Notes under the pieces: generated by a model
Database searches by the model: none
What the model was told of the DNA's origin: nothing
What the model saw: the letters and a program-made list of their open reading frames with translations, nothing else
Shown here: positions 1 through 64,000 of the stretch, piece by piece
Position numbering within the stretch: position 1 is the first letter of the stretch
How the letters are laid out: every line of letters starts with the position of its first letter
Position numbers and translations under genes: made by a program
DNA from: an uncultured Planctomycetia bacterium
GTDB lineage: Bacteria; Planctomycetota; Planctomycetia; Pirellulales; Thermoguttaceae
Length of the DNA stretch: 64,000 nucleotides
Assembly: GCA_963815695.1 (NCBI GenBank)
Contig: CAWFIG010000022.1
Coordinates: 96,648 to 160,647, forward strand
Direction: 5' to 3'

Positions 1-550
1 AGCGCTCGTTCTTCGAGTTCCAGGGCTCGAAGAACGCCTTGGGGTCGGTGGTGTGAAAAGCGAGAACGATGTTTAGCTCGCCGGCCCTTTGCCAGATGGG
101 AAACAGCCGAGGATCATCGACACGCACCAGGGCGTCGTTTCTGTCCCGGACCATCAGGCCCAAGTCCTTGAAATTCTTCAGGCCTATCGCCCCGCCCTTG
201 ACGGCGCGGGTGAGCATATCCGGCGCCTTGCTGAAAAACTCAGGATCGGTCTTGATCAAAGACCAGTCGAAGGAGTACATCGTACCGATGCGGTTCTTGT
301 AGGGTTTGGCGGCGGCGATGAACCTGAAGAAATCGTCATCACCCGTGACGCCGATATTGTTTCCGTAGCGGATGTAGTTGTCATCCATCACTTTTATGCA
401 CCGCTCGATCGATCCGGTATCGATATGACAGTGGGCGTCGATGACTCTGCCGGTAACAGGCCTGTCGGAAAGATGTTCTGCCTTTTCTTCGATTCCATCA
501 GCTCGGCAAAGGGTGCTCAGGGTCAATCCGGCGGCGCCGATGCCCGCCAT
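1..550 (-). CDS. amidohydrolase-family metal-dependent hydrolase, N-terminal part (gene continues past window start)
   Basis: Manual reverse translation from ATG (548-550): MAGIGAAGLTLSTLCRADGIEEKAEHLSDRPVTGRVIDAHCHID. A signal-like leader is followed by the DAHCH metal-binding motif of TIM-barrel amidohydrolases. The frame stays open to position 1. Absent from the ORF track because no stop lies in the window. Confidence 0.6.
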   Translation of the reverse strand, partial: MAGIGAAGLTLSTLCRADGIEEKAEHLSDRPVTGRVIDAHCHIDTGSIERCIKVMDDNYIRYGNNIGVTGDDDFFRFIAAAKPYKNRIGTMYSFDWSLIKTDPEFFSKAPDMLTRAVKGGAIGLKNFKDLGLMVRDRNDALVRVDDPRLFPIWQRAGELNIVLAFHTTDPKAFFEPWNSKNER

Positions 551-1142
551 TTTCAAGAATGATCTTCGCGACGATGTTTCCACGGTTTAGTTCCTTCGAC
601 AAACGGCGATTAAGTTCGTCCAGTGCAGTAACGAATTCCGTTCCGTCAGCAGATATTGCCTTAATTTTACCCTTTTGCAAGACAAATGGGAAGTCTTGTC
701 CCGGACCGGAACGCCGCGGGGCACAGTGCGAAGCCGTCTGCAACAAACCCGAAGCCTGTCAAACTCGCGGTTTGCCGGGCCTGGCACGGTCGCCGTCGCA
801 GACAACGGCTATCTGCTCCTCCGTAAAGCACTTCCGCTGTATGACGCATGTCCTCCTCCGAAAGGTGTAAGATACCCAAAAATCTCACCTTCCGCATCGA
901 CCGAGCATCGGAGGGGCCGTCAGCGGCGGGACGGCACGTGTCTGCGTGGAGCGAACCCGGATTCCTCGCCGTCGGTCACTTGCCCGAGGGTGTGAGAAAT
1001 GCGGGCAAACGGGATTCTCCGCGCCGCAAATTGAAGGCGGCAAATGGCGATACATCAACCGACACGGCAATCGGGTGTGGAACCCAACACATTGGGAAGG
1101 GATAGGGCGATCCCGTTATTCTTTGCGTTTCCGCCTCCTCGC

Positions 1143-2591
1143 TCACTTCCGTTTTCGCCATACATAGGCGACGAGCGCGATCAGGCCGGCGGCCAACATG
1201 CCCAGCGTCGACGGCTCGGGGACGGGCGTGAAACTGACGCTCACGTCATCCAGGTACATGGTGTTGGCGGAAGTGGCCCAATAGTTGACATAGAGGTACT
1301 TGCCGATCGAAAGATTGTCGGCCGCGACGGTCCAATCGACGTTGATCGTGGTCCAGTCGCCGGCGATCAGTCCGGGGCCGGCCGTGTGGGAATCGCCGTC
1401 GCCCCACAGCAGGTCGGACGCCGTGCCGACGGTGTCGTCGCCTACCAGGAAGCCGGCCAAAAAGGTACCCACCGGGGTACCCTTCCCGCTCGCTGTTTTG
1501 AGCGATAGGTGATAGGTGCCTTGCCGGACGGTTGTGCCGGTAAACTGAAACATGGCGTCGTTCGTGACAGCGGCCACTTGGCTGCCGTCGGGGAGCGGCC
1601 CGTTGAACTTCGCCGCGATCATGGAGGCGGTCGGATTGATGACGGACACGCCGCCGCCAACAGCATCCGTCCAGCCATCGGCAGTCGAAGCCGACGCCCC
1701 GACGTTTAACTTCTGATATTCGAACGACGTGTTGACCGTGATCGGGTGCAGATCGGTATTGATGCCTTTGGCCTGCTGGACGACGTATTCGAGCGCCACC
1801 GCGTTGTCGCAGTAATCGGTGCTGTGGCCGCCGTTGGGCTGAACGAAACTGATGGTTTTTGGGTTCACCGGATTGGTGTTCTGCACCGTACTGAACAGTT
1901 GGAGAACGCTTGGAGCCGGAACTACCGTGTCCTGCAAGCCCGCTGTGATCGCCATGGGCATGGTAAAGGATTGAGAATAATTGATCGCACTGCGATACAC
2001 GTATTCGCTGGGGTTTTGCGAGTAGTAGCCCCCGAACGCCGTGGCGATTTGGTCAATAAGGGACGGCAAGCTGGTGGTGTAGCCGACGAAATTGCCAAGA
2101 CCGTTGACGGAGCATACTCCGTTGACCACATCGGGGTGCAGGGCGGTGAAGGTCAGACAGCTTGCGCCGCCCATCGATGCGCCGGTGAGAATCACATTGC
2201 CGATGTGGTAGTCGCTCTTAAGATCGTCGATGATTTGAACGACGTCGGATTCCGCGGCGGCGTTCATCCAGGAACCTACCCCGCGATAGTCGGGACAGAT
2301 CATAATCATGTCGTGGTTGGCGGCGACATCGCGGGTGGCGCGGCATTCGTCGCGAGTGTTGCTGGCATATTGCGTCATATCGGAGCCCGAACCGTGCAGG
2401 GCGATGACCACGTCATATTGGTTCGCCGCATTGAAATCCGTCGGGAGTAGTTGCATGTAATGCTGGGTGCTGCCGTCATAGGTGGCGGTAAACGCCATGT
2501 CGGTCGGCGCGCCGAGCGTGGCCGCCGAGAGGATGGGAGAAAACGCTATCGATAATACGGCAACGATCAAGACAATCAGAAATACTCGCAT
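1143..2591 (-). CDS. secreted alpha/beta-hydrolase (esterase-like) with C-terminal PEP-CTERM anchor
   Basis: Intact ORF 1143..2621; likely start MRVFLIVLIVAVL at 2591. Has an HGSGSD region, a GASMGG nucleophile elbow (G-x-S-x-G) and NGGHS. The C-terminus VPEPSTLGMLAAGLIALVAYVWRKRK is a PEP motif plus TM helix plus basic tail. Confidence 0.8.
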   Translation of the reverse strand: MRVFLIVLIVAVLSIAFSPILSAATLGAPTDMAFTATYDGSTQHYMQLLPTDFNAANQYDVVIALHGSGSDMTQYASNTRDECRATRDVAANHDMIMICPDYRGVGSWMNAAAESDVVQIIDDLKSDYHIGNVILTGASMGGASCLTFTALHPDVVNGVCSVNGLGNFVGYTTSLPSLIDQIATAFGGYYSQNPSEYVYRSAINYSQSFTMPMAITAGLQDTVVPAPSVLQLFSTVQNTNPVNPKTISFVQPNGGHSTDYCDNAVALEYVVQQAKGINTDLHPITVNTSFEYQKLNVGASASTADGWTDAVGGGVSVINPTASMIAAKFNGPLPDGSQVAAVTNDAMFQFTGTTVRQGTYHLSLKTASGKGTPVGTFLAGFLVGDDTVGTASDLLWGDGDSHTAGPGLIAGDWTTINVDWTVAADNLSIGKYLYVNYWATSANTMYLDDVSVSFTPVPEPSTLGMLAAGLIALVAYVWRKRK

Positions 2592-2819
2592 GACGCTGGC
2601 GCCTCCTATGGATGCAGACAAGGTCGCAAAGTCTCGAAAGCCGGGAATAGCTGCACTGTAAACAAATCTGTCGTCATCGCCACAACCACTCTTGCCAGCA
2701 AGGCGGAACAGTCGTCTCCGTTCGACCTTGCGTGTCGCGGGAGACCGCCGTAGGACGGAGGGAACCTCCGTCCCACGGCGTCTCGCTTCGCGACATTACT
2801 CGCGTCTGGAGGGTGTATC

Positions 2820-3698
2820 CTACCGACGGCGTCGGAACCAAACGAAAGCCAGGCCGGCTGCAGCGGCCAAGAGCGCCAGCGTGCCGGGCTCGGGAACCGC
2901 GGCCGCGTTGCCGTAGACCCGCAAATCCTGGAACGAGGCGTAACTCCCAAACGAGTACCTGGAAGCTGAGGTAGTTATGGGCGAAATCAGGTCCGCTTCC
3001 GGTGTCCATCAGATTTCCATTCACATAGACTGCGGCGTCGATGGTGCCCGAACCGTTGAACGGATTGTTGTCGGTTGCGTCGGTGAACACCATCGCCAGT
3101 TCGACATAGTCGCTGTAGCCGCCGCTCCAGTCTAATGTGCTGAACCACGCGGCCGTGCCGTCCGAGGCAAAGGAGGACGCGGCAAGGCCGGTCGCGACGT
3201 GGTGCCGTCAAAGGCATTCAAATAGAAACCGGGAACTGCAAACCAGTTGGCGTCGAGATAGGTATCGCCGATGTCGGAATAGGCGGAACCAGATTGCCCC
3301 GCGCCAATTCCGGCATATCCGCCGCGAGGATTGACTTTGACGCATACCGTCAAGCCGCCGATGGCGAGATCGTTATTGAAGTCTTTCGTCAGGCCCAAGC
3401 GGGCAGTAATGGCCCCGGCGCCGCCATCGGACAGATCCAACTTCTGGTTTGGGCCATCGATATCCATTAACCCTACCTAGTTGGCCTGATCGTATGTCAC
3501 TTGTCCCGCCAGCGGGCCAAAGACACGGCTGGGCGCGTTGATGCCGTAGTTGACGTCGCCGTTCCACGTATCGCCGTAGTTGTACGTGTCCTCGAACAGC
3601 AGGGACCCGACCGGTGTGAAGGCGGCCAACGCGGGGCCTGCCAGCATGGCGAACGCCGCCATCGCCAGCAAGGCCTCTAAGACATGGAACTTCTTCAT
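2820..3698 (-). pseudogene. PEP-CTERM sorting-domain protein, disrupted (in-frame TAG plus frameshifts)
   Basis: Stitched from ORFs 3477..3698 (signal peptide MKKFHVLEALLAMAAFAMLAGPALA), 3132..3467 and 2674..3093. The TAG at 3477-3479 is in frame with the next fragment. Manual translation of 2820-2900 gives AVPEPGTLALLAAAAGLAFVWFRRRR-stop, a PEP-CTERM motif. Confidence 0.55.
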
Positions 3699-4141
3699 AA
3701 GCTAGCTCCTCTTCAGAAGGTGAACAGAAAAGAACAGAAAAACGGTGAAACAACTTGACACAAGAGCACTAATCAGCATCTGGGTTGCGGGATGTCGGCA
3801 AAAACCAGTGTTTCCGACGTGCGCGAGGCAGCAAGAATACTCCGGTAATCACGGAAGCCGGTGACGCGAGGCCTGCGACAATTGTCGCCGTCACCAGACA
3901 AGAAAAAAGCGTCTTCACAGCCATCCCCCCCCAGTTGATTCAGCCTCTACTAATGCTGTCGTTCAGGCCAACAAGTTCGATTGTAGTCTCACCCATTGCA
4001 CGTTGTGCGCAATAATGTCCCATTTTTGCGGCAAAAAGCGAGAGCCTCCATTTACGTGAACGCTTCAAGCGTGCAATAATATCCCGTCCTTGCGACACAG
4101 ACCCAGACGTCCTCCGTTTGCCCAAATAGCTGGAGCACGCG

Positions 4142-5296
4142 ATGAAAACGTTTCGCCGAGTATTTGTGCTCGTTGAGACGAGCAGCGGCTACAGTCGCGG
4201 AATCCTCGAAGGAATCGGCCAGTATAGCCACGAGCATCAGGAGTGGTCGATCCTCTTCGAGGAACGCGGCTTGGAGGAGCTTCCGCCGCGATGGCTGAAA
4301 TCATGGCACGGCGACGGGATTATTGCCCGTACGGCAAACCGCAACATTCGTCGGCGACTGGACAAAGTTCACGTGCCGCGAGTGGAATTGCTCGGTTTGC
4401 AGGAAGATGAGCCGGCCAAAGTGCATGGCGACAATCGGGCCGCGGGCCGTATGGCGGCAGTACATCTGGTGGAATGCGGGCTGCGGAATTTTGCATTCTT
4501 CGCGGGGGGCGAGCCGTGGTGGATCGCCAACTGTCGCGAGGCATTCTGCCAAGAGTTGGCGGGACACGGCTTTTCGTGTGACACTTATCGGCCGCCGGCG
4601 AAGGATACCCGGATATTGCCACGCTGGCACGAAAGTCAGGAAAAGAGTCTGACGCTTTGGCTGCTGTCGCTGCCGCAACCGTGCGGCGTATTCTGCGCTA
4701 CCGATGCCAGGATCGTGCTCGAGTTCTGCCGGCGACTGGGCATTTCCGTGCCGGAACGCATGGCCGTCCTCGGCGAAGACGAAGATCCGGTGGTTTGCTG
4801 CATCAGCAGCCCCCCCCTATCCGCGATAGATTTCGGCAGCAAGCAGATCGGATATCGAGCGGCGGCGCTTCTCGACCGGATGATGGCCGGGGCGGCGGCG
4901 CCGAAAACGGTCGAATGGATCCCTCCCCTGCGAGTCGTGCCTCGCCAATCGACGGATATCGTTGCGGTGGAAGACGACGAGATGGCACGGGCCCTTCGCT
5001 TCATTCGCCAACATGCGTGCAGCGGGATCGACGTGGACGACGTCGCCACGGCAGCCTGCATTTCGAGGCGAGCGCTCGAACGTCGTTTTCGCGCACTCTT
5101 CGACCGAACGCCGAAGTCGGAAATTCTCCGGGTGCAACTGGATCACGCCAGAATGCTCTTGTCCACAACACTGCTTTCCGTTGAAGCGGTCGCTCGAAAA
5201 AGCGGCTTTCCTGTGTTCCGACATTTTGCGGAAGTGTTCCGACGTGAAACAGGAACGACGCCGCGTGCCTACCGCAGGTCGCAGCCAACGGAATAG
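4142..5296 (+). CDS. XylR-like AraC-family transcriptional regulator (sugar-binding-like domain + AraC HTH)
   Basis: Intact 384-aa ORF. The N-terminal part resembles a periplasmic-binding-protein/LacI fold (VFVLVETSSGYSRGILEGI). The C-terminal part has an AraC-type HTH (ISRRALERRFRALFDRTPKSEILRVQLDHARMLL, GFPVFRHFAEVFRRETGTTPRAYR). Confidence 0.8.
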   Translation: MKTFRRVFVLVETSSGYSRGILEGIGQYSHEHQEWSILFEERGLEELPPRWLKSWHGDGIIARTANRNIRRRLDKVHVPRVELLGLQEDEPAKVHGDNRAAGRMAAVHLVECGLRNFAFFAGGEPWWIANCREAFCQELAGHGFSCDTYRPPAKDTRILPRWHESQEKSLTLWLLSLPQPCGVFCATDARIVLEFCRRLGISVPERMAVLGEDEDPVVCCISSPPLSAIDFGSKQIGYRAAALLDRMMAGAAAPKTVEWIPPLRVVPRQSTDIVAVEDDEMARALRFIRQHACSGIDVDDVATAACISRRALERRFRALFDRTPKSEILRVQLDHARMLLSTTLLSVEAVARKSGFPVFRHFAEVFRRETGTTPRAYRRSQPTE

Positions 5297-5367
5297 CAAA
5301 CGGCACTCTCGCCGAATCAGAATGCCGGGCAGGGCAGGGGAGGGTAGGGGGGCTTGGCAGGCGGCCG

Positions 5368-6834
5368 ATGGCAATATCTAATGGTAATTTGGTTATGCAA
5401 AGTTCAGGCGGGCCGCTCCCTGGTCCGCCCCGCGACGATCCCGCTCTTCACGTCGGAGACACGGCTATGGCGGCGTTGCGTGTGCACGGCATGGGTGCTC
5501 TCGTCGTACTGGCCTTTGCATCGGTCGCGTTGGGCGACGGCGTGTACATTCCCCAACGGGCAGTGCGAAAAGTGCCGGATATCCCCGCACAGCGTGCCGT
5601 GCTGTCCTGGAGAAACGGCCAGGAAACGTTGTTGATCTCCTCGGCGCTGGATTCCGCATCGCAAAAACTCGGCTGGATCATTCCGCTGCCCGCCGTTCCG
5701 AAATCGATCGAAAAACAATTGCCCGGTGGACTCAAGACACTTGATTTCTGCATTCAGCCGAAGATCACGCACGATCTTTATCCGCTTGTCCTCTTCGCGG
5801 TTTACGCATTTTTTGTCATCAATCTCGCCCTGGCAACGCTCCTATTCAAGAAGAGGGACCGACTGGGATACCTTCTGATCGAACTTCTTCTTTTTGGAGT
5901 GGTGCCGTCGTTGATGCTCCCTGCATTGGGAGCATCGGCCCCGCGTGCGGCTAGGGTACAAATTCTGAAGACCGCCACGGTCGGTTCTTACCATATTAGC
6001 GTCCTGCGGCCAAAGAAACTCGGTGATCTGAACGCCTGGCTTGCCAAGAACGACTTCTCGCTTCTGCCGGCGACAGCCGGCCCGGCGGTCGCCGATTACA
6101 TCGCCGACGGCTGGGTGTTTGTCGCGATCAAACTGGTCCGCGCCGAGTCGGGAGCCAACGCCCCGCATCCGATCCAGATGACGTTTGCCAGCAAGGAGCC
6201 GGTGTATCCGCTGAAACTCACCGGACTGGCCGGCGGCAGCACCGCATTCGAGATTTTTGTGATCGCGAACGACCGTGCGGCTTGCAGGCAACTCGAAGTG
6301 GAGTTTTGCGACCGATTTCGGCAGGACATCGCTCATGCGAGCTATGCCTATGACTCAGAGTCAGATCCCCATTACGAGACGAAGACGCTTTTCGTGGGCG
6401 ATACGAGCAATCAGATCATAGGCCATCCGGCAATCTGTTCCCTGATGTGGGACAAGTGCATTCTTTCGAAGTTCGCGGGAACGATCGACGCCGATCGCAT
6501 GACCGCCGACCTGCAATTCGATCGCAAGCCGTTCGAGGCGTGTCGGCAACATCTCTATACTCGGCGAGGCGCACGCCACGTTGCTTTGATTCTGTTCACG
6601 TGCCTGACGGGCTGCTGGCTTGCCGCCTCGATGGTGGCGTGCCGGGCCAAGGTAGTGCAGCCGTGGGGACTGACGCGGTATCTCGGCCGGGTGCTGCTGC
6701 CCGTCGTCGCGCTGTATGCGGTCGGCGCTGCGATCCTGTTCGCCTGCTTGCCCAAACTCGCCACCTCCGAGGTGGTGACGGGGTCTCCCCTGGTGCTGCG
6801 GCGTTTTTGCAGAGGGTCTGCGCGGCAACATTGA
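5368..6834 (+). CDS. DUF2330-like membrane protein
   Basis: Intact 488-aa ORF; an internal start near 5464 is possible. Segment GVYIPQRAVRKVPDIPAQRAVLSWRNGQETLLISSAL...GWIIPLPAVP matches my recollection of DUF2330. Several TM helices at the C-terminus. Confidence 0.55.
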   Translation: MAISNGNLVMQSSGGPLPGPPRDDPALHVGDTAMAALRVHGMGALVVLAFASVALGDGVYIPQRAVRKVPDIPAQRAVLSWRNGQETLLISSALDSASQKLGWIIPLPAVPKSIEKQLPGGLKTLDFCIQPKITHDLYPLVLFAVYAFFVINLALATLLFKKRDRLGYLLIELLLFGVVPSLMLPALGASAPRAARVQILKTATVGSYHISVLRPKKLGDLNAWLAKNDFSLLPATAGPAVADYIADGWVFVAIKLVRAESGANAPHPIQMTFASKEPVYPLKLTGLAGGSTAFEIFVIANDRAACRQLEVEFCDRFRQDIAHASYAYDSESDPHYETKTLFVGDTSNQIIGHPAICSLMWDKCILSKFAGTIDADRMTADLQFDRKPFEACRQHLYTRRGARHVALILFTCLTGCWLAASMVACRAKVVQPWGLTRYLGRVLLPVVALYAVGAAILFACLPKLATSEVVTGSPLVLRRFCRGSARQH

Positions 6835-7144
6835 GGAAGCACTGCAAGATCAGCCGCAGATTCTTCAACGGACGCAGAAAGAAATTGCCGAATCGATCCT
6901 CGAACACTGCCGCAAACGGATGAAAGAATACACACGCACGAACCCAATGACCGGGGGCGACATCCTGCTGGAAGACAGCCCCGGCAACTTCACGGTTGAG
7001 AAGTCGGACAAGAGCGTCATCATTCGCGTCTACGACTACGTCGGCCGACCGATGCTGATCGACGAACAGTCGTTTCGCGATGCCGATAAGCAGGGCAGGG
7101 GAGGGCAGGGCGGCAGCCATCAGGAGACGAGCGATCTGCAGTAA
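6833..7144 (+). CDS. hypothetical protein, or frameshifted C-terminal extension of the DUF2330-like protein
   Basis: The frame of ORF 6920..7144 is open upstream to about 6780 (GVFAEGLRGNIEEALQDQPQILQRTQKEIAESILEHCRKRMKEY...). A T5 run at 6804-6808 is a plausible indel site. The tail contains the G-tract motif (KQGRGGQGG). Confidence 0.25.
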   Translation, partial: EEALQDQPQILQRTQKEIAESILEHCRKRMKEYTRTNPMTGGDILLEDSPGNFTVEKSDKSVIIRVYDYVGRPMLIDEQSFRDADKQGRGGQGGSHQETSDLQ

Positions 7145-7228
7145 CGATCACAGGCGACTGCACATGAATTTGGACTTCGCTCCGTCCGCCACGTGGACGC
7201 GGCGGCTAAACGTCGATGCCAGACTCGC

Positions 7229-8340
7229 TCATCGCTCATCCCTTTCCGCCGCCAGCCGGCTCGCCACGCGCAGGGCCTCGATCATGCTGCCGGTCTCGGC
7301 CTGACGCCGCCAGGCGATGTCGAAGGCCGTGCCGTGGGCGACGCTGGTGCGGATGATCGGCAGGCCCAGCGTGACGTTCACCGCCCGGTGCATTCCCAGC
7401 AGCTTCAGGGCGATGTGGCCCTGGTCGTGATACATGGCCACCACGGCGTCGAATCGGCCGTCGCGGGCGCGGACCATCAGCGTGTCGGTGGGCAGCGGCC
7501 CTTCGAGCCGCAGCCCCTCGGCCAGCCCGCGCTCGACGGCCGGGCGAATGATCCGCACGCTCCTCGTCGCCGAACAGCCCGCCCTCGCCGCCGTGCGGAT
7601 TCAGCGAGCAGACGCCGATCCGCGGGCGGAGCGAAAAGGGGTCGGTTCCAATTTGTCGGAACGGCGCCGAGGGTGCTTGGCAGGAATTGGACCTGGCCCT
7701 TTTCGGCCGCATCAGCCGCGACATGAATCGGTCGGCCAGCCGGGCCTTGGCCAGGATGGCCTCCTCGGTCAATTCGTCGAACACGTTCCGCAGCGCCGTG
7801 TGCAGCGTCACGTGGACCACGGCCAGCCCGGCCGGCGAGGCAGGTCCTCGTTCGGGCCCAGGTAGAGCATCATCGCGTAATCGTCGACGCCGCAGACGTG
7901 GGCCAACAGTTCGGTGTGGCCGGGATAATCGTGGCCGGCCCGGTGCAGGGCCTCCTTTTGCAGCGGCGCGGTGGTGATGGCGTCGACCCGGCCGTCCAGC
8001 GCCAGGCGGATGGCCGTCACCACGGCGTCGTAGGCCGCCTGGCCCGCCCGGGCGTCGAGCGTGCCGGGCGGCCACGGCCAGCACGTCGTCCGAGCCGCAG
8101 GGGATGCAGGGGATCACGTCGGCGCGACGGCTGGGCCTGCTCGGGCGACTCGATCTCGACCACCTCGACGCCGGTCTGCCAAAGACGGACGGCCCGGCGG
8201 AGGATCTCCGGATGGCCCACCACCAGCGGCCGGCAGCATTCGTGGACGACGGTCTCGGTCCATGCCCCGACGATGATCTCCGGCCCGACGCCGGCCGGGT
8301 CGCCCATCGTCACGGCAATCAGCGGTTTAGCGTTCTGCAC
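7229..8340 (-). CDS. pdxA: 4-hydroxythreonine-4-phosphate dehydrogenase, several apparent frameshifts
   Basis: Stitched from ORFs 8017..8406 (KPLIAVTMGDPAGVGPEII), 7808..8023 (AITTAPLQKEALHRAGHDYPGHTELLA) and 7229..7558 (AMYHDQGHIALKLLG...NVTLGLPIIRTSVAHGTAFDIA). GTG at 8340 taken as start. Confidence 0.85.
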
Positions 8341-8483
8341 TGTCAGTTCTGCTTCGTCTGAGTGGCTCCAAAGCGCGATTGTACGCCACGTTCTGCGTCG
8401 AGCCAAAGGGGAGTTGCCGAAAACCGCGATGCCTGAGTTGTTTCCGTTACTGCCAATCCCTGATCCCTGATCGCTTTACTTCC

Positions 8484-8925
8484 ATGCGAGCCTGCGTTCA
8501 ACGAGTCCGCCGCGCGTCGGTCACGGTGGCCGGCGAGGTCTGCGGCAGCATCGGCACCGGGCATGTTGGTGCTGCTGGGCGTGGCGCCCGACGACACCGA
8601 AGCCGACGCCCGCTGGCTGGCCCAAAAGATCGCCGGCCTGCGGATTTTCGAGGACAGTCAGGGAAAAATGAACCTTTCGCTGGCCGACGTGGGCGGGGCG
8701 ATGCTGGTGGTCAGCCAGTTCACGCTGCTGGGCGATTGCCGCCGCGGCCGCCGCCCCGACTTCACCGCCGCCGCCCCGCCCGAATTGGCCGAGCGGCTCT
8801 ACCAGGTCTTCATCGCCGCCGTCGCCGAGCAGGGCGTGCCCGTGGCCACCGGCCGGTTCCGCCAGCACATGGAGGTCGAGCTGGTCAACGACGGCCCGGT
8901 GACGCTGATCGTCGAGAGCGCCTAA
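8484..8925 (+). CDS. dtd: D-aminoacyl-tRNA deacylase, one apparent frameshift near 8555
   Basis: [24 protein letters not shown] (frame of ORF 8379..9176) joins ORF 8563..8925 ([31 protein letters not shown]...SQFTLLGD). The junction lies at a GGG run. Confidence 0.85.
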
Positions 8926-9042
8926 CGCAGCCGCTTGGCGGCTTCGCGAGCTGCCGGAACTCGTCAGCGGTGCCAGATATGGTCGATCAGCCGCGTGGCC
9001 GTCTGTTGGACCGAGCGGCCGATGGCCGGCAGTCGATGGCGG

Positions 9043-9676
9043 CTAGGCCAGTTGCGGCTCGAAGAGGATCACGGCGGTCAGCAGGGCCAGCTTCGCGTAG
9101 CCGAGACGTTCGACCAGTGCCGTGGCCGAAGAGTTTCAGCGCCGTGCCGAACGAACTCTTCAAGTGCAGCCCGTGACTCCACTCGACGCTCCAGATTTCG
9201 TCCAGCACCAGGTGCGAAAGATAGCCGAGCGTTACCGCGCCGGCCTTGTACAGCCGCAAATCCAGTCGTCGCCCGAGGCCAGCAGGAAGGCGATTTCGCC
9301 GAAGACCACGCGCCGCGGGCACGCTATGGAACATGCCGCGATGAACCGTGAACCATCGCAACAGCGCCGCCACGCCAAAGCGGATCGACAGATAGACGGC
9401 TGCGCCGGCCAGGAGGATCATCTCGTGCGACATGCCCCAGTGCTGAAACCGGTGCAGCAGCATCATCGGCACCACGGCCGAGGCAAAGGCCATGCTCTCG
9501 CGCTGCGGCGTGCTCGAGTCGCTGTCGATGTCGGGCAACATCCCCGAAACGCTGCACAACCCGGCCGCCAACGCGCAGGTGGGCCAGGGCACGCCGTACG
9601 TGCAAGTGCACGCCGCTCCGCCGTAGCCGACGCCGAGAAGACTGCTGGCGGTGATGTGAATTTTGAAGCCGGGCAT
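9043..9676 (-). CDS. YdjM/DUF457-like membrane-bound metal-dependent hydrolase, apparent frameshifts
   Basis: ORF 8987..9751 from MPGFKIHITASSLLG, LPDIDSDSSTP, HRGMFHS. The tail is restored in another frame (LKLFGHGLVERLGYAKLALLTAVILFEPQLA-stop at 9043). Confidence 0.6.
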
Positions 9677-9918
9677 GATAATCGAGCTCCGCCGCCGTTG
9701 CTGTACTTCGTTTCGATCGCGACTTGTATCCGAATCTGGAAATTCGGGCAAGAGTCTTTTCCAACAGGCGCTTCAAGGAAAGTTGCCCATTCATCGCAAG
9801 CCACCGATCTTATGTCATTCTGGACCTCCGGCAATTACTGTACCCTCCGTCATCCTCTATCCCTCATCTCTCATCTCTTCTGGCCTCAAAACGCGTTTCC
9901 CGCTATACTTCGTCCATC

Positions 9919-10605
9919 ATGCAAGTCTACGATATCGTGATGTTGGTCGTCTTGGTGGGCGCCACGCTGTTCGGCGTTTGGAAGGGGATGGCTTGGCAAG
10001 TGGCCTCGTTGGCGTCGGTGGTCGTTAGCGCCGCGGTGGCGGTTCACAGCAGCGCCGACGATCGCCCCCTACTTCCCCGGCCAGGAGCCGTGGAACCGCT
10101 TTCTGGCGATGGCGGTGCTCTACGTGGTCACGGCCGGGGCAATTTGGATCCTGTTCCGTCTGGTGTCGAACCTTATCGACCGCGTGAAGCTCAAGGAGTT
10201 CGACCGGCAACTCGGCGCGACGTTCGGACTGGCCAAGGGGGTTCTGTACTGCGTCGTGATCACGTTCTTCGCGGTCACGTTGTCGGAGCCTTCCCGGCAG
10301 GTGGTGCTGGCGTCGCGTTCCGGCGATCTGATCGCCCGAGGCATTCGCAACGCCAATCCGATCTTGCCCGAGGACGTCCGCAAGTATCTCGGCAAGTACA
10401 TCGACCAGTTGGACAAGGGGCTGCACACGCCGCCGCAGAACCCTGCCCCCAAAGCCCCGCTCCACAAACCGAGGAGTCGAGCCCAAATCCGCTACCCCCC
10501 CAAAAGGACACTGCAAAGGAGACGCCGAAGCCTACGGGCGCTGCCGGCCCTGCCGAGGGCAAGGGGGCGGTGGAAAAGCTCAAAAAACTGCTCGGCGAAA
10601 AATAG
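9919..10605 (+). CDS. CvpA-family membrane protein, apparent frameshifts
   Basis: MQVYDIVMLVVLVGATLFGVWKGMAWQVASLASVV (frame of 9724..10605) plus ORF 10109..10675 (AVLYVVTAGAIWILFRLVSNLIDRVKLKEFDRQLGATFGLAKGVLYCVVITFF). Low-complexity Pro/Lys tail ends at 10605. Confidence 0.65.
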   Translation: MQVYDIVMLVVLVGATLFGVWKGMAWQVASLASVVVSAAVAVHSSADDRPLLPRPGAVEPLSGDGGALRGHGRGNLDPVPSGVEPYRPREAQGVRPATRRDVRTGQGGSVLRRDHVLRGHVVGAFPAGGAGVAFRRSDRPRHSQRQSDLARGRPQVSRQVHRPVGQGAAHAAAEPCPQSPAPQTEESSPNPLPPQKDTAKETPKPTGAAGPAEGKGAVEKLKKLLGEK

Positions 10606-10907
10606 CCGCTCGCCGATCGGCGTTCGATTTGGCGTTGTCGTCGCGGGCTTTGTCCGGTGTGGCGGGGGCGGGTGAGGGGGGCGGAGTTTCGCTGCGGCAT
10701 CGGGCCCGCTCGCCGGGCATCCAAATCGGCCGACTGAGGGCGATTATGGGCGAGGCAGTGGAAACGATGGTTTGAGAGACTGGCTGTTTTCCCGGCGAAT
10801 TTGCGGCTCCCGACCGAACATAAGAAACATTATCGGACGTTGCAGGCCCGCTCCTTGTGCCGCCTCTTGGGCGAAAAAAGTGCGGCCGCCGTAGCGTCGC
10901 CATTCAA

Positions 10908-10969
10908 CACTAACCCGAATGCAAGCGAGGGACGGTAACACATTCCCTCGCTTGCGCTTCGGGTTAGTG
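10908..10969. repeat. long imperfect palindrome (25/26-nt arms, 11-nt loop)
   Basis: cactaacccgaatgcaagcgaggga (10908-10932) pairs with tccctcgcttgcgcttcgggttagtg (10944-10969). Lies between the CvpA-like stop and the LRR gene stop. Candidate bidirectional terminator or REP-type element. Confidence 0.8.
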
Positions 10970-11068
10970 CAACCACTGAGTGAATGCGTCAATCTTGGCC
11001 GCGAGCGGTATATATCGCCAGCGGTCTTTTCTGATGGCAGTGCGACGTCGCCAGCGGTTTGGCAACCT

Positions 11069-11885
11069 CAATGATCGACTGTCAGCCCCGGAATCGCCTT
11101 CTTCAGCCGATCGATTCCCGCCGCCGTGACTTTCGTGTGGTCGACGGTCAACCGGTGAAGGTGCTTCAGGGCGGCCAGTTGTTCCAGGCCGGCGTCGCTG
11201 AGCGCCGTGTCGGCAAGCAGAAGCCAATCGAGGTTCGGAGCGGAACCAGTTTCTTCATTCCCGCGTCCGTGACTCGGTCTTGGAAAGGTTCAAGATTTTG
11301 AGGTCGCTCAACCGGGCGATGTCGTCCAGGCCCGCGTCCGACAGTTCGTGTCCGGAGAGGTGCAACGTCTGGAGATTCGTAAGCGGGCGAAGGTGGACCA
11401 GTCCCGCATCGGTGATCGGGGTGTTCGTCAGAACCAGAGAGGTCAGCACCGACAGGCCGGAGAAGATACTTCAACTGGTCGTCGGTGATATTGGAGTTTT
11501 CGGCGATGACGGTGCCGATTCGATAGAGCGGGCCGTGAGCTTGAGCGTTTCCTCGTCGACGTGCGAACCCTTGTAGTTGATGCTCGTGACTCGTTTGTCC
11601 GGCTTGTCGGGATCGGGCCTTTCGGAGATCACCAGATACTTGCCTTTGCCGTTCTTGTCCTTGAAGGCTCGAAGCTTCTCGGCGGCCTCGCGTTCGGCGG
11701 TTTTGTCGCCTGACGGCTCGGCAATGTCCCGCTGTTCATGCTGGCCTTTGTCGTTCGGGTGAGAAGAGGGCCTTCTTGATCCCCTTCCAATTCGAGAAGA
11801 CGACGAAAGCCAGCACTGCCAGCAAGCAGACTTCCACCAGCAGCGTCAACAGCCGACGATGCGCCTTGTGGTGGCGGATGGGCAT
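11069..11885 (-). CDS. membrane-anchored leucine-rich-repeat protein, apparent frameshifts
   Basis: N-terminus [30 protein letters not shown] by manual translation from 11885. LRR units in ORF 11255..11449 (LTNTPITDAGLVHLRPLTNLQTLHLSGHELSDAGLDDIARLSDLKILNLS). C-terminus ...LKKAIPGLTVDH-stop at 11069. Confidence 0.6.
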
Positions 11886-12971
11886 GGCTGGACTGTCGCT
11901 CGATTGGCGTTCTGATTGTCACTCACTTTGTGATCTCCTGCTCGCGATCGGGTGCAATCAGTGGGGAAACGGTGGAAGAAGACCTGAAGGTTGTTCATTC
12001 GGCCGACCGCCTTCGAGAAGACTCCCATGCGGCGGAACTTCCGATAGCGCTCGTCCAAGAGCAGATCGGTCGGCTTGCCGAGCAACTCGCGGAGCGCGCC
12101 GCGAAGATAGAGCTTCAAGCGGCTGGCCATCAAGTGGTGGTTGCGATGGGCGCCGCCGAGCGGCTCGTGAGATGATCGTGTCGATCAAGCCCAACCGGCT
12201 GAGGTCTTTCGAGGTCATTTTCAGGGCCTCGGCCGCCTGTTCCTTGAAGGTGTGGCTCTTCCAAAGGATGCCGGCGCAGCCTTCGGGACTGATGACCGAG
12301 TAATAGGCGTGTTCGAGCATGGCCACGCGGTCGCCGACGCCGATCCCCAGCGCGCCGCCCGAGCCGCCTTCGCCGATCACCACGCAGATGACGGGCGTGG
12401 GCAGCCGCGACATCTCGAACATCGACTCGGCGATGACCTGGGCCTGGCCGCGCTCTTCGGCGCCGATGCCCGGATAGGCCCCGCCGGTGTCGATCAGGCA
12501 GATGACCGGCATGTGGAACTTGGCGGCCAGCCGCATCTTGGCCATCGCCTTGCGGTAGCCCTCGGGATGGGCATAGCCGTAGTTGCAGAGGTTGCGTTCC
12601 TTGAGATTCTTTCCCTTTTTGATGCCCGACGACCAGCACCCGGTAGGCGTCGAGTTTTGCCCAGCCCGTGCGGATCGCCCGGTCGTCGCCGAACGTCTTG
12701 TCGCCGTGCAACTCGACGAACTCCTCGAACACCAGTTCGAGGTAGTCGGTCGTCATCGGCCGGTCGGGGTGCCGGGCGACCTCGACCGTCTCCCACGGCT
12801 TCAGATTGCGCGTAGATCCGCTTCGTTCACCTCGACCAGTTCGCGGCGCAGCAGGCGGATTTCGTTGCGAACCTCCGGCGTCGAGTCGCCCTTGGCCTCG
12901 AGCTTCTCCAGCCGGGCTTCGAGCTCGTAGATCGGACGTTCAAACGATAGTCGGTGTTCGCTTCCTGCCAT
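11846..12971 (-). CDS. accA: acetyl-CoA carboxylase carboxyltransferase alpha subunit, apparent frameshifts; 3' end uncertain
   Basis: Stitched from 12801..13016 ([25 protein letters not shown] from 12971), 12130..12756 ([34 protein letters not shown]), 11958..12545 ([34 protein letters not shown]...[10 protein letters not shown]) and 11846..12133. One junction is an extra A in the run gggaaag near 12605. Confidence 0.85.
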
Positions 12972-13051
12972 GATATTCCTGTAGACGCAAATCATCCGTT
13001 CGATCCCACTACCCACTACCGCACTGACCGGCAGCTACCGCACTACGCCGA

Positions 13052-13957
13052 CTACGCCACCTTATGCCTTGTCGGTTCCGAAGCGGGGTTTTTGCACGAA
13101 TTGACGGGTGGGGTGATCTTAAAAACCCGCATCATACGAAATTCCCTCAGAAAATCATCCACCGATTTGGGGCGTGCGTCACGTTTTTTGGAGAGCGACC
13201 GCCGAATCAACTGGGAAAACTCCGGCGTGACGTTGTAGTTGAGCGCCTCCAACGAGGGGGGCGTCGACTCGCAGATGTTTGTTCAGCAGGTCGTTCGTGC
13301 TTGTCCCCGTAAATGGGGGTTTGCCGGAAAGTATCTCGTGGATGCGTGCAGGCAAAGCTGTACAGGTCGGCCCGACCGTCCAGGGCCTGGCCGCGGATCT
13401 GCTCGGGCGAAATGTAGCTCTTGGTCCCCTGAATCAGCCGTGCCTTGGGGGTGAACCAGTGCGTCAGCCCGTGCCGGCAACGCTTGGCCAGGGCGAAATC
13501 GATCAACTTCACGTCGCCGTCGTCGGTCACCAGGAAGTTGTCGGGCTTGATATCGCGGTGAATCCAGCCCATTCCGTGGAGATAGCACAGGGCCAGGCAG
13601 CCTTGGTCGATGATCTTCGGCATCAACGGGGCGATCTTCTCCGCCCCTTGCAGGAACCGCTGCTTCATGTTCGGCGAGGAGAACCACTCCATCGCGAAGT
13701 ACGGCTGGCGAGGCGTCCCAAGGCGAGGGATAGATCTCGATGATGTTCGGATGCTGCAGTCCTTGCCCGACGGTGTATTCCCATCGCAGATAGTGGACTT
13801 GCTCGCGGTCCTTCGCGTCCTTTTCCAGCAGCGTCTTCACGCCCACGATCCGCTGGTTGGCGTCGTCATAAGCCTGCCAGATCAGGCTGGCGTGGCCGGT
13901 ATGAACGACGTTCAGCAGGCGATAGGGCCCGAGATAGCCGGGAACAGGTTTCGCCAC
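13052..13957 (-). CDS. serine/threonine protein kinase, apparent frameshifts
   Basis: Stitched from 13283..13957 (GPYRLLNVVHTGHASLIWQAYD...VGVKTL), 13207..13692 (LHGMGWIHRDIKPDNFLVTDDGDVKLIDFALAK...GTKSYISPEQ) and 13052..13252. Confidence 0.8.
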
Positions 13958-14054
13958 GGAGATCCGCCTCTTGGGGGAGAATCTTGCCCATTAGCGTTCA
14001 GTTTAACCGCCGGCGGCGTCTGCGGCAACCTGGCAAGTGCTTCCCCGCCCACAG

Positions 14055-14089
14055 TCCCCTCTCCCGCTGGGAGAGGGTTAGGGTGAGGG
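14055..14089. repeat. short GC-rich hairpin element (CCCTCTCCC-GCT-GGGAGAGGG followed by TTAGGGTGAGGG)
   Basis: 9-bp stem at 14057-14065 / 14069-14077. A variant of the same element occurs at 40957-40982. Confidence 0.75.
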
Positions 14090-14424
14090 CTGAGCCAACG
14101 AAGCACGGTGGCCTTCTGGTATCCGGCATCTTCCCGGCAAGACCGATTGGCCCCCCCCTGCCCTGCCCCATTGATCGGCGTTAGCATCCTCGGAGTTGCC
14201 GGACCAGGGAGTGGCGAATCAATAACGGTCGCTCGTCGCTTCACTTCTCTGCGTCCTCCGCGCTTTCGCGTGAGTCCCGTTCAGTGACTTGGTTCACGCG
14301 AAGGCACGGAGGACACGGAGCGGGGAGACGATGACGATAGTTGATTTATCGGTCCCAAGCGGTCGTATGTCGAAATTCATAGGCGATCGAGATCGAGCGG
14401 CGTCGTCTTGCCCACCCTCTTCGC

Positions 14425-14595
14425 CTAAATTGCTTCATCGGCGAGTTTGTCTAGCACATCCTCCGACTCCGCAAATGTCTTCGACCAATCGCGATCCGCG
14501 TCCAACTCGTCAAGCAGCCACTTGGCCAATGCGTTTTGCTCCACGTCCGGAAGTTGGGTGGCCTGCTCAAATGCCTTTGACAGTAACGTGGTCAT
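14425..14595 (-). CDS. small acidic antitoxin-like protein (56 aa), orphan
   Basis: Manual translation: MTTLLSKAFEQATQLPDVEQNALAKWLLDELDADRDWSKTFAESEDVLDKLADEAI-stop. It resembles N-terminal parts of small antitoxin-type proteins. Below the ORF-track length cutoff. No toxin partner is visible downstream. Confidence 0.35.
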   Translation of the reverse strand: MTTLLSKAFEQATQLPDVEQNALAKWLLDELDADRDWSKTFAESEDVLDKLADEAI

Positions 14596-14692
14596 AGTAT
14601 GCCTCTTGTCACTTTGCTTTTCTTCGTTGTAGTTTCTCGGCTAGTCCGTGTCCATGCCGAGCGGGACGGTTGCAGTGACAGGCGTCTATGTC

Positions 14693-15950
14693 TCAGATTC
14701 CGAGCCTCTTGAACATGTCGTCGGCATTATTACAGTGCGTCAGGTTCTCGCCACGATCCGTTGCGCCGAATGTCCTTTGCGTCGTGGCGTTCGGATCGGC
14801 CAGCACTCTTTGATACAATTCTCGTAGTCTAGCGGTCATGTGTTCGTGGCGAAACACGTCGGTGAAGCGGCGGCGGCCTTCCTGGCCGAGGCGATCGCGC
14901 ATGGCGGGATCGGCGGCGAGCAATTTTAGCTTCTCGGCCAGCGCGTCGACGTCGCGGGGCGGAATCAGGAAACCGGTCTCGTCGGAAATGACCACCTCGC
15001 GGGCGCCGTCGACGTCGTAGCTGACCGCCGGCTTGCCGGAAATCAACGCCTGGGGCAGAACCCGGGCGAGCCCTTCGCGCAGACTGGCGTGAACCACGAT
15101 GTCCATCGCGGCGATCAGTTCGGGGATTCGCTCGGGCGGGACCAGGCCGGTGAACTGGAAATAGTCGGTCAGCCCGGCCGCGGCGATCTGCTGCCGCAAG
15201 CCGGTCGCGAAAGATGCCGTCGCCGACGAAGAGGAAACGGACGTTCGGCGCCGCGTCGATCACGCCGCGGGCCGCGCGAATCACGTCGTCGTGGCCCTTG
15301 AGCTTGAACAGCCGGGCGATCTTGCCGATCACGACGTGCTCGGGCCGATAGCCCAACTCGCGGCGCACGCGGTCGCGATGCTCGCCCGACTGGAGGAACG
15401 GCTCGACCTCCATGCCGCTGTAGATCGTGGTGAACTTTTCGCGCGGGGCCACGCCGGCCGAGACCATCAGATCGGTCATGGCGTCGGCCACGCTGACGAT
15501 GGCGTGGCATCGCTTCGCGGCCCAGCGTTCGCAGGCTTGAAAGAACAGCCGCGCCCCCCTGCCCTGGTACGGATGGAACGGCGCGCCGTGGACCGTGTGG
15601 ATCACGGCCGGCACGCCCAGCGACCAGGCGGCGGCGCGGCCGAGCATTCCGCCCTTGGCGCTGTGCGTATGAACCACGTCGGGCCGAAATCGCCGCAGCG
15701 ACCTTTTGAGTTGCCGATAGCTGACGGCGTCGCGCCACGGATGGATCGGCCGGCGCAGCGCGGGGATGATTTCCAGCGGCACCCCCCCTGCCCTGGCCCG
15801 ATCCAACAGACTCCCTTCCGGCCCCAGCGGCGGCCCGGTGATCAGCAGCACGTCGTCGCCGTGCTGGCGGAGCAGGTCTTCGCAGCAGAGCACGGTGTTT
15901 TCCTGTGCTCCGCCGAGGATCAGTCGCGTGATGACGTGGGCGATACGCAT
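14693..15950 (-). CDS. GT4-family glycosyltransferase, one apparent frameshift near 15200
   Basis: ORF 14829..15950 (MRIAHVITRLILGGAQENTV...HTHSAKGG...) joined to ORF 14693..15199 (FTGLVPPERIPELIAAMDIVVHASLREGLARVLPQALISGKPAVSYDVDGAREVV, the E-x7-E region). Confidence 0.85.
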
Positions 15951-15990
15951 GGACTGGCATCAACTCTGCCGAGCCGAGGACTGTTCGGGA

Positions 15991-16102
15991 GCGTTCACAG
16001 GCCGGAAACAGACGGGACGCAGGACGTTCAGCGACAGTAACCGCCGCAGGAGGCGATATGTCTCCGAAAACCTCTGCGTCCCCTTGCCGCCCAGTGAACG
16101 GT
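15991..16102 (-). repeat. MITE-like hairpin element, copy A (112 nt)
   Basis: The reverse complement aligns end to end with 40454-40568. Shared ends are ccgttcactgggcggcaaggggacg and gtctgtttccggcctgtgaacgc. Internal stem GGGACGCAG / CTGCGTCCC. Confidence 0.85.
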
Positions 16103-16227
16103 GGCCCGGTCGGACACAAACTCCATGCTAACCCATCGCGGCCGATTGTTACAGCAACCGCAGGCACGGGACGCGGCTGCAAGGAACGTTTGCCTGCCGC
16201 ACGCGTCAACCTGGGCGAATTGGTTCA

Positions 16228-16632
16228 CTACGATCGCGTCGTCCGCACGACCGGCTTGCCCGGCATGGGGGCGGGGCTGTATCTCTGAAGTTGCTGGGGC
16301 GACACATGCTGCTCTCCGGTCAGGCCGGAAACGACGCTCTGCGTCGAGATCAAGGTGTTGTACGCGTACTTCGAGCACGATGCCGATCATGCAGAGCCCG
16401 GCACAAATCACGAGCGTTCCGGTCCACGAGCGCAGCGCCTTTTGCTGTGGCGTCTCCGTGCTTTCATAGCGCGAGTAGAGCTCCATGATGGCGATCTTGA
16501 GCCGATTCCACGCGGCTCTCTCATTGGGCGGCAATTGAACGGTGTCTTAGCGGACCTCGCCAGCGCGAAGCAGATCAGTCCGGCGAAAATGCACGCGGCA
16601 AGCCCCAGGAAAAAGAACGTTGCGACAACCAT
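16228..16632 (-). CDS. hypothetical small membrane protein, frame uncertain
   Basis: MVVATFFFLGLAACIFAGLICFALA (frame of ORF 16408..16692) continues into ORF 16028..16534 (NERAAWNRLKIAIMELYSRYESTETPQQKALRSWTGTLVICAGLCMIGIVL). The 3' end is guessed. Confidence 0.3.
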
Positions 16633-16935
16633 GGATTTCTCCCAAAAGAACTGGTCCAGTTTCGGGCAACTCACGTTTCCCTCCTCCGTCAAACTTAGGT
16701 TACGCTAGAAGGGAGGCGGGTTTGGATGCGACGAAAATGTCGCTATACCCCTCATCGTGGTGGCAACGAGACGGGGACCGCCACCGTGCCCCCTCTGACG
16801 GAGCGGTAGGCCTCTTGTCTGCCCGGAGCAGGCGGCAAAGGCGCGCCCCGACGCTGCCGACCGCACGGCGAGAAGCCCGATGCATCTGACAGCTCTGATT
16901 TGTCGCCATCTGCCGCTGAGTCGGCTATCTTCCGG

Positions 16936-17802
16936 TCACCGACTGGGGCTCTGTATTGGACGCTCGATCAGACAGAGCCCTTGCGGCGGGGCGGTCGGAC
17001 CGCCGAGCCGGCGATCCGCGGCACGGAGGACTTCGCCGGGCCAACTTTCCGGCCGGCTGCCGCGGCCGACTTCCACCAGCGTGCCGACGATCGCCCGGAC
17101 CATGTTGTAGAGGAACCCGTCGGCCTCGATCTCGATGGTGATGAAGTCGTTGGCGATCGGGATCGCATGTTCCCCGCGACCGCAGTCGCGGGGCGTTAAC
17201 GTCGTTCTCCATCCCTGACCCCTGACCCTCCCCCTGACCCCTGTTCCGCCCCCTCCCCTGCCCTGCCCCGCTCGACGCGAGAGTTCGAAAACCGTTCGCA
17301 CGCTGGTCTTTCGTTCGGCGCCGCTGCTCTCGAAGCTGCTGAAGTCGTGCGTGCCCAACAGCGCCGCGGCGGCGCGGCGCATGGCGTCGGCGTCGAGCCG
17401 GCCGTAAACGTAATGCCAGACGAAATGCCGGCGGAAGACGTCGCGGACCGGCCCGTCATGGATCAGGTAGCGATAGCGCTTGCGAACGGCGTCGGCGATC
17501 GGATGGAATCCATCGGGCGCTTCGGCCACGTCGAGCACGGCGACGTCGTGCGGCAGATTGGCGTTGATGGCCCGCAGCAGCACCTCGGGCGGCAGCGCCG
17601 AATCGGTGCGAAATCCGACCACCTGGCCCAGGGCATGAACGCCGGCGTCGGTCCGGCCGCTGGCCAGAATGCGGACGTGCTGGCCGGTCACTTTGGCGAT
17701 GGCGTTTTCCAGCGTTCCTGCACGGTCGGCCTGCTCCGGCTGGAACTGCCAGCCGGCGTAGGCCGTGCCGTCGTAGGCGATGGTGAGCTTGAGGGTTCGC
17801 AA
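16936..17802 (-). CDS. truA: tRNA pseudouridine(38-40) synthase with a repeat-derived Gly/Arg-rich insertion
   Basis: Intact 288-aa ORF, TTG start. Contains KLTIAYDGTAYAGWQ, SGRTDAGVHALGQV and EADGFLYNMVRAIVGTL. Extra segment AGQGRGGGGTGVRGRVRGQGWRTT is encoded by 17213-17268. Confidence 0.9.
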   Translation of the reverse strand: MRTLKLTIAYDGTAYAGWQFQPEQADRAGTLENAIAKVTGQHVRILASGRTDAGVHALGQVVGFRTDSALPPEVLLRAINANLPHDVAVLDVAEAPDGFHPIADAVRKRYRYLIHDGPVRDVFRRHFVWHYVYGRLDADAMRRAAAALLGTHDFSSFESSGAERKTSVRTVFELSRRAGQGRGGGGTGVRGRVRGQGWRTTLTPRDCGRGEHAIPIANDFITIEIEADGFLYNMVRAIVGTLVEVGRGSRPESWPGEVLRAADRRLGGPTAPPQGLCLIERPIQSPSR

Positions 17803-17814
17803 GGAAGTCGGAAT

Positions 17815-18137
17815 CGCCGTCGATCATTGGTCGGGCTTTGCTGCAGGACGACGTATTGTTTTTCGATAATGCGTCGAAAATGGTCCTGGTCGTCGCCCAA
17901 TCGATCACGTCCACCTTGAACGGCAAATCGGATTCGCGGAACGCTTCCTGCAGATCGGCAAGCACGGCCGCGCGGCAAGCGGCTCATCGCCGAGGATCGC
18001 CAGATCGAGGTCGGAGAACTCCTTTGCCGTTCCGCGACGCGCGAGCCGAACGCCCAGACCTCACGGTCCGGCACATGCTCGGCCAGAATGCGGAGCACAT
18101 CGTGCAACTCGCCCGGACTCGCATCAATCGGCTGCAC
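17815..18137 (-). CDS. nucleotidyltransferase-domain protein (MNT/HI0073-like), multiple apparent frameshifts; 3' end approximate
   Basis: GTG at 18137: [34 protein letters not shown]. Continues in other frames as KEFSDLDLAILGDEPL, LADLQEAFRESDLPFKVDVIDWATT and FRRIIEKQYVVLQQ. Confidence 0.6.
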
Positions 18138-18550
18138 GGTTGCGCCGCTCCAATTCCGCCAGCAGAAGGCGAACGTCGTCCCGAAAATCGTTCAAAACGG
18201 CCTCGATCTGTTCGGCCTTGGCTCTGGTCGTAGGTGTGGCTCGTGATGTTGCGTTTTTCGCGATAATCGCGAAATCGGGCGACGTCGGCGATCAAGCCGG
18301 CCTCGGCTCCCGAACGCACGACATCCATGTAGGCCATTTTGTCGATGGCGGCCGGATCGGCCGCCATCTGCTCCAATTGCCGCTTGAGCATCTTGAACGC
18401 CAACTCGTGGGTAAACTCGAACGCCTGAACCGCCGCCGCCCGAAACTGCTCGCGCAGATCGGCGTTTTCGGCCAGTTCCGAGTTCAGAAACCCGAGGCTC
18501 TTTTCCAACGCGGCCAGGGCACTGCGAAGCGATGTCAGGTCGAGACGCAT
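18124..18550 (-). CDS. HI0074-family nucleotidyltransferase substrate-binding (HEPN-like) protein, one apparent frameshift
   Basis: ORF 17984..18550: [29 protein letters not shown]...[18 protein letters not shown]...[18 protein letters not shown]. The tail is restored manually as [31 protein letters not shown]-stop (18124). It overlaps the NTase start by 14 nt. Confidence 0.7.
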
Positions 18551-19553
18551 TTATTCCTCCTTTCACCAGCAATTCCGCAATCTGCACCGCGTTGGTGGCC
18601 GCGCCCTTGCGGAGGTTGTCGCTGACGCACCAGAACGCCAAGCCGTTCGGGCTGGAAAGGTCCTCGCGAATCCGGCCGATGAACGTCTCGTCGCGCCGGT
18701 CGCAGTTGATCGGCATCGGATAGACCTTCTTCGTCAAGGTCGTCCATCACCACCAGTCCCGGCGTGGCGGCGAACAGCTTGCGGGCCTCCTCGACCGTGA
18801 TCTTCCGCTCGGTCTCGACCAGGATGCTCTCGCTGTGGCAGTTGCTCACCGGCACGCGGATGCACGTCGGGCAGATCTGGATCGAGTCGTCTTCCAGCAT
18901 CTTCCGCGTCTCGTAGACCATCTTCATCTCTTCCGAGGTGTAGCCCTTGTGCTTGGGCGAGCCGATCTGCGGAATGCAGTTGAAGGCGATCGGATGGGCG
19001 AAGCACTCGTACTTGTAGTCTTCGCCGGCCAACTGCGGCCTTGGTGCCGCCGATCAGATCGCGGGTGCCGGCCAGGCCCGCGCCGCTGACGGCCTGATAG
19101 GTGCTGACCACCACGCGGCGGACCCGGCCGGCGTCGTGCAGCGGCTTGAGCGACTGGACCATCTGCGTCGTCGAGCAGTTGGGGCTGGCGATGATGCCCT
19201 TGTGCTGGCGGACCGCGTGCGGATTGACCTCCGGGATCACCAGCGGCACGTTCGGGTCCATCCGCCAGTAGCCGCTCTCGTCGATCACCACGCAGCCGCG
19301 GCGAACGGCGTCGGGGATGAAGTCGCGGGCCACGTCGTCGGGCGTGCTGCTGATGACCAGATCGACGCCGTCGAAGACCGGGCCGTCGAGTTCCTCGACC
19401 GTGATCTCTCTGGCCGGCAAACGGGATCTTCTTGCCCGCCGACCGGCCCGAGGCCACGAACTTCATCGTGCGAAACGGAAACTTGCGGGCTTCCAGCAAC
19501 TCGCGAATGATGGTTCCCACGGCGCCGGTGGCGCCGACGACCGCGACACGAAT
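18551..19553 (-). CDS. asd: aspartate-semialdehyde dehydrogenase, multiple apparent frameshifts; start approximate
   Basis: Stitched from 18924..19676 ([20 protein letters not shown]), 18734..19420 ([21 protein letters not shown]...[13 protein letters not shown]), 18535..19032 ([14 protein letters not shown]...[14 protein letters not shown]) and 18192..18737 ([20 protein letters not shown]). TAA at 18551-18553 directly abuts the ATG of the HEPN gene. Confidence 0.85.
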
Positions 19554-19702
19554 CGAACACGGACAATCTCCTATCAGCAGGGCGAAATCGTCATTCAACG
19601 CGACCGAACCCGCATTATCGCACGATCGATCCCAAATCTCAACCGCAAATCGCGCGCGGCAAGGCCGACGGATCATCGAGGCTAGATTCGAAGCAACAGA
19701 AA

Positions 19703-19740
19703 GAGCCCCCGCGCCGGAAGAACCCGGCCGACGGGGGCTT
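19703..19740 (-). terminator. candidate Rho-independent terminator downstream of the TIGR03000 gene
   Basis: GC stem gcccccg (19705-19711) / cgggggc (19732-19738) with an inner gccgg/ccggc pairing. On the minus strand it is followed by tctttctgtt. Confidence 0.45.
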
Positions 19741-19844
19741 CGTTTGATCGATCATTCGTCGTTTGTCGGTGATCCTGTTGTAGGACGGCGACCGCGTCGC
19801 CGATGATTCGGCTAATGGGCCGCCGCCACTTGCTTCCGGCGGCG

Positions 19845-20576
19845 TCAGTTGAAGCCAAACGCCACGGCCGTAATATGGCCGGCCGTCAGCGAGACCGTCC
19901 GGGTGTCCTCGACGACTGCCGTCGCGGACCACCGACGCCTTGACCACGTACTTGTAGCTGAGGCCCGGCTTCAGACCGTACGAAATGAACTGGCGTCGGC
20001 TGCCGGTGCTCTTGGTCGCCGGCCGTTGACCGTCACCTTGGCGTCGTACGGCACCCAGACCGTCAGCACGCCGCTGTTCTCGGTAGAGAACTCGCTGGTC
20101 TTCGGCGGTGGGGTCGGTCCGGGCAGCGCGCCCGGGGCGGGCTCGGCAGGCGTAGGCGCGCTGGGCGGCTCCATCATCGGCCTCTTCGCGGGGGTCGGAG
20201 TCTGAGTGCCCTCGGCGGGAACGCTTCCCGTCATCGACGTCTCGCCGCAGCACGGACTGTAGCCGTAAGCGTAACCGCAACCACAGCTATATCCGCAACG
20301 ATAACCGCATCCCCAGCCGCAACCGTACGAGCGGCACGGCGCGTAACGGCACGGCCGAGCGGCGAGGTACCAATCGCTGGCCAGGTAAGAGCCACAGCAA
20401 CCGGTCCAGCCGTAACACGGCGAACAGCCGGTGTAGCACGTGCCGCAGCCGCCATAGTAGCCCCAACCCCAACTGCAACACCGGCGTCCGCAAGCGTTCG
20501 CTTGAGGGACGGCAACCGAGACGGCAACTGCCACGACTGCTCCAATCAACAAACACTTCCAACTTGTACGACTCAT
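19845..20576 (-). CDS. TIGR03000-type planctomycete protein with Cys/Gly/Tyr/Trp-rich N-terminal region, apparent frameshifts
   Basis: ORF 19971..20576 (signal peptide, then CGRRCCSWGWGYYGGCGTCYTGC..., then LTVWVPYDAKVTVNG). Continues as TGSRRQFISYGLKPGLSYKYVVKASVVRDG (ORF 19639..20280). Manually restored tail VVEDTRTVSLTAGHITAVAFGFN-stop. Confidence 0.65.
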
Positions 20577-20824
20577 GTGTTTCTTGCTCCCTTCCTATTA
20601 GGACAGACCAAATCCCCGATTGACGCACTGTAAGAAGGATAGCAGCGAGCGGGTGAAAATCAAGTAGTGTGGGAGGACTTCTCGGGTCTGGTAGACTGCG
20701 AAAAACACGCAGTTTACAACGCTTTTTCATTGCAGGCCACACCTGTTGCGTCGCAAGCGTGGCCTGATCGCCCGTTTTCTCGGCGCAATTGACATAACCG
20801 CAATAAACGTTGTAGCTTACGACC

Positions 20825-21994
20825 TTGATGTTGCACCAAAAAAGAAGAGGGTTGGCCGTGAAGGCAACGGTCTGGTTTCGCCGATTGCCCTGGTCGATTG
20901 TTGCCGCCACGCTTCTGCTGGTTGGGCTGGGATGGATTGGCATCGCGCGGGTCGAGGAGCTTACCGACGGCAGCGGACGCTTTCTCCACCAGCAGATGGC
21001 CTACTCGGCAATCGCCCTGGTTGTGATGTTGCTGGCCACCGCGTTCAACTATCGCATCCTGGAGCGCTTCAGTTACGCTTTGTTTCTCGTCTCCGTCGCG
21101 CTGCTGGCAGCCGTATACGCCTTCGCGGCGAAGAATGGCGCACATCGCTGGATCCACTTCGGGTCGCTTGGATTCCAGCCGTCAGACTTGGCCAAGCTGG
21201 CGTTCGTGCTGGCGCTGGCAAGATACTTGATGTATCGCGACAACTACCGCCGGCTGCGGGGGCTGGTGGCGCCGCTGGTCTTGACGCTGCTGCCGGTGTT
21301 GCTGATTCTGAAGGAGCCCGATCTGGGCACGTCCTTGGTGCTCCTGCCGGTGCTTTTCGTGATGCTCTTCGCCGCCGGGGCCAAGCGGAGCGATCTGGCC
21401 TGCTTGGCGCTTTTGGGCGTGCTCGTGCTGCCGGTGCTGTGGACGCAAATGAGCCTCGAACAGAAATCGCGCATCACGGCACTGTTCGATCAGCCGCCGC
21501 CCGGCCGCCGGCCCAGCGACGACGCCTATCAGTTGCATCAGGCCAAGCGGATGCGGGCGCTGGGCGGCGTTTGGGGGAGCCTGATCGCGGGTCAGCCCAC
21601 CGAGGATCGCGCCGCATATCGACTTGCCCGAGGCCCGCAGCGATTTCATCTTCTGCGTGCTGGGCGAGCGGTTGGGCTGCCGGGCATGGCGCTGACGTTG
21701 TGCTTGTTTGCACTGATCGTGGGGCGAGGGCTGGGCATCGCCGCGGAGACCCGCGAGCCATTCGGGCGGCTGATGGCCGTCGGCGTGGCGGCACTGTTCG
21801 CCGTCGAGGTCGTCATCAACACCGGCATGAACGTCGGGCTGCTGCCCGTCACCGGCTTGTCGCTGCCGCTGGTCAGCTACGGCGGCTCCGGCCTGCTGGC
21901 CCACGCGGCGGCGCTCGGGCTGCTGCTGAACGTCGCTCTTCGCCCCGGTTATGAAGTGGCGAACGAGCCGTTTCGATGGAGCGGCGCGGGATAA
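20825..21994 (+). CDS. FtsW/RodA/SpoVE (SEDS) family peptidoglycan polymerase, with a compensated double frameshift
   Basis: 389-aa ORF with about 10 TM segments; SLGFQPSDLAKLAFVLALARYL and LPLVSYGGSGLL. At 21600-21690 the conserved PEARSDFIFCVLGERLG is readable only in another frame. Confidence 0.85.
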   Translation: MMLHQKRRGLAVKATVWFRRLPWSIVAATLLLVGLGWIGIARVEELTDGSGRFLHQQMAYSAIALVVMLLATAFNYRILERFSYALFLVSVALLAAVYAFAAKNGAHRWIHFGSLGFQPSDLAKLAFVLALARYLMYRDNYRRLRGLVAPLVLTLLPVLLILKEPDLGTSLVLLPVLFVMLFAAGAKRSDLACLALLGVLVLPVLWTQMSLEQKSRITALFDQPPPGRRPSDDAYQLHQAKRMRALGGVWGSLIAGQPTEDRAAYRLARGPQRFHLLRAGRAVGLPGMALTLCLFALIVGRGLGIAAETREPFGRLMAVGVAALFAVEVVINTGMNVGLLPVTGLSLPLVSYGGSGLLAHAAALGLLLNVALRPGYEVANEPFRWSGAG

Positions 21995-22002
21995 GCCCTG
22001 AA

Positions 22003-22058
22003 CCGTTTAGCCGCCGCGTCCACGCGGCGATCCCCGCGCGGACGCGGGGGCTAAACGG
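22003..22058. terminator. hairpin between convergent genes (19-nt arms, one mismatch)
   Basis: ccgtttagccgccgcgtcc (22003-22021) pairs with ggacgcgggggctaaacgg (22040-22058). Lies between the SEDS stop (21994) and the pcm stop (22078). Confidence 0.5.
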
Positions 22059-22077
22059 AGGGCAACGGTTGCTGCTT

Positions 22078-23337
22078 CTACTCCTTCACCGCGCTCATCT
22101 TGATGTCGTCGAACGAGACCTCGCCCACGCCGCCCAGCAAACCGATGCACATGATGCGCCTCGCGGGCTCTTAGCGGAACGTTGATCGACCGCGTTTCGG
22201 ACTGCCAATCGAACGTGCCGCGCCACGATCCGGCGACGGCCTCGCCGATCGGAACGCGGCTTTCATCGTAAAAATTGACGACGATGGCGGCCAATTGCTT
22301 GGCGCGCTGGCCCGGCCGGATGTCGTGGCCGCGGACTCGCGCCGAAATCCGCAACTGCACGACCTTGCGCCCGTCGACGGCAAACCCTTGCAGCGCCTGG
22401 CTGCCGCGGCCGGGCGTGGAGTTCTTGAACGTAATGTAATACTTCCCCTCCGGGGCGTCTCTTGTCCTTGACCAGCTCGAGCTGCCGCTGGTAGTGCCAG
22501 CCGGTGGGAGCCGGTGGCTCGCCGGCGACGCTCTCGAAGCCGCCGTTTTCGATCGTCGGGTGGGCGGGATCGGGCTGGACCTTGCGTTGCTGCTTCGGCC
22601 TTGCCGGTCATCGGCACGAACAGCGTCGGCTGCAACGACTTCCGCCACCAGCTTGCCCTTGCTTTTCTTCAGCAGGTAGAGCGTTTGCTGGTATCGCTCG
22701 CCGCAGGGAATCACCATCCGGCCGCCTTCCTTGAGTTGCTCGACCAAGGCCGGGGGCACGTTTTCGGGCGAGCAGGTGACGATGATCTTGTCGAACGGCG
22801 GCATGTTCGGGCCAGCCCTGGTAGCCGTCGCCGATCTTCACGTGGACGTTGTCGTAGTGCAGCCGTCCTAGCGTCTTTTCGGCCTTGCGGCCCAGCGCGG
22901 GGACGATCTCGATCGTGTAGACGTCGTGGACCAGCTTGGAGAGCACGGCCGCCTGATAGCCGCTGCCGGTGCCGATCTCCAGCACCTTGTCGCCCGGCTG
23001 CGGATCGATGGCCTCGGTCATGTAGGCCACGACGAACGGCGGCGAGATGGTCTGGCCTTCGCCGATGGGCAGCGCCATGTCGTAGTAGGCGTATTCTTCG
23101 CTGTCCGAGCGGGATGAACTCGTGCCGCGGCGTGTCGCGCATCGCCTCGATCACCCGCGGGTTCTTCACCCCGGCGGCGACGATCTCCTCATCGACCATC
23201 TTGTTCCGGGCGGCGTCGAAAGCGGTGCGGCCCTGGGCTATTGCACGGGGCGATGCCAGCACCAGAGCACAGGAGACAGAATCGCCAGTGGGGTTCGTGA
23301 CATGTGCATATGTCACATTCCTCCAAGGGAGAACCAT
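22078..23337 (-). CDS. pcm: protein-L-isoaspartate O-methyltransferase fused to a ~190-aa C-terminal domain, multiple apparent frameshifts
   Basis: Stitched from 22711..23337 ([20 protein letters not shown]), 22608..23078 ([45 protein letters not shown]) and 22007..22804 ([31 protein letters not shown]). Extension: ENGGFES...[26 protein letters not shown]...[12 protein letters not shown]-stop. Confidence 0.75.
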
Positions 23338-23503
23338 CGCCGCGTTCAGCGTGTAGCAACGTCTCCTATATTATAGTCGCCAATCCACCGCCCCCCAAGT
23401 CCGCGGCCCTGTTTTTCTGCGGCGGCATCTGCGATAATCGCGTTGCCGTGAAAAGACGTTAGCGGAAAGTGGCGGTTGTAGCAAGCATCTGCGGCCGAGG
23501 ATT

Positions 23504-25300
23504 ATGCTGAATCAGGCGTTGAAGGACCTCATTGTCGATCATCTGCTGCCGGATGTGCAGACGCCGGCCCAATACATCGGCGGCGAGTGGAACGCCGTGG
23601 TCAAGGACCATCGCTCGCGTGCGCGGCACGCTCTGCCTCGCCTTTCCCGACGCCTACTCGATCGGCATGAGCCACCACGGCCTTCAGGTGCTGTACGACC
23701 TGATGAACCGCCGCGACGACTGGGCCTGCGAGCGGGCGTTCACGCCGCTGGGCGACATGGAGAAAATGCTCCGCGAGCACGAAGCCTGCCGCTCTAGAGC
23801 CTCGAAACGTTCACGCCGCTCCACGAGTTCGACGTGCTCGGCTTCACGCTGCAATACGACCTCTGCTACAGCAACGTCCTGACGATGCTCGATCTCGGCG
23901 GGATTCCGCTTCTGGCCGAACGAGCGCACGATGGAGCATCCGCTGGTGATCGCCGGCGGCCCGTGCGCGGTCAATCCCGAGCCGATGGCGCGGTTCATCG
24001 ACCTGTTCGTCATCGGCGACGGCGAAGAGACGCTGCCGGCGGTGTGCGATCTGTGGCTGGAGCTGAAGCAATCGGGCGGCGAACGGGAATCGTCGCTGGC
24101 CGAGATGGCCGCACGGCTGCCATACGTTTACGTGCCGCGATTCTATCGGCTGGAAGAACACGGCGACGATCGGCCGTCGTCGGTCGTGCCGATTCGCGGC
24201 GACGTGCCCACGCACGATCGAGCCGGCGGTGGTCGCCGATCTCGATGCCTTTCCGCCGCCTCGCGAGCCGGTCGTGCCTTACGTCGAATGCGTGCAAGAT
24301 CGCATCGCCATCGAGATCATGCGCGGCTGTCCCGGCAAGATGCCGCTTCTGCCAAAGCACGACGATCAAGCGGCCGCTGCGGTTCCGCAAGGTCGAGACG
24401 ATCGTTCAGGCGGCCCTCGATCAGTACCACAACACCGGCTACAACGAAATTTCGCTGCTGTCGCTCTCCACCAGCGACTATCCGCACTTCGACGAGTTGA
24501 TGCGGCGGCTGCAAGAGACCTTTCGCCCGCTGGGCGTCGCCATCTCGCTGCCGAGCCTGCGGATCAACGAGCAGTTGCTGATGGTCGGCGATTTGATGAA
24601 CACCGACCGCCATTCCGGCCTCACGCTGGCCCCCGAGGCCGCGCGCGACGACATGCGGCGGCGGATCGGCAAGCCGATCACCAACGAAGACCTCTACGCC
24701 GGTTGCCGCCGCGCGTTCGAGAACGGTTTTTCGCGGGTGAAGCTCTATTTCATGTGCGGCCTGCCCGGCGAAGCGGAGGCCGATCTGGCGGGCATCATCG
24801 AGATGTCGGAGACGATCGCGCGGCTCGGCCAGGAGATACGCGGCCGAGCCGGTGACGGTCGTGGCCAACGTGTCGAACTTCGTGCCGAAGCCGCAGACGC
24901 CGTTCCAGTGGAACCCGATGCAGCGCCGCGAGTATTTCCGCAGTGCCCACGAGTTTCTGCACCGCCGAAAGCGGCTGCGGAGCGTGCAACTGAAGTGCCA
25001 CGACGTCGAGACGAGCCTGCTGGAGGGCGTAATGTGCCGCGGCGACCGCCGGCTCGGCGCGGCGATCGAGCTGGCATGGCGCGCGGCGCCCGCTTCGACG
25101 GCTGGGCCGAGCAGCTCCGCCCCGAGCTATGGTGGCAGGCGTTGGCCGACGCCGGCATCGACGTGGAAAAGACGCTGCACCTCCCCTGCCCCGCCGACGC
25201 CGCCCTGCCCTGGGACCATATCGGCATTCGGCAAGGACGAGGGTACTTGGAGCGAGAGTGCTGCCTCGCGACGGAGCAGTCGGCAAGACAGAAAGATTGA
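23504..25300 (+). CDS. TIGR03960-type B12-binding-domain radical SAM protein, multiple apparent frameshifts
   Basis: MLNQALKDLIVDHLLPDVQTPAQYIGGEWN; AFPDAYSIGMSHHGLQVLY; PLVIAGGPCAVNPEPMARFIDLFVIGDGEE. The radical SAM cluster RGCPG.CRFCQSTTIKRPLR is split between frames at 24322-24390. Confidence 0.8.
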
Positions 25301-25331
25301 CGACAGTGTCTTATGTCGTACAATGTAATAC

Positions 25332-25553
25332 ATGAAGACCACAACCCTTACCATCCGACTGACCGATGACCTGAACCAGCTCCTGACGAAGGCGGCCAAG
25401 CAATCGGGCAAGAATCGCAGCGAAATCGCCAGGGAGGCGCTGCGGCGGCAATTGCGCATCAGCCAGTTTGAGTCATTGCGGCGGCGAATGATGCCCTTTG
25501 CCGAAGCCCGCGGATATCTGACCGACGAAGACGTGTTCCGCGACGTCTCATGA
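25332..25553 (+). CDS. ribbon-helix-helix (CopG-family) antitoxin
   Basis: Intact 73-aa ORF: MKTTTLTIRLTDDLNQLLTKAAKQSGKNRSEIAREALRRQL. Overlaps the following PIN gene by 4 nt (ATGA). Confidence 0.7.
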   Translation: MKTTTLTIRLTDDLNQLLTKAAKQSGKNRSEIAREALRRQLRISQFESLRRRMMPFAEARGYLTDEDVFRDVS

Positions 25554-25948
25554 AGGCCTTGCTCGATACCAATGTCTTGGCCAGCGCCGTCGTCGCTCGG
25601 GGTCTCTGCGGCGATGTCTTGCGGGAAGTGCTTGCAGAACACGAATTGGTCGTGTGCCCCCAGATTCTCAGCGAGCTTCAGCGCATCCTCCGCGCCAAGT
25701 TCGGAATGCCCGATAGGCTGATCGAGACCTTCGTCGAGTTCCTTCGGCAGGATACGATTCGCGTCCAGCCCGCCGAGCTTCCAAGAGTCAAACTGAAAGA
25801 CAAGGACGATCTCGGAATTCTGGCCGCCAAGAGCGGAGGTGCGAGTGTCATTGTCACCGGCGACAAGGAATTGCAAAATCTTGGACAGTTTTCCAGCGTT
25901 AGGATTCTGTCGCCCAGACAATTCTGGGATGAGTTGACCACCCGATGA
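25550..25948 (+). CDS. PIN-domain toxin
   Basis: Intact 132-aa ORF: MKALLDTNVL..., ...DKDDLGILAAK..., VIVTGDKEL (the acidic residues typical of PIN). Confidence 0.8.
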   Translation: MKALLDTNVLASAVVARGLCGDVLREVLAEHELVVCPQILSELQRILRAKFGMPDRLIETFVEFLRQDTIRVQPAELPRVKLKDKDDLGILAAKSGGASVIVTGDKELQNLGQFSSVRILSPRQFWDELTTR

Positions 25949-26075
25949 TCGCCGGCCCGCCACCTGCGCGAACGGACGTCGCCTTTGTCCTTGCGGACAG
26001 CCGCGCGGCCGTTTAAGCTGAAAACAACGGCGTTGAATCGTGGCGTACCGACTACCTGCAAAAAGGAAGAATCGC

Positions 26076-26381
26076 ATGGGCTGGGGGAGATATTTCCTGC
26101 TGGGCGATCTTGGACAACAACTCGACCTGTCGGACCAGAAGGCCGAGATCGATCGACTGAGACAAGAAATGTTGCGCAGTCGCTCGGCCGGCGGCGGCTC
26201 GGCGGAGGCATTTAGAAGGCTTCAGGCGGAAAATGATGAACTACGGCTGTACCTGGCCGCCGTGATTCGCATTCTCGTCTCGAAGCGCGTCGTCACCCAG
26301 GCCGAGATGCGACAAATCGTCGATGCGATCGACGCCGAGGACGGCACGGTGGACGGTAAGTTCAGTGGAGATCTTCGCTAG
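26076..26381 (+). CDS. hypothetical coiled-coil protein
   Basis: ATG at 26076 preceded by aaggaag. MGWGRYFLLGDLGQQLDLSDQKAEIDRLRQEM... No family recognised. Confidence 0.4.
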   Translation: MGWGRYFLLGDLGQQLDLSDQKAEIDRLRQEMLRSRSAGGGSAEAFRRLQAENDELRLYLAAVIRILVSKRVVTQAEMRQIVDAIDAEDGTVDGKFSGDLR

Positions 26382-26459
26382 CGGAGACGCTACCGCGGGA
26401 CGTTGGCCCCCGGCTATTCTTCAATCAACAATCTGTAATCAACAATCTATCCTCCTGCC

Positions 26460-27300
26460 TTGTACCGCCTTCTTGCCATCGACATCGACGGAACGCTGGT
26501 CAACAGCCGCGACGAACTGACGCCGGCCACGCGGGCGGCGCTTGCGCGGGCGGGCGAGGCAGGCGTCCACGTTGTGCTGGCCACGGGACGCCGCTATAGC
26601 CACGCCCTGCCGTTGGTCGAGCAGTTGGAGATCGACGTGCCGCTGGTCACCGCCAGCGGGGCGCTGGTAAAGGACCCGATCGACCATCGCACGCTGTACC
26701 AGGCCCGGTTCGAGCCGCAGGTGCTGCGCGAGGTGGTGGCGATCGTTGATCGGGCGGGGTTCGATCCGGTGCTCTGCGGCGATACGTTTGCCGATGGGTT
26801 CGACTTCTACCATGCCCGCGACGAATCGCCTCGCACGCCGGAATGGGCGTACTACTTGGCGATGAACCCGCAGCCGCAGCCGGCTCTGGCCGGAGTTGGT
26901 CACCGATCCGCCGCCGGGGGTTTTCGGCGGTTTCGTCGTCGGCACGCTGGAGCAGATGCAGGATCTCGAAGGGCTGCTGCGGCGAACGATGCCGGGCAAG
27001 CTGCACACGCACGTGCTGCATCCGCCCGCGCTACAAAGGCTTCTTCATCGAGATTTCGCCGGCCGGCGTGACGAAATGGTCGGCCGATTCGGCGATTGGC
27101 CGCGGAGTGGGGAATCGCCGAGTCGGAGATTTGCGCCGTCGGCGACGACGTGAACGACATCCCGATGATTCGCGCCGCCGGACTGGGCGTGGCGATGGGC
27201 AATGCCCAGCCCGCGGTCAAGCAAGGCCGCCGACCGCATCGCCCCGACGCACGACCAAGACGGGCTGGTGCAAGTGGTCGAGTGGGTGATGGAGGGATGA
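26460..27300 (+). CDS. Cof-type HAD-IIB hydrolase, multiple apparent frameshifts
   Basis: TTG start. YRLLAIDIDGTLVNSRDELTPATRAALARAGEAGVHVVLATGRRY. Later frames give GVTKWSA, ICAVGDDVNDIPMIRAAGLGVAMGNAQPAVKQ and QDGLVQVVEWVMEG-stop. Confidence 0.75.
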
Positions 27301-27347
27301 GGATGAAGATCGCGAGGACGCTGTGCAACACCCTCGCCACTAGCGCG

Positions 27348-27678
27348 CTATTTCACCCCTGCTCCGCATTCGCACTCTCGGTCGGGCCGCAGCAGCACGA
27401 TGCCGGCCGCAGTCGCTGGCGGCCAGCAACATGCCGTGCGACTCCTCGCCGCGGAGCATGGCCTCTTGGAGATTGTTGACCACGATGATCTGCCGGCCGA
27501 CGAGTTGCTCGGGCGTGTAGTGGCCGCGGATGCCCGCCACGATCTGCTTTTCTTCCTCGCCGACCTTGATCTGCAGCAGCATCAGCTTGTCGGCGTTCGG
27601 GTGTTCGCGGGCCGCCAGCACGTCGGCAACGCGCAATTCGATCTTGGAAAAATCGTCGTAGGTGATTTCGGGTTTCAT
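27348..27678 (-). CDS. tRNA-binding (CsaA/EMAP-like OB-fold) protein, one apparent frameshift near 27405
   Basis: ORF 27340..27678: MKPEITYDDFSKIELRVADVLAAREHPNADKLMLLQIKVGEEEKQIVAGI...VVNNLQEAMLRGEESHGMLLAA. Restored tail GIVLLRPDRE...GAGVK-stop. Confidence 0.75.
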
Positions 27679-27783
27679 GGGGAGGCGATAGTAGGTAGTG
27701 GGTCAGTGGATCAGACGCCGCTTGCGGTTTCGCAGTGCTGATCGTATGCCGCCGAGCCGATTTCTGTCAAAGGGGGGGCCTGA

Positions 27784-30368
27784 TTGCTGGAAACCGTCGC
27801 TTGGGATATGCTGAAACGATCGGCCAAACTCGCGTTTCATTCCGCGATTTTCTGGGCTTCTTTGTGCTCGTTGTGGATCGCCTGCGAATCGGCTTGTATC
27901 TCTGTTGATTGTGTCGGCCGTGCGGCTTGGCGGCCTTCGGCCGACGAGGCCGCCAGGCCGCAGGCGCGGAAGCTGCTGCTGCGCGGCAAGTACGCCGAGG
28001 CGGCCGATCTCTATTCGCCGCTGGCGGCGAAGAACGCGCGCGGCAGCCGTCGGGCTGGCCCGATGTCTGGCGGCGCAGGGCAAGGACGACGCGGCCGACA
28101 AGGTGCTGGCCGCCGTCGCCGGCCGCCATGCCGGCGTGCTGGCCGAGCGGGCCGCGATGGCCTTTGCTCGCGGGAAGTCCGAGGACGCGCGGAAAGTGGG
28201 CCGAACGCAGGCGATTCGGTCTCGACCGCGACCAGTTGCTGGCCCGATGGATCGTCGCCGAATTGGACCGAACGGCCGGCCGGCTCGACGAGGCCGAGCG
28301 CGGCTACCACTGGCTGGTCGAACTACTACAACGACCACGACGAGATGTCGGCCGAGTCGCTCCGCTGGATCGGGTTGGGGGCGGCGCAATGGGCGCGGTG
28401 GAATCGGCTGGCCGATCAGTTCCAGTTTCTCGTCCACGACTTGTATCCCGACGCTCTGAAGGACGATCCGGACTACTGGCCGGCCCATTACGAGGCCGGA
28501 ATGCTGTTCCTGGAGAAGCACAACCGCGCCGACGCGGCCCGCGAGTTTCAGGCGGCGCTGGAGATCAACCCGAACGCCGCGGAGGTCCATCTCGGCTTGG
28601 CACTGGCGTGGGTCGAACAACGGCGGATCGAAAAGGCCGAGGCGTCGTTGGCCCGGGCGCTGGAAATCAATCCGCGTCTGCTCGACGGCTGGCTGCTGAA
28701 GGCCGACCTGCTCTGGGCGAACTTTCAGGTGCCCGAGGCGCTGGCGCTGTTGCAGCAGAAGGCCCTGCCGCTTAATCCGATCTGCGAGGAGACGCTCGGC
28801 CGCGTGGCGGCGTGCTATCTGCTGTTGGACAAGAAGAGCGCGCAGATTTCACAAGCTTGTCGAGCAAGTGACGCAGCGGAATCCCCATGCCGGCGAGTTT
28901 TACTTCGCGCTGGCCGGTCCAATTGCAGAATCGCAACAAGCAAGCGGAGGCCGAAACGTACTTCCGCGAGGCGATTCGCGTCATGCCGCGGCAAATCGGT
29001 CCGCAGGCCGATCTCGGCTTGCTCTACATGGCCGCCGGGACGCGAGGAGGAGGCTCGCAGGGCGTTGCGCACGGCGTTCGCGGCCGATCCGTTCAACGTG
29101 CGGGTGAAGAACTCGCTGGAAGTGCTGGACGTGCTCGGTGCGATGCAGACGCTCGACTCCGGTGCGTTTTGCGATCAAGTACAGCGGCGAGTACGACAAG
29201 CTGCTGGCCCGCTATGCCGCCCGGCACGTGGCTCGAGTGCTGCCGAAACTGTGCCAGCGATTCGGCTATACGCCGCCCGGCAAGACGTTGATCGAGATCT
29301 TCAATCGTTGCGGGCGGGCTCGACGGCCATCAGTGGTTCAGCGCACGGATGGTGGGCCTGCCGTACATCGGCACGGTCGCCGCCAGCACCGGGTACATCG
29401 TGGCGATGGCTTCGCCCACCGATCCCGAGGCCGGCCATCGGATGAATTGGGCCCGAGTGCTGACGCATGAACTGGTCCACGTCGTCACGCTTCAGCAGAC
29501 GCGATTCAACTGTCCCCACTGGTACACCGAAGGGCTGGCGGTCTGGAGCGAAGGCGGCCGGCGGCCCGATGCGTGGAACGAGTCTGCTTCGCGAGCGAGC
29601 GGCCAACGAAAAAGCTGTTCACTCTCGATACGTTGAACTTCGGTTTCGTCGCGTCCGCAGTCGGGCGGCGATTGGCAACTGGCCTACTGCCAGGCGGAAT
29701 TGTATCGTCGAATACATGCTGGCAATGCAGCCGACAGCACTGCGGGAGAAAGCAGGCGGGACGCCCGCGCCACAAGCGGCGCACGGCGAGGAGGTCTTGC
29801 GGCAGATGCTGGCTGCCTATACCGACGGCCTGAGCACGCCCGACGGCGATTCGCCGCGTGTTCGGCGTGTCACAGGCGGAGTTCGAGCGCGGGTACCTGG
29901 CGTTTCTCAAGCGGGAGATGGCCAAGGGGCTGAAAGCGCCCGTGCGAAAGCTTCGCAAGGCTGCAAAAGAGCATCCCGCCGACGTTGCCGCGGCCGCCGC
30001 CCTGGCCGCCGCCGATCACGAAGACCTGGCCGTCCGAAAGAAGCTCGCGCAGATGGCCCTCGACCGCGAAGGACTATGCGGCTGCGGAAAGATGGGCAAC
30101 CGAGGGCATCGAAATCGACGTGATGGACGCCGACCTGCACCGGGTGCTGGCGGAATCGGCCGCGGCACGCCATAATTACACCAAGGCTGTCGAAGAGTAC
30201 GAAACGGCCGTCGAGCTAAAACCGGACGATCCCAAGACGCAACTGGCCCTGGCCAAGGCGCTGGTCGAGACCAAGCGGCCCGCCAAGGCCCGCGAAGTGC
30301 TGCGGCGGCTGTTGAAACAATCGCCCGACCACCCGGGCGCTAGGAGACTGTTGGAGAGCATTAGATAG
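27784..30368 (+). CDS. large TPR-repeat protein with an internal HExxH (peptidase-MA-like) segment, many apparent frameshifts
   Basis: TPR-like stretches (AREFQAALEINPNAAEVHLGLALAWVEQRRIEKAEASLARALEINPRLLDGWLLKADLL; C-terminal YTKAVEEYETAVELKPDDPKTQLALAKALVETKRPAKAREVLRRLLKQSPDHPGA). ORF 29349..29636 carries THELVHVVTLQQTRFNCPHWYTEGLAVW. Fragments share direction and abut one another. Confidence 0.55.
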
Positions 30369-30529
30369 TCGTAAGCATTTCGGTGAGAAATGGCTTCCGT
30401 GTCCGGTTCGGTAGGGAACGCCCTCCGTGGCGTTCCGTCCGCCGGAACGCCACGGAAGGCGTTCCCTACAAGTCTGATATCGGGAACCTGTTTCCGACCT
30501 TTCGTAAGCAAGATCGTCGAGGAGCCGCC

Positions 30530-30881
30530 GTGACCGATCCTAGCGTCCAGAAGACCGAGCCGACTGCCTCGCCGAGGGCATTGACCCTCACGGATTTCCA
30601 ACAATTGATCCGTAAGATGTATATCGAGAAGGACGTTGCCCGGGGCATCGACGGCACGTTCATGTGGCTGATCGAGGAGGTGGGCGAATTGGCCTCGGCA
30701 CTGCGAAACGGCACGCACGAGGAGCAGAGCCTCGAGTTCGCCGACGTGCTGGCCTGGCTGGCCACGATCGCCAACGTGGCGGGAGTCGATCTTGACCGAG
30801 GCGGTGATGCGGAAGTACGGCTCGGGCTGTCCCGGCTGCGGACGATTCGTTTGCACGTGTCCCGACGCGGGAAAACCATGA
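30530..30881 (+). CDS. MazG-like nucleotide pyrophosphohydrolase-domain protein, one apparent frameshift near 30795
   Basis: GTG at 30530 after ggag. LTLTDFQQLIRKMYIEKDVARGIDGTFMWLIEEVGELASALRNG...EFADVLAWLATIANVAGVDL. Restored tail VMRKYGSGCPGCGRFVCTCPDAGKP-stop. Confidence 0.7.
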
Positions 30882-30936
30882 TGAAGATTGGACGACTGCG
30901 GATTGCAGATTGCAGATTGCAGGGCGAAAAGCGGGA

Positions 30937-33263
30937 ATGGCAGGTTCGGGATTTGCGATTTCCAATCTTCCATTGCTGGTCTTCTGTTTGTCCTTTTCGC
31001 CGCGGTTTTCCCCGCGGCCGCTTCCGCACAGGAGATCAAGCCGCCGAAGATCGTCGGCGTGCGGGTTGGAATCGCCGATCGCTACAAGGCGGGATTGTGG
31101 ACGCAGGTGGAAGTGACGCTGTTGGGCGGGAGCGAAATGCTTACCGGCGAGGTGTCGGTGATTGTGCCCGACGGCGACGGCGTGCCCGGCTGCGTCTCGA
31201 CGCCGCCGAGCAGGCCGTGCCAGGTCTTGCCGGGCCAGACGACGCCCGTTCGGCTGGTCACCCGCTTCGGCCGCGTCGACGGCGACCTGCAGGCCGAGTT
31301 CCGCGTCGGCGGCGCGTCTGGTCGCCGAGCCGAACGTTCGAGGCCGGCGTGCAGGCCGACGGCGAGCACTTCGCCGAGGCGATCGAACTGCAGGAAGCTC
31401 GATCGTTTCGCGTGGGCGACTCGTCGCTGGACGTGGCAGGGCGAGGCGCAAGCCCGACGGTCTCGATCCGGAAGCCAAGCCGGTCGTCGCTCAGCGTGAC
31501 GACATCGAGCGGCTGCCGAGCCAGTGGTGCGCCTACGAAGGCGTCGATGCGGTCATCCTTTCGACCAGCCGGCCGGAAATCTACCGCAAGCTGGCCGCCA
31601 ACAATGCACGGGTGCAGGCGCTCGACCAATGGGTGCGCATGGGGGGCGGTTGGTGTTGTGCGTCGGTTCGCAGGGCGACGAAATCCTGGCCGAGGGCTCG
31701 CCGCTGGGCGAGTTCGCCCCCGGCCGGCTCGAGAAGATCGTTACACTGCGCCAAACCGGGGCGATCGAGACCTACTGCGGAGGCCGCTCGTCGATCGCCC
31801 AGACGGCCGGACGGCAAGCCGAAGCTGCAGGTCTCGCGGCTGGCCGACGTCCAGGGCGTCGTCGAAGCCGACGAGCGCGGCGCTGCCGCTGGTGATTCGC
31901 ACCGCGCGGGCTTCGGCCAGGTGATCTTCGTCGCCGTCGACCTCGACCAATCGCCGCTGAACAAATGGCCGGACCGGCCGCTGCTGGTGGCCCAGCTGCT
32001 CGACCTGCCGACCGTGCGCAGCGACGAGTCGGCAGCGGAGAACGCGGCCATGATGCACTACGGCTACAGCGATCTGGCCGGCCAGTTGCGCAGCGGCCTC
32101 GGACCGATTCACGCGGCGTCCAGCTCGTGCCGTTCTGGCTCGTGGCGGGCCTGATCGTCGGATACATCCTCCTGATCGGGCCGGGCGACTATTTCTTCCT
32201 TCGCAAAGTCGTCGGCCGCATGGAATGGACGTGGCTGACGTTTCCGCTGATCGTCGTGCTGGTGTGCGTCGGCCGCCTACGTTCTGGCCTATCGGCTCAA
32301 AGGCAATCAGCTTCGCGTGAACCAGATCGATCTGGTCGACGTGGACGCGGCGTCGGGCGAGATGCGCGGCGACGACCTGGATGAACGTTTTCAGCCCGCG
32401 GATGGAATCGTTCGATTTCACCGTCGAGCCGCGCGAGGCCGACGGCCAGCCGTCGCCGAACGCCCGCGTGTGGATGGCCTGGCTGGGCTTGCCGGGCGGC
32501 GGGCTGGGCGGCATGAATCCGCACGCCAACGGCCCGTGCTCTGGACCGAGCAATTCCGCTACGCGACCGAACTCGACGCGTTGTACGGCGTGCCGATCCA
32601 GGTCTGGTCGACCAAGAGCCTCACCGCCCGCTGGGAGCGCCCAGCCGCGGCTTGTCCCGCGGCCGATTTGACCGAGAGCCGATCGCCTTCTTACCGGCTC
32701 GATCACCAACACGCTTCCCTTTCCGCTCGCGCGACTGCGTATTGCTGCACGGCGGATCGGCCTATGAGCTCGGCACGCTCTCGCCCGGCGAGTCGGTTCG
32801 CTTGGGTCCGACGGCCAAGCGGAGTGGAACTGAAGACGTTCTTGACCGCGAAAGGTCATCGGCGAAGGCGACGACGCTGTCGCAGCAGGCCACGCCCTAT
32901 GACCAGTCGAGCATGAATCTCGGCTACATCCTGCGGGCGATGATGTTTTACGAGGCGGCCGGCGGGCGCCGCTACACCGGCCTGTTGGAACAGCTACCAG
33001 GAGTTCGTCGATCTGAGCGACTTGCTGAAGACCGGCCGGGCGATCCTGTTCGCCGAGGCGCCCATCGCCCGCCGCCGAAGGACACCAAGGCGCCGACGCT
33101 GCTGCGGCAGACGGCCAAGCCGCTGGCCGGCCCGCAAGATCGGCACGAAACGATCTATCGCTTCATTTTTCCCGTAAAAACCGGACAATTGGCCGAGCGA
33201 GTAACAACGCGCGGCATGAACCGTCCCGCGCCATACTGCCCACTGCCCACTACGCCATCATGA
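30937..33263 (+). CDS. large hypothetical secreted/membrane protein, many apparent frameshifts; both ends approximate
   Basis: Signal-like LLFVLFAAVFPAAASAQE. Fragments 30888..31499, 31162..32154 (AYEGVDAVILSTSRPEIYRKLAANNARVQALDQWVRMGG), 31965..32384 (TM helices LVPFWLVAGLIVGYILLIGPGDYFFLRKVVGRMEWTWLTFPLIVVLV), 32317..32916 and 32652..33263. No family recognised. Confidence 0.45.
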
Positions 33264-34187
33264 TCAAAGACCCAAGACCTCACCAAAGTCTACGGCACGC
33301 TGCACGCCATCAAGAATCTCAACCTCGATCTGGCCGAGGGGGACCTGTTCGGCTTCATCGGCCCGAACGGTTCGGGCAAGACGACGACGATGCGCATTCT
33401 GGCCACGCTCTTGCAGCCCACCTGGGGCGAGGCGAGCGTCTGCGGCCACTCGATCTACACCCATCCGAAGGACATTCGCCGCCTGATCGGCTACATGCCC
33501 GACTTCTTCGGCGTCTACGACGACATGAAGGTGATCGAGTACCTGGAGTTTTTCGCCGCGGCCTATCGCATCAAGGGGCCCGCGCGGCGGAAGATCTGCG
33601 ACGAAGTGCTGGAACTGGTCGATCTGGGCTACAAGCGCGAGGCGTTCGTCACCAGCCTGTCGCGCGGCATGACGCAGCGGCTCGGCCTGGCCCGCGTGCT
33701 GCTGCACGATCCCAAGGTGCTGCTGCTGGACGAGCCGGCCAGCGGCTTGGACCCCCGCGCCGGATCGAGATCCGCGGCCTGCTGAAGGAGCTTCGCAAGA
33801 TGGGCAAGACCATCATGGTCTCCAGCCACATCCTGCCCGAGTTGGCCGACATCTGCAACAAGGTCGGCATCATCGAGCGCGGCGAGCTGCTGTTCAACGG
33901 CACGGTGGCCGACGTGATGAAGCAGGTCCGCCAGCGGATGCTCCTGAACGTCGGCGTCGTCGGCGACCAGGAGCCGGCCGCCCGGCTGTTGGAGCAGAGC
34001 CCCCTGGTCGAAAAGGTGGAGCTCAACGACGGCCACATCTCCGTCACGCTGGCCGAGAACGTCACCGACTACAGCGACCTGCCCACCGCTGCTGATCGAC
34101 GCCGGCTTCAAGCTGAGGCTCTTCCGCGAAGACGAGCTAAACCTCGAAACGGCGTTCATGGCGCTGACCAAGGGGATTACGGCGTGA
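33260..34187 (+). CDS. ABC transporter ATP-binding protein, apparent frameshifts
   Basis: ORF 33390..33785 (LSRGMTQRLGLARVLLHDPKVLLLDEPASGLDP). Walker A GPNGSGKTTT by manual translation of 33361-33390. ORF 33260..34207 tail (KTIMVSSHILPELADICNKVGIIERGELLF). Restored end LNLETAFMALTKGITA-stop. Confidence 0.85.
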
Positions 34188-34195
34188 TGAAGCGG

Positions 34196-34546
34196 CTACA
34201 ACAGTAGGTTGCAAAGGCAGCAACAATGCCTCCGTAGAGTCGCAAAGGCGAGAGTCGCCGCGGCAATGCCACGCCGCCATCTGCCTCGCCAAAGATTCCT
34301 TCCAGCGAACAGAAAGAGACATCCCAGGGCGAGCATCGCCGCGGTCGTAACAACAACGTATCCAATTTCGGACACCAACATCTGGTGGTCGCACCTCGGA
34401 CGAATTCGCCACCCCTCGAAGACAAGCCGCCAGGGAATTACCGCGAGTTGTGCGAGGCCGATTATGAGTGTGCCACCACCGTACAGGTAAAGGAGCGTAA
34501 CCGGAATCACACGCCAGCGGATATCGGCGTCGGACCGCGGGGGCAT
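34196..34546 (-). CDS. hypothetical small membrane protein
   Basis: Intact 116-aa ORF with 3 predicted hydrophobic helices (VIPVTLLYLYGGGTLIIGLAQLAVIPW; IGYVVVTTAAMLALGCLFLFAG). No family recognised. Confidence 0.35.
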   Translation of the reverse strand: MPPRSDADIRWRVIPVTLLYLYGGGTLIIGLAQLAVIPWRLVFEGWRIRPRCDHQMLVSEIGYVVVTTAAMLALGCLFLFAGRNLWRGRWRRGIAAATLAFATLRRHCCCLCNLLL

Positions 34547-34673
34547 CTGTCGCTGGCCTTTCGCGCCGTTTCCTGTGGGTGCGAGTGGCGAACGATAGGG
34601 ATTGCCTTCATTCGGGCTCGGTCTTCATCTCGTCTTCATCCGATCCGTGACACTCCACAAGCCGCTCGCTCCC

Positions 34674-34707
34674 CGGTTAATCCCTAATCCCTAATCCCTA
34701 ATCCCTC

Positions 34708-34708
<1 letters not shown>
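34674..34708. repeat. heptamer tandem array (TCCCTAA)x3 plus 2 degenerate units
   Basis: cggttaa tccctaa tccctaa tccctaa tccctct. The last unit overlaps the pgi stop codon (34708-34710). Confidence 0.9.
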
Positions 34709-36120
<1,412 letters not shown>

Positions 36121-36148
36121 GGGAGTGGTCAGTGGTTAGGGGTTAGGA
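36121..36148. repeat. heptamer tandem array (GGGAGTG GTCAGTG GTTAGGG GTTAGGA)
   Basis: Begins at the nucleotide after the pgi start codon. The last two units are the inverted form of the TCCCTAA array at the other end of pgi. Confidence 0.85.
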
Positions 36149-36431
36149 TCAGTTTAGCCGCCGCGTCTCGCGAGCGAGCCAGGGTCTCGCTGTTGACGGG
36201 TGGCACGTCACACTGCCGTCCCGACATGCAGGAAACGCTCGAATCGCCAGTGCAACTGCATCCCAACGTGGTCGAGAATCGTTCAGCTCGCCGCGTCCAC
36301 ACGGCGAACGCTGCGAAGGACGTTTCCTTCGCGGAATCGCGACTGCTCGCCTTCCCCCTTCCGCCTTCCCCCTTCTTTTGTTACCGTGAAACATTCTATC
36401 GACCCGAGCAGGAAAATAAAGGAGCCCCATC

Positions 36432-37643
36432 ATGGATATCCAACAACTCGTCCGCGAACTGAAGATCGCAGAACAAGTCGAAAATCGTCATGCTCGTGGC
36501 CGACGGGCTGGGCGGACTGCCGATCGAACCGGGCGGACCGACCGAACTGGAGGCCGCCAAAACCCCGAATTTGGACAACTTGGCAAAACGCGGGGTCCAG
36601 GGAAGCATGTATCCCATCGCTCCAGGCATCACACCCGGCAGCGGACCGGGACACTTGGGCCTGTTCGGCTACGATCCGGTCAAACACCTGATCGGCCGCG
36701 GGGCGTTCGAGGCCACCGGCGTCGGCTTCAAGCTCGGGCCGAAGGACGTGGCCGTCCGCTGCAATTTCTGCACGCTGGACGCCGCCGGCAACATCACCGA
36801 CCGCCGCGCCGGCCGGATCCCCAGCGAGGAGAGCGGCCCGCTGGCCATCAAGCTCCGGCAGGTGAAGGTGCCGGGCGTCGAGGTGTTCGTCGAGCCGGTC
36901 AAGGAGCATCGCTTCGTCGTCGTTTTCCGCGGCGAGGGGCTCGGCGGCAACGTGGCCGACACCGATCCGCAGCAGACCGGCGTGCCGCCGCTGGATCCGG
37001 TCGCCCACGACGCAGCAGAGCCAGCGAACGGCCGAGGTGGCCAAGCAGTTCATCGCCGGGGCCGCAGAAACTCTTGGCCGGCGAGACGAAGGCCAACGGG
37101 CTGACGATGCGCGGCTTTTCGGCCGCCCCGATGATCGACAGCTACGCCGACGTCTACGGGCTGAAGGCCGCCGCGATCGCCGTCTATCCGATGTACAAGG
37201 GCCTGGCCCAACTGGTCGGCATGGAGGTGGTCGGCACAGCCGACGACGCTGGCCGAGGAGATCGACGTGCTGGAGAAGGCGTGGAACGACTACGATTTCT
37301 TCTTCGTCCACTTCAAGTACACCGACAGCCGCGGCGAGGACGGCAATTTTCGCCGAGAAGGTGCAAGATGATCGAGCAGTTCGACGCGATCGTGCCGCGC
37401 GTCGTGGCCCTGAAGCCGACGGTGCTGATCGTCACCGGCGACCACAGCACGCCCGCCCGGCTGGCCAGCCACAGTTGGCATCCGGTGCCGACGCTGTTGG
37501 TCTCCGAGACGTGCCGGCCCGACGGCCTGACGGCCTTCGGCGAGAGGCAGGCGCTGCAAGGCGGCCTGGGCCATTTCGCCGCAGTGAACCTCATGCCGCT
37601 GGCCCTGGCCCACGCCGAACGGCTGGGCAAGTTCGGGGCGTAG
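36432..37643 (+). CDS. apgM: cofactor-independent (archaeal-type) phosphoglycerate mutase, multiple apparent frameshifts
   Basis: MDIQQLVRELKIAEQ (36432) joins ORF 36490..37104 (MLVADGLGGLP...AKTPNLDNLAKRG...PGSGPGHLGLFGYDP...DRRAGRI). ORF 36432..37643 tail (TVLIVTGDHSTPARLASHSWHPVP). Confidence 0.85.
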   Translation: MDIQQLVRELKIAEQVENRHARGRRAGRTADRTGRTDRTGGRQNPEFGQLGKTRGPGKHVSHRSRHHTRQRTGTLGPVRLRSGQTPDRPRGVRGHRRRLQARAEGRGRPLQFLHAGRRRQHHRPPRRPDPQRGERPAGHQAPAGEGAGRRGVRRAGQGASLRRRFPRRGARRQRGRHRSAADRRAAAGSGRPRRSRASERPRWPSSSSPGPQKLLAGETKANGLTMRGFSAAPMIDSYADVYGLKAAAIAVYPMYKGLAQLVGMEVVGTADDAGRGDRRAGEGVERLRFLLRPLQVHRQPRRGRQFSPRRCKMIEQFDAIVPRVVALKPTVLIVTGDHSTPARLASHSWHPVPTLLVSETCRPDGLTAFGERQALQGGLGHFAAVNLMPLALAHAERLGKFGA

Positions 37644-37986
37644 AGAAGTGATTAATCGCCACAGAGGCACGGAGGCCACGGGTGAAGGACGAAGAACGGT
37701 CAAGAAGAACAGCCGGGGGCCAACGGCCCGCGGAGGAACTGCCCAATCGTCTCCGGGCCGTGAACGGACGCTAGTTCCTCGCGCTTCGTCGTCTGCCGAT
37801 CCGTCGCCCCCTCCCCTGCCCTGCCCTCCCCGTTCTTGGCAGCTGACGTCCTTCTGCTTCGCGAAGCTCGGACAAACAACAGACCGACCGAGGTGAGCCA
37901 GATTGCCAGAGCGATGCAGTTGCGCCCGGTTCAAATGTCGCTCCTTTTTCGATAGTGATGGAGAGTAGCTGTCGCCCTCGAGTATG

Positions 37987-38846
37987 CTATCCTTGCAGCC
38001 GCCGACTTTCAGACACTTTGCCAGAACGTCGCGGCGGGAGGGACTCCGGCAGAAAGTACCGCACGCTGCCGTCGGCGAGCGGGCGTGCGCGCCGCACCCG
38101 TGCGATAGGTATAGAAGAAGTTGGTCGGATTGCCGTCTGGCTCGGAATCGTCATGGCGCGCCGGGCCATTACGAGTCGCTTCGGCGCCTAACGGAGAGGT
38201 CTTTCGGCTCCGTCCAACTGATGCCGGACTCAGCAACCTCGACCACTATGATCGTTTCGTGTGACGGAGCAAGATCGACAGCCTTTCTCGGCGTCGTCCC
38301 CCTCCACGCCGCGTTGCGTCCAACCACGGCAACGTAACTCGTTGGGCCAGCATCCGACCACCATGCGTTTCCATCGCTTGGACATACATATTCCCGAGGA
38401 CGAGCCGCCAGCAACTTCTTGTTGTTCGGTCCGTTCCAGGGTTCGTTGAACGAATATCGTTTGTACAAGGAGCCATATCCAAGATATGGCAAGATCAGCA
38501 CCCGCCAACTGTGCATGGGGCGTCCGTTTTTGTCAGCGATGTATGCCGGTGGGTAGCATCCGTTCGCCTTTTCGTAGTCGTATAGTGCCAGGGCGATCTG
38601 TTTCAGGTTGTTTGTACACTGAACTCGCCGGGCGACCGGGCGACAATTGGCCATTGCCGGCAACAGGGCGGCAGCAACCAGGACGAGCAGGGCCACAGAC
38701 CAGAACAGCACCATCCACGAGCGGGCGACAGCGATTGCCAATAAGAGGAGGATGGCGAAGGCAAGAACTCCTAGCGTCCCGAACACCGCCAGCGTTGACC
38801 AGAGGACGACGAACAGCAAGAAAAGCGTGCTGAGGCGAAATTGCAT
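37987..38846 (-). CDS. DUF1559-like protein with atypical multi-TM N-terminus (paralog 1), apparent frameshifts at the 3' end
   Basis: From ATG 38846: MQFRLSTLFLLFVVLWSTLAVFGTLGVLAFAILLLLAIAV...LLPAMANCRPVARRVQCTNNLKQIALALYDYEKANGCYPPAYI...HSWRVLILPYLGY. C-terminal LADGSVRYF in ORF 37987..38169. Confidence 0.65.
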
Positions 38847-38965
38847 GGTTGGCGGTCCCTTCCGGGAGCTGTTAGCTCCCCGCTGGGCTCGCAAGACCTG
38901 CGTAGTCTCCGGAAAACGGCGACTCAGTTTGGTGCGATTTTTGTTCCGTGTCGGCGGAGCCTGCT

Positions 38966-39236
38966 GCTCCACCGGCCCCGTGCCGGTGGACAGACGATTG
39001 GCCACTACCGAGGGCTTGCACAACTCCACGTCGCTCCACCGGCCCTGTGCCGGTGGGCGAAACGATTGGCCGCTTCCACGCCCGGCCCGCACAATCATTC
39101 GCTCCACCGGCGCGGGGCCGGTGGGGGCGATGACGCGAGACCTTTGCGGCTGTAGTGGCCAATCATTCGCTCCGCCGACGCGGTGTCGGCGGGGGCGGAG
39201 CGTTGCAACGAAAACCGTATCATTGGCCCGCTCCCC
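38966..39236. repeat. tandem array of four 67-68-bp units, each with an 8-bp-stem hairpin
   Basis: Units start at 38966, 39033, 39101 and 39169. Each begins GCTCCACCGGC-N5-GCCGGTGG. Unit 4 has CCGCCGAC-gcggt-GTCGGCGG, i.e. two compensatory base-pair changes. Confidence 0.85.
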
Positions 39237-39268
39237 ATACGTCGAGTTTTGCGCAGCCCACCTTCCGG

Positions 39269-40374
39269 CTATTCTTGCTGTTCTGTCTGCGTTTGTCCAG
39301 GTTCGTCTGCGGTCCCCTGCCCTGCCCTTACGGCGGCGAGGTTTGCGGTGAGCCGTTTTCCGCTTCGCCAAGCGCGGGACATCAGCAGGCTGACGGCCCC
39401 CAGCCATATAGCTAAGGCAATGCAGTTCGCCCAGTCCGGTTTCGGGGACTCAATCGCCTCGTGTTCGGCGCGTTCGTCGGGAAAGGGATCTTGATAGTCC
39501 GCTCTACCGATTCGCAAACGCTCCGAAAGGACATGCTTCGGGATATGTCCGAAATCAAGACACTCTGCATGTCCGTCTGCAAATATGGCATTGGAGTATG
39601 GGTTGACATGCGGAGTGGCGTTAAAGAAGGCCTTCGGGCCGACGTGCTGGCACGAGATCCTCAGCGGCGACGTAGAACTCCCCGCTCCAACCAAAGTCGC
39701 GACGTCGAGATCTCTGGGCTCGGTCCATCGGATGCCGGCGTGGGCGACTTCGACCAGCAGGATCGTCTTGTCCGCCGGGGCGAGATCAGCGGTCTTGTTC
39801 GCTTTCTCTCCCGCCCAAGCCGCATCAGGGCCGACCACCGCGACATAGCTCGTCAGAGCATCTTCCGACGACGGTGCCGATTCGGCGCCAGGGCAGATAA
39901 ACACGTCGGGACGAGCCGCCAACAACTTCCTGTTGTTCGGGCCGTCCCAAGGCTCATCAAATGAATATCGCTTGTACAGAGAATGGTACCCCAGGTACGG
40001 CAAAATCAGAACTCGCCAGCTATGCGCGGATGCCCATTCTTGCCGGCAACAAACGCCGGCGGGTAACAACCGTTCGCTGTCTCATATTGCCGTAGTGCCA
40101 GGGAGATCTGCTTTAGATGATTGATACACTCACACCGCCGAGCTTGCTGGGCGAATCGGAATTCATTGCGAACCGGCAGCACGACGGCAAAGGTGAAGAT
40201 GACCATTAGCGTGGCCAGAGCCGCACACCAGCCAAATGCCGCCCACGACCGTGCAATCCCAATCGCCAGCGCAAGGATCGGAAAAAAGACGAGAAGCCCC
40301 CCCAGACCGAACACCGCCAGCGACGACCAGAGCACCACAAACAGGAGCAGGAGCGTGCTCAGGCAAAATTGCAT
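39269..40374 (-). CDS. DUF1559-like protein with atypical multi-TM N-terminus (paralog 2), one apparent frameshift near 40040
   Basis: ORF 40006..40374 (MQFCLSTLLLLFVVLWSSLAVFGLGGLLVFFPILALAIGIA...RRCECINHLKQISLALRQYETANGCYPPAFV) joined to ORF 39269..40069 (HSWRVLILPYLGYHSLYKRYSFDEPWDGPNNRKLL...IFADGHAECL...). C-terminal TM helix. Confidence 0.7.
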
Positions 40375-40453
40375 GACGGGTAACTCCTTCCGCGGGCCGT
40401 TGACGCCCGGCTATTGTTCTTGATTCACCCGCGTTTGTTATGCCCTGCGGTAA

Positions 40454-40568
40454 CCGTTCACTGGGCGGCAAGGGGACGGAGGAGGTTTTCGGAGAAATAT
40501 CTCCTCCTGCGGCGGATACTGTCGCCGAAAACCTCCTCCGTCCCCCTCTGTTTCCGGCCTGTGAACGC
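40454..40568 (+). repeat. MITE-like hairpin element, copy B (115 nt)
   Basis: Perfect 21-bp internal stem ggggacggaggaggttttcgg / ccgaaaacctcctccgtcccc. Outer inverted ends cgttcac / gtgaacg. Aligns with the reverse complement of 15991-16102. Confidence 0.85.
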
Positions 40569-40621
40569 TTGCTGCCCTGCGACGTATTGTCCTTCGTGTT
40601 CTTCGTGTCCTTCGTGGATCG

Positions 40622-41851
40622 CTATGGTACGAGTCGGGCGTCGAGCCAGTCGGCGTGGTCGAGGACGTCGGCGCGGTCGGCGTAATCGACTAGTAGTTCT
40701 AGCTTCTTCGCGCCGCGAACATCGACGGAAACCGGCAGCGGGGCGTCGCCGCCGCGGACGATTGGACTGGTGAAACGTTCCTGGCCATCGACCAGGACGC
40801 GGAAGATCACGCTGCCGCGGCCTGGCGGTCGAGTCGTCGATGCCGACCTTGGCCTCGAAACGATGGAAACGACTTGGAAATTTCGGAGACTTGGGGATCC
40901 GCAGCCTCTGACCCCTGACCCCTGACCCCTGACCCCTCAGCTGCCCTTACCCCCTGCCCCTCTCCCACCGGCGGAAGAGGGGAGATTGTGTAGACCAGCC
41001 GGGCGGCGCTGTGAACGCCGAGGCCTTTCAGATAAAGCTGGCCGCTCGCAGCGGAGCATGCCGCCGGTGACGTTGCGGTCGCGGCGATACGGCCACGGCA
41101 GGCGAGGAACGGCGTTTGGCGATACTCGGCCGGCTTGAGGTCGGAGAGATAGACGGCGCGGCCGCCAGCGGTTGAAGGAAGACGAGCGGCGAGCGCTTGG
41201 CCCGTAAGCGTTTGGCCGGCGGCCGTGATTTTCAGCGAATCGCCTTCGAGCAACAATTCCGTGGCCAACAGCCGGCTGCCGTCGCTGAAGCCTGCCCAGA
41301 CTCGCAGCGAGTCGGGCTTGACGGCCAGTTTTCGCCGCAAGGCGGGGTTGAAGAGGATGGCCGTGATGCGGTCGGTCTTGACTTCGGACCGGCGCCGGCG
41401 TCGGTCTTCAACGTGACGGCGTCGTCGGCGATGCCCTCGAAGAGGCCGGCAAGCTCGTCGCCGTTGTCCAACAGCAGGCGGTCGGAGTCTCCGGCGGCGT
41501 TGGAGAGGCGATCGAGCAATAAGTCGTGCTGCTGGCGGTCGGACAGGCGCGAAGGACGATGCCGGCCAGCACGTCGAGCGGCAGCTTCAGCGTTCCGAAC
41601 AGATCGGAATCGGCGGTGAGCCGGTCCTTGTCGGCGGCGACCACCTCGGCCGTCAAGCAGGCTGCCGTCGGCCAAGACGAGCCCCCCTGCCCTGCCCTGC
41701 TCCGGGCATTGTCCCCAGCGGACCAGATCGGCCGCCGGCATGGTGCGTCGCTCGTTGCCGACGGCGAAGGTGAGTTGCCAGTTGGGCGTCGACGGCGACC
41801 AGCTTCGCCGCGGAACGGCTCGCCGTCGACGGGAACGGCCACGGGGCGCAT
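40622..41851 (-). CDS. NPCBM/NEW2-domain protein, frameshifted and carrying a repeat insertion
   Basis: C-terminal ORF 40622..40810 (IFRVLVDGQERFTSPIVRGGDAPLPVSVDVRGAKKLELLVDYADRADVLDHADWLDARLV). Upstream fragments 40807..41340 (YLKGLGVHSAARLVYT), 41232..41906 and 41408..42025. Start MRPVAVPVDGEPF at 41851. Confidence 0.6.
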
Positions 41852-41871
41852 CGGCGCGGACAGAGGGAAGC

Positions 41872-41962
41872 AATGCAAAATGCAAATTGAAAAATGCAAA
41901 ATGCAAATCTGAAATTCGAAATTGGAGATTTCAAATTCGAAATTGAAGATTTGAGATTGAAG
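41872..41962. repeat. AT-rich heptamer tandem array, 13 units in perfect register
   Basis: aatgcaa aatgcaa attgaaa aatgcaa aatgcaa atctgaa attcgaa attggag atttcaa attcgaa attgaag atttgag attgaag (91 nt = 13 x 7). Confidence 0.95.
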
Positions 41963-41993
41963 CTTCGCATCACGCCCTCGTCTCCTCTCAGTC

Positions 41994-42035
41994 GCCCTCT
42001 CCCCTCTCCCCTCTCCCCTCTCCACTACCCTACCG
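41994..42035. repeat. C-rich heptamer array (GCCCTCT, CCCCTCT x3, CCACTAC, CCTACCG)
   Basis: Counted directly. Overlaps the stop codon (42030-42032) of the prenyltransferase-repeat gene. Confidence 0.9.
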
Positions 42036-43065
42036 CTGAAAAATCGGCAGGTAGTTGTTCGGGATTTCCAGCACGATGCAGGCCATCGCGGTGGCGCAGT
42101 CGTTGCCCTCTTGGGCAGCCTGCCACGAGCCGTCGTCGCGCTGGCGGGCGATCAATTCGTCGCGGACGGCCGGATACCAGCGGTCGAAGCGCTCGCCGCC
42201 GGCCTGCCACATCGCCTGCACGGCGTAGTAATGGCCGTAGAAGAAGTAGCTTTCGCGGCGGGTGACGCCCTCGGCGGGGATGAAGTGCATCAGGTAGTCG
42301 AGCCCCTTGGCGATCTCCGGCCCCTTGTAGATGCCGGCACTGTACAGGGCGACCACGGCGGCGGCCGAGCGGGGGAAGTCGCTCTCGCCGGCGGTGGCTC
42401 AGCATGTACATGAACCCGCCGTCGGCGTTCTGGCTGCGCTTGACGTAGTCGATCGAGCGGTCGATCGTCTCGTTGGGAACGTAGAGGCCGGCGTTGCGGG
42501 CCGCTCGCAGGGCCATGACCTGGCAGACGGTGACCGAGATGTCGGCGTCGCTGCGGACCGGCTGGTAGCGCCAGCCGCCCTGCTTGTTCTGGCTGTTGAC
42601 GATGATCTTGACGGCCTTCGACAGCTTGTCGCGCAGCTCGGGCCGCGGCGACATGCCGTAACACTCGGCCAGGAACATCGTGGCGAAGCCGTGGCCGTAC
42701 ATCGGGCCGTGAGCTCGCGTCGGGGCCACAGATGAACCCGCTCGGCTGCGTGTTGGCCAGCAGATAATCGACGCAGCGGTTCACCTGTGCGCCGTACGGG
42801 CCGCGGCCGGGCGTGCTGCCGTCGGCCATCATCGCCATGCCGGCCAAGGCGCAGACCGCCACGTTGCCGCGGTACGAGCCGGCGCCGAAGCTGCCGTCGT
42901 CGTGCTGCTGCGACGACCAGCCATTTCAGCCCGCGCTCGATGCCGCGCTGCACGGCGGGCGTAATCAGCTTCGCCGCCGATCTTTTCGGAGTTCTTCTCT
43001 TCCGCCCCGAGCGATGCGGCGACGCCGCACAACAGAACGGCGGCGATGATTATCGAGCGATTCAT
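42030..43065 (-). CDS. prenyltransferase/squalene-oxidase-repeat (terpenoid-cyclase-fold) secreted protein, multiple apparent frameshifts
   Basis: Start MNRSIIIAAVLLCGVAASLGA (43065). Fragments: QHDDGSFG, GPMYGHGFATMFLAECYGM, NSQNKQGGWRYQP...SVTVCQVMALRAARNAG, RSQNADGGFMY and ARQRDDGSWQA (repeated QxxDGGW-type motifs). Confidence 0.7.
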
Positions 43066-43164
43066 CGGCAAGCTTCCAATTTGCAAAATCCTGTAGGACG
43101 GATTTCCAAATCCGTCCGAACCTGTTGGGGTGGCAGTTGAACTGCCACCCCAACGTCGAGACAT

Positions 43165-46100
43165 CTACGGCTTTGGCTTTTCTTCCGACAGGCGTCGGAA
43201 ATATTCTTCGATCTGCAATTCGTACTTCGGCGAGAACTCCTCGCCGGGCGATTGCAGCATCTGCTGGCGAGCGTGCTGCGGCAACAAGTACCAGAGCCGC
43301 TGCATCGCGTCCCGCGTTTCGGCGGCGGCTGCGTCGGACTTGCTTTGCGGCGTTCTTGCCGGGCGGACGCGGCGAACCGGGGGCGGCCGGTTTGTTGTTC
43401 GGGTTCTTCCCCGGCTTGCTGTTGGGCTTCGGCGGCTGCCGCGGAGGTTGCTTCCGCGTGCTCGGCTGCGATTGGCACTTGCCCGGTTTGCATTGGCCGG
43501 CCTTTTTGCGGGCCTGCTCGATCAGGCGGTCCAGATCATCGACGATCTGCCGCTGAAGCTGCTGCGTGGCCGCGCCGAGTCGGCCTTGGCGATCCGCTGC
43601 TTCGCCTCGCGTCATTTCGCGGGCGATTTGCAGCATCGGGTTGTCGCTCTCCTTCTCGGCGGCCGCACCTAGCTCGCGTTTCAACTGGTCCTCGTCTACC
43701 ATCCGTGACTGTACGTCGGCTTGACTTCCGGCGGCGGCTTCGGCGTTCCGCTCGGTCGGCGGCGGCCGATCGCAGCACGATGTCGGCCAGATGGCCTTGC
43801 TGTCGGCTCAAGGCAGCGTACTCGCGCAGTTGCTCGGGCGTGGGCTTGTCGGCGGCCGCCTGCTGCAAGGTCTCGATGCGGGAGTTGATCTCCTGCTGCA
43901 TCAGCTTCAGGAGCTTCAATTGGGCGATCGCCGGAAGGCGGTCGCCCGGCGGGCCTTGCTTCTTGCCGCCGTTGTTGCCGCCGCCGGCGTTGTCCTCCTG
44001 GTCGGCTTTCGGCTCGGCGGGCGGTTCGGGTTTCAGGGCCTCGACCAACAGATCGAGCCGGCGGAGCGCGCGGCGCTGCGGTTCTTGCGTGGGCGGGCCG
44101 GTCTCGCGCCGATCGAGCGACTCGGCGGCCTCGGCCCATGTCGTCGGCGGCCCCGGTCAGCGCGAGCTCGAACGCCCCGGCGGCGCTGAGCTGCTGGCCG
44201 AGCTGCGCGGCATCGGTCTGAAGCGAGCGTTGCAGCCGGGCCAACTCGAGGACGGAGAGCGCCTGCGATCGCGTGAGTTGGCCTTGCGACTCTTCGAGGC
44301 CGCGAAGCCGCTGGGCTTCGTCCAAGGCGTTTTCCTGCTGGCGGCGGAGATGCTTGACGTTGTCTTGCCAGCCGGGCAAGTTGCTCCTGGGCCAACTCGG
44401 CGGCGGCTTGGCGAAGCTGCTCGGCAAGCTGGCGGCGGGCTTCGGCCAGCGACGCGGCGGGCTTCGGCGGCCTTCGGGCGGCGTCCGGCCGCAGTCCCCC
44501 TGCCCTGCCCTGCTGGTTCGGCCTCGTCCATTTGCTCGGCGGCCAGCGCGGCGGCCTCGGCGGCCTGCTCGGCCTGCAATCGCGCAAGCTGCCGCGAGAG
44601 CCGTTCGGTCTCGTCGCGCAATTGCCGCTGTTGATCGGGCGAGCCGCTGCAACTCGCGCCGGCGGGCTTCCTCTGTTCTGTCCTTTGCGGCGGCGTCGAT
44701 CTGCTTCCGCAACTGGCTCTTGCCGCTGTTCGAGGGCGGAAAGATCGGCCTCGGCCGCGCGAAGTTTCTTGACCAAGCGGACCAGCTCGTTCTGGCGCGA
44801 TTGGCCAGGACGTCGAGCACTTCCTGCAAGTCCTGGGCGATCTGTTTTTGCGCGGCGGCGGCCTGGCCGATCTGGTTCTGCCGGATTGCATCGCGCCGGC
44901 ATCGCGCATTTCGGCCGCTGATGGCCAGCCGGCGGGCCTCGTCCAGCGGCGTCGGCGACGGTGTCGGCGGCCAGCGGGTCGGTCTTGCGCAGTTCGACGA
45001 CCGCCTGGTCGGCTTCCTGCAGCATGCGATCGAGCAGCGCGGGCAAGCTCAAACTGGCGGCCGGCGGCCGCGTTCAGATCGGCGGCGTCTTGCGGCGGCA
45101 AGGTCGCGGAGTTCGCGCGTCAACGTGCGGCGGCCGACCTCCGACGTGCGATGGCGCCGCGTCCTCCTGGTCGCGGAGCAATTGGGCCGATCTCGCGATG
45201 CAGGCGGCGATAGCTGTCCCATCGGGCGAGCTGATCGATCTGACTGTTCCAGTCGCGGCGATGATCGCGTCTTGATGTTCGGCGGCGGTCGGCCAGCGAC
45301 TTTCGCGACGCTGGCGACGTCCGCGGCGGCGCTCCTCCTGCCCTTCGCGATCGACTTGGGCCGTCTTGACGGCGGCGGTCAACTCGCGGCCCACCGGCGG
45401 CAGCAATTCGCGGTCGAGCCGATCGAGTTCTGCCAGTAGCGAGTTCATCCGCTGCCGGGCGTCGGCGTTGTCGATGCCGTTGTTCTCCAGATCGGCCAGC
45501 AGCGCCAGAACGTGCGTGGGAATGCCTTCGCTGCGGCTGGTGAGCAACTCGGCCGACCTCGCGCTGGGCGTGTTCGGCGGCTTGCAGGCGGTCGACGTCG
45601 GACTGCTCGAATCGCCGCAGATCGCCCAGGCGGATTCGCGACGACTCGACCTGATCGCGGCAGCCGCGCTGCATTTTCGACGCCCGCTCCAACTCGGCCA
45701 CGATCGAGCTTCTCGCGGTCGGCGAGCGCGATCGCTGCAACTCGTCGGGCGTGACGACGATCAGACGCCGCGGCTCGCTCTTCGCCGTTTGCGGCAGGTA
45801 GTCGCTGGCCGTGGCATAAAAGGTCACTTGCGCGCCCGGCTGCAAATTCAACGGGGCGAGGTTCCAGCGATAATCGACCACGCGGCTATCGCCCGCGGGA
45901 GTTCGGTTCCGGCTGCGGCGGCGGCTGTGGCGGCCCGGAGAACAGCGGCAGCGAGCTCTCGGGCTCCGATTCGCCGCGGCGGAACACCAGCGCGACGTCG
46001 CGGAGAGCGAGATCGTCCTTGGCCGACACGCGAATCGGCGCGACGGCCTGCGGAGTGACAAACAGATTGGCCGCGGGGCTGCTCGATCTGCACGCTGGGC

Positions 46101-47306
46101 GGAGCGTCGGCAATGGCGCGGATTTCCCAGCGGTCGTCGTCGCCGCCGTGCAGCCCTTCGCGGTCGGTCAATGCGAACCAGTAGGCGCCGGATTTGTCGA
46201 CGACGGCGGCGACGGTAGAACGTGCACAGCCGTCGTCGCTGAGTTGGGCGGGTATCTTGCGGCCGTCTTCGAGGCAGAGATCGGCCGAGGCGAGCGGCGC
46301 TGGTGGCCTTGCCGATGAATTGCACGCGCGTGCCGACCAGTGCGCGGATGTGCCGCTCGGACGACGCGGCGGGCCAGCCGGTGTATGCCGGCGGAATCAG
46401 GCGGATCGAGAGCGACTCGACGGCGGGCGGCTCGACCACTTCCACGTCGGTCCAGGGGATGGAGGTCTGGTCGTCGCCGCCTTCGACGCGATAGGAGAAC
46501 GGCCGCAAGACGTTCTCGCGCCGGGCGACCATCGCGCCGTCGGCGAAACGCATCCGTTCGGTTTCCTCGACGACGCCGCCGTCGGGCGTCGGCAGCCGAT
46601 AGTGGATGCGAACCTCCGGCGGCAGCCGGGCGCCGGAGGCGTCGACCACTTCGATCTCGAAAATCTGTCCGCGGGCGATGCGCTCGACCGGCTGGCGGAT
46701 CGTCAGGTGCGTCGTCCGCGGCCAAGCCGTATTGCCGAACGGATTGATCAGCCGAGCGACGGCGATTTGCGCGGCCGACGAGATTGGGCAAAACCAGCAA
46801 GACAATGGCCGCCGCGTAGGCCGATTGCCGCCACCGTGCCGGCGCGAACGACCGGGCGGCGATCGAGCGCCGCCGAGAAATCGAGCCGCATCGGCTCTCG
46901 GCCGATGCCTGGGCAATGACCGTCGCGGCGCAGGGCGACCGAGCCGGCCGCGGGATCGTCTTCGGCGGTGTGCAGGAACTCGACGGCGGTGACGAGGCGG
47001 TCGCCCAGCAACGGGAAACTGCCGCTGGACGCGCCTGGCCAGATCGACATTGGCCAGCCGCATCCGCAGCGACCGCCAGAACGTGGCGGTAGAAGCGTCC
47101 AGCCGGCAACACGCCGAGCACCGCCAGCGACGCGATGATCCGCAGGCCGCGGTCCTGGAAGCGAAACACGATAGTCGAGCAAGCCCGAGCACGACCGCCA
47201 GCGCCGCAACAGAGCCGTCGGCGACGATGCACAGTCCATGGAGCACGGCCATCGGCCGCACGCGGCGCCGCAACGCGACGAGTTTTTCTTCCAGCGGATG
47301 GAGCAT
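43165..47306 (-). CDS. very large membrane-anchored coiled-coil protein (DUF4175-like), many apparent frameshifts
   Basis: Start MLHPLEEKLVALRRRVRPMAVLHGLCIVADGSVAALAVVLGL (47306). Beta-rich middle in ORF 45120..47438 (LINPFGNTAWPRTTHLTIRQPVERIARGQIFEIEVV...VVDYRWNLAPLNLQPGAQVTFYATASDY). Ala/Gln/Arg/Glu-rich coiled coil at 43700-45500. Restored end ELQIEEYFRRLSEEKPKP-stop (43165). The family call is from memory of Bat-type neighbourhoods. Confidence 0.55.
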
Positions 47307-47319
47307 GATACGCACAATT

Positions 47320-49722
47320 CTATACCATTCCCCGGCGTTTTCTCGTAATATCCATTCGGCGATCAGCAGCAGCAGGAACAGCGCCAGCACCGGCCAGCGG
47401 TTCCAGAGCGGACGCGGCGGCAGCGATTCGATGGGCACCTGGCGGCCGGGCGGCAGGTCGTCGCAGCAAGCGGTCGGCCGTGTCGAACGTGTAGAATCGG
47501 CCGCCGGAGATTTCGGCGGCCGCGCGCATGGCGGCGGCGTCCATGCGCACTTGGGCGAATTCGCCGGGCGGCGGAACCACCGTGAAATCGACCGCCGGCG
47601 ACTGGCCCTGGCAGCGTCGGGCGCGGCGATCCAGGCGTGATAGCTGCCCGTGGCGGGCCGATCGAGCAGGCCCTCGAAGACGCCGCGGGCCGGCGGCCGC
47701 GCGGTGCAGCGACATCCGCCGCGTCTTTCGCCCGGACTGCTCGACCACGACCGTCACGCCGTCGTCTTCGGCCGGGGCCAGCCGCTCGTCGGCGAACCGC
47801 ACCCGCAGCCGCACCGACTCGCCCTGGGCGATATTCGCGGCGGTCGGTCGTGAGAGTGGCCGCGCGGCCGGCGTCGGCCAGCTTCGAGCGGCAGAGGTAG
47901 CGGATCGTCTGAATCCAGTAGCGGGCGAAATAGACGTCGCCGACGCGATAACGCCATCGCCAGGTCTCGTCGGTGGCGTGGAACAGCACCTTGCCGGCGC
48001 CGACGTACTGGAAGCAGGATCACCGGCAAGCGGCGGCCGTCGGGGCCGGTTCGCGTGGGGTGCTCGGCCAGCACGCGCACGCCCGGCTTCAACTCGGGAA
48101 TCTCCAGCAGCCAGTACAGCGGCGGCAGATTCTTCCAGATCCGCTCGCGTCTCCTCCGGCGTGTCGCCCAGTTGCATGGAGGGGCTGGCCAGGCCGAGAT
48201 CGGTCGGCTGCACGACGAAACCTTCGGTGAGCGTGTCCGGTCGGATAGCCGGACGCGATCGACCGAGAACGGCAGCAGCCGGGCCAGCGGCGTGTCGCGG
48301 AAGGCCGCCGGCATGTACGACGGGCCGGCGATCACGACCAACGAGCCCCCCTTGGCCGGCTGATCGACGAAATCGGCCAGGTTCTGCATCGCCGCCGAGT
48401 CCAGCAGAGCCGGATTCACGTCGCCGAGGATCACGACGTCGTAGGCGAAAAGGTCTTCGCGCCGCAACGGGAAGGCCCGCAACGACGAGGCGTCCTGCTC
48501 GGCGTTCTCCGGATCGGCGTCTTGCAGCACGGTGTCGAGCGAGATCGTCTCATCGCGGCGGAGCATGTTCCGCAGGTAGCGGAACTCGAAACTCGGATAA
48601 GCTTGAACCAGCAGCACGCGGATTTTCTCCTTGCGGACCTGGACAGTGCGCGTCTGCCGGTTGTTTTCGGTCAGCGACTCGCCGGCCAGCGGCTGGGCCT
48701 CGACGACGTACTCGAACTGGCCGACCTTGGTGGGCCGGTATTGCAGGCGGACCCGCAACGGCCGGTCGTCGGTCGGGGCGGTCACCTCGGTCTTCGCCAG
48801 GATGTTCTCCGGCGTGGTGGGCTTGTCCTTTTCGCGGAGTACGATCGAGACCTTTCGCCCCTCGAAACCCGCGGCCGTCAGCTTGCACTCGAAATTCACC
48901 ACGTCATCGACGAATACGACGTCATCGACCATCAGATCGGAGAGCTTCAGATCGCGGACGGGCCGATCGCTGCCGAGGCCGACGAAATAGAGCGGCACGC
49001 CACGCCGCTGTGCGTGCTCGGCCGCGTCGGCCAGCGTTGGGCCGTCGGTGTTGATGCCGTCGCTGAGCACGACAACGGCGGCGGGGGCGGCGCCGCGCAA
49101 GTCGTCGAGCGCCGCACGCACACCGGCGCCCAGCCGGGTAGTCTTCCCCTTGGGGGCCAACGATCGCAGCTCCGCGACGATGCCCGGCACGTCCTGGCGC
49201 GGGCTGGCGCGAACCCGTGACAAAATAGACCCGCAACTTGTGACCGGCGGCGATTCCGCGCAAGAGGCTGCCGTCGCGCTCCGCCGTCAACGTTCGCAGA
49301 AGATTCCAGCGGCTCAAATCGGTCGCGCCGAGGCCGCTGCGGCGCAACCGCGCGGCCATCGCCTTGCGAGGCTTCTCGGCGTAGTGATCCACGATCGTCA
49401 TGCTCTGCGAGTCGTCGATCAGCACGGCCGCGTAGGGCAGTCCGGTGCGTTTCAACGAAAGCGTAACCTGGGCGATCATCAGCAGCAGCAGCCCGAGGAG
49501 CGCAAGCCGCAGGGTCGCCAGCATGATCCGATAGCGCCGCGTCGCACGGGTGCCTTCCCGCCAGTAGATCATCGCCACGAAGGCCACCGCCAGCGCCACC
49601 AGCAGCAGTGTCACCCAGGGCGGCCAGGGCCACGCCGAGTCGATCGACCAGACCGTACCCTCTCCGCTCCCGGTGCTGATACCGAGCAGGCGTTCGACCC
49701 AGGGTGGCATGACGTGGTTCAT
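47320..49722 (-). CDS. von Willebrand factor A-domain membrane protein, multiple apparent frameshifts
   Basis: ORF 48922..49722 ([24 protein letters not shown]...[11 protein letters not shown]). ORF 47754..49223 ([33 protein letters not shown]...[11 protein letters not shown]). ORFs 47363..47989 / 47320..48213. C-terminal [21 protein letters not shown]. Confidence 0.7.
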
Positions 49723-49723
49723 A

Positions 49724-49828
49724 GGTTAGTGGGCAGTCGGCAGTCGGCAGTGGGCAGTGGGCAGTCGGCGGTCGGCAGTCGGCAGTCGGCAGTCGGCAGT
49801 GGGTAGTGGATAGTGGGTAGTGGGTAGT
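49724..49828. repeat. heptamer tandem array, 15 units in perfect register (consensus SGGYAGT)
   Basis: ggttagt gggcagt cggcagt cggcagt gggcagt gggcagt cggcggt cggcagt x4 gggtagt ggatagt gggtagt gggtagt (105 nt). Starts 2 nt upstream of the VWA gene ATG (49720-49722). Confidence 0.95.
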
Positions 49829-49865
49829 GCGAAACCGCAAGCGGTTGTGAAGATATGACGAAGTT

Positions 49866-49935
49866 CATCTCTCATCCCTCATCCCTAATCTCTCATCCCT
49901 CATCCCTAATCTCTCATCCCTCATCCTCTCCCCCC
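49866..49935. repeat. C-rich heptamer array, ~10 units with a 21-nt super-period (CATCCCT CATCCCT AATCTCT)
   Basis: Counted directly. Overlaps the 3' end and stop region of the BatA-like gene. Confidence 0.95.
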
Positions 49936-52085
49936 AGTTTCCATCCCAGGAAGACCTCCGCCAGCGCAGGCCGAGCGCCGCGTAGAGGAGATCGACGTGC
50001 AGCCCTTGCTGGCCGTGGGCCGTCCCGACGCCGGCGCCTTTGATGTCTTGCCAGGAAGTCTGATAGACGAACGGAATGTCCGGCCACGTCTGGTTGCGCA
50101 GGTCGTCCGCATCGATTTGTGCAAGGTCGCTCTCCGTCGTATCGACGTTGACCGCGAACGTCTGGCGGCGGTTGGCCGGCGGGCCGAACTGCACCGTGTA
50201 GATGCCGCTTTGCAGCGTGTCGGCGTACGTCAGGGCGAAGCGGTCGCCGGCGGGCTGCAACTGCGCGGGCCGCTTGCGGCCGTCGGGCGATTGCACGCTC
50301 GCCGACGATATGCCGCCCGACGACGTCAAGGCGTCGAACGTATCGCCCACCAGGACGTTTCGCTGTTGGAGTTGCCCGGCCGCACACCAGGCGACGATCT
50401 CCTGCACCAGCGGGACGAAGCTCGGCCAGAGCGGCATGGCGGTCCACGACGGCTCGGCCGAGGTGCCCACCAGCACGACCCGGCCGCGATGGACCGATTG
50501 CTCGATCACCAGCGGATCGCCGTTGCCCAGCGCCAGCACGGTCGTCGCGTGCGACTTCTTCGACGGCGTCAGTTGGTAATGCTTGAAGACCGGCGTGGTC
50601 AGCAGGCTGGTTTGTCCGCGGCCGCGAAACGCCTCGAGAATCGGATGCCGATAGCCGAGCGGATCGAGCCGGAACTGCGGCTGATCGACGACGTTGCCGA
50701 TGCGGGCGGGCAGAATGTGCGGCCCCCCTGCCCTGCCCTCCCCGGCGACGCCCAATTCGCGATTGTAGCGGTCGGCCAACACCTGATCGCCGAGGAAGAA
50801 GACCACGCTGCCGCCGCCCTGCAAATAGGCATCCAGGGCGCGGGCCTCGCTGGCGGTGAACTGGGCGACGTTGCAAAGGAACAGGCAGTCGTAGCGTTGC
50901 CAGGTTGCGCTCCAACAGCGCGCTTCTCCGTGGCCACCTCGGCTTGCAGCGGCGACTGGTCCGACCTTTCGCCTTGCGGCGTCGAGCGCCACGGCGAGAT
51001 AATCGGCGGCGCCGCGGAACGAACCGCCCGAGGGCCGCCCGTCGATGCACAATGCGCGGATCGCTTGCCGCAGCGGTCAGGGCCAGATAGCGGTGATTGT
51101 CGATCTCCAGGGCGTCGCCGGGGGCGCGGGCCTCGATGGCGTGATCGCCGGGCGACATCGAAACGATACGAGAACTCCGACCGCGCCGCTGCCGTCCGGT
51201 GACAATTCCGCTTGGGTCTGCGCGATCCTTCGCCCATCGACGAACAGTTCCACAAGTTGGCGATTGCGCGGCGGCGGCGACCGAAATGCTGCAGACGAAC
51301 GTGCAGGGGCGTGTCGCGGCCGACGGTGACCAGCGAATCGGTCGTGCGGAGATCGGTAATCGCCAGATTCTCCGCCGACGGCTGGCCCAGGTCGATCACG
51401 AACAGGTCGGCCAGTTGGGTCAGTTGGCTGGTCTGTTCGAGGAACTGGGCGCGGGCCGTCTGCGAGAATTGCGGCGCCCATGTGACTGCGCTGCAAGTCG
51501 GTGAGGAAATAGACCTCATGGCGGTCGAGCCGGGGGTTCTCGCCGGCGACCTTCTCGATCAGTTGCCGAATCGCGGGAATCGCCGCCGGCAGATCGGCCA
51601 CGGTATGCGGAAGCTGCAAGTTGTCGATCTCCTCGCAAAATGGCAGCGGACTCCAACGCCGCCGTGCCGACGACCACTCGCGGCGTCGACGACATCAGCA
51701 CCAGCGTGAAGGCGTCGCCCTGCGGGCTGTCGCTGACGATCTGCCGGGCAAGCTCCTTGGCGTGGTCGAATCGCGTCTTGTCGGCCGGCTTGTAGGCCAT
51801 CGAGTAGGAGCCGTCGAAAACCAGCACGCGGTGGACGTGGCTGCCGGGCGTGAAGGCCATGCCCGCCCGCTCGATGTACGGCTCGGCCACCGCCAGCACC
51901 ACTAGCACGACCAGCAGCGTGCGAACGGCCAGCAGCAGCCATTGCTCGAACAGCAGCCGCCGCGTCTGCCGCCGCACGGCCGCCAGCAGATACTCCATCG
52001 CCGCGAACGACATTTCCCGGTACTTCCGCCGGCTCCACAGATGGATCAGGATCGGCGCAGCCGCCGCCCCCAGCCAGCCGAGCAT
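49914..52085 (-). CDS. BatA-type protein (N-terminal double-TM domain), multiple apparent frameshifts
   Basis: ORF 51516..52085: MLGWLGAAAAPILIHLWSRRKYREMSFAAMEYLL...LLLAVRTLLVVLVVLAVAEP...VLVFDGSYSM. Further fragments 51077..51619, 50599..51519 and 49865..51052. Restored end AEVFLGWKLGGEDEG-stop (49914). Confidence 0.7.
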
Positions 52086-52134
52086 CGGCAGGCTGACCCA
52101 TCCAAAGGCGAGAAGTGGCGGCAGCGAAGGGCAT

Positions 52135-52175
52135 GGTGGATAGTGGGTAGTGGGTAGTGGGTGTGGTTAGTGGGT
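52135..52175. repeat. heptamer array (AGTGGGT)x4-5
   Basis: ggtggat agtgggt agtgggt agtgggt gtggtt agtgggt. Lies ~50 nt upstream of the BatA-like start. Confidence 0.9.
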
Positions 52176-52214
52176 CACTCGCACGATTCTTGTGTCTTTG
52201 AGTGAATCGTGGAC

Positions 52215-52572
52215 AGTCCACTCAGCAATCGGCCAACCTTAGCGATTTGTTCAAGCAAGGTGCATGCTGGCGACCGACGTTGGTGACGTATCTTCGAGCC
52301 GCTCGGCTAATTCATGACATCTGCTGTTTCAGCTTCCTTGACCGAGCCCGTGGGCGATGGACAGGAATATGCAGGAAATCGCGTGTCGTGTTGCGTCCCT
52401 GCTCCTCGGCGATATTGGACGGAACGGATCATTGCGGCCAACGTCGAAGCTGAGTCAGTGAGTGAATCGATCTTCTTCTCGCGGAAATCGATCCTTGTTG
52501 TCCGATAGACGATTCCACAAGGTCCATCGCCTTCTGCCAGACGACAAGATCCTGATAGCTTTGAACTGCCAT
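52215..52572 (-). CDS. four-helix-bundle protein (23S rRNA intervening-sequence protein family), apparent frameshifts; 3' end approximate
   Basis: Manual translation from ATG 52572: MAVQSYQDLVVWQKAMDLVESVYRTT..FREKKIDSLT.QLRR. Other frames give SVPSNIAEEQGRNTTRDFLH. Visibly lower GC than the flanks. Confidence 0.55.
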
Positions 52573-52610
52573 GTTCAACTCTACGATCGAAACAAGACCA
52601 GATTCTCATT

Positions 52611-52645
52611 CTACCCTACTACCCACTACTTCCACTATCCTCTCG
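52611..52645. repeat. heptamer array, inverted form of the 52135 array (ACTACCC-type units)
   Basis: ctaccct actaccc actactt ccactat cc. Overlaps the DUF58 stop codon (52635-52637). Confidence 0.8.
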
Positions 52646-53528
52646 ACGCCAAGTAACTCGCCAACGTCACTTCCAACGGCCGATCGGTTCGCATCGGCAC
52701 GTAGTCGATCGCGTGGGCACGGCAGCCGGCTTGCAGCTTGCGCACGTAGCGGCCGAACTCGGCTAGATAGGCTTTGCGAATCGCCCGCGGCTCGACCAGC
52801 ACGTCGGGCAGACTCTCCAGGCCGCGGAAGAGCGTGATCCGCTCGAACGGGAAATCGACCTCGGCCGGATCGAGCACGTGCATCAGGACGACTTCGTGCC
52901 GGCGATGACGCAGGTGCTTCAGCCCTGTCATCAGCGAATCGACGTCGTCGAACAGGTCGCTCAGCACGATCACGATTCCGCGCCGCTTGATCCGCTCGGC
53001 CAAGTCGTGGAAGATCGGGCCGATCGACGGTCTTTCGCTCGGCCGACGTGGCTTCCATGACGTGCAGGATCTCTTTCAGATGCGACGGATTGCTGCTGGC
53101 GCGGACCAGCGAGCGGATTTCGCTGTCGAACGCGACCAGGCCGACGCTGTCTTGCTGGTGCAGCACCAGATACGCCAGCGCCGCGGCCGCACGCCGGGCG
53201 TAATCGAGCTTCGACATGGCCGCGGCGTCGCTCGGTACCGCATGCTCTCGCTCGTGTCCAACAGCAGGTGGCAGACCAGGTTCGTCTCTTCCTCGAACTG
53301 CTTCAGGTAGTATTTGTCGGTCCGTCCGAACACTTTCCAGTCGAGATACCGCAGGTCGTCGCCGGGCGAGTAGTCGCGGTGCTCGGCGAACTCGATCGAG
53401 AAGCCGTGAAAGGGGCTGCGGTGGACGCCCGCCGTGTAGCCCTCGACCGTCCGCCGCGCGCGGAGCGGCAGCGCTTGCAGCCGGGCAAGCATTTGCGGAT
53501 CGAGGAGTTGCTGGGAGTGGTCGGACAT
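52635..53528 (-). CDS. DUF58-domain protein, apparent frameshifts
   Basis: ORF 53076..53528 ([50 protein letters not shown]), a middle fragment in the frame of 52606..53865 ([20 protein letters not shown]) and ORF 52635..53003 ([12 protein letters not shown]...). Confidence 0.8.
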
Positions 53529-53570
53529 CGGCGGATCGCTGCACGGTGAAGCCGCAAGCGGCTAGGGGGT

Positions 53571-54613
<1,043 letters not shown>

Positions 54614-54726
54614 GATGGTTCATTCGAGTGGGTCGTTGACGGAACGGGAATGGATGGGAATGCGAAAGCATTGCGACTTGCATGCGTGTTGGCACAACCT
54701 CTTGTCCCTTCGACATTGCTCGATTT

Positions 54727-56928
54727 TCATTTGCCGCGTTTCTCCTGCCATGCGGTTTTCCGCCGGTCGTTCCCAGCGCGATCAACTCGTCGTCGGTGGC
54801 GATCAGCAGTTTTCCATCGGCGACCAGCAGGTTGCCGCCGGAGGCGCCGATGGCGGCGAGATCGACGACCCTGCCGAGGCCGGGCGGTCTGCTGGTCGAA
54901 GATATACAATTTGTCGCGGGTGGACCAGAGGACGTCTTGGCCGGCGAGAATTCCGCGGCCGTAGCCGGGCCGCTCGGGACCGTCGGGCCAAACGTGCTTC
55001 ACCCGGCCGCGGTCCTCTTCCTTCAGGCTGATCCAGTAGAGCCGCGCTCCGCCGGCGATCAGCCAGTCGCCCGTCGTCGCCCAGCAGTCCGGCGGCGTCC
55101 TCCACCTCAGTGCCGGTTTGCCAAAGAATCTGGCCGGTGGCGGCGTCGAAGGCGAAGATGCGCGGGCTGTCCGGCGGGGCGACCAGCAGCGTGCCGCGAT
55201 CCAACAGGCAGGGATTCAGCTCGCGCCGCCAGTGCGGCGCGAGCTTGGCCAGATCGCCGCGCAACGCGCGGGGATACAGGCTGACCCAGAGCATCCGGCC
55301 GTCGTCGGCCCGCAGGGCCGCCACCGCGCCGAGATTGGTGTTGTAGTAGAGCGTGCCGGAGGAGAGCGTCAGCAGGTTGTGCGTTTGCTCGGGCAGCATG
55401 CCGCGGGCGGGCGTCTCGGCGCCGCAGATGAATCGCCGCCAGCGCAAGCCGGCCGGTGTCGGCGTCGAAACAGGCCACGAACGCCTGCGGCCGGATGTCG
55501 TGCCGGCGCATCGCCACATAGACGCCGCGCTCGTCGGCCAGCGGCGCGCCCTCGAAGGCCCAGCCCTCTTCCGGCGCGATCTTCCAGAGCAGCCGCCCCT
55601 CGGCCGCCAGGTCGAGGCAGACCAAATAGCCGGCCGCGGTCCGGTGCCGCAGCCGCGGGGCTGGGCGGTCACGGTCGAGCCCATGCGGGCGAAGAGCTCT
55701 GTCGCGAAAAACGGTCATCGTAAATCGCGGCGACCCGAAGCTTTCGGTCGGAATGGCCGACTGACCTCTCGCGGCACGGCCATTTCGCTTTCGATAAATC
55801 GCGGCCGTTCGTCCCCACGCCGGCTGGCCGCGTGTCGCATCGCACGGCCAGGACTTGCCGATCGTTGTTGACCAAACGCCAGCCGACCGATCAGAAGCGG
55901 GAAGAAACTCAATGGCTCGCGGGGATCCTCGCCGATAGTAGCTTCGCGCCCATCGGGCCGCTTGGGCGAGCCGTCGGTGCCGGAGCGGGATTCGCCACGC
56001 CACCGCCCCGACATCGACCAGCGACGCGGCGGTCTTGTTGCGCTGCGGATTGCCGGCGAAGGTCAGCCAGTCGGCGTCGAGCGGCGCGGCGGGCCACGAG
56101 CGCGCTTTCGGCCAGCAGCGATTCGAGCAGTTCGACGTATCGGCCCTTCGCGATCGCCGAGCCGGCCCTGCGCGTCGGGATGCAATTTGGCGAAGGCGGC
56201 CAACTCGCCGCGGGCTCGGTCGGTCGCCCCTTCGAGAATTGACACCAGCACGAGCCTCGCCCGAACCGCCGCCAGATCGAGATTGGTGTCGGGATAGCTG
56301 GGCCAGGAATCGGCGGCGACGTTTTGTTCGGGCGGCGATGAAACGGCTGCCGTGTTCTTGTACTGTGCACCGGCACGATCCGCTCCCAATTCCACCGCGC
56401 CGCGGCATAGTCGCCCGATTCCAGCGCCATATCGCCCAAGGCCATCAGGGCATCGTCGCCAAAGCTGCTGGCGAACGCCTGATCGACGATGTTCTGCAGC
56501 GGCTTGCGGTCGCGACTCGGCGATGCCCTGCTCGTACCATTTCTCGGCGACGGGATCGACGCGGCTGCGGTAGAGCTTCAACGCCTCGGGCGGCAGGGAG
56601 GCCAGTCGCAATTGGCACCACTCGCGCAGGCCGATGAAGCGATGCGGGGCGACGCCGAGCAGCTTGCCTTCGGACGTCTCCGAGAGTTGGCGGAGGATTT
56701 CGACGGCTTCGTCCCACTGACGGTCGGCCAGCAGCGGATTGACGCGATCCAATTGAGCCCGGACGGCCGTATCTACCTGGTCGAGTTGGACGGCGTCGGA
56801 GAGCTCGAATTGGCTGCTCGGGAACATGCCGCCCCACTGGGCCGGAGCGACTGCGGCCAGCCGACCGCTATGATTGCAGCGGCGGCGACGGTAGCGGCAA
56901 GCCACGATGTTTTTCGACCAGCCATCAT
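54727..56928 (-). CDS. secreted protein with TPR-like N-terminal region and PQQ-like beta-propeller repeats, many apparent frameshifts
   Basis: Start after GGAGG: MMAGRKTSWLAATVAAAAIIAVG (56928). Fragments 56063..56995, 55909..56445 (ALGDMALESGDYAAARWNWERI), 55107..56408 (YLVCLDLAAEGRLLWKI...GVYVAMRR) and 54803..55684 (LYYNTNLGAVAALRADDGRMLWV...IFAFDAATGQILWQ). Confidence 0.6.
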
Positions 56929-57025
56929 CCTCCAAGTATAAGCGAGAACGGGATTTGGGGAAAGAGAAGGGGCGGCAGTCCAACTGCCGCCCCAACGTCG
57001 CGGGCTCTTTGGCGCCTACGGTTCG

Positions 57026-59101
57026 CTAGAGGTCGAGTCCCATCAGGTACTCGTCGAGCGACTTGCGCAGGTCGTCTCCTGTTCGGTCAGCTCGGCGATC
57101 TCCGCGCTGAGCTTGTCGATCTCCTCTTCCTGCTCGGTGAACTTCTTCACGTAGCTCTTGTAGAGGTCGCTGGTGCGGTCGAGCTGGGCCATGTTCTGGC
57201 GGATGCGGTTCTGGTCCTCGTCGATCTCGTGGATGCGCTGCTCGAGCTGCTGGCGGTCGGCGGCGACCTGCTGCAACTCGTGCTTCCGCTTGACGATCTC
57301 GGCCAAGGCCGCCTTGACCTTGTCGCTGACCACCTTGGCGCTCAGGTAGAATCTGGATCGTGCTGTCGTTGATGTTCGTCAGCCCGATCTGCTGACGCTC
57401 GGTCCGCTCCTCTTCGACCGTCAGCTTGGCCGGCTCGCCCGGCTTGGCCTCGACGGCGAAGCGGTACAGGTCGCGGGTCTTCTCGCGTCGGCTTCTCGGG
57501 CGAGACCAGCGTCCAGGCGGCGTCGATCGGATACTCGATCAGCACGTTTTTCGCCTTCTTGCCGGAGTTCTTCACCGTGTACTCCTGCGACCGCGTGTAC
57601 TTGCGGACGGTAAGCATCGTGCCCTTGACCAGGCGGACGCTGAGCAATTCCTCGGGCTGGTCTTTCGTCTCGGGGGCGACTTCGGTGTCGAGGTCCATGC
57701 CGTAGCTGATCAGCCGCTCGCTCTTGGGCGGCAGGTCTTCGATCTGGGCGTCGCCGGCATAGACGCCGCCGTCGAACACCGTGATCGGGCCCTGCATCAG
57801 GTGCAGGTCGGTGGTGTTGGTGAACCGCAGCCCGTAGAGCGGGTGCTTGGCCTGCACGGCGGCGTTGTAGATGTCGAGACTTTTTCGCCCTTCACGTCGG
57901 CGTTGACGATCGGCAGCATGGCCGACTGCTGCCGCGGCAGGCTGACGGGCGTGGCGATGGCGTACTGGAACAGGTTGCCGACGTTGCCGGCCTGGGCGGC
58001 CGATTGGATGCCCTCTCGCCAACGGCGACTCGGATCATAAAGGGCGGCGGCATTGACTGCTGCATCCCCCGAGCCCGGAGCGACCTGCGGCTGCTCCATA
58101 GTCCGTGAAGCCGTTCGACCACGCCATTTGCCTGTGCTTCGCGACTTGCTCTTCCCGTTTCCCGTTGGCGGCCAATTCCGCCTTCCTGCGGGCCAAGTCC
58201 TGCCCGTAAGCTGCGGCAGCAGCGAGGAGTAAAGCTCCAACTGCACCGCGGGCCGCGGGACGTAGAGCGGCTGGTAGAGGTCCATCGTGAACGAGATCGG
58301 CCGGCCGCTCACCAGCGTCAGGTTGACGTTGTTCCAGTCCTCCTCCGAGGTGTTTTCGACGATGGCCCAGCCTTGCAGGAACGGCTTCTACGTCGGCCAG
58401 CACCAGCCGATAGGTGGTTTTCCAGATCGGGCGGCTTGGATGTAGCCCACGCGAACCTGCCTCGTCCCCTTGCCCAGAAAGCTCAACTCGACCGACTTCT
58501 TGTCGTTCGAGTGGGCCGAGGCCAGCACGGCCAGGGCCTTGCGCAGCTCGGCGTCGAGTTTCTCGTTGTCCAGCTTGATGCGGGCGACCGTGTCGAGTGA
58601 AACGGCGCGAAGGCCCTGCTCGGTCAGGAGATTGAGCACGGCCTGCTCGGTCGTCTCGTGGTCGCCGAGCTTCACCTTGCGGGTTTCGACTCCGAGAATG
58701 ACGCCGCTAAGCTCGTTAGGCGCTTCGACCATGACCCGCTCGCCGCGAAGCTGTTGCAGGAGTTGGGCCATCGTGGGATTGGTGGTCAGATCGATGGCGA
58801 AGCCCTTGAGCGTCTTGGTGATCGGGTCTTTCGAGGCGTAGGTGACCGTCGAGACCCGGCCGCCGTCGAGGTCCTGCACGACCATGCTTTTCAGCAGGTC
58901 GTTGACGTCGGCGGTCTTGAACTTCATCTCGACCTTGGCGTCGCCGGTCACTTGTCCGTCGTGTTCGAAGAAGCCGACGCCGGATGTGAACATCACGACC
59001 TTTTTCAAAGGCAGGTTCGTCTGCTTGGGCGCGTCGGCCCGGGCGGCGACGGCCGTAGCGGCAAAAAACAGCACGGCAAGATACGCGAGGCGATGCGACA
59101 T
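57026..59101 (-). CDS. DUF4139-like protein, multiple apparent frameshifts
   Basis: Start MSHRLAYLAVLFFAATAVAARA (59101). ORF 58388..59158 (VVMFTSGVGFFEHDGQVTGDAKVEMKF...). Fragments 57797..58312 (VSGRPISFTMDLYQPLYVPRP), 57342..58022 (LHLMQGPITVFDGGVYAGDAQI) and a coiled-coil tail 57043..57333. The family call is from memory. Confidence 0.6.
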
Positions 59102-59222
59102 GGCTTCAGTCTCCCTGAAAATGAGTAGAGCGTTGGTTTCGGCTGTTGTTTCAAACACGCGGTGTCTGCGGCGTGGGCGGGGCTAGTGATTGGCCAAGCG
59201 GCAGTCGACCGCCTTGGCGTCT

Positions 59223-59351
59223 CACCCAGTAGGTCCCGCCTGCCGGGCGGGACTTGTGTGCGTACCGTCTCGAGAAGTCCCGCCTGCCGGGCGGGACTTG
59301 CGTGCATACCGTTTCGAGAAGTCCCGCCCGGCAGGCGGGACCTACTGGGTG
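59223..59351. repeat. REP-like palindrome cluster (three GTCCCGCC-N5-GGCGGGAC hairpins inside a larger palindrome)
   Basis: Hairpins at 59233-59253, 59277-59297 and 59321-59341 (the third is the exact inverted form). Two ~44-bp direct repeats. Outer arms cacccagtag / ctactgggtg. Confidence 0.9.
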
Positions 59352-59588
59352 AACGGTGCCCGCGGCGCCGGCCAAGTACAATTTGGCAGTCCACCAGCAT
59401 TATGACGACCATCGAGACAAAATAGTTTCACCCCCCCCGTCGGTGGCGTTGCCGGGGCCGTATTTTCCTTTTTCTCGCCCCCGCGGTAGAATCTGGTGGT
59501 TGTCCCGCCTGGAAGGCGGAACGGAAATTCCTCCGTTCCGCGGCCTTTGTCAGTCTTGCCCATTGCGCACCCACAGATTGGAGAACCG

Positions 59589-60845
59589 ATGATGCTTCGC
59601 CCTCGTACCGTGCGTTTTGTGTTGTCGTTTGCGTTGATCGTCGTGCTGTCGGCCGTCGGTCTTCGCGCCGATGACTGGCCGGCGTTTCGCGGCCCGAATC
59701 GCGACGGAATCTGCCGCGAAAAGGGCCTCTTAAAGCAGTGGCCGAAAGAGGGACCGAAGCTGCTCTGGAAGGTCACCGGTCTGGGCATCGGCAACAGCGC
59801 CCCGTCGGTCGTGGGCAACGTGCTGTATACGATGGGGCAAAAAGACGACAAGGAGTGGGTGCTGGCGCTGGACGTCAGCCGCGCGGGCAAGCAGATTTGG
59901 GCGTCGCCGATCGGCCCGATCCGCAACAACGGGGCGGGCTTCCCCGGTCCGCGGTCGACGCCCACCATCGACGGCAACCGGCTCTACACCCTGGGCATCG
60001 CCGGCGACGTCGTCTGCATGGAATTGAAGCGCGGCCGAATTCTCTGGCATCACGACGTCGTTAAGGACTTCGGCGGCAGGACGCCGAGTTGGGGATACGC
60101 CGAGTCCGTTCTGATCGATGGGCCGTGGGTGATCTGCACGCCCGGCGGGTCGAAGGCCACGATCGCCGCGATCAACAAGAAGAACGGCCGGCTGGTTTGG
60201 GGCTCGCCCGTCGGCGATCCGGCCGCTTATGCCTCGGTCATCAAAGTGATGGTCGGGAAATCGAAGCAGTACGTCAACCTGACGGGAAAGGGCGTCATCG
60301 GCGTTGCTGCAAAGACCGGCAAGCTCCTCTGGCGCTACAACGCTCCGGCCAGCCGCGTGGCCAACTGCGCCGCCTGCGTTACCGCGGGCGACACGGTCTT
60401 CGCCGCCAGCGCCTACGGCACCGGCGGCGGACTGGTTCGCATCGAGCCATCCGGCCGCGGATTCACCGCCGACCAAGTCTATTTCACCAAGAAAATGCAG
60501 AACCACCACGGCGGCATGGTCCTGGTCGACGGCTATCTCTACGGTTGCAGCAACCCGAACCTGCTGACGTGCCTCGACTACAAGACCGGCAAGGTGATGT
60601 GGGCCGACCGCAGTTCCGGCAAGTGCTCGCTGCTCTGGGCCGACGGAATGCTCTACTGCCGCAACGAGAACGGGCCGATCAGCCTCGTCGAGGCCACGCC
60701 GCGCGGCTTCCATCTGAAAGGCCGATTCGACCAGCCCGACCGCAGCGACCGCAACAGTTGGCCCTACCTGGTCATCGCCAACGGCGTGATGTACGTCCGC
60801 GACCAGGACCTGCTGCTGGCGTATGACGTGCGGGGGAACGAGTAG
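59589..60845 (+). CDS. secreted PQQ-like beta-propeller repeat protein
   Basis: Intact ORF 59496..60845; start MMLRPRTVRFVLSFALIVVLSAVGLRA after ggagaa. DDWPAFRGPNRDG, then repeated G.LYT/LW motifs. Confidence 0.8.
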   Translation: MMLRPRTVRFVLSFALIVVLSAVGLRADDWPAFRGPNRDGICREKGLLKQWPKEGPKLLWKVTGLGIGNSAPSVVGNVLYTMGQKDDKEWVLALDVSRAGKQIWASPIGPIRNNGAGFPGPRSTPTIDGNRLYTLGIAGDVVCMELKRGRILWHHDVVKDFGGRTPSWGYAESVLIDGPWVICTPGGSKATIAAINKKNGRLVWGSPVGDPAAYASVIKVMVGKSKQYVNLTGKGVIGVAAKTGKLLWRYNAPASRVANCAACVTAGDTVFAASAYGTGGGLVRIEPSGRGFTADQVYFTKKMQNHHGGMVLVDGYLYGCSNPNLLTCLDYKTGKVMWADRSSGKCSLLWADGMLYCRNENGPISLVEATPRGFHLKGRFDQPDRSDRNSWPYLVIANGVMYVRDQDLLLAYDVRGNE

Positions 60846-60855
60846 CAGAGCGATT

Positions 60856-61158
60856 TCATTTGCCAACGATCACGCGAAGCTGCGCAATTAACGGCGGAAG
60901 ATCGTCATTTACGATGTCCCAAAGTATGTCGAAATCGACGACGTCGTATCCGTGAATCAAGCGGTTGCGCAGGCCGACGACGTCAGGCCAGGGAACGTTT
61001 GGATAGTGGTCACGAGTTTCCGCTGAAAGACGCGATGCCGCTTCGCCGACGATTTCCAGCAAGCGGACCAGCGACAAATTCAGAAGACGGTCGGCATCGA
61101 GATCTTCGCGCGTACGACCTTTCGCCAGATCAACAGCTTCTACTGCATGGTCCAACAT
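60856..61158 (-). CDS. HepT-like (DUF86/HEPN) toxin
   Basis: Intact 100-aa ORF with RNRLIHGYDVVDFDILWDIV (R-x4-6-H HEPN motif). Confidence 0.8.
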   Translation of the reverse strand: MLDHAVEAVDLAKGRTREDLDADRLLNLSLVRLLEIVGEAASRLSAETRDHYPNVPWPDVVGLRNRLIHGYDVVDFDILWDIVNDDLPPLIAQLRVIVGK

Positions 61159-61179
61159 GTGATGGAGACGCGCTGATCG

Positions 61180-61483
61180 TCATGCCGTGTCATACTGCAC
61201 CTCCGCCTCACTGAGCACTTCATCCCTGTAGTACTTGCCAAGAAAGCCGGGGGTATTTAAGTCAACTTTTCGGCCAAACATCTCCGACAATTCTCGCTCG
61301 ATGGCGAAGAACCGCAATCCCACCTTTGCTGCCAGGCTCGAACTCCACCAGGACGTCGACGTCGCTTTCCGGGCGGAAATCGTCGCGCAAAACGGACCCG
61401 AACAGCGCCAGGCGACGGATGCGGTGGCGGCGACAGAATTCGGCAATGCGATCTCTTCGAATATCGATCCCGTGATAGGCCAT
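61180..61483 (-). CDS. MNT-type nucleotidyltransferase antitoxin, one apparent frameshift near 61320
   Basis: ORF 61262..61495 ([51 protein letters not shown]) joined to ORF 61180..61446 tail ([28 protein letters not shown]). Confidence 0.75.
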
Positions 61484-61534
61484 CTTCCGGCTCACCTTGG
61501 TTTTCGGAAAGTTCTTCGCATGTTCTAGAGCGGC

Positions 61535-61822
61535 TCAATCCTGACCAATGGATTGTAGCTCCCGGCTCGGAAACACGTCGCTCGGGCTCTTGCCCGTCAC
61601 CTGCATGTACAGCGAATCGGGGCAGAGATCGACGGTGTCCGACCAGACGAGTTCGCCGCAATCGCCGATTTTCACATTCCGAAACGCGCCATAGTCGTTC
61701 CACAAACAGAACACTCCGCTGCCGACAAGCTCGTGGAGGTCGGCCTGCCCGCGAGTGCCGTCCTCGAATGTCAAGCGGAGGCGGTAATCATCCAAGACGT
61801 CAACGGAGACGATTTTGTGCAT
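61535..61822 (-). CDS. DUF2442-domain protein
   Basis: ORF 61535..61849, start MHKIVSVDVLDDYRLRLTFEDGTRGQADL... A typical DUF2442 N-terminus. Confidence 0.65.
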   Translation of the reverse strand: MHKIVSVDVLDDYRLRLTFEDGTRGQADLHELVGSGVFCLWNDYGAFRNVKIGDCGELVWSDTVDLCPDSLYMQVTGKSPSDVFPSRELQSIGQD

Positions 61823-61866
61823 ATCACACCCTCGCATAATTCGGGCCAAATGCCCCCTCGCACATT

Positions 61867-62475
61867 CTACCCCACTTTCCGCACCACCCCGACCACGACG
61901 CCCAGCACCTTGGCGTTCTTCACGTAGATCGGCTTCATCTTCGAGTTGGCCGGTTTCAGGCAGATGCGGTTCTTTTCGGGAAACCAGCGTTTCAGCGTGG
62001 CCTCGCCGTCGTCGGTCAGGGCGACGACGATCTGGCCCTTGCGGGCGGTGCGCTGTTTCTGCACCACGACGTAGTCGCCGTCGGCGATCTGGTCCTCGAT
62101 CATCGACTCGCCGCTGACTTGCAGGGCAAAGAGGCTTTTCGAGCCGGGATTGAACATTGCCTCGAAATCGACCCGCTCGTCCTGCTCGATGGCCTCGTGC
62201 AGCACGCCGGCGGCGATGCGGCCGGCCAGCGGCATGCCCCGCTCCTCGATCGGCTCGGCGATCAATTGGATCGCCCGCGACATGTTCGGCTCGCGCGAGA
62301 TGAATCCCTTCTTCACCAGTGCCTTCAGGTGGCAGACGACGCCGTTCGGGGAGTTGATGTCGAAATGCTCGGCGATTTCGCGGACGGTCGGGCCGTAGCC
62401 GCGGCCGCGGATCTTGTCGCGGATGAACTTGTAGACCTCCTGTTGCCGCTGCGTCAGTTTATCGAACAATGCCAT
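61867..62475 (-). CDS. lexA: LexA repressor
   Basis: Intact 202-aa ORF. Winged-helix LTQRQQEVYKFIRDKIRGRGYGPTVREIAEHF; cleavage-site region PLAGRIAAGV; S24 peptidase VSGESMIEDQIADGDYVVV...LKR. Confidence 0.9.
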   Translation of the reverse strand: MALFDKLTQRQQEVYKFIRDKIRGRGYGPTVREIAEHFDINSPNGVVCHLKALVKKGFISREPNMSRAIQLIAEPIEERGMPLAGRIAAGVLHEAIEQDERVDFEAMFNPGSKSLFALQVSGESMIEDQIADGDYVVVQKQRTARKGQIVVALTDDGEATLKRWFPEKNRICLKPANSKMKPIYVKNAKVLGVVVGVVRKVG

Positions 62476-62540
62476 GGGTTTTCCCTTCGTTGTTTGTTCG
62501 GATGGCGGATGTGTAGTATCGTCGCTGGGGTAATCCTACA

Positions 62541-62556
62541 ATATACGGGCGTACAT
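62541..62556. promoter_or_regulatory. candidate operator palindrome upstream of lexA (speculative)
   Basis: ATATACG-GG-CGTACAT: 6 of 7 arm positions are complementary. Lies 66 nt upstream of the lexA ATG. It matches no SOS-box consensus I know. Confidence 0.15.
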
Positions 62557-62586
62557 AGTCAAGGCAGTCGCCACGGCGGTTTTGCA

Positions 62587-62655
62587 GTAGGTCCCGCTTG
62601 CCGAGCGGGACTTCCGCCTTCCACGTCCCGGTCCCGCTCGGTAAGCGGGACCTAC
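62587..62655. repeat. REP-like palindrome pair of the same family as 59223-59351
   Basis: gtag-GTCCCGCttgccgaGCGGGAC (62591-62611) and GTCCCGCtcggtaaGCGGGAC-ctac (62631-62651). Confidence 0.85.
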
Positions 62656-63655
62656 AACTCGCCGGCTTCCCCCCACAGCGGGTAGCCTCCGCCGCGGATC
62701 GGGAAATCCGAGCCGCTTGTCGGGCAGAAAGTTCACCAGCGGCAGATTCTGACGCCAGCGGCGGAGATTTCGGCAGAACAGGTGCGTCATGTTGTCGATC
62801 CGCCAGGAACTTTGCCCGCCGACGTGCGGGGTGATGATGACGTTGGGCATCGCCCAGAGCCGGCTCTCGCGGCGGCGGCGGCTCGGGATCGGTTACATCC
62901 ATCACCGCCCCGGCGAGATGGCCGGCGTCGAGCGCCGACGACCAGATCGTCGGTGACGACCAGCGCCCCGCGAGCGACGTTGACCAACAGGGAATCCCGG
63001 CTTCATCCGGGCGAGCTTTGCCGCGTCGATGATTCCCCGCGTCGAATCGTTCAGCGGCAGGCAGAGCACGACAATATCGACCGCCGCCAGCAGATCGTCG
63101 AGCCGATCGGCCGGCCAGAGCGTCTTCGACGCACGCCGGCTTGTCGACCGGGAACATGTCGGTGGCGAGGATGCGAACCTCGAAGGGGGCCAGCAACTCG
63201 GCCAGCCGCCGGCCGTTGCCGCCAAGGCCGACGATGCCCACGGTGCTGCGAGTCAGGTCGCGGGTGGGCCGGCGAATGAACTCCTTCTTCTGCTGGGCGC
63301 GAAGAAACGTCGGCAGACTGCGGCACCAGGCCGTCACCAGCGCGATCGTGTGTTCCGCCACTTGATCGGCCAGCACGCCCGAGGCGCTGGTGACGGCGAT
63401 GTCGGACTCGATCACCGAGGGAACGAGGCAATGGTCCATTCCGGCCGCCGACGACTGAATCCACTTCAGCCGGCCGTGGCGCACGACGCCGTCCCAATCG
63501 ACCGGCACTTTGGCGTGTCCGCAGAAGACGTCGGCCGCAAAAAGCTCCTCGGCAACTCGCTCCTGGCCGGCGTCGACGATCTCGGCCTCGGGCATGGCGG
63601 CGGCGATTTGTTCGACGTGTTTTGGTTCGACCGGGTAGCAAAGGACGATTCGCAT
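62652..63655 (-). CDS. D-isomer-specific 2-hydroxyacid dehydrogenase family protein, multiple apparent frameshifts; 3' end uncertain (62536-62652)
   Basis: ORF 62459..63736 from MRIVLCYPVEPKH (63655), with GIVGLGGNGRRLAELLAPFEVRILATD (NAD-binding fold). Fragments 62902..63225, 62787..62987 (LVNVARGALV) and 62536..62850 (MPNVIITPHVGGQS). Confidence 0.8.
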
Positions 63656-64000
63656 AGGCACAACGGGGGGAGATAAAGCCGCTCGCGGCTTCGCAATGTC
63701 TTCATTTGAAATTTCAGTTTTCCGACATTCCCCCATTCTGCCCCATCGGGCGACTTTCCAACCAGCCCTGGATGATGAAAAAGCGGGAGGTTACAATGGA
63801 GGTTATGGCCGGAGGCGGCGAAAAAGGGGACAGGTCCATTTTTGCCGGAACGGCCCGGAGGGTGCTTCGCACAAATCGGCCTGTCCCCTTTTCCGGCCGG
63901 CAATCCTGACAGTCACGCCTGCAACTGCCCCGATGATAGCCTCACGCCCTCCGTGGGCTAGGCGGCGGCAAGCTTAGAAGGAGCACTGCCCTGAGCAAGA

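Follow-up and report, generated by a model that had tools for sequence, protein, structure and literature searches.

An S23p-family gene relic between inverted heptamer arrays in a planctomycete MoxR operon: a probable intervening-sequence-type cassette outside rRNA

Introduction

S23p (23S-IVS) proteins, a family known from the early 1990s onward, are very abundant: in several phyla a genome has many copies. Structures have been solved for the family, which, to our knowledge, is still without a known function. Intergenic heptamer arrays have long been unexplained in several bacterial groups. Cyanobacterial STRR heptamers, for example CCCCAGT and CAACAGT, were reportedly described by Mazel et al. 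in 1990.

The 23S rRNA intervening sequences (IVSs) of Coxiella and Leptospira carry genes of the S23p family (PMC4990558). The IVS of Coxiella burnetii is a 428-nt element with an S23p open reading frame (ORF) and a 28-bp terminal inverted-repeat stem, whose cleavage by RNase III is experimentally established; tandem heptameric repeats of strain-variable copy number lie upstream of the ORF, and the ORF itself is under reductive evolution (Warrier et al. 2016, PMC4990558). RNase III excises the element from the transcript at the stem, as demonstrated for Coxiella and for other rRNA IVSs (PMC4990558). S23p-family genes have also been reported inserted within cas operons (PMC3936711). Among heptamer arrays, Rehm et al. 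(2015) described GGGNATC repeats in Xanthomonas and Nostoc, including 70-75 convergent pairs in Xanthomonas (PMC4692102), and MacGregor (2015) described TAACTGA arrays that end just before start codons in Beggiatoaceae, Cyanobacteria and Bacteroidetes (PMC4679880).

Here we analyse positions 52135-52645 of a 64-kb stretch of planctomycete DNA (the window, by which we mean the whole stretch). The original prediction, made from the sequence of the window, described this segment as an inserted cassette of lower GC content that ends in inverted arrays, within a MoxR-DUF58-BatA operon. That description is upheld by empty junctions in relatives, by an intact copy in one of them, by the base composition of third codon positions and by the arms found across the gene family.

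Results

Layout of the locus and its two arrays

The genes of the operon all lie on the minus strand, in the order MoxR, DUF58, the cassette region, a gene with BatA N-terminal and VWA domains, and more VWA-type genes. The features of the locus are listed below with the evidence for each; L002 is a relative described in a later section.

53303-54613, minus strand: MoxR (ORF list and domain profiles)
52635-53528, minus strand: DUF58 gene, the upstream flank (PF01882 on both halves, orthologs; two frameshifts in the assembly)
52611-52645, minus strand: 5' arm in operon sense, a G-rich heptamer array (sequence, inverted match, fold, L002 homolog)
52573-52610, minus strand: spacer from the 5' arm to the ATG of the four-helix-bundle gene
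52175-52572, minus strand: relic of the four-helix-bundle (4HB) gene, PF05635/TIGR02436 (three-frame translation and profiles)
52135-52175, minus strand: 3' arm in operon sense, a C-rich array (Tandem Repeats Finder, sequence, RNA fold, L002 homolog)
49865-52134, minus strand: BatA N-terminal and VWA gene, the downstream flank (PF07584, PF13519; start aligned with L002 and L005)

The left array, proposed as (AGTGGGT)n at 52135-52175, is recovered by Tandem Repeats Finder (TRF) at 52136-52175 with a period of 7, 5.9 copies and 85% matches. Its plus-strand letters are GGTGGATAGTGGGTAGTGGGTAGTGGGTGTGGTTAGTGGGT, and on the operon strand it reads ACCCACT AACCACA CCCACTA CCCACTA CCCACTA TCCACC. The inverted right array at 52611-52645 is also real: it reads GGATAGT GGAAGTA GTGGGTA GTAGGGTAG on the operon strand, is more degenerate than the left array, receives no TRF call, and matches the opposite arm in inverted orientation over 15 nt at 93% (52615-52629 against 52147-52161). 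Four GGG tracts are present on the plus strand of the left array and two on the operon strand of the right arm. The 14-mer TAGTGGGTAGTGGG, with at most two mismatches, occurs 13 times in the 64-kb window, against 0.05 occurrences expected from shuffles. The counterpart arrays of L002 lie at 8058-8090 (5' homolog) and 8510-8645 (3' homolog, expanded).

Both arrays run up to the flanking genes. The stop codon of DUF58 (TAG, 52635-52637) is located inside the right array, and the left array directly abuts the true BatA start (ATG, 52134-52132), which was set by comparison with relatives; the BatA gene is frameshifted at about 52123 and again further along. From the DUF58 stop to this start the gap is about 500 nt, which corrects the separation of about 550 nt given at first.

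The four-helix-bundle gene is low in GC content and probably a relic

The stitched translation of the cassette matches PF05635 (23S_rRNA_IVP) at 9e-28 with 97 bits, above a cutoff of 33.8, and TIGR02436 at 1.8e-27 with 95.7 bits, above a cutoff of 24. The proposal of a small four-helix-bundle gene between the arrays is thus right about the family and probably wrong about a working gene, as the copy is riddled with frameshifts. It has no intact ORF; its pieces are spread across three frames with about 10 frame changes and one in-frame TGA, and no uninterrupted 4HB ORF of about 110-135 aa is present in the window copy. The relic begins with an ATG at 52572, and its last frame ends with a TGA (52177-52175) in the first unit of the 3' arm. 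A tblastn search found no second 4HB copy in the 64-kb window. The ortholog in L002 is intact, encodes 122 aa and matches XCC0516 (PDB 2gsc) at 2.4e-29.

Aligned with the L002 gene, the window copy displays 17 gap openings over 352 aligned nucleotides (4.8 per 100), 16 of which are insertions in the window copy, against 0.2-1.0 gap openings per 100 in the flanking genes; mismatches amount to 19% in the 4HB gene and 12-15% in the flanking genes. The assembly is evidently noisy, since occasional frame-breaking 1-nt insertions occur throughout the window, even in MoxR, DUF58 and BatA, and part of the apparent decay of the 4HB gene could be assembly error. The 5- to 25-fold local excess of indels over the flanking genes nevertheless suggests that the copy is probably a real pseudogene, the alternative being local mis-polishing.

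The visibly lower GC content claimed for the segment was borne out on computation. The cassette interior (52176-52610) has a GC content of 0.517, against a window mean of 0.638 (sd 0.044), 0.644 in DUF58 and 0.671 in BatA; 435-nt windows with GC as low as this make up 0.3%. The GC content at third codon positions (GC3) of the L002 4HB gene is 0.55, against 0.77-0.80 in its neighbours. In 72 of the 76 surveyed loci described below, the 4HB gene has a lower GC content than the rest of its own locus.

The DUF58-BatA junction varies among relatives

Relatives were collected through their MoxR homologs and are Pirellulales-type planctomycete metagenome genomes. The contents of the junction are as follows, with MoxR identity to the window in brackets.

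L002 (95%): intact 122-aa 4HB gene with homologous arms; 3' arm expanded to about 9 copies of a 14-mer
L091 (96%): GC hairpin and a different array, (CAATCAA CAATCTT)n, then the contig end
L001 (95%): unrelated 142-aa membrane-protein gene, no arrays
L003/L004 (91%): L001-type gene and a second gene, between (GGGATTA)2 and about 20 copies of (CCCTAAT)
L005 (90%): 94-nt spacer with only (CTACTAT CCACTAA CCACTAT CCACC) ahead of the ATG
L008 (89%): 143-nt spacer, empty
L094 (87%): 72-nt spacer, empty
L095 (87%): 205-nt spacer with arrays
L010 (87%): 23-nt spacer, no arrays

In L091, no 4HB gene starts within the 70 nt between the DUF58 stop and the contig end. The cargo proteins of L001 and L003 matched no Pfam family. 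Because the junction varies among relatives, several of which are without the 4HB gene, adjacent DUF58 and BatA genes are likely the ground state and the 4HB gene an insertion. The empty site that was to be sought in orthologous operons is found in L010 (with 23 nt), L094, L005 and L008. An assembly chimera is rejected as the source of the arrangement, because L002, a contig from another, independent metagenome, is arranged alike.

It might be argued that the 4HB gene has belonged to the MoxR-DUF58-BatA operon from the start, its low GC content and the arrays being incidental, as the gene occupies the same position between homologous arrays in one independent relative (L002, with MoxR 95% identical). 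This explanation is rejected by the empty sites: the junction has no 4HB gene in L001, L003/L004, L005-L007, L008, L010, L094 and L095. Its GC3 of 0.55 against about 0.78 in the neighbours, the location of its closest protein relatives in other phyla, and the decay of the copy here while its neighbours are conserved also speak against an ancestral member, and we regard this origin as extremely improbable. An array-free ancestral gene across relatives and a GC dip that vanishes on computation had been named in advance as evidence against an insertion; neither was found.

Complementary arms accompany the gene family

One genome per species was scanned with the L002 protein, which yielded 80 loci with 55-69% identity in Acidobacteriota, Planctomycetota, Chloroflexota, Chlorobium, Desulfobaccales, Chromatiaceae, Verrucomicrobiota, Spirochaetes and others. 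The surveyed loci are single cassettes. Close to the 4HB gene (within 300 nt), period-7 arrays reach a density of 1.82 per kb, against 0.104 per kb elsewhere in the loci (a 17-fold difference), and periods other than 7 are essentially missing from the 80 loci. At least one array was called in 54 of the 80, and arrays on both sides in 26. Neighbours on the same strand flank the gene on both sides in 27 of 63 loci, a count that relies on crude stop-to-stop ORFs in high-GC DNA and is not decisive.

The complementarity of the flanks was scored regardless of array calls, by comparing 200 nt upstream with 200 nt downstream at an ungapped complement score of at least 14. By this measure, 64 of 76 loci have mutually complementary flanks; cross-locus pairings reach the threshold at a rate of 10.5%, and shifted controls never do (0%). 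RNA duplex energies between the flanks were significant as well (p = 2.5e-9) and had a noisy baseline; the ungapped complement scoring was used instead. The median arm is 31 nt long. The 3' arm begins about 25 nt past the 4HB stop codon in the surveyed loci, and the distance from the end of the 5' arm to the 4HB ATG has a median of 42 nt in 66 other loci. In L011 the TAG stop of the upstream gene lies within the first unit of the 5' array, as does that of DUF58 in the window.

The array unit differs from locus to locus (GGTCAGT, GGGCAGT, TCTCAGT, GGGTAGT and others) and keeps a YAGT core; the RGT core or a rotation of it is found in 79 of 86 arrays, against 21% by chance. The unit seen in the window, GGGTAGT, recurs at the closest protein relatives, L011 (Chloroflexota) and L013. 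Across loci, 4HB protein similarity correlates with unit similarity (Mantel test, p ~0.012). Since unit similarity tracks protein similarity, these sequence comparisons suggest that the 4HB gene and its arms move together.

A distant, Bacteroidetes-type subfamily, sampled from metagenomes and composed of relatives of the Bacteroides thetaiotaomicron protein PDB 2rld, behaves in the same way: its arrays have a density of 2.19 against 0.205 per kb (11-fold), 53 of its 59 loci have inverted flanks and none of the shifted controls do (0%), and its units are TGACAAT and TGACAGT. The gene of PDB 2rld itself has the arms (AATTGAC)n and (GTCAATT)n. XCC0516-type genes on viral contigs have inverted flanks in 4 of 12 cases, and because of this low count the rule may fail in phage contexts. 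As a rule, then, about 85-90% of the sampled genes in two distant subfamilies lie between mutually complementary arms, which are usually heptamer arrays. The arrays are tied to the 4HB family, not to the DUF58-BatA locus.

Arrays outside cassettes

About a dozen heptamer arrays are scattered over the 64-kb window. In gene sense, G-rich units come after stop codons (34678, 40905 and 49865 are examples), and the ordinary genes around 34678-36150 have G-rich units after their stops and C-rich units before their starts. Cassette-free C-rich arrays of the ACT type lie at 33235 (ahead of the ATG at 33260), at 27689 (ahead of the ATG at 27678, minus strand) and at 49724-49829 (ahead of the ATG at 49722, minus strand), and in the cassette-free junctions of L005, L008 and L094 the BatA ATG is directly preceded by C-rich arrays. 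Inverted array pairs that enclose no cargo are found in L001 (588-730), L025 (331-469), L030 (1262-1444) and L054 (5195-5259). The lone arrays of the window and the lone array of L005 establish that heptamer arrays also exist, or persist, independently of cassettes. The cargo-less pairs may be relics of decayed cassettes, in which case the window copy would be an intermediate and the lone array of L005 an end state; alternatively, they may be independent elements that receive cassette insertions.

The arrays of the window, those at the BatA start of cassette-free relatives, and the same placement after stops or before starts reported for GGGNATC repeats, including inverted pairs (PMC4692102), and for TAACTGA arrays (PMC4679880) could all be taken to mean that the arrays are generic intergenic heptamer repeats, G-quadruplex-forming or serving as leaders and trailers, and that they are unrelated to a 4HB gene which happened to land between two of them. 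Generic repeats would not be expected to show the 17-fold and 11-fold enrichment of period 7 beside 4HB genes in two independent surveys, flanks that match each other far better within a locus than across loci, or a heptamer unit common to the closest 4HB relatives in other phyla. G-quadruplex formation as a common property of the arms is rejected as well, with at least four GGG tracts in 6 of 46 upstream arrays at 4HB loci. We find this account of the arrays quite unlikely.

A predicted stem between the arms

The minimum-free-energy fold of the whole cassette closes with a stem between the two arms (52613-52640 with 52138-52162, z = -3.3), predicted at about 25 bp with two small interruptions; its base would place the DUF58 UAG beside the BatA AUG. 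The L002 cassette is likewise predicted to close with an arm-arm stem (z = -4.8). Mismatches between arms comprise 69 G.U and 71 A.C, and because G.U pairs are not in excess over A.C, upkeep of the complementarity as sense RNA is not visible; selection on a sense-RNA stem finds no support in these counts. The complementarity of the arms may instead reflect a DNA-level origin, process or function. A consensus scan of 51900-52900 found no sigma-70-like promoter or intrinsic terminator, although planctomycete promoters may differ from the consensus, and 49500-55000 has no Rfam match at E <=1.

The missing G.U bias fits complementarity at the level of DNA, and would thereby suit an explanation in which the arrays are sites of DNA recombination or integration, comparable to transposon inverted repeats or hairpin attachment sites, and the junction is a hot spot for cargo, with cassettes gained, swapped and lost through recombination between arrays; the original prediction, too, raised a role of the arrays as integration or recombination sites. 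The junction is hypervariable among close relatives, holding a 4HB gene, a transmembrane gene, a two-gene cargo, a lone array or nothing; the cargo of L003 is unrelated to 4HB and sits between a different inverted pair, (GGGATTA)/(TAATCCC), and the cargo-less pairs of L001, L025, L030 and L054 point the same way. On the other hand, neither a recombinase nor a transposase was found within the cassette or next to it, comparison of the arm edges with empty sites revealed no target-site duplication, and L001 has its cargo without any arrays. The sole experimentally documented role of such arms is that of an RNA substrate (PMC4990558). Weighing both sides, we judge a DNA-level role of this kind unlikely.

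Discussion

An S23p element with inverted ends is nothing new in kind; the copy at this locus is a decayed one, and its setting is unusual. Of greater interest is the family-wide link between the genes and their arms. We consider it likely that 52135-52645 is a decayed selfish cassette of the 23S rRNA intervening-sequence type residing in an mRNA operon, with the stem between its arms as a likely RNase III site. This reading is based on the match between the anatomy of the cassette and that of the Coxiella burnetii 23S rRNA IVS. The cassette would consist of an S23p-family gene bracketed by terminal inverted repeats made of heptamer arrays, with units of the NGNYAGT type upstream and their complement downstream, and would be a horizontally spread, apparently selfish element. 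It would have entered the short DUF58-BatA spacer in an ancestor of the lineage and would be transcribed within the operon. In the transcript, the arms would form a stem of about 25 bp with each other, looping out the cassette and bringing the DUF58 stop beside the BatA start. By analogy with the Coxiella element, this stem would most likely be processed by RNase III, which would make residence in transcribed DNA a matter of low cost.

We infer the formation of the stem in vivo, its cleavage by RNase III and the mechanism of mobility, the cleavage being taken from the Coxiella element. Mobility is deduced from distribution only, because the 64-kb window yielded no transposase, target-site duplication or second copy. 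The cassette is, judged by empty junctions, GC3 and relatives across phyla, sporadic in its distribution and apparently acquired horizontally.

A broader proposal, about which we are doubtful, would unite 4HB (S23p) genes and NGNYAGT-type arrays into one widespread and unrecognised class of elements. The pentameric protein would recognise its own arrays, as RNA or single-stranded DNA, and thereby promote spread or control the downstream gene; the many lone or paired arrays between genes of Cyanobacteria (STRR), Beggiatoaceae (TAACTGA), Xanthomonas and Pirellulales would be footprints or targets of the cassettes, and the 23S rRNA IVS would be a special case in rRNA. A literature search found no paper stating an association between 4HB genes and inverted heptamer arms, with the Coxiella IVS paper as its sole match; its coverage of subscription journals was partial, and a prior description is possible. 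The rule of complementary arms could explain where some heptamer arrays, at least, come from, and in annotation a 4HB cassette inside an operon should not be taken for one of its members.

Comparison with known systems

Like MITEs and integron cassettes, the element is a short promoter-less intergenic unit with inverted or hairpin-forming ends and presence/absence polymorphism. It differs from MITEs in that neither a target-site duplication nor a transposase was found and in that its ends are tandem arrays, not unique inverted repeats. It differs from integron cassettes in having repeats on both sides in place of a single 3' attC, in standing as a single cassette in a housekeeping-type operon, and in being without an integrase.

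With the GGGNATC repeats (PMC4692102), the arrays share a period of 7, about four or more units, frequent convergent inverted pairs and a copy number that varies among relatives. The unit is different, however, and most 4HB-associated arrays cannot form G-quadruplexes; Rehm et al. (2015) found no link of their repeats to mobile elements or four-helix-bundle genes (PMC4692102). The TAACTGA and STRR heptamers resemble the present arrays in their ACTG/CAGT core, in the position of the array end at or just before a start codon (seen here in the 3' arm and in the lone arrays at 27689, 33235 and 49724) and in their patchy distribution across phyla. Those heptamers, in contrast, are known as direct repeats for which a translational role has been proposed, and neither a 4HB gene nor an inverted partner has been reported for them.

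The Coxiella and Leptospira IVSs match the cassette in most of its anatomy: the element measures about 430-500 nt and its loop contains a PF05635-family ORF of about 120 aa, the terminal inverted repeats have a predicted stem of about 25-28 bp that contains a bulge or mismatch, the tandem heptameric repeats upstream of the ORF vary in copy number, the ORF is decaying, and the sporadic distribution fits horizontal spread. Unlike the rRNA IVSs, which are located in 23S rRNA (helix 25 or 45), the element described here lies between two protein genes of an operon; and unlike in Coxiella, with its GACAGAT repeats, the arms here are themselves NGNYAGT-type heptamer arrays, at which RNase III cleavage is proposed by analogy. 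The rRNA intervening sequences excised by RNase III are built in the way that the rule of complementary arms describes, and the rule recasts S23p genes as cassettes of a selfish, IVS-like element that inhabits mRNA operons as well.

Assembly quality and gene content of the DUF58-BatA junction

Conserved genes of the region (MoxR, DUF58, BatA, VWA and PQQ-repeat; window 47000-57000) are broken by single-base indels when compared with their intact counterparts on L002, a relative's contig that carries an intact ortholog of the cassette gene. The indels, exemplified by window positions 53656, 53028, 53233, 52123, 51634 and 51484, are mainly 1-nt insertions and occur at a rate of ~0.1-1 per 100 nt against L002. 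The window resembles a long-read assembly that was poorly polished and is biased towards insertions, and ORF calls are therefore unreliable throughout it.

Different small genes occupy the DUF58-BatA junction in other relatives (L001 2772-3200; L003 10006-10443 and 10494-10997). The conserved gene of the L001 and L003 junctions encodes a predicted membrane protein of roughly 145 aa, and the L003 junction holds an additional gene of 167 aa; no Pfam family was found for either. The junction genes of L003 are flanked by (GGGATTA)2 and ~20 copies of CCCTAAT.

Heptamer arrays and other repeats in the window

Heptamer arrays and other repeats also occur elsewhere in the window:

34678-34706 and 36100-36150: heptamer repeats at the two ends of a long putative ORF region (~34720-36120, minus strand)
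40905-40937, 41872-41958 and 41995-42023: three further heptamer or 21-nt arrays surrounding one gene, with (CTGACCC)4, an AT-rich (AATGCAA / AAATTCG)n block and (CCCTCTC)4
38966-39125: tandem repeat of period 68, 2.4 copies
59233-59341: tandem repeat of period 44, 2.5 copies with 90% matches, containing GTCCCGCC...GGCGGGAC palindromes

The minus-strand region is followed after its stop by (GGGATTA)4, and CTAACCC-like units lead into its start; here the arrays bracket what is apparently an ordinary gene rather than a cassette. The AT-rich AATGCAA block is resembled by an inverted pair of AATGCAA type at 588-730 of L001. Across the window, 435-nt segments with a GC content as low as the cassette's (no more than 0.52) recur only at 1-500 and ~3500-4000.

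The intergenic spacer 3' of the BatA-type gene (49724-49926) contains three elements, in gene sense:

first, after the stop: (GGGATGA/GAGATTA)n array
middle: GC hairpin GCGAAACCGCAAGCGGTT
third, running to the next ATG (49722): 106-nt array of ACTGCCG/ACTGCCC/ACTACCC units

The two arrays share no complementarity and enclose no cargo; the final units of the spacer array are identical to units of the cassette's 3' arm.

A small hairpin motif, GAARCCGC-AA/GA-GCGGYT, is repeated in intergenic spacers, at 27689-27731, 49831-49846, 53548-53563 and 63677-63692 of the window and at 4305-4325 of the related locus L091. In two cases it lies immediately 5' of an ACT-type heptamer array preceding a start codon. 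Allowing 3 mismatches or fewer gave 4 matches against 0.9 expected, a weak excess.

Arrays near XCC0516-like genes

Heptamer arrays with a palindromic core, (GAACGTT/CAACGTT)n, are seen on some viral contigs. In L188 and L190, two such arrays lie upstream of a four-helix-bundle gene resembling XCC0516 (PDB 2gsc), rather than one on each side of it.
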